Source of the DNA: Gammaproteobacteria bacterium | GTDB taxonomy: Bacteria; Pseudomonadota; Gammaproteobacteria; CAJXQU01 | Assembly: GCA_965223825.1 (NCBI GenBank) | Contig: OZ245018.1 | Location: 2,012,272-2,076,271, forward strand | DNA: 64,000 nt | Reading direction: 5' to 3' | Position numbers and translations under genes: made by a program | The notes under the pieces: model-generated | Told to the model about the DNA's origin: nothing | Seen by the model: the letters and a program-made list of their open reading frames with translations, nothing else | Database searches by the model: none | Shown: one piece after another, positions 1 to 64,000 of the stretch | Layout of the letters: each line of letters begins with the position of its first letter | Position numbering within the stretch: the stretch's first letter is position 1

Positions 1-2848
1 ACCGCTTTGGATCGTCCTGCAGATCTTACCGATCATGTTTATTGTTCAGCATGAAAGCGCCGCTATTCAAAGCTGGATGGCATATGACGGCATCAATGCA
101 AAAGGTGAAGATACAAGTGCAGGTGGCTTTGATATTTTATTGTTTGGTGGGGCAGCAGCGGTGCTTTTCTCCCTGATCGCACAAATCGGTGAGCAGGTCG
201 ATTTTCTTCGTTTTATGCCTGAGAAAACGCATGAAAATCGCGTACGTTGGTGGACAGCCTTGATCCTTTCTGGGCCGGGCTGGGTTGTCTTTGGAATGTT
301 TAAAATCTTACTGGGATCTTTTCTAGCCTACCTCGCGCTAAGTCATGGCATCGATGCCGTATCTGCGATCGATCCCAGTCATATGTATCAGATCGCATTC
401 AATTACGTCTTCGAAAACAAAGAAATTTCCTTGGTTGTCGCAGCAATCTTTGTCATCGTTTGTCAGTTAAAAATTAATGTCGCAAATGCTTATGCTGGCT
501 CTCTAGCTTGGTCAAACTTTTTTTCCCGGTTAACCCATCACCATCCGGGGCGTGTCGTTTGGGTGGTTTTCAATGTTTCGATCGCATTACTGTTGATGGA
601 ACTAGGTGTTTATCAAGCGCTTGAACAAATCTTACAAACCTATTCTGCATTGGTTCTGGCTTGGATAGGCTCAATGGTGGCCGATCTCATCATTAATAAA
701 CCCCTGGGTCTTAGTCCGCCGAAAATCGAGTTTAAACGATCAAAACTCTACGATATCAACCCCGTTGGCGTCTGCTCTATGGCGATCGCATCATTGTTAG
801 GTATCATTGCGCATTTAGGCATATTCGGTGATCTTGCCATGGCAATGTCACCTTTCATCGCGTTATTTTTACCATTTCTAACCGTTCCGCTGATCGCACT
901 TATCACTCGCAGTCGTTATTACCTCGTGAATGAAGCACCGGATCTACCAGTAGGTGTTCAAACAATTAAATGTTCCATTTGTGAACACACATTTGATCAT
1001 GAAGACATGGCCACCTGCCCCGCTTATGGTGGTTTTATTTGTTCGCTTTGTTGCTCGTTGGATTCACGCTGTGGTGATCAATGCCGTCCTGGTGCACGTT
1101 TTTCAGATCAAATGATGAAGGTTTTACGCACTCTATTACCAAATGCATTTTTAAATAAATTCAGTCCAACTTTAGGCCATTTCTTTTTAGTTTTCCTTTG
1201 TGTCAGCGCCGTAGTATCCGGTTTGCTTGCATTGGTTTATTTTCAAATCCCATTCAGTGATGCCGCCGATCAGCGTTTTGTTTCAAGTATTTTGATCAAA
1301 GCATTTTTATTATTACTGATTGTGTTAGGTGTACTCACTTGGTTATACGTATTAAGTCAACAAAGTCGTGACACCGCCCTAAAAGAATCGCAGCAACAAA
1401 CACAATTATTAGTTGATGAGATCGACGCGCACGAAAAAACCTACCTCGCCCTGCAGCAAGCAAAAGAAACAGCAGAAGCTGCGAACCAAGCAAAAAGTCG
1501 TTATCTCACGGGTATCAGTCACGAATTACGCACGCCGTTAAATGTCGTGCTTGGTTATGCACAAATTTTAGAAGGCAGTGACGAAATTTCGGATAAGCAC
1601 AAACAATCGATCGGACTTATGCGACGGAACAGTGAACATTTAACCGACCTGATCGAAGGTTTACTCGAGATTTCAAAAATAGAAGCCGGTCGTTTGGAGT
1701 TACAAAAAGACAAAGTCCGCTTGACAACATTACTTGATCAAATTGTCACTATGTTCCGTTTACAAGCACGCCATAAAAGTCTTGAGTTTCGTTATGAGTT
1801 TCCGAAGTATTTACCAGAATATGTTTATGTCGATATCAAGCGCTTAAGACAAATTTTATTTAATTTATTATCCAACGCGATCAAGTTTACTGAAAAAGGT
1901 ACGATCACATTTCGCGTCATTTATCGAAACCAAGTGGCTTATTTTTCTGTTTCAGATACGGGTATTGGTATCGAGCCGATCGATCAAGCGCGCATATTCG
2001 AACCCTTTGAGCGTGTCCGTACGCGCGCAACACAATCGATATCAGGAACCGGTATCGGTTTATCAATTACACGTTTATTAGCGGATCTTATGGGGGGTGA
2101 AATTTCTGTTAAAAGTCAACCCGATCAAGGCAGCACATTCACATTAAGTTTATTGTTATCCAAAGTTGAGTCTGCGCATGCGCCGATCAACATTCCTGAT
2201 AAAAAGATTACCGGTTATAGCGGCGAGAAAAAAACCATTATGGTGGTCGATGATGATTTGCATCATCGTCGCCTCATGAGTGATTTTATAAGTAATTTAG
2301 GGTTTAACTTTTTTGATGCAGATCATGCGGAAAGCTGCCTACGCCTACTTGAAAATATTCATGTCGATCTCTTTGTTTTAGATGTCGCCATGCCAGAAAT
2401 TGATGGCTGGCAACTTGCAGAAAAATTACGCGACAGGGGAAATACGCAACCGATTATTATGCTGTCTGCCAGTCAACGTGAAAAAAACCATGTTCAACTT
2501 TCAGAAAAACTGGGGATAGAAAATATCACCAAACCGGTACAGCTCGCATATTTACAAGAAAAACTCGGCACATTGCTTAGTTTGGAATGGCAATACACCA
2601 TGCAAGAGAAGCCGTTCAATGATCAAATAGAAATTAATGAAGTGGTGACCGATCTTCCTCACGAAAAATACCGCGAATTAATTCGTGTTGCTGAAATTGG
2701 TTATTTAAGTGGATTGAACGATCAGCTCGCCAGTCTCACCCAACAAGGTTACATCTCTAATGATCTTTTTGAACGTTTGAATAAATCTTTATCTATTTGC
2801 GATTTCGGCGAGTTTATCACCACTCTTAAACAGGAATTTGAAAAATGA
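1..2848 (+). CDS. Hybrid sensor histidine kinase, 5'-partial. The N-terminal region is a multi-TM permease-like (NCS1-like?) domain, followed by a Cys-rich cluster, HisKA, HATPase_c and a C-terminal receiver domain.
   Basis: The ORF is open to the window edge, with no stop between nt 2 and 34. About 300 aa of hydrophobic helices come first. The Cys cluster reads CSICEHTFDHEDMATCPAYGGFICSLCCSLDSRCGDQC. The H-box is SHELRTPLNVVLGYAQIL. The G-box region is GTGIGLSITRLLADLMGGEISVKS. The REC domain reads MVVDDDLHHRRLMS...DLFVLDVAMPEIDGWQL. Confidence 0.8.
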   Translation, partial: PLWIVLQILPIMFIVQHESAAIQSWMAYDGINAKGEDTSAGGFDILLFGGAAAVLFSLIAQIGEQVDFLRFMPEKTHENRVRWWTALILSGPGWVVFGMFKILLGSFLAYLALSHGIDAVSAIDPSHMYQIAFNYVFENKEISLVVAAIFVIVCQLKINVANAYAGSLAWSNFFSRLTHHHPGRVVWVVFNVSIALLLMELGVYQALEQILQTYSALVLAWIGSMVADLIINKPLGLSPPKIEFKRSKLYDINPVGVCSMAIASLLGIIAHLGIFGDLAMAMSPFIALFLPFLTVPLIALITRSRYYLVNEAPDLPVGVQTIKCSICEHTFDHEDMATCPAYGGFICSLCCSLDSRCGDQCRPGARFSDQMMKVLRTLLPNAFLNKFSPTLGHFFLVFLCVSAVVSGLLALVYFQIPFSDAADQRFVSSILIKAFLLLLIVLGVLTWLYVLSQQSRDTALKESQQQTQLLVDEIDAHEKTYLALQQAKETAEAANQAKSRYLTGISHELRTPLNVVLGYAQILEGSDEISDKHKQSIGLMRRNSEHLTDLIEGLLEISKIEAGRLELQKDKVRLTTLLDQIVTMFRLQARHKSLEFRYEFPKYLPEYVYVDIKRLRQILFNLLSNAIKFTEKGTITFRVIYRNQVAYFSVSDTGIGIEPIDQARIFEPFERVRTRATQSISGTGIGLSITRLLADLMGGEISVKSQPDQGSTFTLSLLLSKVESAHAPINIPDKKITGYSGEKKTIMVVDDDLHHRRLMSDFISNLGFNFFDADHAESCLRLLENIHVDLFVLDVAMPEIDGWQLAEKLRDRGNTQPIIMLSASQREKNHVQLSEKLGIENITKPVQLAYLQEKLGTLLSLEWQYTMQEKPFNDQIEINEVVTDLPHEKYRELIRVAEIGYLSGLNDQLASLTQQGYISNDLFERLNKSLSICDFGEFITTLKQEFEK

Positions 2849-3741
2849 ATAAAATTCCTGAACCCAATACTGTTGTTCTCGTCGTCGATGATTCACCAGA
2901 ATCATTAGGGATGTTGAATATTGCCTTAGGTCAAGCGGGCTTTACCGTGCTGGTGGCATTAAATGGGCCACAGTCCCTTTCCATTATTGATAAAGTTGAA
3001 CCGGATGTAATCCTGCTCGATGCGGTTATGCCGGAAATGGATGGCTTCACCACTTGTAAAAAAATCAAAGAAAAGCTACCGAATACGCCGGTGATCTTCA
3101 TGACAGGGTTGTCTGATCTTGAACATATCGTAGCCGGCTTTGATTCTGGTGGAGTCGACTATGTAACCAAACCCATCACGCCGGATGAAGTGATCGCGCG
3201 AATTAAAGTCCATGTGGTCAACGCACGAATGACCAACAGTGCTCGTGCGGCATTAGATACGACTGGCCAACATATTTTTTCCATAGATGATCGTGGGCAC
3301 ATTCTTTGGGCAACACGACAAGCGCAGAACTTGTTTGCATCCGATCCACCTGTTACCGATATGTTACCGGCGTTTACCCAAGCATTGGCCGAATGGGTGG
3401 CTCAAGATCAACATACAGATCTTGTCTTCGATCAATTTAAAGACAAAGTACGTGTCGTTTATATTGGTCAACAAAATAGTCACGAGCACTTGGTTAAGAT
3501 CATGGTGCAAGCGGTCGAACCGAGTGCGGACTTGTTACTGGAAAAACTCCCACTGACTAAACGAGAAGCGGAAGTATTGCTGTGGGTCTCTTTAGGAAAA
3601 ACCAATTGGGAAATAGGTCAAATTCTTAAGATCAGTCCACGCACTGTCAATAAACACCTTGAGCAAGTTTATAAAAAAATGCAGGTGGATAATCGAACCG
3701 CCGCCGCAGCCTTAGCGATTAAAATTCTTAACAATAGCTAA
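2845..3741 (+). CDS. Response regulator with a REC domain, a central domain of unknown type and a C-terminal LuxR/FixJ HTH.
   Basis: Its ATG overlaps the upstream stop (ATGA), indicating translational coupling. The REC signature is VVLVVDDSPESL...ILLDAVMPEMDGF...TKP. The LuxR HTH reads LTKREAEVLLWVSLGKTNWEIGQILKISPRTVNKHLEQVYKKM. Confidence 0.85.
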   Translation: MNKIPEPNTVVLVVDDSPESLGMLNIALGQAGFTVLVALNGPQSLSIIDKVEPDVILLDAVMPEMDGFTTCKKIKEKLPNTPVIFMTGLSDLEHIVAGFDSGGVDYVTKPITPDEVIARIKVHVVNARMTNSARAALDTTGQHIFSIDDRGHILWATRQAQNLFASDPPVTDMLPAFTQALAEWVAQDQHTDLVFDQFKDKVRVVYIGQQNSHEHLVKIMVQAVEPSADLLLEKLPLTKREAEVLLWVSLGKTNWEIGQILKISPRTVNKHLEQVYKKMQVDNRTAAAALAIKILNNS

Positions 3742-3843
3742 TTTAAGGACACTTTAAAGTTTTAAATCAAACCGTCGATACCATTGCACGCAGACAATAC
3801 AAACTTATCCAGTAGTTTCGTAGATAAGTCGTGCGAGGTGGCG

Positions 3844-5943
3844 ATGAAAGCATTTAAAGAACTCTCGATTATCAAACAAACCGTGGCGCTTATGCTCTGC
3901 CTAACGATCGTAGGCAGTATCTTTATTACAACGTTAATCACGCTCTACACAGATCACGTTTTGTTGAAAAATGCAGAAAAAGGCTTACAAGAACAAGTCT
4001 CCGCCATTACACGCATGTTAAATTCTTATGATAAAAGCATGCGATCACAGACGGATCACTTAAAACAAATTTTTTCTGGACTATTCCCCGGCCAATTTTA
4101 TTTGGAAACGGATCAGACCATTAAGATCAACGGTCGGACAACGCCCACACTTCGTTACGAAGAAGAAACTGTCAATATGAACTTCGATATTGTCGATATG
4201 TTCACTGATCTGACCAATGCTGATGCGACAATTTTCGCGAAAATTGGTGATGATTTCGTCCGTGTCACCACCACGATTTTAGATCTGACAGGTGAACGCG
4301 CTGTCGGCACCACACTCGACAAAATGCATCCCGGCTATCAAAAGCTTATCGCAGGTGAAGATTATGTCGGTTATGCCCGCCTCTTTCATCGTGATTACAT
4401 GACGCAGTACAAACCCATACATGCGAAAAACGGGGACGTGATCGGCATCCTTTTTTTTGGTCGTGATGTTTCTGAGCAAATGACCATCCTTAAGCAAGAA
4501 ATGCTCAATGTACGTTTTGGTGAAACGGGTTACATTTATGTCTTAAACGGCACGAATACGGACGATCGAGGCAAGCTTTTAGTCCACCCTTATCTGCAGG
4601 GTGAAAAACTCACCGATATGTCTGATCAAGATGGCGAATTCTTATTTTCCAAATTATTAGAAAACAAGCATGGAACCTTAGCGTATCACTGGCGCACCAA
4701 CGAGATTGATGCACAAACAAAAGAAAAACACGTCGCTTATGAACGTTTTGATCCGTGGGATTGGATCATCGTCGGCGGTGCGAACACAGAAGAAATAACT
4801 GAGATTACCGATCAGCTTCAACTTATCTTCATCATTATGAGCGCCATCAGCTGCACACTTTTCGCCCTGATTATCAACTACATCATCAAGTTGCAATTCG
4901 CCCCAGTTGAGGCGATCAATCACGCATTAGAAGTCGCGAGTACTGGGAACCTTGTCCATCAAATTGAATTAAAAGGTACGGTCTTAACCGAAGACTCACG
5001 CTCATCCAAAAATGAGATCGTCAGTATCGCTGCCAACTTCAATTTTATGTTGAAAAGTTTTAAAGAACTCGTGATCAACTTATCCCAATCCACGCATAAC
5101 CTGATTAGCGCAGCCAACAAGTTACACCTCGTCTCACAACACAATACAGACGGCACACAAAAGCAGCAGGCTGATACAGATCAACTCGCTGAGTCGATCA
5201 CATCGGTTGCAAGTATGTCAGAAGGCGTTACTCAAAATGCTGTTTCTACTTCCGAACGGAGCCAAGAGGCGGATCAACTCGCCAGCGATGGGTTAACCGT
5301 CATGGATGAAACCTTGAAAGCCATTAATGATCTTGCCAGTGAAATTTCACAAACCACTGACGTTGTACTGAAAGTGCAAGATCAGAGCGGCGTGATCAGT
5401 AAAGCGGTCAATACGATTCAGGATATTGCCGAACAAACGAATTTACTCGCACTGAATGCCGCGATCGAAGCGGCTCGTGCAGGTGAGCAAGGCCGTGGAT
5501 TTGCCGTGGTGGCAGATGAAGTTCGTGCATTGGCGACACGCTCTCAAGAATCCGCAAAGCATATCCAAAAAATCATCGAAGAATTACATTCCGGTGCGCA
5601 GAATGCCGCAGTGACAATGGAGCATGGCAAACTTAAAAGTGAGCAAAGCGTTGATGTCGCCATGCAAGCAAAAAACGTCTTAAATTCGATCACACAAACG
5701 GTTTCCCAAATCGCTAGCATGAACGGCCAGATTGTCCTCGCCACCGAGCAACAAACCAGTGTCACCAATGAAATTCGCGATAACATCAGCCGCATTCGCG
5801 AAGTTGCGGTTGAAGCGATCGAAAATAGCGGTCAAATCGATGCGTCTGCTCGAGAATTAAATCAACTCTCCAACCAGCTATTAGGCGATATATCGCGCTT
5901 TACTGTACGTAACGAAGCCGAAGAAGATGATGTTTTATTTTAG
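3844..5943 (+). CDS. Methyl-accepting chemotaxis protein with a periplasmic dCache_1-like sensor.
   Basis: The first in-frame ATG (MKAFKEL) has a GAGGTGG RBS; the track's earlier start is TTG. It has two TM segments, a HAMP domain and the MCP signalling hairpin motif [31 protein letters not shown]. Confidence 0.85.
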
Positions 5944-6113
5944 TGACTGCTGAGTGACGGCTTCATAAATACCGCTATTTTCGCAACGCGAAGTGCGAGC
6001 AACTGACCCCACATCGTAAACATTTGCATGCTCAGTCGTGAAGAACGATCTGTGGCACGAATTTCGTATGACCAAATCCATCTTGTGCTCACGCTCACCA
6101 TGAAGGAGTTTGT

Positions 6114-9038
6114 ATGACAGCGATTATGGAAATGCCGGACATTAACGATACGGAATTCAAAAAAGATCTATTAATGGCGCACCTAAACGATACGGTAAGC
6201 CAACTTTTCCCCGACTTTTCCTCGCAGATGACGGCTGATTATTTTAACGCCGTCGACGTCAGCGATCAGGTTGCGCACTTATGTGCACTCACCACCACTG
6301 AGATCGCAGGTATTAACCAAGAGTTGCTTCTTACCAGTAATGAAGGTCAAACCCATACATTTATAAATCGAAATAGTTACAGTGGCTTACTAAGCAAACT
6401 GATCAAACAATTACCGACAGAAAAACCATTACAATCAGCAAAAATCTTTACCTCATTGAATGGCGATATCGTCATCGACATCTTTGATTTTGCACCACAA
6501 CGCCGTTTCGACACGACCAATCTCGATCATCGTGAACGCCTCGATCAACTAATCGATTCGATCACAGAATATGAACCCGAACTTGCCATCGAGGATCTGA
6601 TCACGCTGTTACACACTTGTAGTGAAGATTATGTGCTAACCACCAGTGATCGCCGTTTATGTCGTCACTTCCGCATGGTACAAAGCCTTTGGGGCAATGA
6701 TGATGTGAAAATTGACGTCTTATCTCACCGTGATGATCCTTATACCGATATCACGATCGGCTTCGGTAATGGCGATCCGCGGCAAGTTTTTGAACGCGTT
6801 TGTCAGTATCTTGGACGACATCAAATCGATATTCACCGTGCGCACTTCGAAACATTTGAGCATACAGATAACAGCCGCGTTTCATTGATCGGCTTACTCG
6901 TCTCAAATGCGGATGGCGAAAGCATTAAAACCGATACTCCAGCATGGCAAGAACATCGACACAACCTCGTCCACGTCCCTTTAATGAGCGATGAGACGAT
7001 GGCTTTGTATGACGATCAGAAGCAAATGAGTCTCTTACAAGCTGAGCTCCTCTGCGCAATGGGTGCGCTCATTCACCAGCGCCTGTGCAAAGTCGATTCG
7101 TATCGCTACACCTTAGAACGGATCACCGATGTTTTGCATAAACATCCCGAGTTTTCCTGCACCATTTTTGACTACCTGATCAATAAATTTGCACCAGAAA
7201 GCGGCAAAAGCACCGAAACGAAAACGCATCTCCTATCTGATCATGATATTCACAGCATGACTGAAACCGATGCAGCAATATTACGCACGCTAGAACTGGC
7301 CGCCTTTAGTATTCTAAAAACGAACCTACACTTTCCAACGCGTTACGCACTCGCCTTTCGACTAGAACCTGACTTTTTTTGCATTGCTGATCGCACCACC
7401 ATACCGCACGGCGCTTTTTTCTTTTACGGCAAAAACTTCTCTGCCAGTCACGTACGTTTTCGCGATATTGCCCGTGGCGGCATGCGTATCGTTCGGCCGC
7501 GCAATATGGATGATTATATTTTTGAAACAAGTCGCTTGTTCGACGAAAACTACGCTCTCGCCTACGCGCAACAGTTAAAAAACAAAGACATTCCCGAAGG
7601 TGGATCAAAAGGGGTTTTACTGGTTAAACCCGGTCGTGATTTTGAACAATGTGGTCGTGCGTATGCCGACAGCTTGCTCGATCTGATCACGCCGGACACA
7701 GAAACGGCGGCACTACGTATCGACTACCTTGAACACGATGAGCTTATCTACCTTGGCCCGGATGAGAATGTCTCACCGAATTTGATTAACTGGATTATTC
7801 ATCGCGCGGAATCACGTGGCTATCCGATGCCGAATACCTTTATGAGCTCAAAAGCTGCCAGCGGCATAAATCATAAAGAATATGGTGTGACGAGCGAGGG
7901 TGTAACGGTCTTTCTCGATACCGCTTTAAAAGAATGTGGTATTGATCCGAAAAATATGCCTTTTACAGTAAAAATCACTGGCGGCCCCGACGGCGATGTA
8001 GCCGGTAATGAAATCCTCATTTTGCATCGCGAATACGGTGAAAATGCAAAAATTATCGGTATCGCTGACGGCTTCGGAACAGCCGAAGATCCAGAGGGTC
8101 TTGATCATGCGGAGCTGATCAGACTGGTTAAAGCCAGTTTACCGATCACGGATTTCTCAGCCGATAAACTGGGGCCACAAGGCACGCTGACGAATATAGA
8201 AACAACAGAAGGCGTACAAGCACGAAATTCTCTGCATTTCCGTCTAAAAGCAGATGCTTTTGTCCCAGCAGGTGGTCGACCGCAAGCGATCAACATGCTC
8301 AATTGGCATCATTATTTAGATGAAACGAATCAGCCATCGAGCCGCATTATTGTTGAAGGTGCAAACCTCTTCATCACCGCCGAAGCACGAGAAAAACTCT
8401 CCGCGGCGGGTGTGTTGATTATTAAAGATAGTTCTGCGAATAAATGTGGCGTGATCTGCTCAAGCATGGAAATTCTTGCCGGGATGCTGGTCTCAGAAGC
8501 AGAATTTATATCCATTAAACCGGATTATGTTGAGGACGTATTAAAACGACTGCGTGACCTCGCCGCATTAGAAGCCAAAGCCCTCTTGCGCGCGCACCAA
8601 CATCACCCTTATGAATCGTTGCCTGAGTTAAGTAAACAAATGAGTTTGCAAATTAATCGTTTACACGATGCAGTCGCGGCCTTTCTAATGCAATCACCCG
8701 ATTGCCAACCAGACATGTTGAATGCACTTGTCGAAAACTATATTCCTCAATCCTTAATGCAATTAATTGGGCGTGATGCGATCGCTCGAATCCCCGCCGC
8801 GTATTTTCGTCAGATCATTGCGTCTGTGTTAGCGAGCCGTATGATCTATCACGAAGGCATCGATTATTGTCGTCATATGAGCGAAGAAAAAATGGCGGAA
8901 CTGGCCCTAGCTTATCTACAAGAAGAACGAAATATTGCAGATATGATTCACGCACTGGATACCAGCCAAGTAGAACATAAAGAACAGATCATCAACTTGC
9001 TCCGATCAGCCGGCGCTGGGGCGGCATTAAGAGCGTAA
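6114..9038 (+). CDS. NAD-specific glutamate dehydrogenase of the large bacterial GDH family (about 110 kDa class).
   Basis: An AAGGAG RBS lies 6 nt upstream. Motifs GSKGVLLVKPGRD, ITGGPDGDVAGNEI and IVEGANLFITAEAREKLSAAGVLIIKDSSANKCGV are typical of Bac_GDH large NAD-GDH. Confidence 0.8.
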   Translation: MTAIMEMPDINDTEFKKDLLMAHLNDTVSQLFPDFSSQMTADYFNAVDVSDQVAHLCALTTTEIAGINQELLLTSNEGQTHTFINRNSYSGLLSKLIKQLPTEKPLQSAKIFTSLNGDIVIDIFDFAPQRRFDTTNLDHRERLDQLIDSITEYEPELAIEDLITLLHTCSEDYVLTTSDRRLCRHFRMVQSLWGNDDVKIDVLSHRDDPYTDITIGFGNGDPRQVFERVCQYLGRHQIDIHRAHFETFEHTDNSRVSLIGLLVSNADGESIKTDTPAWQEHRHNLVHVPLMSDETMALYDDQKQMSLLQAELLCAMGALIHQRLCKVDSYRYTLERITDVLHKHPEFSCTIFDYLINKFAPESGKSTETKTHLLSDHDIHSMTETDAAILRTLELAAFSILKTNLHFPTRYALAFRLEPDFFCIADRTTIPHGAFFFYGKNFSASHVRFRDIARGGMRIVRPRNMDDYIFETSRLFDENYALAYAQQLKNKDIPEGGSKGVLLVKPGRDFEQCGRAYADSLLDLITPDTETAALRIDYLEHDELIYLGPDENVSPNLINWIIHRAESRGYPMPNTFMSSKAASGINHKEYGVTSEGVTVFLDTALKECGIDPKNMPFTVKITGGPDGDVAGNEILILHREYGENAKIIGIADGFGTAEDPEGLDHAELIRLVKASLPITDFSADKLGPQGTLTNIETTEGVQARNSLHFRLKADAFVPAGGRPQAINMLNWHHYLDETNQPSSRIIVEGANLFITAEAREKLSAAGVLIIKDSSANKCGVICSSMEILAGMLVSEAEFISIKPDYVEDVLKRLRDLAALEAKALLRAHQHHPYESLPELSKQMSLQINRLHDAVAAFLMQSPDCQPDMLNALVENYIPQSLMQLIGRDAIARIPAAYFRQIIASVLASRMIYHEGIDYCRHMSEEKMAELALAYLQEERNIADMIHALDTSQVEHKEQIINLLRSAGAGAALRA

Positions 9039-9435
9039 CTATTATCACCACCGTCTTTGCATTTGCGAAGGCGGTGATCGTCCCTCCTCCAGCACAGTTC
9101 TAATGCCCTCTCTTGGATTTGATCATAAAACGTTCACAGATTTGTCATAATAAAACGACATCCCAACATAAAAAGCGGTAACTAAAACTATAAACTAGTT
9201 AAATAACTACATATAAACTATTGTATTTTAAAGGAGTTTATTTTTAGTAAAAACCTGGCCCCGTGCTTGCTATCAATGCCCTAACGTCAGAACCAAAGTT
9301 ATAAATACAAAGTAGTGTCATACAACCACCTTTGATTCTGAATAATATCAACGAATTAGCGTAGCTTTTTAAAGTCACAAAGGATTCTGTCGACACAAGA
9401 GCTACTTTACGTTAATTCCGGCAAGGACAAAGAGA

Positions 9436-12400
9436 ATGGAATATCTCGCTGGACCAAGGAACACATACATGCCAAATCACCTCTTCTCAGGCAGCGCGCT
9501 CAAGCGTTTTGCTCTTTACTGTTTTTTCAGTTTAATCACTATCACAGCCCATGCTGAAGACTACACGCTCGTATACAGCGAGACGTGGGATCGAGCAGGC
9601 GCCATCCCTCTAGAAGGAGCCACCGTCAGCGGTGATTTATATGGCCGACTCATTCCTGAAACGGGTGGCATCACACGCGTTTATTATTATCTTGATGGCG
9701 CTAGTCGCCAATTTAAGAATGAACTATCACCGCCTTATGATCTCAATGGTGGTCCATCAAGCAGCGCGGTCCCTTATGACACTACGGACTTAACTGATGG
9801 CTCACATACAATCCGTGCAGAAATCCTTTTAGATACTGACGAAATTATCAACATCAATACCAGTTTTATTGTTGCGAATAATGTGGCTCTCGAGAATGTC
9901 GCACCAGTATTAAGCACCATTGGTAATCAGAGCGTCGATGCCGATTCAATTCTCAACCTATCCATTACAGCAAGTGACTTAAACGACGATCCGCTTAGTA
10001 TCACCGTTGATGACCTACCCACCTTCGCAAGTTTTTCGGATAACGGCAATGGCACAGCAACGCTGGGCTTTACCCCGTTAGAAGGTGATATCAACACGTA
10101 CGCGATCACTGTCAACGTCACCGACGGTGAATTTACTGATAATGAAACATTCCAACTCACCGTTGGTGAAGCGGGAAGCCAACCCTATCGCTTGGTTTAC
10201 TCAGAAACGAATGATCGCGCCGGTCAAATCCCACTTAATGGTGCCGTTGTAGGTGGTGATTTATTCGGTCGACTAATTCCAGAGTCAGGCGGCATTACAA
10301 GCATTCTTTACTATCTTGATGGCTCAAATAACCATTTCAAAACGGAAACCCAAGCACCTTACGATATCAATGGTGGTTCCAGCACTGCGAATGCATTTGA
10401 CACGACAGCATTAAGCGATGGTGTCCATACTATCCGTGCGAAAGTGACGTTCAGTGGTAGCGACATCATCAACTTCAACACAAGTTTCACTGTCGATAAC
10501 GGTACCGTGACTGAGAATCAAGCACCGGTACTCAACGCGATAGGTTCACAATCTCTTGAAGTAAATAACAGCTTGTCGATTAGCATCAGCGCAAGTGACA
10601 GTGATGTTGATCCGATAAGTTTCAGCACGATTAACTTACCGGCATTTGCCAGCTTTACTGACAATGGCAACGGCACAGCAACACTCAATATCAACCCCGC
10701 AACTGGCGACGCAGGATCGTACAGCATGACAGTGAATGTCACTGACGGCCTGTTGAGCGACAGTGAAGTGATCCAAATTCACGTGACCGATCCGGTGGTT
10801 GTGGAAAACATCCCGCCGGTACTCTCCTCGATCGGGTCACAAACCGCGTTTGTTGATGAATCGTTTACGATAAACCTCAGCGCGTCAGATGCGAATTCTG
10901 ACCCGCTGACGATCTCACTCACCAATGGCCCCTCGTTTGTTAGTCTCACAGACAATGGTGACGGCACTGCGAGTCTTAGTGGTCTCGCAAGCTCCACCAG
11001 TATTGGTCAACACAGCTTGACAGTGCTTGTCTCCGACGGTGCGCTGTCTGATAGCGAAACGTTCCAACTTCAAATCATAGAACCTGTTATTGAAAACGAA
11101 GCACCGGTTCTTTCGCCTATCGGTACACAGACAGTTGAAGTCGGTGAAAGCTTTAACCTGTCGATCTCCGCTAACGATGTAAACGGTAATGCTGGCCTAA
11201 TAATTAGCTCAACAGATGCACCTAGCTTCGTCACATTGACAGACTTAGGTGATGGATCCGCTAGCTTGGTTGCGACCCCAGGCAATGCTGACATCGGTCA
11301 ACACAGTATGACGATCACCGTTTCTGACGGTGAATTGTCTGATACTGAAACCGTGACGTTCAACATCAATGCAGCCAGCACACATCCATACAGCTTGGTC
11401 TACAGCATGACCTCCGACCGAGCAGGTCAAATCCAACTAGAGGGGGCAACGATTTCAGGTGATTTGTTTGCACGATTACTGCCCGAATCTGGCGGCGTTT
11501 CAAACGTTCAATATTTCTTGGACGGTAGCAGTTCTGCTTTCAAGTTTGAATCCAGCGCACCTTATGATGTTAACGGTGGCAGCTCAACGGCTCGTGCTTA
11601 CGATACAACAGCACTGACTGATGGCTTGCATACGATCAGAACGCTCATGTACTTAAACACAGGCGAAAGCATTACCTTCGATACTCAATTCATCATCGCA
11701 AACAATGCTCCGCAAGAAAATGTTGCACCCGTTCTTAACCCGATCAGCAACGTTAGCTTGCTGGCCGAAACCAGCCAAACGATCACGATCAATGCCTCTG
11801 ATGTGAATGGCGATGTATTAACTATGACGGCGACAGGCTTGCCTGCATTTGCCAGCCTGACAGATAACGGCAACAACACAGGCTCTCTGCTGATCCAACC
11901 AACAGCGGTCGATGTTGGTAGTTATCCTGTGAGTATTAGCGTTGCCGATGCAGAATTCTCTGATACAGAAAACTTTACGATCGTGGTAACAGAGGAAATC
12001 GAACAACCGTATTACCTCGTTTACAGCGCATCATGGGATCGCAATGGCCAAAACTTACTCGATGGCACTGTCGTCAGTGGTAATTTGTATGGTCGAATGC
12101 TGCCTGAATCAGGTGGTATCACACGCGTCTATTATTACTTGGATGGATCAAACTCGCGTTTTAAATCTGAAGCCTCAGCACCCTATGATCTCAATGGTGG
12201 ACCATCGAGTAGTGCTGTGCCTTACGACACAACGCAGTTGAGTGATGGACCACATGTGATTAGAGCCGAAGTGTTTTTAAATTCTGGTGAGCTGATCAAC
12301 TTTGATACCACCATCATTGTTGCGAATAATGGTCCGGTGAATACTGCACCGGTATTGAGCGCAATTGGCAATCAAACCGTTTTAGCTGGTACTTCATCGA

Positions 12401-15400
12401 GCATCACTGTTTCAGCAACGGATGCGCAAGGTGATAACCTAAACTTCACGCCTTCTGGTTTCCCTGCTTTCGCACAGTTAACTAACAACAGCAACAACAC
12501 AGCGACCATCAATTTCACACCGTCTGTTGCAAATGTTGGATCAACCAACGTCAGCGTGTCGGTTTCTGATGGCTTACTGCAGGATGCTGAAACATTCCAA
12601 ATTACCGTCACAGCGCCAGCATCGGGTGGTGGGAATGTCATTCTCAATGAATTCGTTGCGGGTAACGACAGTGACTATCTAGATGGAGAAGATTGGATTG
12701 AGTTACATAACAATGGTGACCAAGCCGTCGATTTGACGGGCTGGTGTCTCACTGACGATGTCACCGTTCCAAACATGTGGTGTTTCACTAGCGGTAATAT
12801 TGCTGCGGGTGGTTATCTCATCATCACGGCGGATGATCCAGATGTGCCTGCGGATCTGCACGCAAACTTTAAATTGGGTAAGGGTGGAGAGTACTTAGGC
12901 TTGTTCAAACCGGATGGCAGCGTTGCGACTGAATTCGCACCTGAATTTCCGCAGCAATACGATAATGTTGCCTACGGTTTGAACACTGAGGGTGAAGCAC
13001 GTTATTTCCCAACGCCAACACCTGGCGCGGCAAATAGCGAAGGCGTCACTGACTTCTTCAGTTTTGATCCTGATCAAACCACGTTTAACAGCGCTACAGG
13101 CAACTTGAGCGCACAAGCAACCCTTTCAACTTTAGGGACGGTCTCTGAAGCCTATACACTAAGTACTGATGATGGCGGCATGGGCTGGTTATCCGCGAGC
13201 ACGATGGCTGATGAAGATGGTGTAACACCGGATCTCATCGAAATACTGGCTGATCCCTCAGGTCTTGCTGAAGGCACCTATGCGGGTACTGTCTCTGCGA
13301 GTGCGACAGGCATCGGTGAAGGTTCTATGGCAATTACGTTAATCGTTACAGAAAGCAGCACCCCAACCGGCTCACTCATCCTTAACGAATTTGTTGCTAG
13401 CAACAAATCGGATTATGTTGATGGCGAAGACTGGTTGGAAATCTATAACGACGGTGCAACAGCCGTTGATCTGACTGGCTGGTGCTTGACTGACGACGAA
13501 ACGAACCTCAGCCAATGGTGCTTCGCTAACGGATCGATTGCTGCGGGTGAATACTTGGTTGTGATCGCAGATTCACCGGATGTTCCAACCGATCTGCACG
13601 CGAACTTTAAACTGGGCAAAGGTGGCGAATATCTTGCGCTGATTAAACCAGATGGTTCAATTGCAACGGCGTATGCACCTGAATTTCCACAACAATACGA
13701 TGATATTTCCTACGGTCTGGATAGTTCGGGTGCTGAAAGCTACTTCACAACCCCGACTCCCGGTGCAGCGAATGGTGAAGGCGTCACGGATTTCTTAAGC
13801 TTCGCACCAGACTCGTTAACACTGATTGTAAGTTCTGGCAGCGCAACGTCGGAATCTGTACTTTCAACTGTCGCGACAGCAATCACAGGCTATGCCCTGT
13901 CAGTTGATGATGCTGGCCTTGGCTGGCTTTCTGCAACAGCAGGTTCAGGTGAAGATGATCAAACACCGGATGCGATCAGCATTACGGCTGACTCGAATGG
14001 TCTTGCTGCTGGTACATACACCGGGACGATCACGGCATCTGCTTCGGGCTTTGGAGCGGGCCAATTGACCGTCACGCTCTCTGTCACTGAGGGAGGTGGT
14101 TCAACTGGTACGCTGACCCTGACTGAGTTTATGGCTTCAAATGGTTCCACTTATCTTGACGGCGAAGACTGGTTTGAAATTCACAACCCAGGTTCGAGCG
14201 CTGTTGACCTCGCGGGGTGGTGTGCGACTGACGATGTAACCGATTTAGGAAAATGGTGCTTCACCAGTGGCCAGGTTGCAGCGGGTGAATACTTGGTTGT
14301 GATCGCAGACAACCCTGACGTACCGGATAACCAACACGCAGGTTTCAAACTCAGTGCGGGTGGTGAGTATTTTGGTTTGATTAGCCCAACAGGTGTCATC
14401 ACCACGGAATATGCACCCGAGTATCCTGAACAGAGTTCTGATATTTCTTATGGTCTGAATCCAGATAACGAGTTGCGTTACTTCACCGTACCAACACCTG
14501 GTGCGGCGAATAACGATGGTGTCAGCACACTTAATAGCCTGATCACCTTAAGCCATACACGTGGTTTTTATACTGCACCTTTTGATTTGACATTAAGTGT
14601 TGATGCGAATGCTGATAGCGTACGTTACACGCTGGATGGCTCTGAACCTACGTCATCAAATGGCTCGGTTTATAGCTCCCCTATTTCAATTAACAGTACA
14701 ACCATTGTGCGTTTCGCGGTCATCGTTGCAGGTGAAGTCGCTGAAAAAGTAACAACAAACAGTTACTTCTTCTTAGATGACATTTTGCAACAAGCTGATA
14801 TGGATCAATCCGTCATTTCGGCATACAGCGATGAAATCATTGAAGCCATGCAAGCTGTACCAACCATGTCCGTTGCGGCTAACCCAGATGAAATATCCGG
14901 AAGTAGCGGCTTTTATGGTGGTGACAATGTCGAAAAAGCGGTTTCTGTTGAAGTGCTCTATGCAGACGATCCTGCAGCAAGCCATCAAGCAAACTCGGGT
15001 ATCGAATCACATTCACATTTGCGAGCGAAACGGTCATTAAGACTCAACTTCCGCGCGGAATATGGTGACTCGAAATTCAATACTGACTTGATGGAAAAAG
15101 CTCCGCTTAACGGCGACACCGCAAGCAATAAACTGGATAAAATCATCCTCCGTGGCGGTAACAACCGTTGCTGGTGTCGTGATTTCAACCCCGATAAAAC
15201 AACATACACGATTGATCAGTTCTATCGCGATACACAAATTGCAGCAACCGGTAGTGGTATGCGTGGTACCTACGTTCACCTCTACATCAATGGTGAGTAT
15301 CACGGCCTGTATAATGCCGTTGAGCGAGCAGACAAGCATTTCCTCGCGGACTATTTTGATGGTGATGATGCTGACTGGTTCTCAACCAACCACGGGATTG

Positions 15401-16101
15401 TCCATGATGGGTCTGATCCTTTAAACGGTGATCGCACTCGCTATGACTACTTAACCACTACGCTTATCAACAAAGACATGAGTCAAGCGGCCAACTATGC
15501 AGAGCTGCAAGAGTATCTTGAGATAGATCATTTCATCGATTACTTGTTGGTAAGTTGGTGGACGGGTGTTGGCGATTGGCCAGATAACAACTGGTACGCC
15601 GGAAGCCGCAACCCATCATCACCAGAAGGATCAACTGGTTTACTGTTCTTCGCATGGGATGGAGAATGGTCATGGGATGCGCCAGCGGATTTCTCCAACG
15701 ATGGAAAACGGGCAAAAATTCACCCTGCCTTCCGCGGTAATAAAGACATTTCAGACTATGGCGCTTCTGCACCGGACAATCCATTTATCATTGCTCAAAT
15801 CTGGCACGCTGCTCGTCAAAATGCGGATTTCTTAGCGCGAGTGCAAGCACGTGCCGATGCACTGTTAGGCACCGGTGGTGCACTATCCGACGGAGTAGCA
15901 CGTGATCGCTGGTTAATGCTGGCTGATTACGTTAATCAGGCCGTCATTGGTGAATCAGCGCGTTGGGGGGGTGAGGTCAGCAGCCCAGCGAGAACGCGTG
16001 ACATCGATTGGCAAAATGAAGTCAATGTGATTTACGACCTGCTCGATGGGAACGCAGAAGAACTACGCACCCAACTTCGAGAAGAAGGCTACCTACCTTA
16101 A
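9436..16101 (+). CDS. Giant secreted multidomain protein with a signal peptide. It carries 4 copies of a roughly 125-aa module (YxLVYSETxDRAG...YYLDGS...HTIRA), 5 cadherin/He_PIG-like domains (APVLSxIGxQ...TDNGNGTATL...VTDG), 3 lamin-tail domains (LTD), a chitobiase-C-like Ig domain and a C-terminal CotH-like domain.
   Basis: It is a continuous 2221-aa ORF. A Sec-type signal (KRFALYCFFSLITITAHA) follows the alternative start at 9469, which has an AAGGAA RBS. The LTD signature GEDWIELHNNG...DLTGWCLTDD...FKLGKGGEYLGL occurs three times. The CotH-like tail reads LRLNFRAEYGD...YVHLYINGEYHGLYNAVERADKHFLADYF...IDHFIDYLLVSWWTGVGDWPDNNWY. Confidence 0.8.
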   Translation: MEYLAGPRNTYMPNHLFSGSALKRFALYCFFSLITITAHAEDYTLVYSETWDRAGAIPLEGATVSGDLYGRLIPETGGITRVYYYLDGASRQFKNELSPPYDLNGGPSSSAVPYDTTDLTDGSHTIRAEILLDTDEIININTSFIVANNVALENVAPVLSTIGNQSVDADSILNLSITASDLNDDPLSITVDDLPTFASFSDNGNGTATLGFTPLEGDINTYAITVNVTDGEFTDNETFQLTVGEAGSQPYRLVYSETNDRAGQIPLNGAVVGGDLFGRLIPESGGITSILYYLDGSNNHFKTETQAPYDINGGSSTANAFDTTALSDGVHTIRAKVTFSGSDIINFNTSFTVDNGTVTENQAPVLNAIGSQSLEVNNSLSISISASDSDVDPISFSTINLPAFASFTDNGNGTATLNINPATGDAGSYSMTVNVTDGLLSDSEVIQIHVTDPVVVENIPPVLSSIGSQTAFVDESFTINLSASDANSDPLTISLTNGPSFVSLTDNGDGTASLSGLASSTSIGQHSLTVLVSDGALSDSETFQLQIIEPVIENEAPVLSPIGTQTVEVGESFNLSISANDVNGNAGLIISSTDAPSFVTLTDLGDGSASLVATPGNADIGQHSMTITVSDGELSDTETVTFNINAASTHPYSLVYSMTSDRAGQIQLEGATISGDLFARLLPESGGVSNVQYFLDGSSSAFKFESSAPYDVNGGSSTARAYDTTALTDGLHTIRTLMYLNTGESITFDTQFIIANNAPQENVAPVLNPISNVSLLAETSQTITINASDVNGDVLTMTATGLPAFASLTDNGNNTGSLLIQPTAVDVGSYPVSISVADAEFSDTENFTIVVTEEIEQPYYLVYSASWDRNGQNLLDGTVVSGNLYGRMLPESGGITRVYYYLDGSNSRFKSEASAPYDLNGGPSSSAVPYDTTQLSDGPHVIRAEVFLNSGELINFDTTIIVANNGPVNTAPVLSAIGNQTVLAGTSSSITVSATDAQGDNLNFTPSGFPAFAQLTNNSNNTATINFTPSVANVGSTNVSVSVSDGLLQDAETFQITVTAPASGGGNVILNEFVAGNDSDYLDGEDWIELHNNGDQAVDLTGWCLTDDVTVPNMWCFTSGNIAAGGYLIITADDPDVPADLHANFKLGKGGEYLGLFKPDGSVATEFAPEFPQQYDNVAYGLNTEGEARYFPTPTPGAANSEGVTDFFSFDPDQTTFNSATGNLSAQATLSTLGTVSEAYTLSTDDGGMGWLSASTMADEDGVTPDLIEILADPSGLAEGTYAGTVSASATGIGEGSMAITLIVTESSTPTGSLILNEFVASNKSDYVDGEDWLEIYNDGATAVDLTGWCLTDDETNLSQWCFANGSIAAGEYLVVIADSPDVPTDLHANFKLGKGGEYLALIKPDGSIATAYAPEFPQQYDDISYGLDSSGAESYFTTPTPGAANGEGVTDFLSFAPDSLTLIVSSGSATSESVLSTVATAITGYALSVDDAGLGWLSATAGSGEDDQTPDAISITADSNGLAAGTYTGTITASASGFGAGQLTVTLSVTEGGGSTGTLTLTEFMASNGSTYLDGEDWFEIHNPGSSAVDLAGWCATDDVTDLGKWCFTSGQVAAGEYLVVIADNPDVPDNQHAGFKLSAGGEYFGLISPTGVITTEYAPEYPEQSSDISYGLNPDNELRYFTVPTPGAANNDGVSTLNSLITLSHTRGFYTAPFDLTLSVDANADSVRYTLDGSEPTSSNGSVYSSPISINSTTIVRFAVIVAGEVAEKVTTNSYFFLDDILQQADMDQSVISAYSDEIIEAMQAVPTMSVAANPDEISGSSGFYGGDNVEKAVSVEVLYADDPAASHQANSGIESHSHLRAKRSLRLNFRAEYGDSKFNTDLMEKAPLNGDTASNKLDKIILRGGNNRCWCRDFNPDKTTYTIDQFYRDTQIAATGSGMRGTYVHLYINGEYHGLYNAVERADKHFLADYFDGDDADWFSTNHGIVHDGSDPLNGDRTRYDYLTTTLINKDMSQAANYAELQEYLEIDHFIDYLLVSWWTGVGDWPDNNWYAGSRNPSSPEGSTGLLFFAWDGEWSWDAPADFSNDGKRAKIHPAFRGNKDISDYGASAPDNPFIIAQIWHAARQNADFLARVQARADALLGTGGALSDGVARDRWLMLADYVNQAVIGESARWGGEVSSPARTRDIDWQNEVNVIYDLLDGNAEELRTQLREEGYLP

Positions 16102-16116
16102 AAAGTAGGCTCTATA

Positions 16117-16160
16117 AAAACGGCCATTCAAGTTTGTCTTGAATGGCCGTTTTTGTTTGA
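16117..16160 (+). terminator. Rho-independent terminator after the giant gene.
   Basis: A perfect 14-bp stem (AACGGCCATTCAAG / CTTGAATGGCCGTT) has a tttgt loop and is followed by TTTTGTTT. Confidence 0.75.
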
Positions 16161-16279
16161 GGGTTCGGTGTCTTTCTGGTTTAAATCGAATTGAATTTTT
16201 GAACCCAAAATTATAAACCTTTGGGATTTTTCGTTAGATCAGCTTAAGTTTCCTCAGCCTATAAACAAATACATTCACC

Positions 16280-17494
16280 TCAATCCAGTTTTTTTAATTG
16301 GCAACGAAAACCCTTAGTTAATTTTTGAGGATAGACATTTACTAAAGAGACTGAATCACAGTTTTGGAAACGCTTAAATGTGTCGATAGCTTTTACAAAC
16401 GTATTTATGATCTGCTCTTCATCAAATTTACGCTGCTCTATAAATAATGACTTAATCTCTAAATGCCTGCTTTTGCGATGTGCTTTACAATCCATGCGCC
16501 CAATAAACTGGTCTCGGTACAAAAGCGGAAGACTGAAATACCCATATCGGCGCTTCGCCTCAGGTACATAACATTCCAACTGATAGTCAAATTGAAAAAG
16601 CGCTTTTAACCGATCACGCAAAATCACACTATTATCAAAGGGAGAGAGAATACAGAGCCGATTATTAAGTCGGGGTAAGGAACGTTCAAGCGCTCCCGCT
16701 TCAATAAGAAATCTCTCACCACTGATCAATTGCACCTCCTCCAATAAACCTGCAGAAATTCTCTCTTCAACCAATACCTTTACAGCCTGGCGCAAACCGG
16801 TGTTTCGCCGCTGATGTGTCAGGCCTTTCATCGATACCACACCATGACAGCGTAAATTCTTTGCAAGTAAATGATCAGCAAACTCTGCCATAGATGGAAC
16901 CGATGTCCTCACGCCCGTTGGTAAAACCCGCTCAGTCAGATCGTACGTTTTCTGAAACCCTTCCCGATCACTGATCATCAAATCGCCTTGCATATACAAC
17001 TGCTCAAGCGCCTTCTTCGCCGGTTTCCAATCCCACCAACCAGCTCGCTTTTTCGTATTCGACTCCAGATCACGTGATCGTAGTGGACCATCTGAACGTA
17101 CACGGGCTAACAGCTCCTCCATGAGTTTCCTATCCGGATTCTTATACCAATGTGTTTGGCCAGATTTAATCGCATGTTTGTAAGGTAATGAGAATCGAAA
17201 ATCATCCATTGGCAAAAACGCCGCCGCATGCGCCCAATATTCAAAAACCTCCCCCTTTACTAACAATTGATTAGTCATTTCAGCTGAAAAACCCGGCACT
17301 CTTGAAAAAAGTACATGATGGTGCGCGCGCTCCACCACCGAGATAGTATCGATCTGCACATAGCCCAAATGCTTGATCGCTTCATACGCACCCGATAAAC
17401 CACGACCAAAAAATGAAGTTGAAAATAAGCCTTGGGACGCTAAGGCAAGACGGCGAAGCTGCGTCAATTCTCGAGGACTTTTGATGTCAATCAT
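16280..17494 (-). CDS. YcaQ/AlkZ-like winged-helix protein (DUF1006; DNA glycosylase-like).
   Basis: It is 404 aa. The motif GYVQIDTISVVERAHHHVLFSRVPGF and the overall length fit the YcaQ family. Confidence 0.6.
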   Translation of the reverse strand: MIDIKSPRELTQLRRLALASQGLFSTSFFGRGLSGAYEAIKHLGYVQIDTISVVERAHHHVLFSRVPGFSAEMTNQLLVKGEVFEYWAHAAAFLPMDDFRFSLPYKHAIKSGQTHWYKNPDRKLMEELLARVRSDGPLRSRDLESNTKKRAGWWDWKPAKKALEQLYMQGDLMISDREGFQKTYDLTERVLPTGVRTSVPSMAEFADHLLAKNLRCHGVVSMKGLTHQRRNTGLRQAVKVLVEERISAGLLEEVQLISGERFLIEAGALERSLPRLNNRLCILSPFDNSVILRDRLKALFQFDYQLECYVPEAKRRYGYFSLPLLYRDQFIGRMDCKAHRKSRHLEIKSLFIEQRKFDEEQIINTFVKAIDTFKRFQNCDSVSLVNVYPQKLTKGFRCQLKKLD

Positions 17495-17636
17495 GTTTCA
17501 CTTATCTGTGCGGCGAGTATTGCTGAGTGAATATAAGGGCGTCCGAAGTATAAATAGAGAATTTACAATAGCGAAATTTTTCAAGTACTCAACTCCAGAT
17601 TTCCAACAACTCAAACAGCGACATAGTTTTGAATGG

Positions 17637-18344
17637 TTATGCGGCACCGCCTGATCGCCTAGAAAACCAAGCGTGGACAAAGCCTGCCTGATAAAACTGA
17701 ACAGGTAAGTCAAAACCACCGCGTTGGATTATTGACTCAATGTCACTCGGAGGCAGTATTGCAAGATCATTTGCCCATGCGGAGTGGGTTTTTTCTATGG
17801 CATCGACGGGCACGTTTGCAGCATGCAACATACTGACCCATACCTTAAGTAAGGCTTCGTATTCAGGTGAACCTACCGCTGCCGATAAGTCAGCACTGAC
17901 GAAGATTCCGTTAGGCTTCATTCTCTCTGAAATGGCATAAAAAAAGTTGGACCGCGCCTCATTATCGAGAATGAATTGAGAAACCATAAAACAAGTAGCT
18001 GCATCGAAAACCGCAATACCTGGCAATGACTCCACGTAGCCTTCATGAAAGGTACAACGAGAAATAAAACCTTCCTGCTCTGCTCTTTGGTGACATACTT
18101 CAAGCATTGCACTTGAAGGTTCAACAGCAGTAAAACTCCAACTTGGAAACCTACTCGCCAAATAGGAAAGCTCCGCACCAGTACCCAACCCAACACAAAG
18201 TATGTGAGCGACTTGTGGCAGCTCTGAAAAAACCCATTCGAGCTGAAAATAAAGACCATTGTGAACTGGCGCAAGTTTGTTTTGCTGCACGTCATAGCCA
18301 GAAGCCTGTTTATCAAAAACAGCTTTGAGTTCTTCTTGGTTCAT
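17637..18344 (-). CDS. Class I SAM-dependent methyltransferase (small-molecule type).
   Basis: It has the glycine-rich motif I, ILCVGLGTGAELSYL, and a Rossmann-fold layout. Confidence 0.7.
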   Translation of the reverse strand: MNQEELKAVFDKQASGYDVQQNKLAPVHNGLYFQLEWVFSELPQVAHILCVGLGTGAELSYLASRFPSWSFTAVEPSSAMLEVCHQRAEQEGFISRCTFHEGYVESLPGIAVFDAATCFMVSQFILDNEARSNFFYAISERMKPNGIFVSADLSAAVGSPEYEALLKVWVSMLHAANVPVDAIEKTHSAWANDLAILPPSDIESIIQRGGFDLPVQFYQAGFVHAWFSRRSGGAA

Positions 18345-18541
18345 CTAATAGCGACTCCTAAACTGCACAAATAACAACGTTATAAAGTATAAAGATGCGA
18401 GTAAGTGAGTGAATCAATTTACCGTAAAAACGTGGATTCATCTTTAAATAATATGTGTGCGAATGAGATCCCGTTCAACTTCTGACGGTAATCGCTGCAC
18501 AGTCTCAGGGTAATTGAAAACCTTCTTCTGTCCATTCGACA

Positions 18542-18563
18542 CGAATTAAGCCGGCTTAATTCG
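18542..18563. promoter_or_regulatory. Perfect 22-bp palindrome, CGAATTAAGCCGGCTTAATTCG, in the divergent promoter region upstream of the RND efflux operon. It is a candidate operator.
   Basis: The palindrome is exact and lies about 125 bp upstream of the OMF start. No T-tract follows it, so a terminator is unlikely. Confidence 0.3.
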
Positions 18564-18688
18564 ATCTTAATCCCCTCATCGATAAAGTAGCCTCACGAAT
18601 CGTCACGATCACCGTGATTTTTGCTGTTGAGAAAAACTTTTGAAGATTTTTTTGCTAATTCCAATGATGACACGTAGGCGCTAATGTG

Positions 18689-20077
18689 ATGAAAATCAGC
18701 ATTAATCGTCCACTCAGCCGAAGCGTTTCTTTGTGCCTGCTGATCTTGATCGCTGGTTGTACACATAGACCTGCGGATCAACCCGATTTTACCGATCAGG
18801 CACAGCGTCAAACACAGCAAGTCACGAATTGGACAAAAATAAATCAAACTGGTGAAGAAACAGCCTCTCTCACCGCACTCATTGATGCCGATGAATTAAC
18901 TCGTCTGATCACGCGCGCGCTTGATCAGAATCCTTCATTACAACAACGCTGGTGGAATTTGAAAATCAGCGAGGCGCAAGCGCGTATCAGCAAATCTGAT
19001 CGCTTACCCAGCGTTGATGGCAGCATCGACATCGAAAAAAGTGAAGGTGCTGACACGGGTTTTGCAACGGGACTCTCGATCAGTTGGGAAGCGGACATCT
19101 GGCGCAAACTGGATGATCGCTATCTAGCTTCGATCAAAGACGTCGGCGAACAAAAAATGCTTTACCGTGCAGCGCGTGATCTGCTCGCAGCGAATATCAT
19201 GAAAAGTTGGTTGGGAATAATTCAGCAGCAGATCGCCATTCAGATCGAAACCGAACGCTTAAACAGTCTTCAAACAAATGAAAACTTTATTCTACAACGT
19301 TACCGCATTGGTCTTGGGACGCTCGAAGATCTTGATAGTGCGCGCAGTAATGTGGCGAGTTCACGCGCTACACTTGTTGCCTATAACGAAACTCTTGACC
19401 AACTAACGCGATCATTAAAACAGTTGTCTGGCGACATCCCTCAACTGAACGATCTGACCCCATTTAAACAGATAGAAAACTACCCTGCCGTGATCACATC
19501 ATTGGCTAATCTCCCTGAGCAAACATTGCAACGCCGCCCTGATCTGATCGCGGCCTATCTCGCAATCGAAGCCAATGATTATCGAAACCAAGCTGCCTAT
19601 AAAGACATGTTGCCGTCGTTGAATCTTTCTGCCGCACTGTCTGATCTGGCCAGCAATCCAACCGATGCATTGATGACAAACCCAGTTTGGACATTACTCG
19701 CACAACTCACCGCACCACTCTATCGCGGTGGCGAACTGGATGCGGCGGCAGATATTTCACGCTATCAAACTGCGCAAAGTTATCAGGTTTACCGGGAAAC
19801 ATTGTTAACCGCGGTACAAGAAGTCGAAGACACACTGGGCCAAGAGCGATCGTTAACCCGTCAACTTGAACACATCGACGTTGCACTAAACAGCGCACAA
19901 AACAATCTAGTGCAATATGAAAAACGTTATCGTGCAGGTTTGGTCGACATACTCGACCTGCTTTTAATTCAGCAGCAAACCTACGATTTGCAAGCGCAAA
20001 AAAATCAATTACTCGCTGCCCGTCTGACCAACCGTGTCGACCTGGGGCTAGCATTAGGATTAGGAGTTTCCGAATAA
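18689..20077 (+). CDS. RND efflux outer-membrane factor lipoprotein (NodT/TolC family).
   Basis: It has a lipobox, LLILIAGC, and the two-repeat OEP architecture. The track's start is GTG; the first ATG is at 18689. Confidence 0.85.
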   Translation: MKISINRPLSRSVSLCLLILIAGCTHRPADQPDFTDQAQRQTQQVTNWTKINQTGEETASLTALIDADELTRLITRALDQNPSLQQRWWNLKISEAQARISKSDRLPSVDGSIDIEKSEGADTGFATGLSISWEADIWRKLDDRYLASIKDVGEQKMLYRAARDLLAANIMKSWLGIIQQQIAIQIETERLNSLQTNENFILQRYRIGLGTLEDLDSARSNVASSRATLVAYNETLDQLTRSLKQLSGDIPQLNDLTPFKQIENYPAVITSLANLPEQTLQRRPDLIAAYLAIEANDYRNQAAYKDMLPSLNLSAALSDLASNPTDALMTNPVWTLLAQLTAPLYRGGELDAAADISRYQTAQSYQVYRETLLTAVQEVEDTLGQERSLTRQLEHIDVALNSAQNNLVQYEKRYRAGLVDILDLLLIQQQTYDLQAQKNQLLAARLTNRVDLGLALGLGVSE

Positions 20078-21252
20078 TGCGTCAACTTTCTCGCATACTT
20101 GTCTTTGTTGTTGCAGCCTGTTTGTTCGCGACCATAGTTGCCATCACGTTAAAAAAAATGGATGCGTTTGCTAACCGTCCGTTACCGACACCACCGACCA
20201 ATGTTCAAACACCTGAAGTTACTGTAACTCGCGTTTTACCACAAACTTATACCGCAAACGTGATCGGCTATGGCAGTGCAAAAGCCCATTTTTCGATCAC
20301 TCTAACCGCACAAGTTGCCGGGCGCGTTATCGCCTTAGCCGACGAATTTGAAAACGGTCACCGCGTTGCTGAAGGAACCGTTCTCGCACACATCGACGAC
20401 ACCGAATATCGCGCAGCCGTCGCTAGTGCAGAAAGCGACCTCGCTGAAGCACGCGTCGCCCTACTTGAAGAAGAGCGCGAATCGTTACAAGCGCAAGCAG
20501 AATGGTCCGCTTCTGGATTATCTGGAAAACCTGACTCTGATCTCGTCTTACGCAAACCCCAGCTCGCGAGCAAACGCGCTGCGTTAAAAAATGCACAAGC
20601 CATATTAGATAATGCACGTCAGAATCTTGAATACACCAAAATCATCGCACCGTTTGACGCGGTGATCACAACGCGTGAAATAGCACCTGGAAGCTACCTA
20701 AATAGTGGCGCGAATATCGCTGAATTAAGCAGTACTGATCGAATAGAAATTACACTGGCATTATCTGATCAAGAATGGCAAAACCTCACCGGTGAAAACA
20801 GTCAACAGACCAATCTCATCGGAAAAACCGTCAACTTAACAAGTGTTGAAGGCACGCATGGCTGGCAGGGTCAGATTTTACGAACACTGCAACATGTTGA
20901 TACAGAAACCCGCCAACGTGGCTTAATTATCAGTGTTGAAGATCCACTTTCCGAGACAATCCCCCTCTTTCCAGGCACATTTTTACAAGCTGAAATAACG
21001 GGCCAGGAACGTTCACAACTTTGGAAATTACCCAGCTCAGCCCTGAGCCAACGGGGAGAGATCTGGTATGTGAAGGAAGATAAGACATTAATGAACCTTG
21101 AAGTCGATCCAGTATTTACGGACAAAACATTTATTTATATTCACGCACCGGATGCTTTCGCCGACACAGAGCACCAAATCGTCAACCACCCATTGAATAG
21201 TTATTTACAAGGGATGGTTGTCACCGCAACCGAGGTAAAACCGGATGTCTAA
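20077..21252 (+). CDS. RND efflux periplasmic adaptor (membrane fusion protein, HlyD family).
   Basis: It has an N-terminal TM anchor and a coiled-coil/lipoyl/beta-barrel layout. It abuts the OMF gene and overlaps the RND pump by 8 nt. Confidence 0.85.
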   Translation: MRQLSRILVFVVAACLFATIVAITLKKMDAFANRPLPTPPTNVQTPEVTVTRVLPQTYTANVIGYGSAKAHFSITLTAQVAGRVIALADEFENGHRVAEGTVLAHIDDTEYRAAVASAESDLAEARVALLEEERESLQAQAEWSASGLSGKPDSDLVLRKPQLASKRAALKNAQAILDNARQNLEYTKIIAPFDAVITTREIAPGSYLNSGANIAELSSTDRIEITLALSDQEWQNLTGENSQQTNLIGKTVNLTSVEGTHGWQGQILRTLQHVDTETRQRGLIISVEDPLSETIPLFPGTFLQAEITGQERSQLWKLPSSALSQRGEIWYVKEDKTLMNLEVDPVFTDKTFIYIHAPDAFADTEHQIVNHPLNSYLQGMVVTATEVKPDV

Positions 21253-24200
21253 TTCCGATCTTAACCATCGTGGCATCATCCCTTGGTTTGCAACCAATCC
21301 TGTCGCTGCAAATTTATTATTAATGCTGGTGATCGCGCTGGGTGTTTTACAAATTAAAAACACACAAAAAGAAGCTTTTCCCAGTATGGAACCGGACAGC
21401 TTAACGATTTCCGTTGAATACATTAGTGGTTCAGCGCAGCAATCAGAAGAAGGGATTGCGACTAAAATTGAAGATCAACTCGAAGGGTTGATGGGTATTA
21501 AAACCATCACCAGCACATCAACGGGTACGGGTGTCACCGTCACGATTGAAAAACAAAGTGAATATGATCTGGATGTGTTGTTTCGAGATGTTAAAACCCG
21601 CGTTGATGGGATCTCCACTTTCCCAACCGAAGCGCGGAACCCTGTCATTGAAAAAGCCGAACGTGAAGAACACTCGTTATGGATTCAATTACATGGTGAT
21701 ACTGATCGCTATACGTTACAGCGTTTAGCCGATAATTTAAAAACTGATCTTCTCGCACATTCTGATATAAGCAGCGTGACGGTTTCGGGTTGGCTGGATC
21801 CGATGATGGTCATTGAAATCAACGAGACGCAACTGCAAGCGTATGGTCTGACCCTATCGGATGTTGAAGATATTGTGAATCAATATTCAAGCAATACAAA
21901 AACGGCCGTGTTGCGCAATGAACAAACTTACTTACAGCTCAAAGCCTCAGAACAAGCGTATTTAAAAGAAGACTTTGCTGCAATCCCACTCTTAGCGACC
22001 AACAGTGGCGAAAGTATTTTACTCGGCGATATTGCTGATATTCGTGATACTTATGATGACTCGACATCATCACTTTCGCTATTCCAAGGAGAAGCCAGCG
22101 TTGGCCTGCAAGTCATCACCAAAGGCAAAGATGACATTAGTCGTTCTGTCGCCAGTGCGCGTGAAGTGATTCAAGACTGGGAAAATAACGGCCGACTTCC
22201 TGCAAATGTTGAAATGAGTACCTGGTACGACCGCAGTGTCTCGATTACGCAGCGGCTTCAACTTCTGGTCAAAAATGCTGGCACCGGAATTTTATTGGTC
22301 TTTTTATTATTAGCGATTTTTCTCAATTTACGTGTCGCATTTTGGGTTGCAGCGGGGTTACCGTTTATTTTTTTCGGCACCATCTATTTTATGGGCGAAA
22401 ATTTCGTCGGTCTCAGTTTAAATGAGTTCACCACCTTCGGCTTCATAATGGCGCTGGGTATTGTTGTTGATGATGCTGTTGTTGTTGGTGAAAGTGTTTA
22501 TGCAGTGCGACGTGAAAAAGGTGACACGCTTGAAAGTACGATCGAAGGTACGATGCGTGTTGCGCTGCCCACCTTATTTGGTGTCTTCACAACCATCGCT
22601 GCATTTTTAGCGTTATCACAAATTAGTGGCCGTTTAGGCCATCTTTATAGTCAGTTTGCAGCCATCGTTGCCATCTGTTTAACGCTATCCATTATTGAAT
22701 CGAAATTAATATTACCCGCACATTTAGCGCATTTAAAAACACAGATAACGCCAGGTAAAAACCCACTTTCACGTTTATGGTCTGCTATTCAAACAGGGGC
22801 GGATAATGGTCTTAAATGGCTCACCGAAAGTATTTATTTACCGGTAATGCATCAAGCACTCAAACACCGTTACGCCGTTATCATGCTTTTCTTAAGTATT
22901 TTTATTTTAGTTATGAGTATGCCGTTTACAGGTGTCGTGAGAATGAGTTTTTTCCCATCTATTCCGGGCGAAACCGTTCGCGCTGAACTGACCATGCAGA
23001 ATGATGCAAGCGTCGGGCAAACTCATCGAAACTTACTCTTAATGGAAAACAAAGCGATCGAGCTTGATCGCACTTTGCGTGATAACAACAAAACTGATCA
23101 GGACGCTGGCGAATCAAATATCAAGAACTTACAGATCTTATCCGAAGCGGATCAAAGCGGACGTGTGACTGTCGAATTAGTTGATGACGTGCCTTACGAT
23201 ATAACAACATTTACACGTGAATGGCGAAAAAGTATTGGCTTACTTGAAGGGGCACGAACGATACGTATTCAAGAACGTCGTGGATCCGTTGATGCGCTTC
23301 GCATAGAGTTACGTGCTTCGGATGACGATGTTTTAAGTGCCGCCGGTGAAACCTTACGCAAGCAACTTAAACAAGTCCCCGCCGTCAGTGGTATTGAAGA
23401 TAATCTCTCACCAGGGCAACCGCAATTACACCTCAAATTAAATGCCCAAGGTGAAGCGCTTGGCTTGACGACCGACCAACTCGCGACACAAGTCCTGCAA
23501 GCATTTAATGGGCAAATCGTACAGCGCTATCAACGCAACCGCGATGAAATTGAAGTAAAAGTACGCTATCCAGAAGAAGATCGACAAAACCCGTTTGACG
23601 TGATCAAAGCCAAAGTCCGCACGCCAGACGGGAATGTCGTGTCCCTCACCAGCGTTGCCACTGTCACCTCAGGTTATACACGTGAAACGATTACGCGAAT
23701 TGATAACCAACGCGCTGTCTATCTCGCGGCGGATATGGATAAAGATCTGCTCTCACCGATGGAATTAGTCGCACAACTAAAACGCGATGTCATCCCCTCA
23801 CTGCAAAAGCAATACCCTGGCTTGGGCGTACATTTCGCTGGCGAAGCACAAGAGCAAGCTGAAACGGCATCTTCCATGGAAGAAAAATTCGCCCTCGCCA
23901 TGCTGGTTATTTACATGTTGCTGGCGATTCCACTGAAATCATACACACAACCGATCATCATAATGATGGCGATCCCATTTGGTGTAGTTGGTGCCGTACT
24001 TGGCCATTGGATGAACGATCTGTCCCTCGGTATTTTATCCTTCAACGGCATCATTGCCCTAAGCGGTGTGGTCGTCAATGACAGTTTATTATTGGTATCG
24101 CGTTTTAATGAACTTCAGAAAAAAATGGATAACATCGAAGACGCCATTCGACAAGCAGGACGCGATCGTCTTCGTGCCGTGTTACTCACCTCTTTTACCA

Positions 24201-24418
24201 CCTTCGCAGGTTTAATGCCGCTGCTGGGTGAGACAGAACGACAAGCACAATTTTTAATCCCAGCCGCCGTTTCATTATCCTACGGGATTATGTTTGCGAC
24301 CGTGATCACATTGATACTTATCCCCACCCTATTGTTAATACAGCAAGATATCCGAAAAGGACTAAACTCTGCAGGACGATGGTTGCTGACAAACCAAGGA
24401 GATTCAAAACCATGTTAA
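21245..24418 (+). CDS. RND family efflux transporter permease (AcrB/CzcA superfamily).
   Basis: It is 1057 aa with a 12-TM topology and two large periplasmic loops. Conserved TM4-like segments include GIVVDDAVVVGE and VVNDSLLLVSRF. Confidence 0.9.
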   Translation: MSNSDLNHRGIIPWFATNPVAANLLLMLVIALGVLQIKNTQKEAFPSMEPDSLTISVEYISGSAQQSEEGIATKIEDQLEGLMGIKTITSTSTGTGVTVTIEKQSEYDLDVLFRDVKTRVDGISTFPTEARNPVIEKAEREEHSLWIQLHGDTDRYTLQRLADNLKTDLLAHSDISSVTVSGWLDPMMVIEINETQLQAYGLTLSDVEDIVNQYSSNTKTAVLRNEQTYLQLKASEQAYLKEDFAAIPLLATNSGESILLGDIADIRDTYDDSTSSLSLFQGEASVGLQVITKGKDDISRSVASAREVIQDWENNGRLPANVEMSTWYDRSVSITQRLQLLVKNAGTGILLVFLLLAIFLNLRVAFWVAAGLPFIFFGTIYFMGENFVGLSLNEFTTFGFIMALGIVVDDAVVVGESVYAVRREKGDTLESTIEGTMRVALPTLFGVFTTIAAFLALSQISGRLGHLYSQFAAIVAICLTLSIIESKLILPAHLAHLKTQITPGKNPLSRLWSAIQTGADNGLKWLTESIYLPVMHQALKHRYAVIMLFLSIFILVMSMPFTGVVRMSFFPSIPGETVRAELTMQNDASVGQTHRNLLLMENKAIELDRTLRDNNKTDQDAGESNIKNLQILSEADQSGRVTVELVDDVPYDITTFTREWRKSIGLLEGARTIRIQERRGSVDALRIELRASDDDVLSAAGETLRKQLKQVPAVSGIEDNLSPGQPQLHLKLNAQGEALGLTTDQLATQVLQAFNGQIVQRYQRNRDEIEVKVRYPEEDRQNPFDVIKAKVRTPDGNVVSLTSVATVTSGYTRETITRIDNQRAVYLAADMDKDLLSPMELVAQLKRDVIPSLQKQYPGLGVHFAGEAQEQAETASSMEEKFALAMLVIYMLLAIPLKSYTQPIIIMMAIPFGVVGAVLGHWMNDLSLGILSFNGIIALSGVVVNDSLLLVSRFNELQKKMDNIEDAIRQAGRDRLRAVLLTSFTTFAGLMPLLGETERQAQFLIPAAVSLSYGIMFATVITLILIPTLLLIQQDIRKGLNSAGRWLLTNQGDSKPC

Positions 24419-25098
24419 ATGTAATGTTGATCGAAGACGACATTGATTTGGCGCAAACCATTGTTCAATACCTCGAGCTAGAAGATATTAATTGCGATCA
24501 TGCTGCTAATGGCATGTCAGGGCTCGAATTGATCCAGCACGAAAATTACGATGTGATCATTCTCGATATTAACTTGCCACGCATGGATGGCTACACGGTG
24601 TGTCAGACCTTGCGTGAACAAGGTAATGATACCTCGGTGATCATGTTGACTGCGCGTGATCAACTTGATGATAAGCTCGAAGGTTTTGAAGCTGGAACGG
24701 ATGATTTCTTAGTCAAACCATTCGAAATGAAAGAACTGATCGTTCGTTTACATGCGCTCTCTCGACGTCGCAGTGGTCAAGCTAAACGGTTAAAATTCGC
24801 CGATCTGGAAATGAATGTACGAAAACGCATCGTTACTCGCGCTGGAAAAGAGTTACATTTATCACCGACATGCTGGAAGTTACTAGAAGTCTTAATTCGA
24901 ACAGCCCCAGCGGTCATCTCAAGACAGGACTTAATGGAATCGGTTTGGGGTGAGGATTTACCAGACAGTAATAGTCTGCACGTACATTTATTTAATTTGC
25001 GCAAAGCCGTCGATAGCCCATATTCGACAACACTAATCCATACAATCCCAGGCCATGGTTTTGTATTAAAAGAGCAAAAGAATGAAGCCAAAGATTAG
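24412..25098 (+). CDS. OmpR-family response regulator (REC domain plus winged helix).
   Basis: An AGGAG RBS is present and the ATG overlaps the RND stop. The REC signature is MLIEDDIDLA...IILDINLPRMDGY. The C-terminal wHTH reads LSPTCWKLLEVLI...LRKAV. Confidence 0.85.
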   Translation: MLNVMLIEDDIDLAQTIVQYLELEDINCDHAANGMSGLELIQHENYDVIILDINLPRMDGYTVCQTLREQGNDTSVIMLTARDQLDDKLEGFEAGTDDFLVKPFEMKELIVRLHALSRRRSGQAKRLKFADLEMNVRKRIVTRAGKELHLSPTCWKLLEVLIRTAPAVISRQDLMESVWGEDLPDSNSLHVHLFNLRKAVDSPYSTTLIHTIPGHGFVLKEQKNEAKD

Positions 25099-26380
25099 CC
25101 TTAAATGGCTGCTAGCCATACTGATCCCAAGTTTACTGATCGCGATAGTGTTCGGTTACTCCATGATCAGTGCAAATTATTTTGTACGCGGAATGGACAA
25201 TATCATCTCCGCAAATATGGCACGTGCGGCTGAGACATATATCCAAACCGTATCAAATGATCAACGAACGAAAGTTAACGAATTCAGTGGTTATACGATG
25301 TCGCCGAGTTGGGACGATTTGCCAAAATCAATGACTGAGAATTTTAATCACGCTCCCAAAGTTTCTGGTGACTTTCTAAAATATGATCCTTCTGGTCTGC
25401 TCGATCGACCCGATAAATTGGTATTCATTTTGTTATACGGCGAGCACAAAGGTCAGCCAGTGGAACCAATATATATCGCCCGTGTATTAACCGCGAAAGA
25501 AGCGCTACCTATGGTCGGACGAAATATAAACCATAATATGTATCGTTTAATCATCTATAGCAGTATCGTGGTATTAGCAGTCTGTGGATTACTTTGGATT
25601 GTGTATCGCCGTATTTCACAACCGGTTAAAGGCTTGTATCAATGGACGCGCAGTTTGGACAAAGATAATTTACAAACCGACGTGCCAGATTTTTCATATC
25701 CAGAATTAAATGGTTTAGCACAGCTCATTCAACAGAGTTTCTATTCAGTAAATGAAAGCTTAGAACGTGAGCAACGCTTTTTACGTCACGCCAGTCACGA
25801 ACTGCGCACACCGATCAGCGTTATTCGCAGTAATATTGAACTCGCTAGAAAGATCAATAGCAAAGAGAATAACTTCAACGCTGCTTGTCCTGAGGCACAA
25901 ATTGTTGATCGTATTGATCGTGCAAGTTTAACCATGAAGCATTTAACTGAAACCTTGCTCTGGTTAAATCGCGATAAAGAAGATGAAGTGTTAGCAAAAG
26001 TCACGATACCGCTTGATCAAACGGTCGAAAACTTAGTTGAAGAAATGCGTTACTTATTAAACGATAAATCAATTGAATTAACCGTCGATACATCACCCTA
26101 TCAAATCGAGAACGCAGAACAACCTACTCGGATCGTGATCGGAAACTTAATCAGAAACGCCTTTCAACACACTTGGGAAGGCCGTATTTTTATTCGTCAA
26201 GAAAATAATCAGATCAGTATAGAAAACACCTTGAGTAAAACAGAAGAAACGCAAAAGGATCTTGGCTTTGGCTTAGGACTAAAACTGATCGATCAACTAA
26301 CTCAGAAACTTGGTTGGGCATATAAAAAATCAACAAATGATGAAACCTACTCTGTCACCGTCACGATTGGATCCGCATAA
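25082..26380 (+). CDS. Sensor histidine kinase, partner of the OmpR-type regulator.
   Basis: It has two TM segments flanking a periplasmic domain. The H-box is LRHASHELRTPISVIRSNIELA. A C-terminal HATPase_c region is present. Confidence 0.8.
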   Translation: MKPKISLKWLLAILIPSLLIAIVFGYSMISANYFVRGMDNIISANMARAAETYIQTVSNDQRTKVNEFSGYTMSPSWDDLPKSMTENFNHAPKVSGDFLKYDPSGLLDRPDKLVFILLYGEHKGQPVEPIYIARVLTAKEALPMVGRNINHNMYRLIIYSSIVVLAVCGLLWIVYRRISQPVKGLYQWTRSLDKDNLQTDVPDFSYPELNGLAQLIQQSFYSVNESLEREQRFLRHASHELRTPISVIRSNIELARKINSKENNFNAACPEAQIVDRIDRASLTMKHLTETLLWLNRDKEDEVLAKVTIPLDQTVENLVEEMRYLLNDKSIELTVDTSPYQIENAEQPTRIVIGNLIRNAFQHTWEGRIFIRQENNQISIENTLSKTEETQKDLGFGLGLKLIDQLTQKLGWAYKKSTNDETYSVTVTIGSA

Positions 26381-26412
26381 CGCTCGCTCTAAACATTCTG
26401 CTAGTTAACGTT

Positions 26413-27024
26413 CTAACTCAGGTACGTATTGTGTAATGTTTTAAACCAAGTAAAAAGTTTGGGGTGATCGCTTGTCACCCCAACAGCGTATTTTTCAGCA
26501 AGCACAAAGCGAGGTAACAATGCCGTATCTGCCCAAGAAAAGCCTGCTTTAAAAAAACTCTCACTCGACTCAATCTTGTTTTCTAAATAATCGAGCGTGT
26601 TGTTCCATTCAACTTCGCCATCTGAAATACGATCACGATCCCATTCGTTTTCCGCTTTCGATCGTTTTTCGAAAATCACCTCACGCAAACCACGACCCGC
26701 AATCTGATTACTGTAAATGGCTAATTGACGTATTTGATGTCGCTCGGCCAACGTACCAGGTAATAGGCTTTGACCTGCTGTCACAGCATGATCTTGTAAA
26801 TAGAGCATGATCGAGACCGAATCCCAAATCGTTTCACCCGTTTCGTCGTTTAATAAAATGGGTAAGGTTGTTTGTGGAGCCAACTTACGCAATGCGGCAT
26901 GATCAACGTCTTTTTTCTCAAGTAAATCGTATTGAATATTAAGATAAGACAAGGCAATTTTAACTTGCCAGCAAAATGGACAGTCGTATTTTGAGTAAAG
27001 TGTAAATGTCACAATAATGATCAA
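26413..27024 (-). CDS. Glutaredoxin 2-like protein (GST fold with an N-terminal CPFC redox motif).
   Basis: It is 203 aa. The CPFC motif sits at residues 15-18 and a GST-like C-terminal domain follows. Confidence 0.65.
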   Translation of the reverse strand: MIIIVTFTLYSKYDCPFCWQVKIALSYLNIQYDLLEKKDVDHAALRKLAPQTTLPILLNDETGETIWDSVSIMLYLQDHAVTAGQSLLPGTLAERHQIRQLAIYSNQIAGRGLREVIFEKRSKAENEWDRDRISDGEVEWNNTLDYLENKIESSESFFKAGFSWADTALLPRFVLAEKYAVGVTSDHPKLFTWFKTLHNTYLS

Positions 27025-27050
27025 CTCTGATTTTGTTTAAAAAATACACA

Positions 27051-27644
27051 CTAAATTCTACGCGCACGCAGCTCATCAAGGTGTTCGTGTACAAAATCGA
27101 TCCGATCATTTCCCCAAAAGATCGCTTCACCAATAACAAACGTCGGCACGCCAAAAACGCCTAAACTGTCCGCTTCCGCCTTATTCGCTGCTAGTGTATT
27201 TTTATACGCCTCTGACTGTAATGCATTCAGCATGTCATTTTTACCCAGGCCAACCTTTTCACCGACATCTAAAATAACCTGCTCTTCACCAATATCTAAA
27301 CCGTAAGACCACTCTGCCCGCATCATCTCAACAATGTAATCTCGTAATACATCCTGCTCCTGCGCAAGTAAGGAGACGAGCCCAGCATGGGTTGGATCCG
27401 TTGTAAGCGGTGGAGGATTAAGCGGTACACCCATTCGGCGCGCCCAACGCGCAACGTCTTGACGGGTTAAGGGAATTTTTATCTTGGCACGTTCTGGTGC
27501 TGAGCGCCCATCCCAGCCACCAAATGGACGCCAGATCAGGTTCGTGTGATAGTCATCGAAGATACTCCAAAGCCGTTTCGATGCCAGATAACAATACGGA
27601 CTCCGAAAGTTGAAAAAAAGTTTAACATCTACCGACTCGTTCAA
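27051..27644 (-). CDS. DsbA-like thioredoxin-fold protein of the 2-hydroxychromene-2-carboxylate isomerase family.
   Basis: It has the N-terminal motif FNFRSPYCYLA, which is the SPYC-type active site. It is 197 aa. Confidence 0.7.
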   Translation of the reverse strand: MNESVDVKLFFNFRSPYCYLASKRLWSIFDDYHTNLIWRPFGGWDGRSAPERAKIKIPLTRQDVARWARRMGVPLNPPPLTTDPTHAGLVSLLAQEQDVLRDYIVEMMRAEWSYGLDIGEEQVILDVGEKVGLGKNDMLNALQSEAYKNTLAANKAEADSLGVFGVPTFVIGEAIFWGNDRIDFVHEHLDELRARRI

Positions 27645-27766
27645 AATTTATTTCTCCCAAAATAGGTGTATTATCAAATGATTAATTCAATACTAATGCA
27701 ATATCATATGCTTGATAACAATCATCAATAGCAAAACACTTATGAATAATATTCACAGGATGTGTT

Positions 27767-28660
27767 ATGGATAAAATGACGGAGATGAGCGTCTTTGTCG
27801 AAGTCGCCCGCAGTGATAGTTTTTCCTCTGCAGCACGTCGTTTACGGTTGTCGCCCTCCTCTGTCAGTAAAATCATCACACGCCTCGAAAGCCGACTCGG
27901 TGTCCGTTTATTCAACCGCACCACACGCACATTACACTTAACTGAAAGTGGTGAATTATTTTTTAGTCAATGCCTGGATATTCTTGATAAAGTTGATCAA
28001 GCTGAAGATTTAATCGCGAAAGAAACTCACGCCCCGAAAGGAATATTAACCATAAATTGCTCGCCTGGTTTTGCGAAATATCAACTTGCAAGTAAGATTC
28101 CGGCCTTTCTTGATCAACATCCCGAACTGGAACTCAACGTCCAATTAAACGGCGAACAGATTGATCTGATCAAAGCCGATGTGGACCTCGCGATCAGACT
28201 CGGCCCTCTACAAGACTCTAACCTAATCGCTCGAAAACTTGGGGAATGTCGTCGCGTCGTCTGTGCTAGCCCTGCTTATTTAAAAAAATATGGCGAGCCA
28301 GAATTACCCGCTGATCTGAAAAAACATAACTGCTTATCGATCTCAACGAATGTGTCTTTTAATCACTGGAACTTCACTGTCGGACGACGCAAACGAACCA
28401 TTTCTGTTAACGGAAACGTCGTGACGGATAATGTCGACTTACTACGCGATTTGGCCTTAAAGGGCTTGGGTATTGTGCGATTATCTGAATTCATGATCGG
28501 GAAAGATTTACAAAAAGGAAAACTCATACCGATCTTGTCAAAATACAATAACGAAATGCAGTACGTACATCTTGTTTATCCTCACCGCCAACAACTACCA
28601 ATAAAAACTAAAATTTTCATCGAGTACTTAGTCGAGACCTTCCAAAATAATAACTGGTAA
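27767..28660 (+). CDS. LysR-family transcriptional regulator.
   Basis: It has an N-terminal HTH (FSSAARRLRLSPSSVSKIITRLE) and a LysR substrate-binding domain. It is divergent from the redox genes. Confidence 0.85.
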   Translation: MDKMTEMSVFVEVARSDSFSSAARRLRLSPSSVSKIITRLESRLGVRLFNRTTRTLHLTESGELFFSQCLDILDKVDQAEDLIAKETHAPKGILTINCSPGFAKYQLASKIPAFLDQHPELELNVQLNGEQIDLIKADVDLAIRLGPLQDSNLIARKLGECRRVVCASPAYLKKYGEPELPADLKKHNCLSISTNVSFNHWNFTVGRRKRTISVNGNVVTDNVDLLRDLALKGLGIVRLSEFMIGKDLQKGKLIPILSKYNNEMQYVHLVYPHRQQLPIKTKIFIEYLVETFQNNNW

Positions 28661-28664
28661 AAGA

Positions 28665-29270
28665 TCAAACCTCATGCTTACCCGCTGTCCAACCTTTATC
28701 CGCTAACAGTTCCGTCGCGATCGACAACGGCTCCTCTTCTAACGGCGTTGCCATCGAATCATTCCATCGATTAAAAAAACCGAACATACCGACCACACCA
28801 AGGATCTCGACAATCTGATCATCCGCCCAATAACTAGCGAGTTTTTCATATAACTCATCCGTCACCGCATTCGGTGAGGACGCTGCCGCTAAGGCAAAAT
28901 CCAATGCAACACGCTCTTTATCTGAAAACAATGGATTACTTGAATATTCATAGATAGCAGACATTTTCTCATCACTAATTCCTAATCGCGTGGCGCTCAC
29001 TGACGTATGCGCTTTGCAATACAAACAACCCGACGCATGACTAGCGATATGTGCAACAAGACGCTTAAAACCTAAATCGACATGACTGTCCGGTGCAAAA
29101 ACCGCCTTATTCATTTGAATCACCGCTAACGCGATCGCAGGGACGCGTTGCATCGTAAGCAAACTGTTAGGAACAAAACCCAATGTATTAACAAAATGAT
29201 CAAACGCCACTTTAAGATCATCATTCTGACAATCATCGATAGTTAATGGTGACATACGACTCATACTCAA
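28665..29270 (-). CDS. AhpD-like protein of the carboxymuconolactone decarboxylase family (peroxidase-related).
   Basis: It contains the motif CLYCKAHT, a CxxC..H signature typical of the AhpD-like core. Confidence 0.65.
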   Translation of the reverse strand: MSMSRMSPLTIDDCQNDDLKVAFDHFVNTLGFVPNSLLTMQRVPAIALAVIQMNKAVFAPDSHVDLGFKRLVAHIASHASGCLYCKAHTSVSATRLGISDEKMSAIYEYSSNPLFSDKERVALDFALAAASSPNAVTDELYEKLASYWADDQIVEILGVVGMFGFFNRWNDSMATPLEEEPLSIATELLADKGWTAGKHEV

Positions 29271-29417
29271 CTCCTCCTGTTTTTTTACATCATATAAACA
29301 GCGGCATTAATTACATAGAGGAATAAAATAAAAACACTTGTGAAATTAATTCATAAAATAAAGCATGCAAACACTTAAACAGTGGCGGATAGATCAACCA
29401 ATAATGTTATCTAATTA

Positions 29418-29885
29418 TTGTTCAGAAAGTCAGAATTAGCACTGCCTTGGGTTAATAAGTATGAAAGAAGTAAAGTAAAAATAAAAGGACGGGAAGTCTG
29501 GCAATATCATTTCGCCGAGGAAGTGTACCCTGACGAGTTAATAAAGCTTTCTGAAGGTAAGTCATATCAAGAAGGTGCATTAAAGAAAGTTACGGTAAAT
29601 AGCTACGAACGTAACCCAAGGGCGAGACAGGAATGTATTCAAATTTATAAAGCTATATGTTCTTGCTGTGGTTTTGACTTTCATTCCGTATACGGAGATA
29701 TTGGATTTGGGTTTATACATGTACACCATATAAAGCCAGTTTCCGAAATAGATGGAGAATATGAGGTAAGTCCAAGGGAAGACTTAAGGCCAGTTTGTCC
29801 TAATTGCCATGCAATGCTTCATCGGAAAACACCTCCTTACAGCATTAATGAAGTTAAAGAATTCATTGAAAAAAATCGTACCTAG
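29418..29885 (+). CDS. HNH endonuclease-domain protein with an unusual N-terminus. It has no in-frame ATG before the domain, so it may use a TTG or GTG start.
   Basis: The motifs CSCCGFDF, GFIHVHHIKP and CPNCHAMLH form the zinc-knuckle and H-N-H core. It is isolated on the + strand between minus-strand genes. Confidence 0.6.
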   Translation: MFRKSELALPWVNKYERSKVKIKGREVWQYHFAEEVYPDELIKLSEGKSYQEGALKKVTVNSYERNPRARQECIQIYKAICSCCGFDFHSVYGDIGFGFIHVHHIKPVSEIDGEYEVSPREDLRPVCPNCHAMLHRKTPPYSINEVKEFIEKNRT

Positions 29886-29895
29886 CAATTGCATT

Positions 29896-29968
29896 CAGCC
29901 GCCCCATTATTGCGACATTTCGTTTGTGGCTATTGCCACAAACCTTACGTCGCAATAATGGTCGGCTG
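29896..29968. repeat. Nested inverted-repeat element. A roughly 20-bp outer stem (CAGCCGCCCCATTATTGCGAC / GTCGCAATAATGGTCGGCTG) encloses an inner 9-bp hairpin (GTTTGTGGC tatt GCCACAAAC).
   Basis: I read it directly from the sequence. It lies just downstream of the HNH gene and the convergent prpC gene. Confidence 0.55.
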
Positions 29969-30152
29969 ATGCTGGGCATTATGTTCCTCTCTAGATACTG
30001 AACAATGGGCGAAAGAGACAGGCAAGCATGGTGAATTCCAAGGAGTGAATTAAGGAGTCAACCAACTAAATCCACTCCAGCAAATGTTTTTACCGTAACC
30101 ACCTGCATTTCAATTAAACCTTACCCGACTAACATAGTTCGAGTTCATTTAT

Positions 30153-31301
30153 TTATTCTCGTTCAGATATCGTTTTAAACGTGAGGTTTTCTGGGCCGGT
30201 ATAATTCGCGCTTGGTCGTATAATTTTGCCATCTTCACGTTGTTCGATAACATGCGCTGCCCAGCCGGAGGTTCTGGAGATTACAAATAATGGGGTGAAC
30301 ATCGCTGTCGGTACATTCATTAATGAATAGGATACGGCGGAGAACCAGTCGAGGTTGGGGAACATTTTTTTCTCTTCCCACATGACGCTTTCGATGCGTT
30401 CTGCGATGTTGTACATCTTCAAATTATTTGCTGCTTCGCCTAATTCTTTTGCGACCGATTTGATCACGCGGTTACGTGGATCACCAGTCGTGTAGACAGG
30501 ATGGCCAAAACCGATCACGATTTCTTTGCGTGCCATGCGTTCACGAATATCCGCTTCTGCTTCATCGGCTTTTGAATATCGTTGTTGAATATCAAACGCG
30601 ACTTCGTTTGCGCCACCATGCTTCGGGCCACGCAGTGCACCGATCGCGCCTGTGATGCAAGAAAACATATCAGAACCTGTTCCGGCGATCACACGTCCGG
30701 TAAATGTGGAGGCATTAAACTCATGTTCTGCATAGAGAATCAATGAAGTATGCATCGCACGAACCCAAAGATCCGATGGCTTCTCACCATGCAATAAATG
30801 CAAGAAATGTCCCCCGATAGAATCGTCATCGGTTTCTACTTCGATGCGTTTTCCATTCACAGAAAAGTGATACCAATACAATAACATTGATCCGAAACAG
30901 GCCATTAAGCGATCCGCAATGTCACGCGCACCAGCCATGTTGTGATCTTCTTTTTCAGGTAATAACGCACCCAGTAGTGAGCAACCAGTGCGTAGAACAT
31001 CCATCGGATGTGCTGATGGTGGAATTTGTTCAAGACCATTTTTTACGGCAACCGGTAAACCGCGCATGCTGCGTAATTTTGTTTTGTACGCATCAAGTTC
31101 TGCTTGGACGGGTAATTGCCCATGCACTAATAAATAGGCAATTTCTTCAAACTCACATGTCTCAGAAATATCAAGAATGTCATAACCACGATAATGCAGA
31201 TCATTACCTGTTAGACCAACAGTACACAGCGCTGTATTTCCCGCAGCAGTGCCACTTAATGCGACGGATTTTTTTGCTTTTGGTTTGTTTTCTTGTGTCA
31301 T
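30153..31301 (-). CDS. prpC: 2-methylcitrate synthase.
   Basis: It belongs to the citrate synthase family. The N-terminus, [29 protein letters not shown], is typical of PrpC, and the gene sits directly downstream of prpB. I moved the start to the ATG that avoids overlap with prpB. Confidence 0.85.
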
Positions 31302-31314
31302 TTTCTTTCCCACA

Positions 31315-32211
31315 TTATGCATTTTTTTGATCGAATAATTGATCGAGTTTTTCTTCGTAATCGTGATATCCGAGGTAATCATAGAGATCATCACGTGTCT
31401 GCATTAAATGTAATGCATCGGCTTGTGATCCGGTTTGACGCAGTGTTGAATACACTTTTAATGCTGCGGCATTCATGGCGCGAAAGGCTGATAGTGGATA
31501 CAGCGCCATACTCACTTTCGCCGACGCCAGCTCTTCAGTGGTGAATAATGGCGTCGATCCGAACTCCGTAATATTTGCTAAAACCGGCACGTTGACAGCT
31601 TCAACAAATTGTTCGTACATGGCAAGCTCCGTCATGGCTTCTGGAAAAATCATATCCGCACCTGCTTCGACGCAGGCACAGGCACGATCAATCGCGGCAT
31701 CCAAGCCATCTACTGCGAGTGCGTCGGTGCGCGCCATGATCACGAAATTAGGGTCAGTTTTTGCATCTACAGCAGCTTTAATCCGATCAACCATTTCATC
31801 TTGCGAGACGATTGCCTTATTCGGCCGATGTCCACAACGTTTTTGCTGTACTTGATCTTCGATATGAACCGCCGCCGCACCCGCTTTGATCATCGAACGA
31901 ACCGTGCGTGCAATATTAAAAGCCCCACCCCAACCTGTATCGATATCGACCAGGACGGGCAGATCCGTCACGTCGGTTATTCGCCGAACGTCGATCAATA
32001 CATCTTCCATCGAGGTGATACCCAAGTCTGGTACGCCACACGATCCTGCAGCAACGCCACCACCGGAAATATACAACGCTTTAAAACCTGACGCTTCGGC
32101 GAGGCGTGCGTGATAAGCATTGATCGCACCGACAACTTGTAAGGGACTCTCTTCGTTAACGGCCTGTCTAAAGCGTGATCCTGCTGATGAAATTAGCGGT
32201 GTTTTTGGCAT
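31315..32211 (-). CDS. prpB: 2-methylisocitrate lyase.
   Basis: Motifs [35 protein letters not shown] and the KRCGH catalytic loop are present. Confidence 0.9.
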
Positions 32212-32212
32212 A

Positions 32213-32932
32213 TTATTCTTCCGTATTGTTCAGGCTTTGTTCGACATTTTCGCGCGATAAACGGATATGTCGGGCCATATGAAATTGCGCCATCTCAGCA
32301 TCGCGCTGACTGATCGCATCGACAATATATTCATGCTCGGTAAATGCTCGTGGGACGCGTTTACTGACCATGCCGAACTGGTAGCGATATAAACGGATCA
32401 GATGATAAAAATCATGACAAAACATCTCGATCAAGCGTGAGTTTTTACTACCTTTGACAATACGAAAATGAAAATCCATATCGCCTTCTTTTTGAAAATA
32501 ATTCTGATCGTTAACAACTTGAGTTTTATGTTGTTGTAGAAGTAATTGTAGATCTGCGATTTCTTCGTCGGTCATGTTTTTCGCGGCAAGTCCGGCTGCC
32601 AACCCTTCCAGCGATTCGCGAATTTGATAAATCTCAATTAAATGTTGGCGAGATAATTTGACAACACGTGCGCCAACATTCGGTTTTCTTTCGATTAAAT
32701 GACACGCTTCAAGGCGGCTCAATGCTTCACGTAATGGCCCGCGACTCACACCATACTGACGTGAAATAACCGGTTCACTGATCTTACTACCCGCTGAGAT
32801 CTCACCTTCAACAATGGCTTTTTGCAGTTTATGAAAAACGGTTTCAGCAATGGTTTCGTTTGCTGGCGCTGATGTAGTAAGAACGTCAATCGGTAAATCA
32901 GGGATCGTTAGCTTATTCGAAGATTTAGTCAC
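32213..32932 (-). CDS. GntR-family regulator (FadR/FCD subfamily), probably the prp operon regulator.
   Basis: It has an N-terminal wHTH ([18 protein letters not shown]) and an FCD domain. It is the first gene of the prp cluster and has a GTG start. Confidence 0.8.
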
Positions 32933-32945
32933 ACCAAAACCTTTT

Positions 32946-33017
32946 TTGTCGACAATATATCAATAAATTAGAGTATATATCGATTAAATTTATATTTAAA
33001 TCAATTATTGTCAACAA
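32946..33017. promoter_or_regulatory. Two copies of a GntR-type operator, TTGTCGACAATATAT (32946-32960) and TTGTCAACAATATAT (33008-33022), upstream of the prpR-type gene.
   Basis: The sequence tTGTcgACAa fits the FadR-subfamily consensus t.GT...AC.a. The repeat is duplicated 62 bp apart in the promoter/5'UTR. Confidence 0.45.
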
Positions 33018-33192
33018 TATATGAAAGCCATGTTTAAAGAATATTCGCCGGATTTATATATACGACGAAAAATGGACAACGATATGAAACGAAAAACGAA
33101 GTTAGTACAGATTTATCGAGGTCAAACACGACCGAGAAGACAATAGAACATTGCCCTCTCGGTGTGTCCAAAAATTGAGGTTGGATATTCTT

Positions 33193-33726
33193 TTATTCGA
33201 GGTTTGCGTGGCGTTCGCGCATTTCCTCTTCAGGAATATCCTTCTCGTGGATTAAGTGAGAAACGACCGCTTCAAGAAAAATCAGCGTCGATAACTCAAA
33301 CATGGTACCCATTGGCATGCCTTTGGTCGGGTTGTATTGTGACTCTTCTCCAATCTGCAAAACTTCATCTGCCAGATCAGCGATTGATGAGCTGTCGCGA
33401 GAACTAATGAGTAAAATCCTCGCGCCAACGGATTTCGCTTTTCGAGTAAAACCGATCAACTGCTCAGTTTCACCCGATCCGGAAATCACCACAAATACAT
33501 CGCCGTTGCCAATACTCGGCGTCACAACTTCACCGATCACACTGACCTCATAACCACCGTGCATCAGCCGCATGGCGAGGAAGTTACCGACAAGTTTTGA
33601 ACGCCCAGCACCGCACACGAAAATCCGCCTTGCCTGATCTAAACAGGTGATCAGTTTTGCTTCATATTCGTCCGGAGTGACAGCTAACACATTTTCAATT
33701 TTTTCCAGAATTTGCTGTCGATGCAT
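33193..33726 (-). CDS. hxlB: 6-phospho-3-hexuloisomerase (SIS domain).
   Basis: It has the SIS motif VCGAGRSKLVGNFLAMRL...VISGSGETEQ. It is 177 aa and sits directly downstream of hps. Confidence 0.8.
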   Translation of the reverse strand: MHRQQILEKIENVLAVTPDEYEAKLITCLDQARRIFVCGAGRSKLVGNFLAMRLMHGGYEVSVIGEVVTPSIGNGDVFVVISGSGETEQLIGFTRKAKSVGARILLISSRDSSSIADLADEVLQIGEESQYNPTKGMPMGTMFELSTLIFLEAVVSHLIHEKDIPEEEMRERHANLE

Positions 33727-33732
33727 AGCACG

Positions 33733-34374
33733 TTACCCTTTCGCAAGATTGACAAGTTCGCGTAATTCTCGTGCAGAATCTGCTGGTGAATCCGCTCCAT
33801 AAATTGCCGCGCCGACAACCACAATATCTGCGCCTGCTCTCACCGTGCCTTGAATCGTGTCACGGTTAATCCCACCAGCAACTGACACTTTTACGGGTAA
33901 ATTCAGATCCGCAATGGTTTTTAAATCCTGGAAAGGTGTTTGTCCAGATGCCTGCGCATCCAGACCCGTGTGTACACCAATGATATGTGCACCGTTTGTC
34001 ACCGCGTCTTTTGCGACGGCAACTTTATCTTTAACACCGATCAGATCAACCTGTGCTTCGCCCGCATTTGCATTTGCCGCTTTGATCACGCCTTTAATCG
34101 TTGCCATATCCGCAGCACCCAGTACCGTCGTGATTCTGCCGCCTGCTTTAAAAAACGGTGCGGCTTCATATTCACCGGCGTCCATGGTTTTCAGATCAAC
34201 TAAAATCTTTTTATCTGGATGCGCTGCTTTTAATGCGTGCACAATTTTTTCACCATTAAATTTAATGCATGGTGTACCGATCTCAATAATATCAATATAC
34301 GGTGCTGCCTGAGCAGCAAGTGCCAGCGTAGTGTCAAAGTCTAATGAATCCAATGCTAATTGAATTTCAGCCAT
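33733..34374 (-). CDS. hxlA: 3-hexulose-6-phosphate synthase (OMPDC-fold).
   Basis: Motifs IIEIGTPCIKFNG and VDLKTMDAG are present, and it is 213 aa. Confidence 0.85.
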   Translation of the reverse strand: MAEIQLALDSLDFDTTLALAAQAAPYIDIIEIGTPCIKFNGEKIVHALKAAHPDKKILVDLKTMDAGEYEAAPFFKAGGRITTVLGAADMATIKGVIKAANANAGEAQVDLIGVKDKVAVAKDAVTNGAHIIGVHTGLDAQASGQTPFQDLKTIADLNLPVKVSVAGGINRDTIQGTVRAGADIVVVGAAIYGADSPADSARELRELVNLAKG

Positions 34375-34485
34375 TTTTTATTACTCCATTTAAGTTTAAA
34401 AATTTTCCCCATTATAGGGAAAGTGTTACAGATTCAGTCAATAGAAGTATGACAATCTGTTGTCTTTTGCCTTATTTCAGACAAA

Positions 34486-34512
34486 AAGATGCCTTTACCG
34501 TCAGGTGTAAAA
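34486..34512 (-). terminator. Hairpin downstream of tal, a putative terminator.
   Basis: A perfect 11-bp stem (TACCGTCAGGT / ACCTGACGGTA) has a 5-nt loop. T-rich runs flank both sides. Confidence 0.4.
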
Positions 34513-34558
34513 CCTGACGGTATCTGTTTTCTGTTTATTATTTTGGTGAAAAAGTGGG

Positions 34559-35542
34559 CTAAGCCCAGAGTGCGTTTACACGCTCGGAGAGTTGCTCTTC
34601 CAATGTTTTTTGTGCATCAATAAAGCTGTTAATGCCTTCGGAAAGTTTTTCTGTTGCCATGCGATTTTCGGAGTGCATACGATCAAATGTTGATTTATCC
34701 ACTGTGATTTCTTCGATCGTCATTGCTTGAGATTTATCGATAGACAGTTTTCGTTCAAGCGGCTGAACGGTATTTTTTAATTCGTCTAACAAAGCTGGTG
34801 AGATGGTTAACAGATCAACACCTGCGAGTTCAAGGATCTCACCACTATTACGGAAACTTGCGCCCATCACTTCGGTCTTGAAACCGAACTTTTTGAAGTA
34901 ATGATAAATTTCAGTCACCGATAACACACCGGGATCTTCCGCTGCCGGATACGCATCACGGCCACTTTCTTTTTTGTACCAATCAAGAATTCGTCCAACA
35001 AAGGGGGAGATTAGAGTAATGCCGTGTTGTGCACACGCAATGGCTTGGTGTGATCCGAATATCAAGGTCAGGTTGCAATGAATGCCCTCTTTCTCAAGCA
35101 CTGTGGCGGCTTGAATACCTTCCCACGTTGCGGCGATCTTAATCAGAATCCGATCGCGTGAAATCCCTGCGGCATCGTATTGCGCGATCACCTTACGTGC
35201 TTTTTCAATTGTCGCGCCAGTATCATAAGAAAGTCGTGCGTCAACTTCCGTTGAGATCCGGCCCGGAATAATCGCTAATATTTTCAATCCAAACGCGATC
35301 GCAAGTTGATCAGCCGCTTGTGAAATAATGGCTTCTTCACTAGCGTCAGCACCCAGCTCGCCTCTAACTTTAGCGAGCGTCTCGTCCACAATCGTTTGAT
35401 ATTCCGGCATTTTAGCCGCTGCTGTGATCAAGCTTGGATTTGTTGTTGCGTCACGCGGCGTAAATTGTTCGATCGACAAAATATCGCCCGTATCTGCAAC
35501 AACGGTGGTCATGGTTTTTAATTGTTCAAGTAAGTTCGTCAT
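34559..35542 (-). CDS. tal: Transaldolase.
   Basis: It aligns along its whole length with the TalB pattern ([36 protein letters not shown]). I set the start at MTNLLEQLK by alignment with the TalB N-terminus. Confidence 0.9.
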
Positions 35543-35896
35543 GGTCATCAATTCTTCAATTCATAGAGTTAATTGCACTGCAATTCGCAAAAACGAATGA
35601 CAATGCCCGAATCATTTCTTTCAGGCAAGTAACTTGCCATATGTAAAGGTAATAATTCGAAACAAGCGTATAAGGAAATAAATCGCCTTTAACGCAATTC
35701 TATTTGGAAATTAGGATGGCCAGCGTCGCCAGCAATAGGCGAGAGGAAGAGTGACACGGGAACGTGTCGAGCTAGAAACTGAAAATTTATGTGAGGTCAG
35801 TGGACTCTCTGTAAGAGGCCCAAAGCATTCAACTCGATCAGACATCATCAAACCCTGATATGGTGTAAATGGTGCAACGCACTATATCGGAGATAT

Positions 35897-35923
35897 TTTC
35901 AAAAAGGAATACCCTTTTTGAAA
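35897..35923 (-). terminator. Hairpin downstream of the SDR gene.
   Basis: A perfect 11-bp stem (TTTCAAAAAGG / CCTTTTTGAAA) has a 5-nt loop. It is AT-rich, with no clean U-tract. Confidence 0.3.
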
Positions 35924-35949
35924 ATAATTTTATTCTCCGCTGTAACTAA

Positions 35950-36744
35950 TCAGAATGCGCTTTTCACAACGCCACCATCAACACGCACTGCTGCACCATT
36001 GGTTGCTGATGCTAGCGGGCTACTTAGGTAGGTGATCATATTCGCGACTTCATCGACACTTGCGAAACGTTGAATTAATGACGTTGGCCGCGCGGATTTA
36101 AAAAATTCCGTTTCCATTTCTTCAAATGTAACGCCTTGTTGTTCACAGAGCTTGCCGACGAAATCATCAACGCCTTCTGATCGCGTTGGTCCTGGCAAGA
36201 CTGAATTGACCGTAATGTTCGTGCCTTTTGTGGTTTCGGCCAATCCACGTGCGATCGCAATTTGTGCTGATTTTGTCATACCGTAATGAATCATTTCTTC
36301 AGGGATTTGCATGCCCGATTCACTGGAAATAAAGATCACCCTGCCCCAATTATTCTTCCGCATGTTACGAATATAATAGCGCGATAAACGCACGCCGCTC
36401 ATGATGTTGGTATTAAAAAATTCCAACCATTCCTGATCAGCAATTTCATCAAACTCAACGGGGTTGAAAATGCCTAAATTATTAATCAGGATATCGACTT
36501 CCGGCACCGCTTGAAACAAGCATTCACAGCCCGCTGCGGTGGAAAGATCGGCCGCCATACCAACAATATTCGCATCCGGCACTTGCGCTTTTATTTCCTC
36601 AACGGCCGCATTCACGGAGGCATCGCTTCGGCCATTCAGAATCACTTTTGCGCCTTCTTGTGCTAAACGACTTACCGTTGCGAAACCAATCCCTTTTGTT
36701 GAACCACTAACCAACGCTGTTTTATCCGCCAGTTGTAAATCCAT
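35950..36744 (-). CDS. SDR-family oxidoreductase.
   Basis: It has a TGxxxGxG-like N-terminus (SGSTKGIGFA) and a YxxxK catalytic motif. Confidence 0.85.
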   Translation of the reverse strand: MDLQLADKTALVSGSTKGIGFATVSRLAQEGAKVILNGRSDASVNAAVEEIKAQVPDANIVGMAADLSTAAGCECLFQAVPEVDILINNLGIFNPVEFDEIADQEWLEFFNTNIMSGVRLSRYYIRNMRKNNWGRVIFISSESGMQIPEEMIHYGMTKSAQIAIARGLAETTKGTNITVNSVLPGPTRSEGVDDFVGKLCEQQGVTFEEMETEFFKSARPTSLIQRFASVDEVANMITYLSSPLASATNGAAVRVDGGVVKSAF

Positions 36745-36783
36745 TATCCTCTCCTCATAAAATTGTTAAGTGCAGAATACGAC

Positions 36784-38079
36784 CTACGTCATCTGTCTGA
36801 GTTCTTTTATTAAAAAATCAATTTCACTTGATGTATTAAAATGTGCAAATGAAATCCGTAACACGCCAGACGTGGGGTCAAGTTTTAACGCCTGTAAACA
36901 TCGCCATGCGTAAAAGCAACCGCCTTGCACTGCGATATTTTTCGCCGCTAATTTTTGTGCAAGCTCTAAGGGCGTTTGATCATTCAGTATTCGGAAACTG
37001 TACGTCGGTGATCGCTGCGCGGTGTTGGAATCTGACTTTCCAATTAATTGAAGCTGATCAAGCGCAGGTATTTGTTGCAAGAACTGTTCGGCCAACTGAG
37101 TTTCGTAAGCGGTGATTAAGGCGAAAACCTGCGTAACAACATCATGAAAATGTGTTATCTCATTATCAAAATGATGTTTATGTAAAGCATTAAAATAATT
37201 CACCAGACCGATCAAACTTGCGACAGACTCATGATTCACTAAGCCAGGGTTTAAGGCGATCCGTAAGTAATTCGGTGCGCCCGGTGTCGTTTTGCTGGCA
37301 TATAACTCCGGCATAAAGTCGAGAGATTGGTTTTGTAATTTATCGTGATGTGTTTGCTTCACATACAATAACCCTAAATGCGGGCCGAAAACTTTATATA
37401 AACTCAGTGTGTAAAAATCGACACCAAGTGCTTGCATATCCAACGCATGGTGTGGCGCGTAAGAAACACCATCGACCAGCAACATGGCATCACATTCATG
37501 CACGAGTCCAGCGATTCGTTTTACGTCGTTGACTGATCCGACAATATTAGAACTGTGAGGTATGCAGACCAGTTTTGTATCCGTCGACAGTAACGCGATT
37601 AAATCATCAACTTCCAGCTCGCCAGTTATCGGATTCAGCTGCCATTCATTGATCACCGCACCACAGCGCTCTAAACGACGCCAAGGAGAAATGTTGGATT
37701 CGTGATCTTGGTTGGTAACAATCACTTCATCGCCCGGTTTGAAATGCGGTCGCAACGCTTTCGCCAGCATCACCAGATTCATCGTCGTGCTATGCCCGAT
37801 AACAATCTCAGACGCGTCGGCATTGATCATCTCAGCCATCGCGACCGTGGCGGTCTCAATCATGTTCGTGGCTTCTTCCGACATCGCATACGGACCATAC
37901 GGCTGGACTTTGGTGTTGATCAGAAAATCTTCCATCTGATCAATCACCTGCTTAGGTACGTAAGTCCCACCGGCATTTTCAAAAAATGCGATATCTTTAT
38001 AACGACCTTCAGTCAGCGCTGGATATTGTTGCCGAACAAAATCACTATCCAACGTCTCACGTACCGCTACTTCCGTCAC
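36784..38079 (-). CDS. Class V (cysteine desulfurase-like) PLP-dependent enzyme.
   Basis: The PLP-lysine motif SLYKVFGPHLG is present. It is 431 aa. Confidence 0.7.
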   Translation of the reverse strand: MTEVAVRETLDSDFVRQQYPALTEGRYKDIAFFENAGGTYVPKQVIDQMEDFLINTKVQPYGPYAMSEEATNMIETATVAMAEMINADASEIVIGHSTTMNLVMLAKALRPHFKPGDEVIVTNQDHESNISPWRRLERCGAVINEWQLNPITGELEVDDLIALLSTDTKLVCIPHSSNIVGSVNDVKRIAGLVHECDAMLLVDGVSYAPHHALDMQALGVDFYTLSLYKVFGPHLGLLYVKQTHHDKLQNQSLDFMPELYASKTTPGAPNYLRIALNPGLVNHESVASLIGLVNYFNALHKHHFDNEITHFHDVVTQVFALITAYETQLAEQFLQQIPALDQLQLIGKSDSNTAQRSPTYSFRILNDQTPLELAQKLAAKNIAVQGGCFYAWRCLQALKLDPTSGVLRISFAHFNTSSEIDFLIKELRQMT

Positions 38080-40466
38080 TATTTGGCCTCAACACCTGCC
38101 ATGTACAACCACGTGTCGATCACCGTATCGGGATTCAACGACATGCTTTCAATGCCTTCATCGAGTAACCATTTGGCTAAGTCAGGGTGATCAGATGGGC
38201 CTTGTCCGCAAATACCCACGTATTTACCGGCTTTCTTGCATGCAGCGATTGCGCGAGAGAGCATGAACTTGACCGCTTCATCACGCTCATCAAACAGTTC
38301 GGAGACCAGTCCTGAGTCGCGATCAAGCGCGAGGGTCAGTTGTGTCATGTCGTTGGAACCGATGGAGAAGCCATCAAAGTATTCAAGGAATTTATCCGCA
38401 AGAATGGCATTACTCGGCACTTCGCACATCATGATGAGCTTGAGGCCGTTCTTGCCACGTTCTAGTCCGTATTTGGCGAGTAGTTCAACCACCGCTTTGG
38501 CTTGGCCGACGGTGCGCACAAACGGCACCATGACCCAGACGTTTTGCAGATTCATGTTGTCGCGCACGTAGCGCAGCGCACGGCATTCCAGCTCAAAGCA
38601 CGGTTCAAAATCAGCGGATAAATAGCGTGAGGTACCGCGATAGCCGATCATGGGGTTTTCTTCTTCCGGCTCAAAGTCGGGACCGCCAATGAGGTTCGCG
38701 TATTCGTTGGATTTAAAATCCGAAAGCCGCACGATGACCGGATTCGGCGCAAATGCCGCACCAAGCGTCGAGATACCTTCGATGAGCTTTTGTACGTAAA
38801 ATTCTACTGGATCGGCATACGCAGCGATGCGCGGTGCGATGTTGGCTTTCAGTTCATCACTGATGTTGTCGTATTCGAGTAAGGCCCGCGGGTGAATGCC
38901 GATCTTGTTGTTGATAATAAATTCGAGTCGAGCCAAACCAACACCGGCATTTGGGATCTGTGCAAAAGACATGGCTTTGCCGGGGTTGCCGACGTTCATC
39001 ATGATCTTCAGCGGTGCTGGTGGCATGTTGTCAAGTTCGACGCGGTTCACGACAAAGTCAACGTCACCATCAAATATTTGTCCGACTTCGCCTTCTGAAC
39101 AAGCAACGGTGACGGCTTGATCTTGTTGTATGACTTGCGTCGCATCACCACAGCCCACAACGGCCGGAACGCCGAGTTCACGTGCAATGATCGCCGCATG
39201 GCAGGTTCGTCCACCCCGATCTGTGACGATCGCGGAGGCGCGTTTCATGACGGGCTCCCAGTCCGGATCGGTCATTTGTGTGACCAACACGTCGCCGTCT
39301 TGCAGGTCGTCCATGTCTTCCAATCGGTGAATCACTTTGGCGTTACCTGCGCCGATCTTTTGGCCTATCGCCGCGCCAGTGATAATAACGTCCGCTTGAC
39401 CTTTTAATTCAAAACGTTCGATCACATTAACATTGCCGCGACTTTGCACCGTTTCAGGACGCGCCTGCACGATGTAGACCTTTTTGTCTTCGCCGTCCAA
39501 CGCCCATTCAATGTCCATAGGACGACCATAGTGTTTTTCAATAATCATGGCTTGGCGAGCCAGATCTTCAAGGTAGTCATCTGTTAAACAAAACTGTGCA
39601 GCATCAGCTGGATCAACGTCGATGGTTTTCACCAACTCGCCAGCGTCATCATCGTTGTAGATCATTTTGATCAGTTTGCTGCCGAGGCTGCGGCTTAAAA
39701 CGGCGGGATGATCCGAAACAAGATTTGGTTTATAGACGTAGTATTCATCGGGATTGACCGCGCCTTGAACGACGGTTTCACCGAGGCCGTAACTGCCGGT
39801 GATAAATACGGCTTGGTCGTAACCGGATTCGGTATCGAGGGTGAACATGACGCCGCTGACGCCAATGTCACTGCGCACCATGCGTTGCAGGCCCGCAGAG
39901 AGCGCGACCTCTTCGTGTTTAAAGTCGTGATGCACACGATAAGCAATGGCGCGATCGTTGTATAATGAGGCGTAGACTTCTTTCACGCGCAGCAGCACAT
40001 CGTCGATGCCACGTACGTTGAGGAAAGTTTCTTGTTGACCGGCGAAGCTGGCATCGGGTAAATCTTCAGCGGTAGCAGAGGAGCGCACGGCGATGGAGGC
40101 GCCATTAGCCGTGCCTTCGGATAGGCTGGCGTAAGCGGTTTTAATCGCGTCATCTAAATCGGGTTGAAACGGTGCCTCAATAATCCACTGACGAATATCG
40201 GCACCTGCGGCGTTGAGATCGCTCACCTTGTTGGTATCCAATCCGACCAAGCGTGTTTGAATGCGTTCGCGCAACTTGTTGTGATCGAGAAAATCCCAGA
40301 ATGCTTGTGCGGTGGTTGCATAACCATCCGGTACGCTCACGCCGGCATTGGCCAAATGGCTGATCATTTCACCGAGGGAGGCGTTCTTCCCACCGACGAT
40401 GCCGACATCGTCCATACCCAGTTCGCGAAACGGTTTGACGTACGCATTTGAGACGAGGTTTTTCAT
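38079..40466 (-). CDS. ppsA: Phosphoenolpyruvate synthase.
   Basis: It is 795 aa. Motifs [34 protein letters not shown] and the C-terminal PEP-utilising domain are present. Confidence 0.95.
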
Positions 40467-40508
40467 AAGGTTTACCTATCATTTAGACGGTCCATTCCTT
40501 GGGCCGCA

Positions 40509-41351
40509 TTATTTTCGTTTTAGTAGATTTTTTTCTTTTGCAATTTTGACCGCGATCTCTTCAATCGAGATACTGGTTGAGTCGAATACCGTTAAACCTG
40601 ATCTGGCCATCATCTTATCGGCCTGTTTCAATTCTTTTTTACATTGATCTAACGACGCATAGGGTGAATTTGGTCGGCGCTGTTGTCGGATCGCACTAAG
40701 CTGATCAGCGCGGATCGTCAGCCCAACGGTTTTATCCAAATGTTTTTGTAAGAAATCGGGAAGCTCAGTGTGATGCAGATCATCATCCGTGAGCGGATAA
40801 TTCGCCGCTTTAATGGAGAAGTTCATCGCGAGATATAAACACGTCGGTGTTTTTGCACAACGCGACACACCAACCAGAATAATGTCCGCTTCCTCAAACT
40901 GAGTCGTCAACATGCCATCATCATTACGCAGAGTAAAATCAATCGCGTCGATGTGTTCGCTGTATTCGCGATCATCAAATTCTTCGTGAGGTTGGCCGGT
41001 GCTGTGCGACGATTCAATATTCAGATGTTTTTCTAATGGATCAATAAATTCATTAAATAAACTCACCAGGCAGGCGTCTGTATTAGCAATTATTTTTTCG
41101 ACAGATTCATCCACAATCGTACTGATCACGATCGGGGCTGTTCCGTTGCGAGTGGTGATGGACTGAATGTCGTTTACGATCTGTTCAGCATCAGCTTGAT
41201 TCGTGACAAAGGAGTAGGTTTTGTGTTCAAAATCGACCGATCCAAACTGCGATAATAAACTCAACCCGATAGATTCTGCTGTTTTGCCGGTGCGATCTGA
41301 AACAAAAAAGACACTGTTTTTCGCGATTTTTTCAGTCATGCGATTTTCCAA
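40509..41351 (-). CDS. ppsR: PEP synthase regulatory protein (bifunctional kinase/pyrophosphorylase).
   Basis: The N-terminus reads FFVSDRTGKTAE. A P-loop-like GVSRCAKTPTCLYLA is present. It is 280 aa. Confidence 0.8.
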   Translation of the reverse strand: MENRMTEKIAKNSVFFVSDRTGKTAESIGLSLLSQFGSVDFEHKTYSFVTNQADAEQIVNDIQSITTRNGTAPIVISTIVDESVEKIIANTDACLVSLFNEFIDPLEKHLNIESSHSTGQPHEEFDDREYSEHIDAIDFTLRNDDGMLTTQFEEADIILVGVSRCAKTPTCLYLAMNFSIKAANYPLTDDDLHHTELPDFLQKHLDKTVGLTIRADQLSAIRQQRRPNSPYASLDQCKKELKQADKMMARSGLTVFDSTSISIEEIAVKIAKEKNLLKRK

Positions 41352-41377
41352 CGTGATAAGTCTTGCTCAGGTCATCG

Positions 41378-42193
41378 TCACTCAGCGAGAAAATCTGAAA
41401 CCAATTGGTTAAATCGATCTGCATGTTCTATCTGCGTCCAGTGACCACATTGCCCAAACAAGTGGAGTTGTGATCGTTCGATCAATGAGAACAAGCGTAA
41501 CGCATTTTCATGTGGAATAACGTGATCTTCTCGACCATGTAGAATTAATGTGTCTTGCTGAAGTGCCTGAATGTCCGCTTCCGAACTGGCCATGGCCTTG
41601 ATCGCATTCTGCCGTGGTGCAGGAAACATTTTCTCGAACGATTCCTGAAACCCAGGACGAATGCTGGCCTGATACCGAAGTTCGGCTAATTCATCGGTAA
41701 CCAAGTTCCGATCATACGCAAAAATATCAAGTAATTTCCGCATATTCGCGAGTGAAGGTTGATATCCCCAAGTTTTATCTAGGCCATCTGTCAATTGGAA
41801 CTCTAAACCAACACTGCCCATCAGCACCAGTTTTTTTACCCGATCAGGATGTTGGATAGCCAGGGCCAAAGCCAACGCACCACCAAACGAATTGCCGATG
41901 ATCGGTGCCGATTCAATACTCAACGCATCCATCACGCCGATGAGCTGATCAACCCAGTTTTGCATGGTGTAGTTATAATCATCAGGTCGTTCAGTAAAAC
42001 CAAAGCCCACCATATCCGGTGCGATCACGCGATATTTTTTCGCTAAAACTGGCAAGCTCAAGCGCCAGTTTGCCCATGCACTCACACCGGGGCCAGAGCC
42101 ATGAATCATTATGACCGGTTCACCTTTCCCGAGATCATGATAATTCGTTTGAATACCATTAGCCTGAATTGACAAACTGATTTCTGGGTTCAT
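41378..42193 (-). CDS. dmpD: 2-hydroxymuconate-semialdehyde hydrolase (alpha/beta hydrolase, meta-cleavage product hydrolase).
   Basis: Motifs HGSGPGVSAWANW and the GNSFGG nucleophile elbow match DmpD/XylF. I chose the first ATG; the track's start is GTG at 42214. Confidence 0.8.
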   Translation of the reverse strand: MNPEISLSIQANGIQTNYHDLGKGEPVIMIHGSGPGVSAWANWRLSLPVLAKKYRVIAPDMVGFGFTERPDDYNYTMQNWVDQLIGVMDALSIESAPIIGNSFGGALALALAIQHPDRVKKLVLMGSVGLEFQLTDGLDKTWGYQPSLANMRKLLDIFAYDRNLVTDELAELRYQASIRPGFQESFEKMFPAPRQNAIKAMASSEADIQALQQDTLILHGREDHVIPHENALRLFSLIERSQLHLFGQCGHWTQIEHADRFNQLVSDFLAE

Positions 42194-42263
42194 ACCGATC
42201 GCCTCATATGACACTTTATGTTAATGATCGAAAATATATAATTCATATACGTGAATTTTATCT

Positions 42264-42291
42264 ATTCTTTTTTTAATTCTTAATTCTTAAT
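42264..42291. repeat. Heptanucleotide tandem repeat (TTAATTC)x4 in the promoter region of the hydrolase gene.
   Basis: I read it directly: ttaattc ttaattc ttaattc ttaattc. Confidence 0.6.
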
Positions 42292-42374
42292 TCTTAATTC
42301 TTTTAAATAATTTTTCTTAAAAATTTAAACAACACTATTATTAAATTTTAGTTGAACTGATCAAGTCGACAGAT

Positions 42375-42413
42375 AAAAAAATGCGGGTTAAAGATATAAA
42401 ATCAATAACCCGC
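42375..42413 (-). terminator. Rho-independent terminator (minus strand) between the 4-oxalocrotonate decarboxylase and hydrolase genes.
   Basis: On the minus strand it reads GCGGGTTA ttgattttatatctt TAACCCGC followed by ATTTTTTT. Confidence 0.55.
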
Positions 42414-42595
42414 CAATACTGGGACGTCAAATGGCTAGAGAGTTAAAGGAAGTCACAATCATCCTGATTGTCGTGCTGTCATCCTTGCGAAGATTAAATG
42501 AACTCTAGAATCACTTAATCCACATTCGTTACATTACATCCTTCACTTTTCTCAACTCTGCCCAGTCTACTGTTAACGACTTACTTCACTTCAAA

Positions 42596-43384
42596 TCAAA
42601 CAAACGTCATCGAAATCGTACCTAAATCCTGATAGCGAACAGTGACAGCATCCCCTTTCTCTACCGTGACGGCAGCGGTCATACCACCGGTCATAATAAA
42701 TGTACCTGCCGGAATATGTTCACCACGTTCCGCTAACATATTTGCCAACATCGCAACGCTCGCTGCAGGGTGCCCAAGCACTGCTGCACCGGCACCGACT
42801 TCAACCACTTGGCCATTTTTTTCCATGACAACGCCCAAGGTTTTTAGATCCAAGTCTTTCACATCACGAACATTACCACCCGTGACAAAACGTGAGGACG
42901 ACGCGTTGTCCGCAATCACACTTTTTAAATCAAATTTAAAATCACGATAGCGTGAATCGATCACCTCAACGGCTGGTACAACACTGTCAATCGCGGCAAG
43001 TACATCACCAACATGACAACCTGGACCGTAAAGTGGTTTGCTCGTAATCACGGCAACTTCCGCTTCCACTTTCGGGTGAATTAATTCATCTGTTTTCACT
43101 TCGCAACCATCAGATAAGGCAAAATAATCGGCGAGAAATGCATAGATTGGTGTTTCAACGCCCATCTGTTTCATTTTTGCAAATGATGTCAGCCCCATTT
43201 TCAAACCAACAATCCGGTTACCTCGGGCAATTTTGCGCTCCCGAATTGCCCATTGAATGTCATAGGCATCTTTCCAATCCATAGCAGGATAATCGTCGGT
43301 AATTTTGACGACGTCATGTGCTTGCAATTCTGCATTTTCAAGCCGTTCTGCAAGTTCGTTGATTGTATTCGTATCTAATGACAT
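42596..43384 (-). CDS. dmpH: 4-oxalocrotonate decarboxylase.
   Basis: It belongs to the MhpD/XylI/XylJ superfamily. The motif NAELQAHD...IVGLKMGLTSFAKMKQMGVETPIY matches the decarboxylase branch. Its ATG overlaps the upstream stop by 1 nt. Confidence 0.75.
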   Translation of the reverse strand: MSLDTNTINELAERLENAELQAHDVVKITDDYPAMDWKDAYDIQWAIRERKIARGNRIVGLKMGLTSFAKMKQMGVETPIYAFLADYFALSDGCEVKTDELIHPKVEAEVAVITSKPLYGPGCHVGDVLAAIDSVVPAVEVIDSRYRDFKFDLKSVIADNASSSRFVTGGNVRDVKDLDLKTLGVVMEKNGQVVEVGAGAAVLGHPAASVAMLANMLAERGEHIPAGTFIMTGGMTAAVTVEKGDAVTVRYQDLGTISMTFV

Positions 43385-44439
43385 CAGGCAGATTCTCGCA
43401 TTTTTGTTCCACGCTCACGCAGAATATCCAGGGCCACATCTTCGATCATATCTTCCTGACCGCCGACGGTTTTTCGTTTACCAAGCTCGACTAAAATATC
43501 TCTCGCCGATACACCGTGTTTCGCTTCGGCGCGTTTTGCATGCAAGAGAAATGAGGAATACACACCGGCATAGCCCAACATGAGTGAATCGCGATCAACC
43601 CGGGTCGGTGTCTCCATCATTGGTACGGCAATGTCTTCCGCTGCATCCACTAATTTGTCCAGCTCAACACCACAATCTATCCCCATGCGATCACACACGG
43701 CGGCGAATACTTCGAGCGGTGTATTACCTGCCCCCGCACCCAATCCCGCGACTGATCCATCAATACGGCGTGCACCAGCTTCGACCGCTGCGATCGAATT
43801 CGCAACGCCCATCGCCAAGTTATGGTGACCATGAAATGCGATCTCAACATCCTCTGGCAAACCGTCTCGTAATGTACCTATACGCTCACGCACACCTTCC
43901 GGTAATAAATAACCCGCCGAGTCTGTGGCATATATACAATTTGCACCGTAGGAGACCATCAGCTTTGCTTGCTCGAGTAATTTTTTACCGTCCACCATAT
44001 GCGCCATCATAAGAAAACCAACTGTATCTAAGCCGAGTTTTCGCGCATGACTAATATGCTGCTCACTCACATCCGCTTCCGTACAATGTGTCGCAACGCG
44101 AATGGTATGAATGCCACAATCGTGTGCCATTTCTAAATGCTTAACGGTACCGATGCCGGGAATTAATAATGCCGAAATTTTCGCGTGTTTCATTTCTGGA
44201 ACCACCGCACGCAAATATTCCTCGTCGGTATTTTTCGGAAAACCATAATTCACCGACGCACCGCCTAAGCCATCACCATGGGTGACTTCGATCAGATCCA
44301 TTTTTGCGTCGTCCATCGCTTTCGCTAAGGTCACCATCTGATCAACACTGAACTGATGTGCAACGGTATGCATGCCATCGCGTAACGCGTTGTCATGCAA
44401 CTTAATTTTGATACCTCGTAAATCTTTTGTTGTACTCAT
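43384..44439 (-). CDS. dmpG: 4-hydroxy-2-oxovalerate aldolase.
   Basis: It has a TIM-barrel aldolase fold. The motif [11 protein letters not shown] matches DmpG/MhpE. Its start lies 10 bp after the acetaldehyde dehydrogenase stop and has a GAGGG RBS. Confidence 0.9.
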
Positions 44440-44449
44440 GCTTAAGCCC

Positions 44450-45355
44450 TCAATGATTCGCCGCTTTTTCCGCTTGATCTGCAAGCATCTGCTCTGCGAA
44501 CATTTCCGCCGTCCGCGCACCGGCTGCCGTCATAATGTCGAGATTGCCAGCATGTTTGGATAAGTAATCACCACGGCCTTCAACCTCAAGAAAAATACTG
44601 ACGCGATTACCATCAAAAACGGGACCATTTTTAATGCGATATCCCGGTACATACTTTTGAACTTCTTTTTCCATTTCCAACACGGATTTAGTGATCGCGG
44701 CCTCGTTTGGTTTATCTTTCGTCAAACAATGTACTGTGTCTCGCATCATGATCGGTGGTTCAGCAGGATTTAAAATGATGATCGCTTTACCCTCATCCGC
44801 CACACCAATTTTTGCAACCGCATTTGATGTGGTTTGAGTAAACTCATCAATATTTTTTCGCGTTCCAGGACCCGCTGATGCGGATGCTGCTGTGGCAATA
44901 ATTTCAGCGTATTTTAAATCTTGAATTCGACTAACTGCGCGAACCATAGGAATTGTTGCTTGCCCGCCGCAAGTGACCATATTGACATTCATTTCCCCTT
45001 TACCAATATGTTCAGCCATATTCACTGGTGGTACGCAAAAGGGACCAATCGCTGCTGGGGTCAGGTCTATCATTACCACGCCATGCTCTTGTACTTTGCG
45101 ACTATTTTCCGCATGGACATAAGCAGATGTCGCATCAAATGCAATGCGTACATTGTCTCCTGCCATATTTGCGATCAAACCATCTACACCTTCGTGAGTA
45201 CATTTCATGCCTTCTTTCGCAGCACGCGCCAAGCCGTCAGATTTTGGATCTATTCCAACCATCCAAACCGGCTCGAGCACCTCGCTACGTTTTAGCTTGT
45301 ACATAAGATCGGTGCCGATATTGCCCGATCCAATAATTGCACATGCGATTTTCAT
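44450..45355 (-). CDS. dmpF: Acetaldehyde dehydrogenase (acetylating).
   Basis: The N-terminus [20 protein letters not shown] matches MhpF/DmpF. The catalytic Cys region [10 protein letters not shown] is present. Confidence 0.9.
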
Positions 45356-45433
45356 TTTTCTATCCTCTTACCAACCTGGTCATTAATTTAGTCGTTTGGT
45401 TGGTCATTTTTTTAATTTGATCATTATTTTTAT

Positions 45434-46225
45434 TTATTCAAAACACAGCGAAGCGTTTCCCATCCCACCAACATGCACGGTCATATGATCACCCGGTTTA
45501 ATCGGAATGAGTGGGACAAGTGATCCAGATAAAATCACGTCACCAGCTTGCAGTGGAATCTCAAACTTGCCGAGTGTATTGGCTAACCATGCAACGCAAG
45601 TTAACGGTGAACCTAACGCCGCTGCTCCAGCACCGGTTGCAACGATCTCCCCATTTTTTTCTAACACCATACCGACCGTGGTTAAATCTAATTTCCGTGG
45701 GCTGATCGCTTGATGTCCGAGTGCAAAGTATCCGCACGAAGCATTGTCCGCGATGGTGTCTTGAATTTTGATTTTCCAGTCTCGGACACGTGAATCGACA
45801 ATTTCAAAACATGGCACAACAAAGTCCGTTGCGCGCAAGACGTCCGCAGCCGTCACACCGGGACCGGTTAAATCTTTTTTTAATACAAATGCGATTTCAC
45901 CTTCCGCACGTGGTTGAATCATCTTTTCACTGATCGGAATCGTTTGACCCGTTTCATAAACCATCTGATCGGTTAAATAACCAAAGTCCGGTTGATGCAC
46001 ACCCAGCATGTTTTGGACGGCTTTACTGGTCACACCGATTTTTTTACCGATGACTTTTTCGCCGGACTCTAATCGGTTATCAAGCAAGCGGGTGGAAATC
46101 GCATAAGCATCTTCAATGCTCATTTCAGGTTCACGATCAGTAATCGGTTCGATCACCTCACATGAACGTAATGCGGCAAAAAGATCATCACCGTATTGTT
46201 TAATTTTTTTCTTTTCCATGCTCAT
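45434..46225 (-). CDS. dmpE: 2-oxopent-4-enoate (2-hydroxypentadienoate) hydratase.
   Basis: The motif IGKKIGVTSKAVQNMLGVHQPDFGYL matches the MhpD/DmpE/XylJ hydratase branch. Its ATG at 46225 overlaps the HMS dehydrogenase stop (ATGA). Confidence 0.75.
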   Translation of the reverse strand: MSMEKKKIKQYGDDLFAALRSCEVIEPITDREPEMSIEDAYAISTRLLDNRLESGEKVIGKKIGVTSKAVQNMLGVHQPDFGYLTDQMVYETGQTIPISEKMIQPRAEGEIAFVLKKDLTGPGVTAADVLRATDFVVPCFEIVDSRVRDWKIKIQDTIADNASCGYFALGHQAISPRKLDLTTVGMVLEKNGEIVATGAGAAALGSPLTCVAWLANTLGKFEIPLQAGDVILSGSLVPLIPIKPGDHMTVHVGGMGNASLCFE

Positions 46226-47682
46226 AGTTTCACGCAAATATTTTTAAGCTCGGTATAAAACTCGAGTGAATGAACACCGCCTTCACGACCAATACCGGAA
46301 CGTTTCATGCCACCAAATGGAGTACGTAAATCACGTAAGAACCAACTATTTACCCACACAATGCCGGCTTCAATTTTACTCGCGACACGATGCGCTCTTG
46401 ATGAGTTTTCTGTCCAGATCGCAGCACATAATCCGTACTCTGTATCATTCGCCAGTGCGATCACTTCCTCTTCAGAATCAAATGGGCGGATATGGCAGCA
46501 AGGGCCAAAGATTTCTTCTTGAACCACCGCAGCATCGTCCGGTAAATCTGTCCAGATTGTTGGTTCGATCCACGCGCCATTTTGCATTTCACCTGGCATG
46601 TCGGGTATACCACCACCGATTACGACGGTTGCGCCCTCTTCCACAGCTTTTTTGTAATACGAAACGACTTTATCGCGATGCCCTTTACTAATCAGTGGGC
46701 CAAGGTTTGTTTCCGCATCTTTCGGATCACCGAGTTTAAGTTTTGTTACCTCGTCTTTTAATCGACGAACAAATTCTTCATAAATTGGACGTTCAACGTA
46801 AACTCGCTCTGTGCCAAGGCAGACTTGTCCGCAGTTAACAAATGTTGATCGCATCGTGCCTTCAATCGCTTTATCCATGTCGCAATCAGCGAAAATAATG
46901 CCTGGGTTTTTCCCCCCCATTTCCATGGAGACAGGTCGTGACCCTGTCGCTGCCGCACGCATGATAATTTCTCCGGTGACTGTTTCACCGGTAAACGTGA
47001 TCGCATCGACATCTCGATGTTCTGTCAGGAATGCACCAGCAGAATCACCACCAAAACCATTCACGACGTTATAGACACCTTTCGGTACGCCTGCCTCATT
47101 CATAACTTCACCTAACAAGGTCGTTGTGAGTGGTGTTTCTTCCGAGGGTTTGACAATGACGGTATTACCACACGCGAGTGCTGGCCCGACTTTCCACGTC
47201 ATCAACAACAGTGGCAAGTTCCACGGTGAGATCACGGCTATAACACCTTGAGGGACGCGGGTCGCATAATTGATCGCGCCGGTGCCATCTGGTGTCGCCA
47301 TTTCAAACGCTTCTGTGGGTACATTTTTTATCGTGTCAGCAAACACTTTAAAATTTGCTGCGCCCCGTGGGATATCGATGTGACGGGCGAGTGAATAAGG
47401 TTTACCAGTATCAAGGCACTCGGCTTCGAGAAAATCGTCAAAACGCGCATCAATTCCGTCCGCAATTTTGTACAAAATCGCTACGCGATCTTGCAAAGTC
47501 ATTTCTCCCCAAGGGCCATTTAAGGCTGCTTTTGCTGCTGCGACGGCAGCATCGACCTCGGCGCGCCCACCTTCATGCACGCGCGCAATGACACTACCGT
47601 CTACAGGTGAAATATCATCAAACATTTTTCCATTTGACGAACCGACGAATTCCCCACCAATAAAATGTTTTATTTCTTTCAT
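46222..47682 (-). CDS. dmpC: 2-hydroxymuconic semialdehyde dehydrogenase (NAD+ aldehyde dehydrogenase).
   Basis: It is 486 aa. ALDH motifs include EMGGKNP (as SMEMGGKNPGII) and a catalytic Cys in FVNCGQVC. Confidence 0.9.
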   Translation of the reverse strand: MKEIKHFIGGEFVGSSNGKMFDDISPVDGSVIARVHEGGRAEVDAAVAAAKAALNGPWGEMTLQDRVAILYKIADGIDARFDDFLEAECLDTGKPYSLARHIDIPRGAANFKVFADTIKNVPTEAFEMATPDGTGAINYATRVPQGVIAVISPWNLPLLLMTWKVGPALACGNTVIVKPSEETPLTTTLLGEVMNEAGVPKGVYNVVNGFGGDSAGAFLTEHRDVDAITFTGETVTGEIIMRAAATGSRPVSMEMGGKNPGIIFADCDMDKAIEGTMRSTFVNCGQVCLGTERVYVERPIYEEFVRRLKDEVTKLKLGDPKDAETNLGPLISKGHRDKVVSYYKKAVEEGATVVIGGGIPDMPGEMQNGAWIEPTIWTDLPDDAAVVQEEIFGPCCHIRPFDSEEEVIALANDTEYGLCAAIWTENSSRAHRVASKIEAGIVWVNSWFLRDLRTPFGGMKRSGIGREGGVHSLEFYTELKNICVKL

Positions 47683-47710
47683 AGGATGTTTATTCTCTAT
47701 TTATTGTTTT

Positions 47711-48130
47711 TTATGTAATTGCGTCTAAACCGGCTTGAGCGCATAACTCGTCTTGCTCTTCCGATGCACCTGAAACACCTATGGCGCCAACACAATCATC
47801 TCCTAACCTGATCGGAACACCTCCACCGAAGGCGACAAACCGATCACGCTGCACAATGCCTTCACGTAGTAACGATCCTTGTGGTAACACCTCACGCCAC
47901 TGACTTGTTGGAATGCTAAAACTGGCCGAGGTATAGGCTTTATCGATCGCGATATTGATGGACATGTACGGTGCATTTTCACTGCGTAAAAACGCCACCA
48001 ACTGCCCACTGCTATCCACAACAGCAACGGCTATGTGCACCCCTAATTCAGAGGCCTTCGCGATTGCTGCCTTGACAGAAACCTGTGCTGACTGCCAATG
48101 AATCAATTGTTTTTTATGTGTAATAACCAT
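47711..48130 (-). CDS. GlcG/HbpS-like (DUF336) protein, first gene of the lower-pathway operon.
   Basis: It is 139 aa. The region AVVDSSGQLVAF...GGGVPIRLGDDCVGAIGVSGASEEQDELCA fits DUF336. Confidence 0.6.
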   Translation of the reverse strand: MVITHKKQLIHWQSAQVSVKAAIAKASELGVHIAVAVVDSSGQLVAFLRSENAPYMSINIAIDKAYTSASFSIPTSQWREVLPQGSLLREGIVQRDRFVAFGGGVPIRLGDDCVGAIGVSGASEEQDELCAQAGLDAIT

Positions 48131-48210
48131 TTATTTAAAAAGAAATATCAGTTGTTCCGCATTTTCTATAAAATGTGTTTTACCTACTATTAACTACACA
48201 ACTAAATAAT

Positions 48211-48240
48211 ATCGATATTTTATATTTTGTCGATATTTTA
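48211..48240. promoter_or_regulatory. Copy A of the shared operator-like motif ATATCGATATTTTATATTTTGTCGATATTTTAT, in the divergent promoter between the lower-pathway operon and the GntR gene.
   Basis: It matches copies B and C at nearly every position. Confidence 0.5.
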
Positions 48241-48316
48241 TGCAAGGTATGAATTACTGTATTTCTGTCTATAATTCACACCTAATTACAAAAATAAAAA
48301 GGCTTAAATAACGTCA

Positions 48317-49000
48317 ATGACCGAACCTAAATCTAAAACGCTCTTTGAATCTGTTTTTAACCGAATTCGTGCCGATATTATTGATGGCAAACTTGATCCG
48401 GATTCCAAACTTCGCATTGAAGAATTACGCGAAAAATATGAAACAAGTGCCAGTCCTTTGCGTGAAGCATTAAACCGATTGGCTGGCCAAGGTTTTGTGA
48501 TCGTGACCGGTCAACGCGGCTTTCGTGTCTCGCCTGTTTCCATGGCCGACATAGAGGACATCACGCGCATGCGTATCATGCTGGAATGTGAAGCCTTAAA
48601 AGAAAGCATCGAAAAAGGCGATGATGAATGGGAAGCCAATATTATTGCCTCTTATCATCGGCTCACCAAAGCACATGAAATTAGAGAAGCGAATTTTCAA
48701 GAATGGGAGATCCGTAATAACGATTTCCACGAAACATTGATCGCCGCCTGCTCTTCTACTTGGCTACTCAATTTCAGACATGTTCTCTACGAACAACATA
48801 AACGCTACCGACTCATTTCTATTTTGGAACATGATTACAGTCGAGATATTCGTGCAGAACATGAAGCCATTAAAGAAGCGACTATCGAACGCGATGTTGA
48901 TCGTGCACTTGAAGAAACACGTAAACACATTCAACGCACGCTAGATTCAACAAAACTCAAAATCTCACAGCATGATGAAGAGTTAAAGAACCGAGCCTGA
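48317..49000 (+). CDS. GntR-family regulator (FadR/FCD subfamily), divergent from the meta-pathway operon.
   Basis: It has an N-terminal wHTH (ELREKYETSASPLREALNRLAGQGFV) and an FCD-like helical C-terminal domain. Confidence 0.8.
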   Translation: MTEPKSKTLFESVFNRIRADIIDGKLDPDSKLRIEELREKYETSASPLREALNRLAGQGFVIVTGQRGFRVSPVSMADIEDITRMRIMLECEALKESIEKGDDEWEANIIASYHRLTKAHEIREANFQEWEIRNNDFHETLIAACSSTWLLNFRHVLYEQHKRYRLISILEHDYSRDIRAEHEAIKEATIERDVDRALEETRKHIQRTLDSTKLKISQHDEELKNRA

Positions 49001-49058
49001 TCGTGATCACGTTTCGTGATCACGACCGACTCGTTGATACCTTTCCCAAATCAATAAA

Positions 49059-51419
49059 TTAGTTACTATTCGTTCCAGACTTCGCTTCGAGAATAAAGCT
49101 CGGACGAAAAGTTCGGATCCATGCTGGAATAATAAACATCGCAGCGATCGCATTAAGAATTAACATCACGATCAACAATAATGCCGCATCTGCTTGAAAG
49201 CGCATTGTCGAAATAAAGACCCACATCACCACGCCACAAATCAATGTCATGGCAGTAAAGCCGATGGCGATTCCCGTAGTATTCATCGCTTCTTTAATTG
49301 CTTCATTCAAATCACCGATGCGAATAAATTCCATCCGAATGCGATCCATAATGTAGATTGAATAATCGATACCAACACCGATACCAACAGCAATGATCGG
49401 CACAGTGTTTACATTGATACCAATTCCAGAAATACCCATATAGCCATACGTTAATGTGGTCGCAAATGACATGGCGAGTAACATCAACCAACCCGCATGG
49501 AAGGACCAATAAAATAAAGTAACGAAAACCAGAATTAATAAGAAAACGAGAGGAATAACAATAATATTCGTTTCATACGCGGCTTCATTAATCGCCGCCG
49601 TTACCCCGATCACACCTCCCGCCAGTTTAAGCGTGAAACCCTCAACCTGAGCGGCAGCAGAATGGGACCATTCTTTAACCATGTGAATCGCTCGACGAAT
49701 CGTTTCACCTTTATGATCTTTATAATAAAAAACCATATTGGCATTTTGTTCATCCGTATCAATAAACTCGAGCAACGCACCCGGTACTGGACTGGACATC
49801 ATATAGGTGAACATTAAACCGCCCGTTTCGAGATTATCCACGGGGTAACTTAACCACCTTGGATCGTTATTGTGGATTGTTGTACGTACTTGTTTTACCA
49901 AGTTTGGTAAACCTTTCGCCCCCCCTAGTTCCGGATCCATCAACATATAATTTTGAAAATCCGTCAGTGCACGGATCACATCTGGGTTTTTAAGACCGGC
50001 TTTTTCCTCAGTATGCGCAATAATGTAGAGTTCTTCTGAGCCCGGAAATAATTCATTCGTTGCTTTGGAAGAAATGTTGTAATCGTGATCTGGATAGAGC
50101 AACGGTGAACCCGGTTCTGACTCACCAATCTGTACCCAAGAACTAAAATACACACCAACGCACATCATCACCAACACACCGAATAACGTCGATTTTGCAC
50201 GATTCCTTGTCGCCGTTAATCCGGAAAGATCCGGCAATAGTTTCTGTAAAAAGTTTTGCTTTTGTTCGAAGTTTTTTGGTACAGGTAATAACTCAAGAAG
50301 GACGGGAACAAGAATTAATACCGTAAAGATCACACTACCTGCCCACAATGATGCGTAAATGGCCAGTTTGTCATTGATCGGCACAGAGCCGAGTGAAATC
50401 AACAATAAACCAATCGCATCGGAAATAACCCCAAGAGAACCAGGGCGAAACAAATCTTCAAATGTTTTACGAGCAGCTTTTTGTTTATCTTTAACTCGTG
50501 CAAGTTCATGGTAAAAACGTTCAACGAGTTGAATACCATGCGACATTGCTCGTGCAGAAATTAAAAATGGTACAACCATCATTAATGGATCGAGGTTGTA
50601 ACCGAGTAAGGAAAGAATCCCCAAACCCCATAAAGTCGTTAATAAAATACCAATACTCGGGAGTAACACACCATAGAGTTTTCGAAAATATAATGTCAGC
50701 AAAGCCAACATGATCAAAACGGTGTATAAAAAGATTTGTAGTATTTCGTTAACGTAGCTAGAAACCCAACCGACTAGTACGGGCTGACCGGTAGCGTAGA
50801 TTTCTATGCCTTCAGCCGCCTCAGAATCACGAATATCTTTTAATTCATTGAAAACTTGTTTGTAGTTTAATTCGCCCTCATTCAAAGTTCCGCGAATAAG
50901 TGCTGCACTAAGGTCCGGCGAAACTAATAAACCATAAACGCGCGGATTTGCGATCACATCATTTTGAATACCAGTGAGTTCTTCCTCTGAATAGCTGTCT
51001 TGTAATGGATCGTAATACGGCGTGGATTCAACCGTGCCCATTTCATTCAACCAGATTTTCCGTGTTGTTCTATGCGTTAAACTGGTCACCAAATTATGGT
51101 TTATGCCTGTTAATTCATCCACTTTTTGCGTTATGCGATGAATACGGGCCAGTGTCTCTTCATTAAAAATAGTGCCTTCATTCACTTTGAGTGAGACGAT
51201 AACATTATTTGCACCACCGAATGTGTCACGAATAATGTTATGTGTTTTGATGTATGAATGTTCTTGTGGGAGCAGATCTGCATAGTCTGACACCATTCGA
51301 ACGCCCGGCACTTGTATCGCAAAAATTGCTGTGATCAATAAAATAATTGACGCGGTAATTTTCGGGTGAGCGAACACGATTTTATCGATTTGTTTTAGTT
51401 TTTTTATTAGGTTAATCAT
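49059..51419 (-). CDS. RND-superfamily transporter of the MMPL/HpnN-like type (two 6-TM bundles).
   Basis: It is 786 aa with 12 predicted TM segments in a 1+5 / 1+5 arrangement and large periplasmic loops. It is the last gene of the DUF1302 module. Confidence 0.75.
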   Translation of the reverse strand: MINLIKKLKQIDKIVFAHPKITASIILLITAIFAIQVPGVRMVSDYADLLPQEHSYIKTHNIIRDTFGGANNVIVSLKVNEGTIFNEETLARIHRITQKVDELTGINHNLVTSLTHRTTRKIWLNEMGTVESTPYYDPLQDSYSEEELTGIQNDVIANPRVYGLLVSPDLSAALIRGTLNEGELNYKQVFNELKDIRDSEAAEGIEIYATGQPVLVGWVSSYVNEILQIFLYTVLIMLALLTLYFRKLYGVLLPSIGILLTTLWGLGILSLLGYNLDPLMMVVPFLISARAMSHGIQLVERFYHELARVKDKQKAARKTFEDLFRPGSLGVISDAIGLLLISLGSVPINDKLAIYASLWAGSVIFTVLILVPVLLELLPVPKNFEQKQNFLQKLLPDLSGLTATRNRAKSTLFGVLVMMCVGVYFSSWVQIGESEPGSPLLYPDHDYNISSKATNELFPGSEELYIIAHTEEKAGLKNPDVIRALTDFQNYMLMDPELGGAKGLPNLVKQVRTTIHNNDPRWLSYPVDNLETGGLMFTYMMSSPVPGALLEFIDTDEQNANMVFYYKDHKGETIRRAIHMVKEWSHSAAAQVEGFTLKLAGGVIGVTAAINEAAYETNIIVIPLVFLLILVFVTLFYWSFHAGWLMLLAMSFATTLTYGYMGISGIGINVNTVPIIAVGIGVGIDYSIYIMDRIRMEFIRIGDLNEAIKEAMNTTGIAIGFTAMTLICGVVMWVFISTMRFQADAALLLIVMLILNAIAAMFIIPAWIRTFRPSFILEAKSGTNSN

Positions 51420-51436
51420 TTTTATATAAACCGTGT

Positions 51437-52384
51437 TTAATTTGATTCATTCAAATTGATCAAGCTCAACATACCCGCTCCTCCAACCAAGAATTTTTCT
51501 TGATTGACAGCCTCGGTCAGCTTGAAGAAAAAACGTGACTGAACGGGTAATTCCATTGGCGTCCATTCATCTGCATTGCCAATTTTTTTCTGTATAACTG
51601 TTCCATAGTCACCAACAGCGATGATGTAATCTCCCATCATCGTCATACCGAATAATGGTGCAGTAGTATTCGTTGTTTCTTTATTCCAGCTTTGTCCGCC
51701 ATCGTGTGTTTCATAGATAATGCCGCTTAATCCCGCAATCCAACCGACTGAACTATCTCGAAACGTACTGGTTAGGGGGGAGAAATCATTTGGTACAGGA
51801 TCAGCAAAATTCCACGTTTGGCCACGATCATTTGTGATCAGCACCGTACCGAATTCACCGGTAATAAATCCATTATCCTGATCAACAAATTCCACGGTGC
51901 TCAAAATGACATCTTCACCCAATGAACTGTCTTTCCAACTTTTTCCAACATCATCACTTGATAAGATGGTGCTGAAACTACCGACTACCCATAGTGTGTT
52001 GTGTTGATCACAATCAATTGCTTGCGGAACTTCTGGTGTCCCTAAAGGATGATTTACCCATTCAGATAAATTCTCTTTCGCTGTCCAAACGTCACCTTCC
52101 ATAGATAAAGCTGCAAACGTGCCATTTGGACAAAGCGTAATTTCGATTAAAGAAGGTTTGGCTGATATTTGATGACGCTGCCATTTATCAGTACCTTTTG
52201 CAGCATGTAAAATAATGCCTTCTGATCCAACAGCAACCGTTGTCGTATCAGAATCGATCGCGGACATGAAAATATCCGTTCGACGAACTGATTGTTTTTC
52301 AGTGACGTCAAGCCCATCCAATGTGAGTGGCGCTTCGCATCCCATCAGTATTAACGGTGCGAATAAAATAAATAAATTACGCAT
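51437..52384 (-). CDS. BNR/Asp-box repeat beta-propeller lipoprotein (Ycf48-like).
   Basis: It has a lipobox (LILMGC). Asp-box motifs SxDxGxSW (DVGKSWKD), GQTWN and GGQSWN are present. Confidence 0.7.
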   Translation of the reverse strand: MRNLFILFAPLILMGCEAPLTLDGLDVTEKQSVRRTDIFMSAIDSDTTTVAVGSEGIILHAAKGTDKWQRHQISAKPSLIEITLCPNGTFAALSMEGDVWTAKENLSEWVNHPLGTPEVPQAIDCDQHNTLWVVGSFSTILSSDDVGKSWKDSSLGEDVILSTVEFVDQDNGFITGEFGTVLITNDRGQTWNFADPVPNDFSPLTSTFRDSSVGWIAGLSGIIYETHDGGQSWNKETTNTTAPLFGMTMMGDYIIAVGDYGTVIQKKIGNADEWTPMELPVQSRFFFKLTEAVNQEKFLVGGAGMLSLINLNESN

Positions 52385-52513
52385 GTTTATTAACCGTTCA
52401 TCAACACCCTGTCGAAAAGCAACAGTTTAAAAAATACCTGTCGAGCAGTTATTGAATTATTTTAATTATGAAATAAAAAAGTGCCCTCATTATTGAGGGC
52501 ACTTGCTCGCAAA

Positions 52514-53818
52514 CTAACGACCACTACTGCGCATGTTTTGCACAGAAAATTTACTTTGTGGATTCAACTTAGGATCAACCTGTCCTTTAAATTGTCCCGT
52601 TGTGCAGTGACCTGCTTGTACGTCAACCATACTGAAGCTGTCATCAACAGAAACACCGGTGCCTTTATTAACTGGCAAGTGATGATCTGGATGTGCTTGG
52701 CCGATATACCATGATTTCCAGTATTTTCCTGCGCGGTCATAAATGATCGTACGTGGGAAAGTGAACGTCTGTGCATCGACATAATGAACACGTTTGCCAA
52801 TGGGGTGGTTACCATCAACCGGGACAGATTCAAGAACATACGCTTTACGTAATTGCCATGTCACATTTGCGAAACAGCCACCTTGTCCACCAAAATCAAC
52901 AAACTTGTATTCTGGATCGTTAAACTCATCTGTCAGAGGCATGTCGTTGTGATTATAAAAAGGCAGCAACACTGTTTTTGTCCCTTTATATGTCCACTTC
53001 ATATCTGAAATCCGACCGTTATAACCTTCAAAATCTTCGATCATTAAATCAGCACCAAGAAATGAATCCGTCGTTTGACCAGAAGCAAGACGACGAACAC
53101 GACGCTGGAAACCAAGATACAACCAGGCATCATCACGTTTTAAATCGTCTTCATAACGATGAATTAAAAGCTGGGTGTTTTTTACGTCGAACGGTTCTTC
53201 AACCATCGCGTAAATTGATCGGAAAATTTCAGATGGGTTTGGAGAAACTTCAGGTAATGGTTCGTAGTTAACGCGATGCTTCCAATTAAGAAAGTGGAAG
53301 TTGATTTTAATTTCACGCTCTACTTTACCGCTTTGCAGATCACGATAGCGCCAATAGAAAGGATAGATTGCAGCAGTATCCCCCCAGTTATAACCATATT
53401 TAAAATTCCATGCGAGTTTTTCACCTGCACGAGGATCACTCATATCCGGCTCTTCCGGAAAAGGACGCCCGGCTAGGAAACCAGAAATTTCACCTGGCTG
53501 GCTACCCAATGTGGTTTTATTTAAGTTTTCTTTTGTAGCATTTATGTAACCATCATGAAGGATGTAGTCCGTGGTTTCACCAACTTTAATTTCTAACCAA
53601 CCATCCTTTACGTGCTTATACATTTCAGGATCGAGTACATCTTTTGCAGCATCAACATTACCGGCATTGATGACCATTCCTGGTGTAACGCCATCTACTG
53701 TAGGAAATCCATTTTTATAAGGATAAAACGAATTTTCTATATCTTCTGGCGATGCAGCCTGTACTGTAGCGATCGGCAAAAAAGCTGCCAGCATGATCGC
53801 GATTCTCTTTAATTTCAT
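52514..53818 (-). CDS. DUF1329-family periplasmic protein (LolA-like fold family).
   Basis: It has a signal peptide (MKLKRIAIMLAAFLPIATVQA) and is 434 aa. A GAGGAG RBS is present. It is adjacent to the DUF1302-like gene. Confidence 0.7.
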   Translation of the reverse strand: MKLKRIAIMLAAFLPIATVQAASPEDIENSFYPYKNGFPTVDGVTPGMVINAGNVDAAKDVLDPEMYKHVKDGWLEIKVGETTDYILHDGYINATKENLNKTTLGSQPGEISGFLAGRPFPEEPDMSDPRAGEKLAWNFKYGYNWGDTAAIYPFYWRYRDLQSGKVEREIKINFHFLNWKHRVNYEPLPEVSPNPSEIFRSIYAMVEEPFDVKNTQLLIHRYEDDLKRDDAWLYLGFQRRVRRLASGQTTDSFLGADLMIEDFEGYNGRISDMKWTYKGTKTVLLPFYNHNDMPLTDEFNDPEYKFVDFGGQGGCFANVTWQLRKAYVLESVPVDGNHPIGKRVHYVDAQTFTFPRTIIYDRAGKYWKSWYIGQAHPDHHLPVNKGTGVSVDDSFSMVDVQAGHCTTGQFKGQVDPKLNPQSKFSVQNMRSSGR

Positions 53819-53945
53819 GGGTCTCTCCTCTTGCTTATTTATTGCTGTTTTCTAATTTCAGCAATTTTCAGAATCCTGTCAGGACATCTTTTATTATGAT
53901 CTGCAAGAGCTAACTAAATAGGGTCAGCTCTTGCAGGGGGTTACT

Positions 53946-55942
53946 TTAAAAACGATAACGAACTAACAGTTGAACTTGATCTTCATTTTGCGCCATACCA
54001 ATTGGGCCAGAGCGGAATCGGCCTAATGGTTCAAAACCACTTAAACCAAGACTTTGGCTTGGTGCGCCTGTTCCAGTAAATGGAGGAAAAGGATCAGCAC
54101 TTCTTGCATCATCAAATGGTCGCGCACCTGTACCGAACTTAAAGTTCGCACCTAACGTGACACGCCAGTTGTCATTCACAAGCCAATCGATAGACGGTGC
54201 AACTGCTGCGGCTTGTGCACGAACATCGTACGCGGTGATGATTTGCGGGCTAAGTCGATCGTTCATGTACCAACCTTTTACCAATAACGTCGTGATAAAG
54301 TTATCTTTCCAGTCGGGATACCAATCTTACCTAACGGTCCGTCTTCCAGATCGTGCTCAAGAATATGTTGACCAAATACTTGTGCAGAAAATAAGAAAGC
54401 ACGCGTTTTGTTTAAGAAAGGAATGAAAGTTGGTCGATCTGCGCCGACAACCCAACGGATAACATCAGACTCTGAATACATTTCCGGTTTTGAGGTATTC
54501 GCAAACTCTTCACCAGTTGTCCATGCAGCTTCAACCCGAAAAGCTGTTTTCAAGCTATCCACATAAAAGTCCGCTGAACCACCGAGTAAACCGACACGTG
54601 GAAAATGAATGTCGAATGCGATCAGATAATCACGATTTAATTCAACACCGCCGGTACCGACTCCCGGAACGGTTACACCGGGTGCAATAAAAGGATTCAC
54701 TGCAGCCACATTACCCGCTCTCAGCGATGGAAGTTGTGAGCGGTAGTACAATCCGTTAAGTGAGAAACCCACGCCTTTATAAACACCCTCTAAGCGCATA
54801 CCGACTTCGGTTTCATCCAATTCCCAATCAGGCATCACTGCTTCACGAATACCGATACTGTGAGCTGGGAAATCCGTTTGTGCACCGCCACCGGCAAAGT
54901 TAGAAACAGAACAGCCATTTTCCCAACAATTATTCAGCGCGCGGAATAAGGAACCTGCATCGAGAATGGAGTTTGGTGTACCACCCTGGCCAAGGTTACT
55001 AGGACGAAATTTTTCGAACTTCCACAAGAACTGTAAGTTCAGATCATCAAATGTTTCTGTCGCACCCCAACGGTATTCCGCGGTTGCGATCCCCATTGGA
55101 ATACGAATATCTTCCAATTCGTCATAGATATTATTTCGTGAATAATCCACTGGGTTGATAACATCTAAAACACGGAATAAATCCGTACGGCCCCACACGA
55201 CCTGTTGGCGACCAAAGGTTAAATCTAATTGACGGCCGTTGGCTAATGGGATGGTGCCCGAGACATACGCTTCACGAATGACATCCGCTCGGCTATTAAA
55301 CTCCGGGTTTTGTAGATCGCTTTCTTCATAATCCAAATAGCCATCAATACAACCACGCGGATCAATATTGCACGGCCTCACTGGAACGCCGATTAACACA
55401 CCACCGTCATCTCCGTGTAATTGTGAGCCCAATTGAACCAAGCCTTCATTTGGATTCTAAGTGACATCAAAACCGAAGCCACCGCCTCCCGGTAAGCCTG
55501 GATTACCGGCAGTCACCAATGAGTTACCCCAAGGTGTGGTAATACCCGCAGGCACAGCCGATGGACCTAATACTCCGGCTGGAACACCGGCAGACGTATA
55601 TTCAACAGAGCCACCCGCATTTCTACCGTATTCATCATCGTTCAGATCATAAACCGCATCGTAGCTCGCACGAAGTGTGCCGTTGAATTGAAAGTTTTTG
55701 AAAATACCCACATCACCTAATGTTTTTGAAATTTCCAGGTTTAGGGTGTTGCGCATTTTAGATAACCCTTCTCCGTGTAAACGGACATGGGTGTCAGTCT
55801 CGAAATAACCGTGGATCTCCGCTTCTTCCGCATTCACTCCAGCACTTGCCGCTGTGAGTATTCCTGCAACCAGAAGCGATGTGGGCGTCATATTACTGGA
55901 AATATGAGCGTTCCCCTCCTGCATTCGCTTACGAACAGACAT
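53946..55942 (-). pseudogene. DUF1302-family outer-membrane protein gene, apparently disrupted. It is split into three ORFs by an in-frame TAG (55457-55459) and a +1 frameshift near 54280-54330.
   Basis: ORF 55457..55942 carries the signal peptide. ORF 54278..55441 is in the same frame as the first, with only a TAG and five sense codons (NPNEGL) between them. ORF 53946..54284 is in a different frame and ends ...LLVRYRF, a typical beta-barrel C-terminus. The three fragments total about 660 aa, which fits DUF1302. Confidence 0.55.
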
Positions 55943-56072
55943 GCTTAGCCTCCTCTTTTTTATTGTTTAAACAACTCGTTTTACAGAGTTGTCCTGCACC
56001 GCTTATTTATGTATTTTTAGAAATACTTATTTATATCTATTTTTATTTTTAAATCTTACGCAGACTAATTAT

Positions 56073-56102
56073 ATCGATATTTTTATTAATGTCGATATTT
56101 TT
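56073..56102. promoter_or_regulatory. Copy B of the shared motif, ATATCGATATTTTTATTAATGTCGATATTTTT, about 130 bp upstream of the DUF1302 gene.
   Basis: I read it directly; it aligns with copies A and C. Confidence 0.5.
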
Positions 56103-56203
56103 TTATTTTTGCGTTGAACTTAATTATTTTTGATTTATTTCAATAGGTTGGATATAGGATCAGAGAATGGCTTTATATAAAACCATTCTCTGATCAACCA
56201 AGA

Positions 56204-57253
56204 TCAAGCGCGATGTTCTTGTTCTATCATCTGTTTCAAGCGTCGACGAACCCGTACATTGCCGACATCGCTGGATAACAAAACAGGATTCAGTGAAAAG
56301 AGATCGGTGATCTCAATCTCTTCTTGTTGCAGATCAATCACGGGTTTATCTTCATCAGCAAACGCGGCTTGCAAGCCTTCCTTATGCATAGCGTTATATT
56401 CCGCATCATGCTGCCTGTAGTTACGTGCTGATCCAAAAAAGTAGTGCGTTGTTTTCGCCGTTTCTGGTGTCATTAAATGGAAGTCATACAGTACAACCCC
56501 GTCGTTTTCATAATCCTGACTGCCTTGCACCGCTCCGACCTGTAAATGCATATTCGACGGTGCGCGCCATTTAACAGTCAGGTATTGATCAGCCGTACCT
56601 TCAGGTTCTTTTAAATGATTCCCCAACAGTGGCATTGCCGGATCCGCTTCCCACAACCAATTGATGTAGATGTCATCCCCATCATCTTTCACATCAGGAA
56701 TGATCGGGCTCAGCTTACCTTTGGTGTTGATCAGTGGACCGTGTAAGTGATCAATATGCGAAAGATCCATAATGTTATCGGTGATCAACTCGTAGTTCGC
56801 GTTGTTGTGCAGCACGAAATAAAACACTGCATCCTTCGGACTATTAGTCAAAATACTGCAATCCAGAATTTTATCTTCATCGGCCAGATCAGCATCGCCC
56901 ATCCAGATCCACAAAAAACCATCACGCTCAACTAATGGGAAGGATTGCACCACAGCTGCTTTAGGGATTTTGCCGTCACCATGCGGACTGTGTACGCACT
57001 TGCCAGTGCAATCAAACGTTAGGCCGTGATACTTACACGTAATGTCATCGCCATGACGTTGCCCAGCGGATAAAGGTAAAAACCGGTGTGGACAACGATC
57101 ACGTAAGGCAACCACCTCACCATTTTCTTTACGATAAATCAGAACGGATTGATCGAGAATTTTTCGTCTAAATAAATCCATTCCATTAATTTCTGTCACC
57201 AGTGCAGCCACATACCAGGCATTACTCAAAAAAATATTTTTATCTTCACTCAT
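56204..57253 (-). CDS. Rieske non-heme iron oxygenase, VanA/TsaM-type alpha subunit (O-demethylase/monooxygenase-like).
   Basis: The Rieske motif is CPHRFLPLS...CKYHG. A mononuclear iron region HNNANYELITDNIMDLSHIDHLH is present. It is 350 aa. The first ATG (MSEDK) has a GAGGAG RBS. Confidence 0.85.
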   Translation of the reverse strand: MSEDKNIFLSNAWYVAALVTEINGMDLFRRKILDQSVLIYRKENGEVVALRDRCPHRFLPLSAGQRHGDDITCKYHGLTFDCTGKCVHSPHGDGKIPKAAVVQSFPLVERDGFLWIWMGDADLADEDKILDCSILTNSPKDAVFYFVLHNNANYELITDNIMDLSHIDHLHGPLINTKGKLSPIIPDVKDDGDDIYINWLWEADPAMPLLGNHLKEPEGTADQYLTVKWRAPSNMHLQVGAVQGSQDYENDGVVLYDFHLMTPETAKTTHYFFGSARNYRQHDAEYNAMHKEGLQAAFADEDKPVIDLQQEEIEITDLFSLNPVLLSSDVGNVRVRRRLKQMIEQEHRA

Positions 57254-57558
57254 GCTGGTTCTCCTCACACGATTTATTTCAAGCCTCGACCTCTTTTGGG
57301 TCGATGAATAGGGAAAATAGTTTTAGAAAAATCCATCCGTCGCGTTAACAAAGCTCGACAAACACCGACGGGTAATTTTCCTGTATGAGGACTATACGAG
57401 GGCGCACTATGACGTTCACCAACCTTTAGGATGGTCGTCTTAATTGGTTGAAATACTGTGATATTTTAGAAATTCATCGTAAAGCATGAATGAAACGGAT
57501 GGCGATCAGGCAGCGTTCAAAACAAACACCGATCAGGCTGCTGTATAAATGGGTGGGA

Positions 57559-60375
57559 TTATTGCAAAAACCCAAGTTCACGCGCTTTAGAAACGGCACT
57601 GCCGCGACGGTGGACATCGAGCTTGGTAAAAATTTGTTGCCAGTACCACTTAACCGTATTTGGTGAAAGTGACAATCGCGTTGCTATTTCAGAATTAGAA
57701 CGATCATCCGCCGCCATCTCTAAAATTTCCACTTCGCGCTCTTTTAATAAAGCTTCCTGCAAACTAAAATCCATTGTTTGCGATCGTGGAAAATGTTGCA
57801 TTGGATCATTAGAAAAAGCAGTCAGCAACCGGGTGATCAGATCTGCAGAATCTGAAGCGTTTTCTGATTGCAGCTCACGCAAAAGCTTTTGTATCGGCTG
57901 TCCTTCATCAAGAAAAAAACGAACTGAATGTTCTGCACCTTTTAAATGCAAACACGTTTGCAGCACACCACGTGCTGCGGAGTGATCACCATTTTCCGCT
58001 GTGATCGCCGTCAAACAGAGTCCTGTTTGTAAAGCCGGTTCCCAACAACCGCGATCAGATAAAAACTGCCACCATTGTTTAAGCAAACGAATAGCCACCG
58101 CCGATTGTCCGCGCAACGTCGCTAATCTCGACCACGCAATCGCCATAACGCAGGTCGCTGTCGAGGCATTTTCATCGGGTTTGAGATTGATTGGCGGCCC
58201 CATTAAGCCACTCTGTCGGCCACATTCTGCAGCTTGTTGCGCATCACCCAATAAGCAATGAAGTCGGACCCGTTCCGCGATCAGATGTGTTTCTAAACGC
58301 GAAAAAGCAAAACGTGCTGCCTGTTTTATTCCTTCGTTTAAACATTCGAATGCAACATCCAAATTGCCATCAAAGACATGCACACGCGTCTTCGTTAAAT
58401 AGCCTGCAATCAACTGATCAGACAGCCCAAGTTTTTCACAGTGGCCTAAATGCTCGTTCACCAAATCACGCGCAAACTCAATTCGATTTTGCGTGTAGTA
58501 CAGATCTGCTAACAGCAAACCCGGTGTAGAAGAAATGGAGGAAAGTCGTCCATGCAATTCCGTGGCATCATTCAGCGCATTTTTAAATAATGCTTGCGCT
58601 TCGGTGTATTCCGCTTGCATTCGCAAAGTAATACCGACCAAGGCATCATGATAAACACTACCGTAAAGCACATTATGCTCAACACAAATTTCATGCATGG
58701 CTGCGGCCAAGCCCAGTGTCTCCCCCACTTCGAAATGATCGCGTCGTGCACTTTGTAATAAAATTTGTACAGAAGTCAGCATGTGCATCGCTGGATCAGA
58801 TGGGTAATTCGCAGACAGCCACGCTTCACACGCGATTTTAGTTTTCGCGAGATCGTCAGAAATCGCCGCTAACATCATTTCTCGGTGTTTCAATTTGCCT
58901 TCAAGATAGTGTAACTGCTTTGGTGCAAGACCTGACTCGACTAATAATATTTTTTTATCGGAAATAGTCGCGTGGAGCTCTCGATGTCTCGCCAGTTCTT
59001 CACTGATCAGATCGAGCATGGCGGCTCCCTTTTCGAAATCCCAGCGCATGATATGTTGCCACGCGAGATCTAACATTAAACGCGGCTGACGTTTCAAAAC
59101 ATCGTATGGAATACGGGCTGCTTGCTCTTCTAATGTGGTCACATGTCCGGTGGAAAACAACGTTTCACTGACATGATCTAAAAGCGCAGCAGCACGGGCT
59201 TTATCTTCAGCACAACAAGCATGATGGATCGCATCCAAATAAAAATGATGTTGTTCAAACCACAACGATGCGCGACTGTGAAAGACGCGGTATTTATCCG
59301 GATCGGCCTCACGCAAGCGCCTATCGAGAAACTCCGCAAACAGATGATGGTAGCGATACCAATCATCCGTCTCGTCTAAAGAAAAAATAAAAATATGGGA
59401 TGCAATCACCTGTTCAAGCAATGCATGACAATCTTTCATTTCCGTGACCGCCGCGCACAAACCGCGGTTTAACCGTGTCAGTATGGACGTTTGCAGTAAA
59501 AACTCGCGCACAGGTTCATCCAGCGTACGCAACACTTCTTCGGTTAAAAAATTTGCAATGTCACGATATTCACCGGAAAGATCGTGAATCCAATGTTGTG
59601 GGTTTTGTACTTTCTGCAAAGACAACGAGGCGAGTTGTAAACCTGCGACCCAACCTTCTGTACGATCAGCAAGTAACGCCAGATCAGGGTTTCGTAAAGG
59701 AATTTTAGTGGTCTTAGCAAAAAACTCGCGCGACTCGGCTAATGTAAAACGCAGATCATCGACATCCAGCTCATGCAAGCGTCCAAGGGCTCGCAATCGG
59801 CCTAACGACACGCCCAACGGCGCATGGCGCATGGCGACAATCCATTTCACACTGGCTGGACTACGCATGAACAATTCACTAACAGTGTCGAGTAGATCAG
59901 AATTCGTAATCAGATGAAAGTCATCAATAAAAATCCTCACCGGCTGATCTAGCTGGGCAATCTCATTAATAAATAAGGTCATCAACGTATCCGATGACGG
60001 ATTCGCACCACGCTCGATCAGGCCCAGAATATCGCGCCCGAAACCGGCAGAAGATTTGCGCACGGCTTCCACTAACGCATGCGCAAAGCGCACCATGTCG
60101 TTATCGGTTTTATCTAACGTAAACCAAGCGCAGATGCTTTGTTCTGATTGCGCTTGCGTAAATATTTGTGCGAGTAAGCTGGTTTTGCCATAACCGGCCG
60201 GCGCGGTAACCGTGAGAACAGAACAGCTTTCTGTCGCGCTAAACACACTTGCTAGACGTGGCCGTGCGATCAGCAGCCCGCGCTGCGACGGTGGCTTGAG
60301 TTTGGTCTCTAGTACAACAGATAAATAAGGCATCAGGTGCGTCGTGAAGTGTTTGTTTATTATTTTCTCAGACAC
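57559..60375 (-). CDS. MalT-type large LuxR-family regulator (STAND/AAA ATPase plus helical repeats plus C-terminal LuxR HTH).
   Basis: A Walker A motif (TAPAGYGKTSLL) is present. The C-terminal HTH reads REVEILEMAADDRSNSEIATRLSLSPNTVKWYWQQIFTKL. The track's start is GTG; an alternative ATG lies at 60333. Confidence 0.85.
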   Translation of the reverse strand: MSEKIINKHFTTHLMPYLSVVLETKLKPPSQRGLLIARPRLASVFSATESCSVLTVTAPAGYGKTSLLAQIFTQAQSEQSICAWFTLDKTDNDMVRFAHALVEAVRKSSAGFGRDILGLIERGANPSSDTLMTLFINEIAQLDQPVRIFIDDFHLITNSDLLDTVSELFMRSPASVKWIVAMRHAPLGVSLGRLRALGRLHELDVDDLRFTLAESREFFAKTTKIPLRNPDLALLADRTEGWVAGLQLASLSLQKVQNPQHWIHDLSGEYRDIANFLTEEVLRTLDEPVREFLLQTSILTRLNRGLCAAVTEMKDCHALLEQVIASHIFIFSLDETDDWYRYHHLFAEFLDRRLREADPDKYRVFHSRASLWFEQHHFYLDAIHHACCAEDKARAAALLDHVSETLFSTGHVTTLEEQAARIPYDVLKRQPRLMLDLAWQHIMRWDFEKGAAMLDLISEELARHRELHATISDKKILLVESGLAPKQLHYLEGKLKHREMMLAAISDDLAKTKIACEAWLSANYPSDPAMHMLTSVQILLQSARRDHFEVGETLGLAAAMHEICVEHNVLYGSVYHDALVGITLRMQAEYTEAQALFKNALNDATELHGRLSSISSTPGLLLADLYYTQNRIEFARDLVNEHLGHCEKLGLSDQLIAGYLTKTRVHVFDGNLDVAFECLNEGIKQAARFAFSRLETHLIAERVRLHCLLGDAQQAAECGRQSGLMGPPINLKPDENASTATCVMAIAWSRLATLRGQSAVAIRLLKQWWQFLSDRGCWEPALQTGLCLTAITAENGDHSAARGVLQTCLHLKGAEHSVRFFLDEGQPIQKLLRELQSENASDSADLITRLLTAFSNDPMQHFPRSQTMDFSLQEALLKEREVEILEMAADDRSNSEIATRLSLSPNTVKWYWQQIFTKLDVHRRGSAVSKARELGFLQ

Positions 60376-60464
60376 AAAGAACGCTCCCGCTGTTATCGAC
60401 TCATTTCATTGATTGCAATGCCACTACGACACGGAGTTGCACTTATTCACCTTCGACCAGAAAA

Positions 60465-61427
60465 TTACAGATCTAACACCAACACTGGCGACTTCGAACG
60501 TGAGCAACACGGCGTGAACTGGTCATTTAACGCTTTCTCTGCATCCGTTAAATACATATCACGGTGATCCGGCGTACCTTCCAAAACGCGCGTGAGACAC
60601 GTACCGCAAATTCCTTGCTCACAAGAAAGCGGAATATCAACACCCTGTGCTTCCAGCGCTTCAATAATTGTTTTATCCGGCGGGATTATGTAAGTCGCTC
60701 CGGTACTGGCGACTTTGATGGTAAATGCTTGATCACCCTCTTCACTGAGATCAATCGCACCGAACGATTCCGTATGGATCACATCATCTGTCCAACCAAA
60801 CTGATCGCGCGCGGTTGAGGTGACAAAATTCATAAAACCATCGGGCCCACAAACGTACAGATGTGTATCTGCTTCCGTCGATGCAAAAAGTGTCCCCAAC
60901 GCCAACTTTTGATCAGCCGCACCATCATCAAAATGAAAATGAATAAACGGCTTCAAACTACCGTCGATAAGTTCATTGTGAAAAGCCGCATGCAAACGAC
61001 TACGACAACAGTAATGCAATTCGAACGATTGAGAGTGATCAAATAAATGTTGTGCCATCGCCAGCATCGGCGTGATCCCAATCCCTCCGGCGATAAGGAT
61101 AGAATGTGCCGCTTCGCGTAATGGAAAATTATTCCGTGGTGCACTTATGGTGATCTGATCACCCTCATTGATTTTCGCGTGAACGGCTTTGGATCCTCCG
61201 CGCCCCGCATCTTCTAACTTGATCGCGAGGCGGTAATGATTCCGTTCTGAAGGTGAAGAACAAATAGAATATTGACGAACAAACCCATCAATATGCAAAT
61301 CAATATGTGAACCGGCTTCGAAGCTGGGTAAAACCTGACCCTCACCAGGCGAAAGTTCAAGACAAAGAATATCTTCCGCAGCGAGAAACTTGCGAGAAAC
61401 AGTAACGGTTAAGGTGTGATCATTCAT
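60465..61427 (-). CDS. VanB/PDR-family oxidoreductase (FMN-binding FNR-like domain plus C-terminal plant-type 2Fe-2S).
   Basis: An FNR-like N-terminus (RQYSICSSP) is present. The C-terminal ferredoxin reads LSCEQGICGTCLTRVLEG. It is 320 aa. Confidence 0.85.
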   Translation of the reverse strand: MNDHTLTVTVSRKFLAAEDILCLELSPGEGQVLPSFEAGSHIDLHIDGFVRQYSICSSPSERNHYRLAIKLEDAGRGGSKAVHAKINEGDQITISAPRNNFPLREAAHSILIAGGIGITPMLAMAQHLFDHSQSFELHYCCRSRLHAAFHNELIDGSLKPFIHFHFDDGAADQKLALGTLFASTEADTHLYVCGPDGFMNFVTSTARDQFGWTDDVIHTESFGAIDLSEEGDQAFTIKVASTGATYIIPPDKTIIEALEAQGVDIPLSCEQGICGTCLTRVLEGTPDHRDMYLTDAEKALNDQFTPCCSRSKSPVLVLDL

Positions 61428-61548
61428 GATTTATTCGCTTTTATAGTATTTTTTAGAAAATTGACTGGTCTAACCTGATAGATTAAATCATCAAGGTTTT
61501 TCCGTTTCAATTACTTTGGGTGGAACAATAATCAGCGAGTAAAAGAAT

Positions 61549-61572
61549 GACACCATCCTTTCGGATGGTGTC
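61549..61572. terminator. Hairpin GACACCATCC tttc GGATGGTGTC followed by TTTATCTTT, downstream of the C23O gene.
   Basis: It has a perfect 10-bp stem. T-rich sequence on the + side and ATTCTTTT on the minus side mean it could act bidirectionally. Confidence 0.55.
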
Positions 61573-61587
61573 TTTATCTTTCATAAA

Positions 61588-62508
61588 TCAAGTTGTAACA
61601 GAAAGGAAACGTTCATTGAGTTTCTGATCATGATAGAAAATCGCGCCACCGAGCTCTTCAGCCGTCCAAGTGATCGGTTCATGATCGGGATACCAACTAT
61701 AGTCACCACAAAATACTTCGTTACGGTTACCGGAAGGATCAAAAAAGTATATGGTTCTACCGCGCGTAATACCATGACGGGTTGGGCCAATATCAATGGG
61801 TATACGATAGCGCCCCATTAAATCCGCCGCGTGAAGCACTTCTTCCCAACTGTTCAGTAAAAAAGACACATGGTGCAAACGACCTTTTTCTTCATTTCTT
61901 ACGAACGCAATATCATGCGCCTTCATACCGCAACTCATGAATGAACTGATCTTAAAATCACCATCCATAACGCGTTCGGTTTCTTGAAAACCCAAGACCT
62001 CTGTGAAAAGTTTCACCACGCCATCCAGATCATCTCCGTATAGCAAACAATGATCAAACCGTTGTGCTTTCATGCCTTTTAAATTGTCTGGAAATGGGTG
62101 CGGGTTTAAGCGTCCCATTTCTGTACCTTTTATGTCTTTTTCAGCAAATAATTCAAATGCATGACCGGTTGGGGCAATAAAGCGAACGCGCTCGCCACAA
62201 TGCTTTAATTCACCGGCAGGAATCTGTTCCACATCAAGACCAAAGTCGATCAGATCTTGGGTTAATTTGCGCAATGTCTCCGCACTATCAACCTTGAATG
62301 CCATGAAATCCATGCCTGGAGAATCTGCTTCACGTAGCACGATTGAGAAATAATCTTGCTCATCCCAACCTTTGAGATAAACACGACCTTGATCATCGCG
62401 ATCAACCTCCTCCAGTCCGAGTCGTTCGCAGTAATGCACCAAACCTTCTTCAAGATCCAATAAGCGCACGCTGACATGACCCGGGCGTAACACACCTTGT
62501 AATGGCAT
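61588..62508 (-). CDS. dmpB: Catechol 2,3-dioxygenase (extradiol, type I).
   Basis: The N-terminus [68 protein letters not shown] is very close to the XylE/DmpB pattern. A GGAGGAGG RBS is present. It is 306 aa. Confidence 0.92.
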
Positions 62509-62681
62509 AAAGTACCTCCTCCATGCTTCGATTTATCGAATTATTATGGTTACCGATCCGAAAGCGACGATTGCCGACCTCACTCGGAATTTTTATATTT
62601 TTCTAATTTAAGCGAATGATTTTTCAATATTTTTAAGAAATACCAGTCACATTAAACGGTCATTGTTATTTTTCTGATTAT

Positions 62682-62711
62682 ATCGATATTTTTATAAATG
62701 TCGATATTTTA
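62682..62711. promoter_or_regulatory. Copy C of the shared motif, ATATCGATATTTTTATAAATGTCGATATTTTAT, between the ferredoxin and C23O genes.
   Basis: I read it directly. It lies about 175 bp upstream of the C23O start and about 28 bp after the ferredoxin stop. Confidence 0.5.
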
Positions 62712-62738
62712 TATTTTCATCTACCTTAATTTGTACCA

Positions 62739-63050
62739 TTAGATTTTCTTGTTTAAACACTTTTTCAACTTGCCGTTCACTTCCAGCGTGAGATCACTCT
62801 CAGGATGACAACGACAAGCCAGTACGTAACCTTCAGCTTGCTCAGCCTCAGTAATGTGCTCACGACTCATTTTTCGAGCGTGATAATTCCCATTGAGAAC
62901 GCGCACTTTGCACACACCACAGCCGCCTCCACGACAGCCGGACATGATGCCTTTCTTACCGACCCGCTCCATGCTGGAAAGCAGGTTTTGATCATCCGAG
63001 CAGGCATACTCAACCTGAATATCCTGTAAATAGATCGCATACTTTTTCAT
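62739..63050 (-). CDS. dmpQ: Plant-type [2Fe-2S] ferredoxin of the XylT/DmpQ type (C23O-reactivating ferredoxin).
   Basis: It is 103 aa. The motif CRGGGCGVCKVRV...LACRC is present. It sits between the phenol hydroxylase reductase and C23O, as in dmp/xyl operons. Confidence 0.8.
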   Translation of the reverse strand: MKKYAIYLQDIQVEYACSDDQNLLSSMERVGKKGIMSGCRGGGCGVCKVRVLNGNYHARKMSREHITEAEQAEGYVLACRCHPESDLTLEVNGKLKKCLNKKI

Positions 63051-63055
63051 GGCGA

Positions 63056-64000
63056 TTAAATACTTTTAAATAAAGGACTTTTCGATTGCTCATTTTTATT
63101 TTCATTGGTGAAAAAGTTTTCAACATAAATATCTTTTTCAAATAAACGGCCCTTCATCAACGTATTAATGCACGCATCTACCATCGGCGGCGGACCGCAG
63201 ATATACGCTTTATGACCATCAAACCTTCCACCAAAATGCTCCATCGCCGCTTCATGTACATATCCTCTTAGACCTTGCCAATCAGAGTCGTGTGGTTCAT
63301 CAGACACTGCGGGTACAAAGGTAAAGTTCGAATATTGCTTCGTCAGCGAAACGAACAAATCGTGATAGTAGAGTTCATCTTGATTACGCGCACCGTATAT
63401 AAGGGTGGTAGGACGTTTGTCATTTTTTTCTAGTAGATCGAGCACCATCGATTTAGGGCTGGATAAACCTGATCCACCGGCAAGAAAGATGAATGGTTGC
63501 GGTGCAGACTTGCGAATGAAGAAACGACCATACGGTCCGGAAAAGCGCAGCTCATCACCGACCTTTAATTCATTGTGCACATACGTTGTTCCCTTGCCGT
63601 TTTCGACAAGGCACACATTCAATTCAATTAAATTGGATTCGGACGGGGGATTCGCGATCGAAAATGCACGAGGATGATCATCAATTCCGGGAATATGTAA
63701 ATTAATATATTGCCCCGCTTGAAAGTCCATACCGCCATTTTCAATCGCCAAAAAGATCGCCTTAATACGTGGTGTAAAGGATTCAATTTTAGAAACCACA
63801 CCAACAAAATCGCGGACCGCATGCGACTCAGCATCCGGTTCCTCATCGATATCTGCTTCGATAACGAGATCCGATTCCGGAGTCGCGCAACAGGCCAGGC
63901 ATTTTCCTTCATCACGCTCCATATCCATTAAAGCAAACGGTGATGGACTACCGTGATCAATCTCACCTTCGACCACATCGACTTTACACGTCGCACATAA
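63056..64000 (-). CDS. dmpP: Phenol/toluene multicomponent monooxygenase reductase component (2Fe-2S plus FAD/NAD), N-terminus beyond the window.
   Basis: The frame stays open to nt 64000 and reads ...LCATCKVD VEGEIDHG..., matching the DmpP ferredoxin domain. The FNR-like motif RAFSIAN is present. The upstream hydroxylase genes presumably lie beyond the window. Confidence 0.85.
   Translation of the reverse strand, partial: LCATCKVDVVEGEIDHGSPSPFALMDMERDEGKCLACCATPESDLVIEADIDEEPDAESHAVRDFVGVVSKIESFTPRIKAIFLAIENGGMDFQAGQYINLHIPGIDDHPRAFSIANPPSESNLIELNVCLVENGKGTTYVHNELKVGDELRFSGPYGRFFIRKSAPQPFIFLAGGSGLSSPKSMVLDLLEKNDKRPTTLIYGARNQDELYYHDLFVSLTKQYSNFTFVPAVSDEPHDSDWQGLRGYVHEAAMEHFGGRFDGHKAYICGPPPMVDACINTLMKGRLFEKDIYVENFFTNENKNEQSKSPLFKSI

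What the first reader, a model, noticed from the sequence alone, without database searches (positions are those of the whole stretch)
56204..61427. VanA-type Rieske oxygenase and VanB-type reductase separated by a 938-aa MalT-like regulator, next to catechol cleavage and RuMP genes
All three genes lie on the minus strand in the order reductase, MalT-type regulator, oxygenase. The oxygenase has VanA/TsaM-like Rieske and mononuclear iron motifs. Such enzymes typically O-demethylate or hydroxylate substituted aromatics and release formaldehyde when demethylating. A catechol meta-pathway and a complete formaldehyde-fixing hps/phi pair (33193-34374) lie in the same island. One coherent hypothesis is demethylation of a methoxyphenol (guaiacol-like) to a catechol, which is cleaved by C23O, with the formaldehyde detoxified by RuMP. 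The substrate is unknown.
Basis: inference. Interest (0 to 1): 0.55.

Follow-up and report, generated by a model that had tools for sequence, protein, structure and literature searches.

The report
Guaiacol-demethylase-like oxygenase split by a regulator
An uncultured marine-type gammaproteobacterium carries a two-part iron oxygenase whose closest studied relatives strip the methyl group from guaiacol to give catechol; it sits inside a catechol-degradation cluster with an unusual regulator gene between its two halves, so it is a divergent example of a known enzyme system and not a new kind of system.

Summary
Three intact minus-strand genes encode a phthalate-dioxygenase-reductase-type reductase (60465-61427), a MalT-family STAND/LuxR regulator (57559-60375, probable start 60333) and a VanA-type Rieske oxygenase (56204-57268, probable start 57253, 349 aa).

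The best solved-structure match is GdmA, the Rieske guaiacol O-demethylase (7QWT, E 3.7e-112, 50.6% identity). C. necator GdmA is 49.6% identical, DdmC 34% and plasmid genes annotated vanA at most 37.5%. However, the window enzyme lies outside the clade bounded by the two characterised GdmAs in 200/200 NJ bootstraps, although in the same larger family. Two of three reported substrate-recognition residues differ conservatively. Guaiacol-type O-demethylation is therefore likely but unproven.

The order reductase, MalT, oxygenase, DUF1302, DUF1329, BNR recurs in relatives at 99% and 80% identity. Most other relatives have the reductase directly upstream of the oxygenase.

The link to hps/phi is not supported by position or shared regulatory elements. 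They are bona fide RuMP genes of Methylophagaceae type, 22 kb away beyond ppsA/ppsR. They give capacity, not demonstrated coupling.

Verdict: new member of a known kind, modest interest.

The parts
60465..61427 (-). Class IA (phthalate dioxygenase reductase / VanB / GdmB type) NAD(P)H:flavin:[2Fe-2S] reductase, 320 aa. Presumed electron donor of the oxygenase.
   Evidence: Pfam domain order FAD_binding_6, NAD_binding_1, Fer2. Full-length match to 2PIA, E 3.5e-66. 48.9% identical to the reductase directly upstream of C. necator gdmA. 43-56% identical to reductases adjacent to homologous oxygenases.
57559..60375 (-). MalT-family STAND NTPase / TPR / LuxR-HTH transcription regulator (938-aa ORF; probable start ATG 60333, 924 aa).
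   Evidence: Pfam AAA_22, AAA_16, TPR_MalT and GerE. NCBIfam MalT 322 bits, below the 537 cutoff. 8BOB (E. coli MalT) E 1.3e-51 over residues 22-436. Same position in L001/L002 (100%) and L091 (69%); adjacent in L095 (43%) and nearby in L003/L004 (54%).
56204..57268 (-). VanA-type Rieske non-haem iron monooxygenase, GdmA-like (354-aa ORF; probable start ATG 57253, 349 aa).
   Evidence: Pfam Rieske and VanA_C. 7QWT GdmA E 3.7e-112. 50.6% identical to SwGdmA, 49.6% to CnGdmA, 34% to DdmC. Metal ligands invariant.
57269..57558 (-). 290-nt intergenic region upstream of the oxygenase. Presumed separate promoter and regulator target.
   Evidence: Sequence read. It has no copy of the AATATCGAYAT operator. 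It has two TTTCTAAAA copies at 57321-57329 and 57464-57472.
56158..56195 (-). 17-bp-stem hairpin 8 nt after the oxygenase stop codon. Probable terminator or mRNA end.
   Evidence: Inverted repeat I1. RNA fold -26.4 kcal/mol, z = -7.1, 0/200 shuffles as stable.
61549..61572 (-). Terminator-like hairpin between catechol 2,3-dioxygenase and the reductase.
   Evidence: Terminator scan. Fold -23.2 kcal/mol, z = -6.6.
61588..62508 (-). Catechol 2,3-dioxygenase. Presumed consumer of the oxygenase product.
   Evidence: TIGR03211, 423.5 bits against a cutoff of 320.
62739..63976 (-). Plant-type ferredoxin and the reductase subunit of a multicomponent phenol hydroxylase. The operon continues beyond the window end.
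   Evidence: Pfam and NCBIfam matches. L001 shows the complete dmpKLMNOP-like set upstream.
53946..55942 (-). DUF1302 outer-membrane protein (AmeA-like). Disrupted in this genome.
   Evidence: Pfam DUF1302. CAG to TAG at 55457-55459 and a 1-bp deletion near 54318, relative to the intact 665-aa gene in L001.
49059..53818 (-). DUF1329 (LolA-like periplasmic), BNR/Ycf48-like, and HAE3-family RND transporter. Together with DUF1302 these form an AmeABCD-like envelope transport module.
   Evidence: Pfam and NCBIfam. Same four families in the same order as AmeABCD of Castellaniella defragrans (PMC6394551).
48317..49000 (+). GntR/FCD regulator, divergent from the lower meta-pathway operon. Candidate binder of the shared operator.
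   Evidence: Pfam GntR and FCD. The binding role is inferred from position only.
41378..48130 (-). Lower catechol meta-pathway: HbpS-like protein, 2-hydroxymuconic semialdehyde dehydrogenase, hydratase, acetaldehyde dehydrogenase, aldolase, 4-oxalocrotonate decarboxylase, hydrolase.
   Evidence: Pfam. TIGR03216, TIGR03220 and TIGR03218 above their cutoffs.
62674..62717 (-). Shared promoter/operator element, copy upstream of C23O. Other copies are at 56065-56108 (upstream of DUF1302) and 48203-48246 (upstream of the lower meta operon).
   Evidence: Direct-repeat family D1. TCGACA-16-TATAAT promoters. AATATCGAYAT has 15 matches against 3.96 expected, and all exact matches lie at these three sites.
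33193..34374 (-). hps and phi (RuMP formaldehyde fixation). Context only; not shown to belong to the system.
   Evidence: TIGR03128, 240 bits against a cutoff of 200; TIGR03127, 198 against 160. Nearest named HPS relatives are Methylophaga/Methylophagaceae at 72-77%.

Best explanation
This is a two-component Rieske monooxygenase of the GdmAB (guaiacol O-demethylase) family, embedded in a phenol/catechol meta-cleavage supercluster of an uncultured gammaproteobacterium.

Electron path and chemistry. Domain content and metal ligands are shown; the chemistry follows from the family.
- The 320-aa PDR-type reductase passes electrons from NAD(P)H through its flavin and C-terminal [2Fe-2S] cluster to the Rieske cluster of the homotrimeric 349-aa oxygenase.
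- The mononuclear iron, held by H171, H176 and D307, activates O2.

Reaction and fate of products (inferred).
- The iron site hydroxylates the methyl carbon of an ortho-methoxyphenol, either guaiacol or a substituted guaiacol.
- The hemiacetal collapses to a catechol plus formaldehyde.
- The catechol is cleaved by the catechol 2,3-dioxygenase encoded one gene upstream and degraded by the lower meta-pathway 8 kb downstream.
- The formaldehyde can be removed by the genome's RuMP enzymes.

Regulation (inferred).
- The MalT-family STAND regulator between the two enzyme genes is a conserved partner in this subclade.
- It most likely acts as the effector-dependent activator of the separately transcribed oxygenase gene.
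- The oxygenase has its own 290-nt upstream region and a strong hairpin after the stop codon.

Transport module.
- The AmeABCD-like envelope transport module downstream is co-conserved.
- It shares an operator with the catechol-pathway operons, not with the oxygenase.
For: Enzyme class.

Nearest characterised relatives:
- GdmA 7QWT, E 3.7e-112; its identity as R. wittichii GdmA comes from PMC12445004.
- C. necator N-1 pBB1 homologue at 49.6%. It follows a phenol hydroxylase, a FadL-like gene and its own reductase, and precedes frmA/fghA formaldehyde-detoxification genes.
- This matches the published CnGdmAB description, with the reductase upstream of the oxygenase.

Family placement:
- There is a clear identity gap: about 50% to GdmAs against at most 40% to all other plasmid homologues, and 34% to DdmC.
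- The clade containing the window, Cn and Sw enzymes excludes the 38-44% and roughly 29% paralogue groups in 200/200 bootstraps.
- 12 of 18 compared pocket-aligned positions, the three Fe ligands among them, are the same in the window enzyme and in both characterised GdmAs.

Context in 78 GTDB loci:
- Reductase directly upstream in 41.
- Meta-pathway genes in 25.
- C23O in 16.
- DUF1302/DUF1329 in 12.

Conserved architecture:
- Reductase, MalT, oxygenase, DUF1302, DUF1329, BNR recurs in L001/L002 (99%) and L091 (80%).
- MalT is adjacent in L095 (61%) and nearby in L003/L004 (76-77%).

Other support:
- Transcription-unit boundaries.
- Precedent for hps/phi induction by aromatic O-demethylation: B. 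cepacia TM1 on vanillate (PMC8879981).
Against: - The window enzyme lies outside the clade bounded by the two characterised GdmAs in 200/200 NJ bootstraps. Those two are 71.8% identical to each other but only about 50% to the window enzyme.
- Of three residues reported as substrate-recognition residues in SwGdmA (I165, I207, F223), the window has I, L and L. Homologues with a non-aromatic residue at F223 were reported to be poor guaiacol demethylases.
- Six further pocket-aligned positions differ: Q228, L230, H295, G298, L299 and A304. The list of DdmC pocket positions used there was recalled from memory.
- VanA-type enzymes can switch between O-demethylation and methyl-group oxidation at much higher identity. 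PmmA1 is 69% identical to VanA (PMC13599478).
- SwGdmA itself is a weak guaiacol demethylase in vivo.
- No formaldehyde-detoxification gene is adjacent. hps/phi show no positional or motif link.
- The regulator's target and effector are untested.
Confidence: 0.55

Rival explanations
1. Same enzyme family and electron path, but a different physiological substrate or chemistry. Examples are O-demethylation of bulkier or doubly methoxylated phenols (4-alkylguaiacols, 3-methoxycatechol, syringol), or hydroxylation of an ortho-methyl or alkyl group of an alkylphenol. The product would still be funnelled to extradiol cleavage.
For: - The window subclade is sister to, not inside, the characterised GdmA clade.
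- The F223-equivalent is Leu and the I207-equivalent is Leu.
- Several pocket-aligned positions carry smaller residues: F to L, A to G, E to A.
- The subclade is tightly associated with an AmeABCD-like module, which in Castellaniella handles apolar monoterpenes.
- L095 places the homologue next to an extradiol dioxygenase and a meta-cleavage-product hydrolase, a pairing typical of substituted catechols.
- VanA-like PmmA1 oxidises a methyl group while retaining demethylase activity.
Against: - No characterised enzyme with such a specificity is closer than GdmA.
- Most pocket-aligned residues are shared with GdmA.
- The phenol hydroxylase upstream already converts cresols to methylcatechols, so methyl oxidation is not needed for that route (inference).
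Confidence: 0.3
2. A vanillate (or other methoxybenzoate) O-demethylase of the VanAB type, yielding protocatechuate.
For: Pfam names the C-terminal domain VanA_C. Some databases label homologues 'vanillate O-demethylase monooxygenase subunit'.
Against: - Only 35-37.5% identity to plasmid genes annotated vanA, against about 50% to GdmA.
- No protocatechuate dioxygenase, vanK or vanR in the window.
- Homologues co-localise with catechol meta-pathway genes.
Confidence: 0.03
3. One reading: oxygenase, catechol meta-pathway and hps/phi form one co-acquired, co-regulated island for growth on methoxyphenols, with the methoxy carbon assimilated through RuMP.
For: - All the genes lie within 30 kb on one strand.
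- hps and phi are bona fide.
- Hps/Phi activity rises on vanillate in B. cepacia TM1.
- Aerobic methoxydotrophy exists in Methylobacterium (PMC8963497).
- The C. necator gdmBA genes are followed by frmA/fghA, which shows selection for a linked formaldehyde sink in one case.
Against: - ppsR, ppsA, an aminotransferase, an SDR and transaldolase separate hps/phi from the meta genes.
- There is no shared operator or motif.
- The closest HPS homologues (82%) are about as far from the window's HPS as the closest PpsA homologues (85-89%) are from its PpsA, and its nearest named relatives are Methylophagaceae. This suggests a vertically inherited core RuMP.
- 0 of 78 related loci have hps/phi within 10 kb.
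- The same hps neighbourhood is found in other contigs.
Confidence: 0.12

Closest known systems
GdmAB, Rieske guaiacol O-demethylase (N. aromaticivorans F199, C. necator N-1, R. wittichii RW1; Bleem et al. 2022, doi 10.1016/j.checat.2022.04.019; structure 7QWT)
   Same: - VanA-type alpha3 oxygenase with a PDR-type reductase.
- Best PDB match, E 3.7e-112, at 50% identity.
- Same larger clade in 200/200 bootstraps.
- Identical metal ligands and most pocket-aligned residues.
- Located in phenol/catechol catabolic clusters, as the C. necator genes are.
   Different: - Lies outside the clade of characterised members.
- 50% identity, against 72% between the characterised members.
- I207L and F223L substitutions.
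- The reductase and oxygenase genes are separated by a 2.8-kb regulator gene, not adjacent.
- The downstream route here is meta-cleavage, whereas N. aromaticivorans uses catA ortho-cleavage (PMC11837543).
- No adjacent frmA/fghA.
VanAB vanillate O-demethylase
   Same: Same Pfam architecture (Rieske + VanA_C) and the same class IA reductase type.
   Different: At most 37.5% identity to genes annotated vanA. No protocatechuate pathway or van regulon genes nearby.
DdmC dicamba O-demethylase (3GKE)
   Same: Second-best structural relative (E 2.3e-58). The Fe ligands align.
   Different: 34% identity. The carboxylate-binding positions N230 and W285 (recalled from memory) are L and G here. DdmC uses a separate ferredoxin and reductase (established knowledge).
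MalT (E. coli) and the large ATP-binding LuxR-type activators such as AlkS
   Same: STAND NTPase, winged helix, TPR-like sensor and LuxR HTH. 8BOB E 1.3e-51.
   Different: Below the NCBIfam MalT equivalog cutoff (322 against 537 bits). The effector and target promoters are unknown. The gene is embedded in an aromatic catabolic cluster. The comparison with AlkS rests on my own knowledge and was not tested.
AmeABCD apolar monoterpene efflux system of Castellaniella defragrans (PMC6394551)
   Same: Same four families in the same order: DUF1302, DUF1329, COG4447/BNR, RND.
   Different: The sequence relationship to AmeABCD itself was not measured. The DUF1302 gene here carries a stop codon and a frameshift. 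The substrate is unknown.
Phenol hydroxylase cluster of Zoogloea oleivorans BucT (PMC7012976, Fig. 3)
   Same: The published map shows oxidoreductase, ring-hydroxylating dioxygenase alpha subunit, DUF1302, DUF1329, ferredoxin, C23O and dmpKLMNOP, which is the same set of components. Locus L034 (Z. oleivorans MAG) shows the homologous pair at 50% identity.
   Different: No MalT-type gene lies between the reductase and oxygenase there. That cluster has a sigma-54 regulator.

Membership tests
GdmAB (Rieske guaiacol O-demethylase) | VanA-type oxygenase: Rieske domain plus VanA_C catalytic domain, with no beta subunit | tested here: met
   Pfam PF00355 E 5e-21 and PF19112 E 3.7e-47. No small-subunit gene is nearby.
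GdmAB (Rieske guaiacol O-demethylase) | Intact CxH...CxxH Rieske ligands and a 2-His-1-carboxylate iron site | tested here: met
   C59, H61, C78, H81, H171, H176 and D307 are invariant in 29 homologues and align to DdmC H160/H165/D294.
GdmAB (Rieske guaiacol O-demethylase) | Cognate PDR/VanB-type reductase encoded at the same locus (natively directly upstream) | tested here: met
   The reductase at 60465-61427 matches 2PIA at E 3.5e-66 and is 48.9% identical to the C. necator neighbour. It is at the same locus but separated from the oxygenase by the regulator gene. 41 of 78 related loci have it directly upstream.
GdmAB (Rieske guaiacol O-demethylase) | Phylogenetic position within the clade bounded by experimentally characterised GdmAs | tested here: not met
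   The window lies outside the MRCA of CnGdmA and SwGdmA in 200/200 NJ bootstraps. It is inside the next larger clade, which excludes the other paralogue groups in 200/200. NaGdmA was not available, and only an NJ tree could be built.
GdmAB (Rieske guaiacol O-demethylase) | Substrate-recognition residues reported for SwGdmA (I165, I207, F223) | tested here: inconclusive
   The window has I172, L214 and L230. The substitutions are conservative, but non-aromatic residues at F223 were reported in poorly active homologues.
GdmAB (Rieske guaiacol O-demethylase) | Converts guaiacol to catechol plus formaldehyde | not testable with these tools
   Needs an enzyme assay.
VanAB vanillate O-demethylase | Close similarity to characterised VanA, and linkage to protocatechuate catabolism or the van regulon | tested here: not met
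   At most 37.5% identity to genes annotated vanA on plasmids. No pca, lig or vanK/R genes in the window. Characterised VanA sequences themselves were not available.
TsaMB / PobAB / LigXa clades | Phylogenetic clustering with these characterised enzymes | not tested
   No reference sequences could be retrieved with the tools. None appears among the PDB matches.
MalT-family STAND (LuxR-type) regulators | N-terminal STAND NTPase with Walker A and B motifs, MalT-type TPR sensor, C-terminal LuxR/GerE HTH | tested here: met
   Pfam AAA_22, AAA_16, TPR_MalT and GerE. GYGKTS and FIDDFH motifs are visible in the translation. 8BOB E 1.3e-51.
MalT (maltose regulon activator, equivalog) | Score above the NCBIfam PRK04841 cutoff | tested here: not met
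   322 bits against a cutoff of 537. It is a family member, not an orthologue.
AmeABCD-like envelope transport module | Four genes in the order DUF1302, DUF1329, BNR/COG4447, RND | tested here: met
   against the description in PMC6394551. The DUF1302 member is a pseudogene here.
RuMP formaldehyde fixation (hps/phi) | HxlA and HxlB above curated cutoffs | tested here: met
   TIGR03128, 240 bits against 200; TIGR03127, 198 against 160.
RuMP formaldehyde fixation (hps/phi) | Functional or regulatory linkage to the demethylase | tested here: not met
   No shared operator or motif. Housekeeping genes intervene. 0 of 78 related loci have hps/phi within 10 kb. Expression coupling is untestable here.

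The most novel reading that the evidence does not exclude
The window subclade (window, L001/2, L091, L003/4, L095) may be a functionally distinct branch of the GdmA family. It would be dedicated to a hydrophobic methoxylated or alkylated phenol that the characterised GdmAs do not handle.

In this reading it would be controlled by a dedicated MalT-type sensor and served by an AmeABCD-like envelope transporter. In this RuMP-bearing lineage, which has Methylophagaceae-like hps/phi, the released formaldehyde would be assimilated. That would be an aerobic, RuMP-based methoxydotrophy combined with meta-cleavage in an uncultured gammaproteobacterium.
Probability: 0.12. Interest if true: 0.55.

Novelty: new member of a known kind. 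Interest (0 to 1): 0.3.

Why it matters
Rieske guaiacol O-demethylases were described only in 2022, from three soil bacteria (a betaproteobacterium and two alphaproteobacteria). They are sought as alternatives to P450 GcoAB for lignin valorisation.

- This locus and its relatives show that a divergent branch of the family is built into phenol/catechol meta-cleavage clusters of uncultured Gammaproteobacteria.
- That branch has a conserved MalT-type regulator and an AmeABCD-like transport module.
- If the substrate is confirmed, the locus offers a new sequence-diverse demethylase and a candidate methoxyphenol-responsive regulator, which could serve as a biosensor part.
- It would also hint that methoxyphenols are substrates for these organisms.

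Nothing here challenges current understanding.

Tried and rejected
1. Organism identification.
   - The GTDB genome scan gave at best a 77% oxygenase match, in an unnamed Gammaproteobacteria MAG.
   - Exact look-ups show only that the window comes from a 3.33-Mb NCBI/ENA contig.
   - The reductase look-up found nothing.
   - PpsA homologues at 75-89% are all unnamed MAGs; named genera are at most 68%.
   - The organism stays 'uncultured gammaproteobacterium'.
2. The primary GdmA paper (doi 10.1016/j.checat.2022.04.019) and the DdmC structure paper (PMC3109874) are not held. GdmA facts come from secondary citations. The DdmC pocket list is from memory and is only a lead.
3. I looked for formaldehyde-detoxification genes (frmA/fghA) beside homologues as a signature of demethylation. 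They occur only at the C. necator pBB1 locus, with frmA alone in one Acinetobacter locus. They are not a general signature.
4. hps/phi beside homologues: none.
5. I assumed P0100 (M. petroleiphilum, 51%) was the tested MpGdmA. I rejected this because P0100 has Phe at the F223 position, whereas the tested enzyme is reported to have Ile.
6. TTTCTAAAA as a candidate MalT-like box. It is enriched (6 against 0.96 expected) and sits upstream of the reductase, oxygenase and DUF1302 genes. It is absent from L003/L004, and only one of the two oxygenase copies is exact in L001. Left as a weak lead.
7. The Rfam scan of the whole window found nothing.
8. The first bootstrap attempt with Biopython timed out and was replaced by a numpy implementation.
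9. Structure prediction and fold search were not run.


Full report
**Observation**

The ORF scan finds three minus-strand ORFs exactly as described: 61427-60465 (320 aa), 60375-57559 (938 aa) and 57268-56204 (354 aa).

- The 354-aa protein has a Rieske domain (E 5e-21) and a VanA_C catalytic domain (E 3.7e-47). Its Rieske ligands (C59, H61, C78, H81) and iron ligands (H171, H176, D307) are invariant in an alignment of 29 homologues. They align with H160/H165/D294 of DdmC.
- The 320-aa protein has the order flavin domain, NAD domain, C-terminal plant-type [2Fe-2S]. It matches phthalate dioxygenase reductase 2PIA over its full length (E 3.5e-66). It is therefore a class IA (VanB/GdmB-type) reductase.
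- The 938-aa protein has a STAND NTPase, a MalT-type TPR region and a LuxR/GerE HTH. It scores 322 bits on the NCBIfam MalT model, below the 537 cutoff. Residues 22-436 match the E. coli MalT structure 8BOB at E 1.3e-51.
- The mechanical ORF starts are probably too long. The oxygenase most likely starts at the ATG at 57253, behind GAGGAG, giving 349 aa as in the 99%-identical database protein. The regulator most likely starts at the ATG at 60333, giving 924 aa as called in L001.

**Surroundings**

Reading the minus strand from high to low coordinates:
- the end of a multicomponent phenol hydroxylase operon (reductase subunit and ferredoxin);
- catechol 2,3-dioxygenase (TIGR03211, above cutoff);
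- reductase, MalT-like regulator, oxygenase;
- DUF1302, DUF1329, BNR/Ycf48-like protein and an HAE3 RND transporter;
- a divergent GntR/FCD regulator;
- the lower meta-pathway (HbpS-like protein, HMSD, hydratase, acetaldehyde dehydrogenase, aldolase, decarboxylase, hydrolase);
- ppsR, ppsA, a class V aminotransferase, an SDR, transaldolase, hps, phi, a GntR regulator and prpBC.

The DUF1302, DUF1329, BNR, RND set has the same composition and order as AmeABCD, the apolar monoterpene efflux system of Castellaniella defragrans (PMC6394551).

**What the oxygenase is closest to**

- Against all PDB sequences the best match by a wide margin is 7QWT (E 3.7e-112). DdmC is second at 2.3e-58.
- 7QWT is GdmA of Rhizorhabdus wittichii RW1 (PMC12445004). 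It belongs to the Rieske guaiacol O-demethylases described by Bleem et al. 2022 in N. aromaticivorans, C. necator N-1 and S. wittichii.
- In the plasmid collection the window protein hits C. necator N-1 pBB1 at 49.6% identity.
- At that locus the homologue is preceded by a phenol hydroxylase, a FadL-like gene and a PDR-type reductase. It is followed by S-(hydroxymethyl)glutathione dehydrogenase and S-formylglutathione hydrolase. That arrangement fits a formaldehyde-releasing demethylase. It also fits the published statement that gdmB natively precedes gdmA.
- Plasmid hits fall into two bands: 48-50% (five records) and at most 40% (all others). Genes annotated vanA reach at most 37.5%.

**How far the inference carries**

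- Pairwise identities are: window to SwGdmA 50.6%, window to CnGdmA 49.6%, SwGdmA to CnGdmA 71.8%, window to DdmC 34%.
- In NJ trees of oxygenases taken from 90 loci, the window groups with L001/L002 (99%) and L003/L004 (76-77%), and weakly with L012. This group branches at the base of the large clade that holds both characterised GdmAs.
- Over 200 bootstrap replicates the window was always outside the MRCA of CnGdmA and SwGdmA. The clade containing all three always excluded the 38-44% and roughly 29% paralogue groups.
- A preprint names SwGdmA I165, I207 and F223 as substrate-recognition residues. It notes that homologues with Thr or Ile at F223 were poor guaiacol demethylases. The window has I172, L214 and L230 at these positions.
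- I also compared 18 pocket positions besides D307, taken from my memory of the DdmC structure. Of these, 12 are shared with both GdmAs and 6 differ: Q228, L230, H295, G298, L299 and A304.
- VanA-type enzymes can change chemistry at higher identity than this. PmmA1 is 69% identical to VanA, yet it oxidises an aromatic methyl group while retaining demethylase activity (PMC13599478).

I therefore assign the enzyme to the GdmAB family in the broad sense. I regard ortho-methoxyphenol O-demethylation as the most likely reaction (about 0.55). A related but different phenolic substrate or chemistry is the main rival (about 0.3).

**Synteny**

Among 78 GTDB species loci with a homologue of at least 42% identity:
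- the reductase lies directly upstream on the same strand in 41, directly downstream in 3 and elsewhere in the locus in 2;
- 25 loci carry meta-pathway genes, 16 a C23O and 12 DUF1302/DUF1329;
- 5 carry a MalT-like gene, and none carries hps/phi.

The arrangement reductase, MalT, oxygenase, DUF1302, DUF1329, BNR is not a one-off. It recurs in L001/L002 (99%) and in L091. In L091 the oxygenase is 80% identical, the regulator 69% and the reductase 56%. L095 (61%) has C23O-like, DUF1329, oxygenase, MalT, DUF1302. L003/L004 have the regulator (54%) a few genes away. The MalT-type regulator and the Ame-like components are thus conserved partners of this subclade.

A published map of the Zoogloea oleivorans BucT phenol hydroxylase cluster shows an uncharacterised 'oxidoreductase' and 'ring-hydroxylating dioxygenase alpha subunit', followed by DUF1302 and DUF1329 (PMC7012976). 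I read these as a counterpart of the window's reductase-oxygenase pair.

**Transcription units (inferred)**

- A terminator-like hairpin follows C23O (61549-61572; -23.2 kcal/mol, z = -6.6).
- A 17-bp hairpin follows the oxygenase stop codon (56158-56195; -26.4 kcal/mol, z = -7.1).
- The oxygenase has a 290-nt upstream region of its own.
- A 44-nt element holds two AATATCGAYAT boxes 18 nt apart, overlapping a TCGACA-16-TATAAT promoter. It occurs upstream of C23O (62674-62717), DUF1302 (56065-56108) and the lower meta operon (48203-48246), and nowhere else in the window.
- That element is absent upstream of the oxygenase, the reductase and hps.

The Ame-like module and the catechol pathway therefore probably form one regulon. 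The divergent GntR/FCD protein is a candidate regulator of it. The oxygenase is controlled separately, most plausibly by the MalT-like protein.

**hps/phi**

Both genes pass the curated NCBIfam cutoffs, so the RuMP pair is real. However:
- it is separated from the meta-pathway genes by ppsR, ppsA and other genes;
- it lacks the shared operator;
- the same neighbourhood occurs in several other contigs;
- its closest named relatives are Methylophaga/Methylophagaceae at 72-77%, and its best unnamed relatives reach 82%, close to the 85-89% seen for PpsA.

This looks like a core, vertically inherited RuMP, not part of a catabolic island.

Hps/Phi activity rises in B. cepacia TM1 on vanillate (PMC8879981). 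Methylobacterium shows aerobic methoxydotrophy (PMC8963497). The data here show capacity, not linkage.

**Organism**

The window comes from a 3.33-Mb contig present in NCBI and ENA. PpsA and the oxygenase have only unnamed Gammaproteobacteria MAGs as close relatives. G+C is about 45%.

**Verdict**

The enzyme class and the guaiacol-like substrate idea fit the closest characterised family. The RuMP link is speculative.
- This is a new, divergent member of the known GdmAB family, with a conserved but previously undescribed gene arrangement: an embedded MalT-type regulator and an adjacent AmeABCD-like module.
- Interest is modest. The locus is useful for enzyme discovery and as a possible source of a methoxyphenol-responsive regulator. 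It is not surprising to a specialist.

Noticed in passing
window 53946-55942 (-): The DUF1302 (AmeA-like) outer-membrane gene is broken by two lesions. One is a CAG to TAG nonsense change at 55457-55459. The other is a 1-bp deletion in a C-run near 54318. The gene is intact (665-666 aa) in the 98.5%-identical L001/L002 and in L091.
   Followed up: yes
window 48203-48246, 56065-56108, 62674-62717: A 44-nt promoter/operator element has two AATATCGAYAT boxes 18 nt apart, overlapping a TCGACA-16-TATAAT promoter. It precedes the lower meta-pathway operon, the DUF1302 operon and C23O. All exact matches in the 64-kb window lie at these three sites (15 matches at up to 1 mismatch, against 3.96 expected). 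The divergent GntR/FCD gene at 48317-49000 is a candidate regulator.
   Followed up: partly
window 61451-61459, 57464-57472, 57321-57329, 56015-56023 (all minus strand): TTTCTAAAA occurs 6 times in the window against 0.96 expected. Four copies sit upstream of the reductase, the oxygenase (two copies) and DUF1302. The motif is not found in L003/L004, so it is only a weak candidate for a MalT-like box.
   Followed up: partly
L003 3004-3987, L004, L016 1261-2319, L029 5225-6277, L056 2373-3410, L061 3820-4902, L091 112-1197: Every relative that has a MalT-like neighbour also carries a second, distant VanA-type oxygenase paralogue (27-35% identity to the window enzyme). This holds for 5 of 5 GTDB loci with a MalT-like gene. 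The window itself lacks this paralogue. Its function is unknown.
   Followed up: partly
L090 (C. necator N-1 pBB1, NC_015727.1 1274755-1295801): The unannotated record encodes phenol hydroxylase subunits, a FadL-like channel, the gdmB-like reductase, the gdmA-like oxygenase, then S-(hydroxymethyl)glutathione dehydrogenase and S-formylglutathione hydrolase. A formaldehyde sink is thus placed directly after a guaiacol demethylase.
   Followed up: partly
L001 15837-21050 versus window 49059-51419: Identity between the window and L001 drops from 99-100% (C23O to DUF1329) to 92-94% in the BNR and RND genes. Downstream of the RND gene L001 has a second DUF1302/DUF1329 pair where the window has the GntR gene and the lower meta-pathway. 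This suggests a recombination boundary.
   Followed up: no
window 29418-29885 (+); L085-L087, L089: An HNH-endonuclease ORF lies between prpC and a CMD-family gene. At the same place several closely related contigs carry a 498-aa reverse-transcriptase (RVT_1) ORF, possibly a group II intron. Rfam found no intron RNA in the window.
   Followed up: partly
window 9436-16101 (+): A 2221-aa protein combines three lamin-tail domains, bacterial Ig/cadherin-like domains, CHB_HEX_C/Fn3-associated domains and a CotH kinase domain. It is probably a giant surface protein and is unrelated to the finding.
   Followed up: no
L093/L094 (P0005, 75% identical oxygenase): This close homologue stands alone, with no reductase, MalT or Ame genes nearby. 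Its neighbours are a luciferase-like monooxygenase, a P450 and thiolase/ChsH2-like genes. The subclade is therefore not confined to catechol clusters.
   Followed up: no
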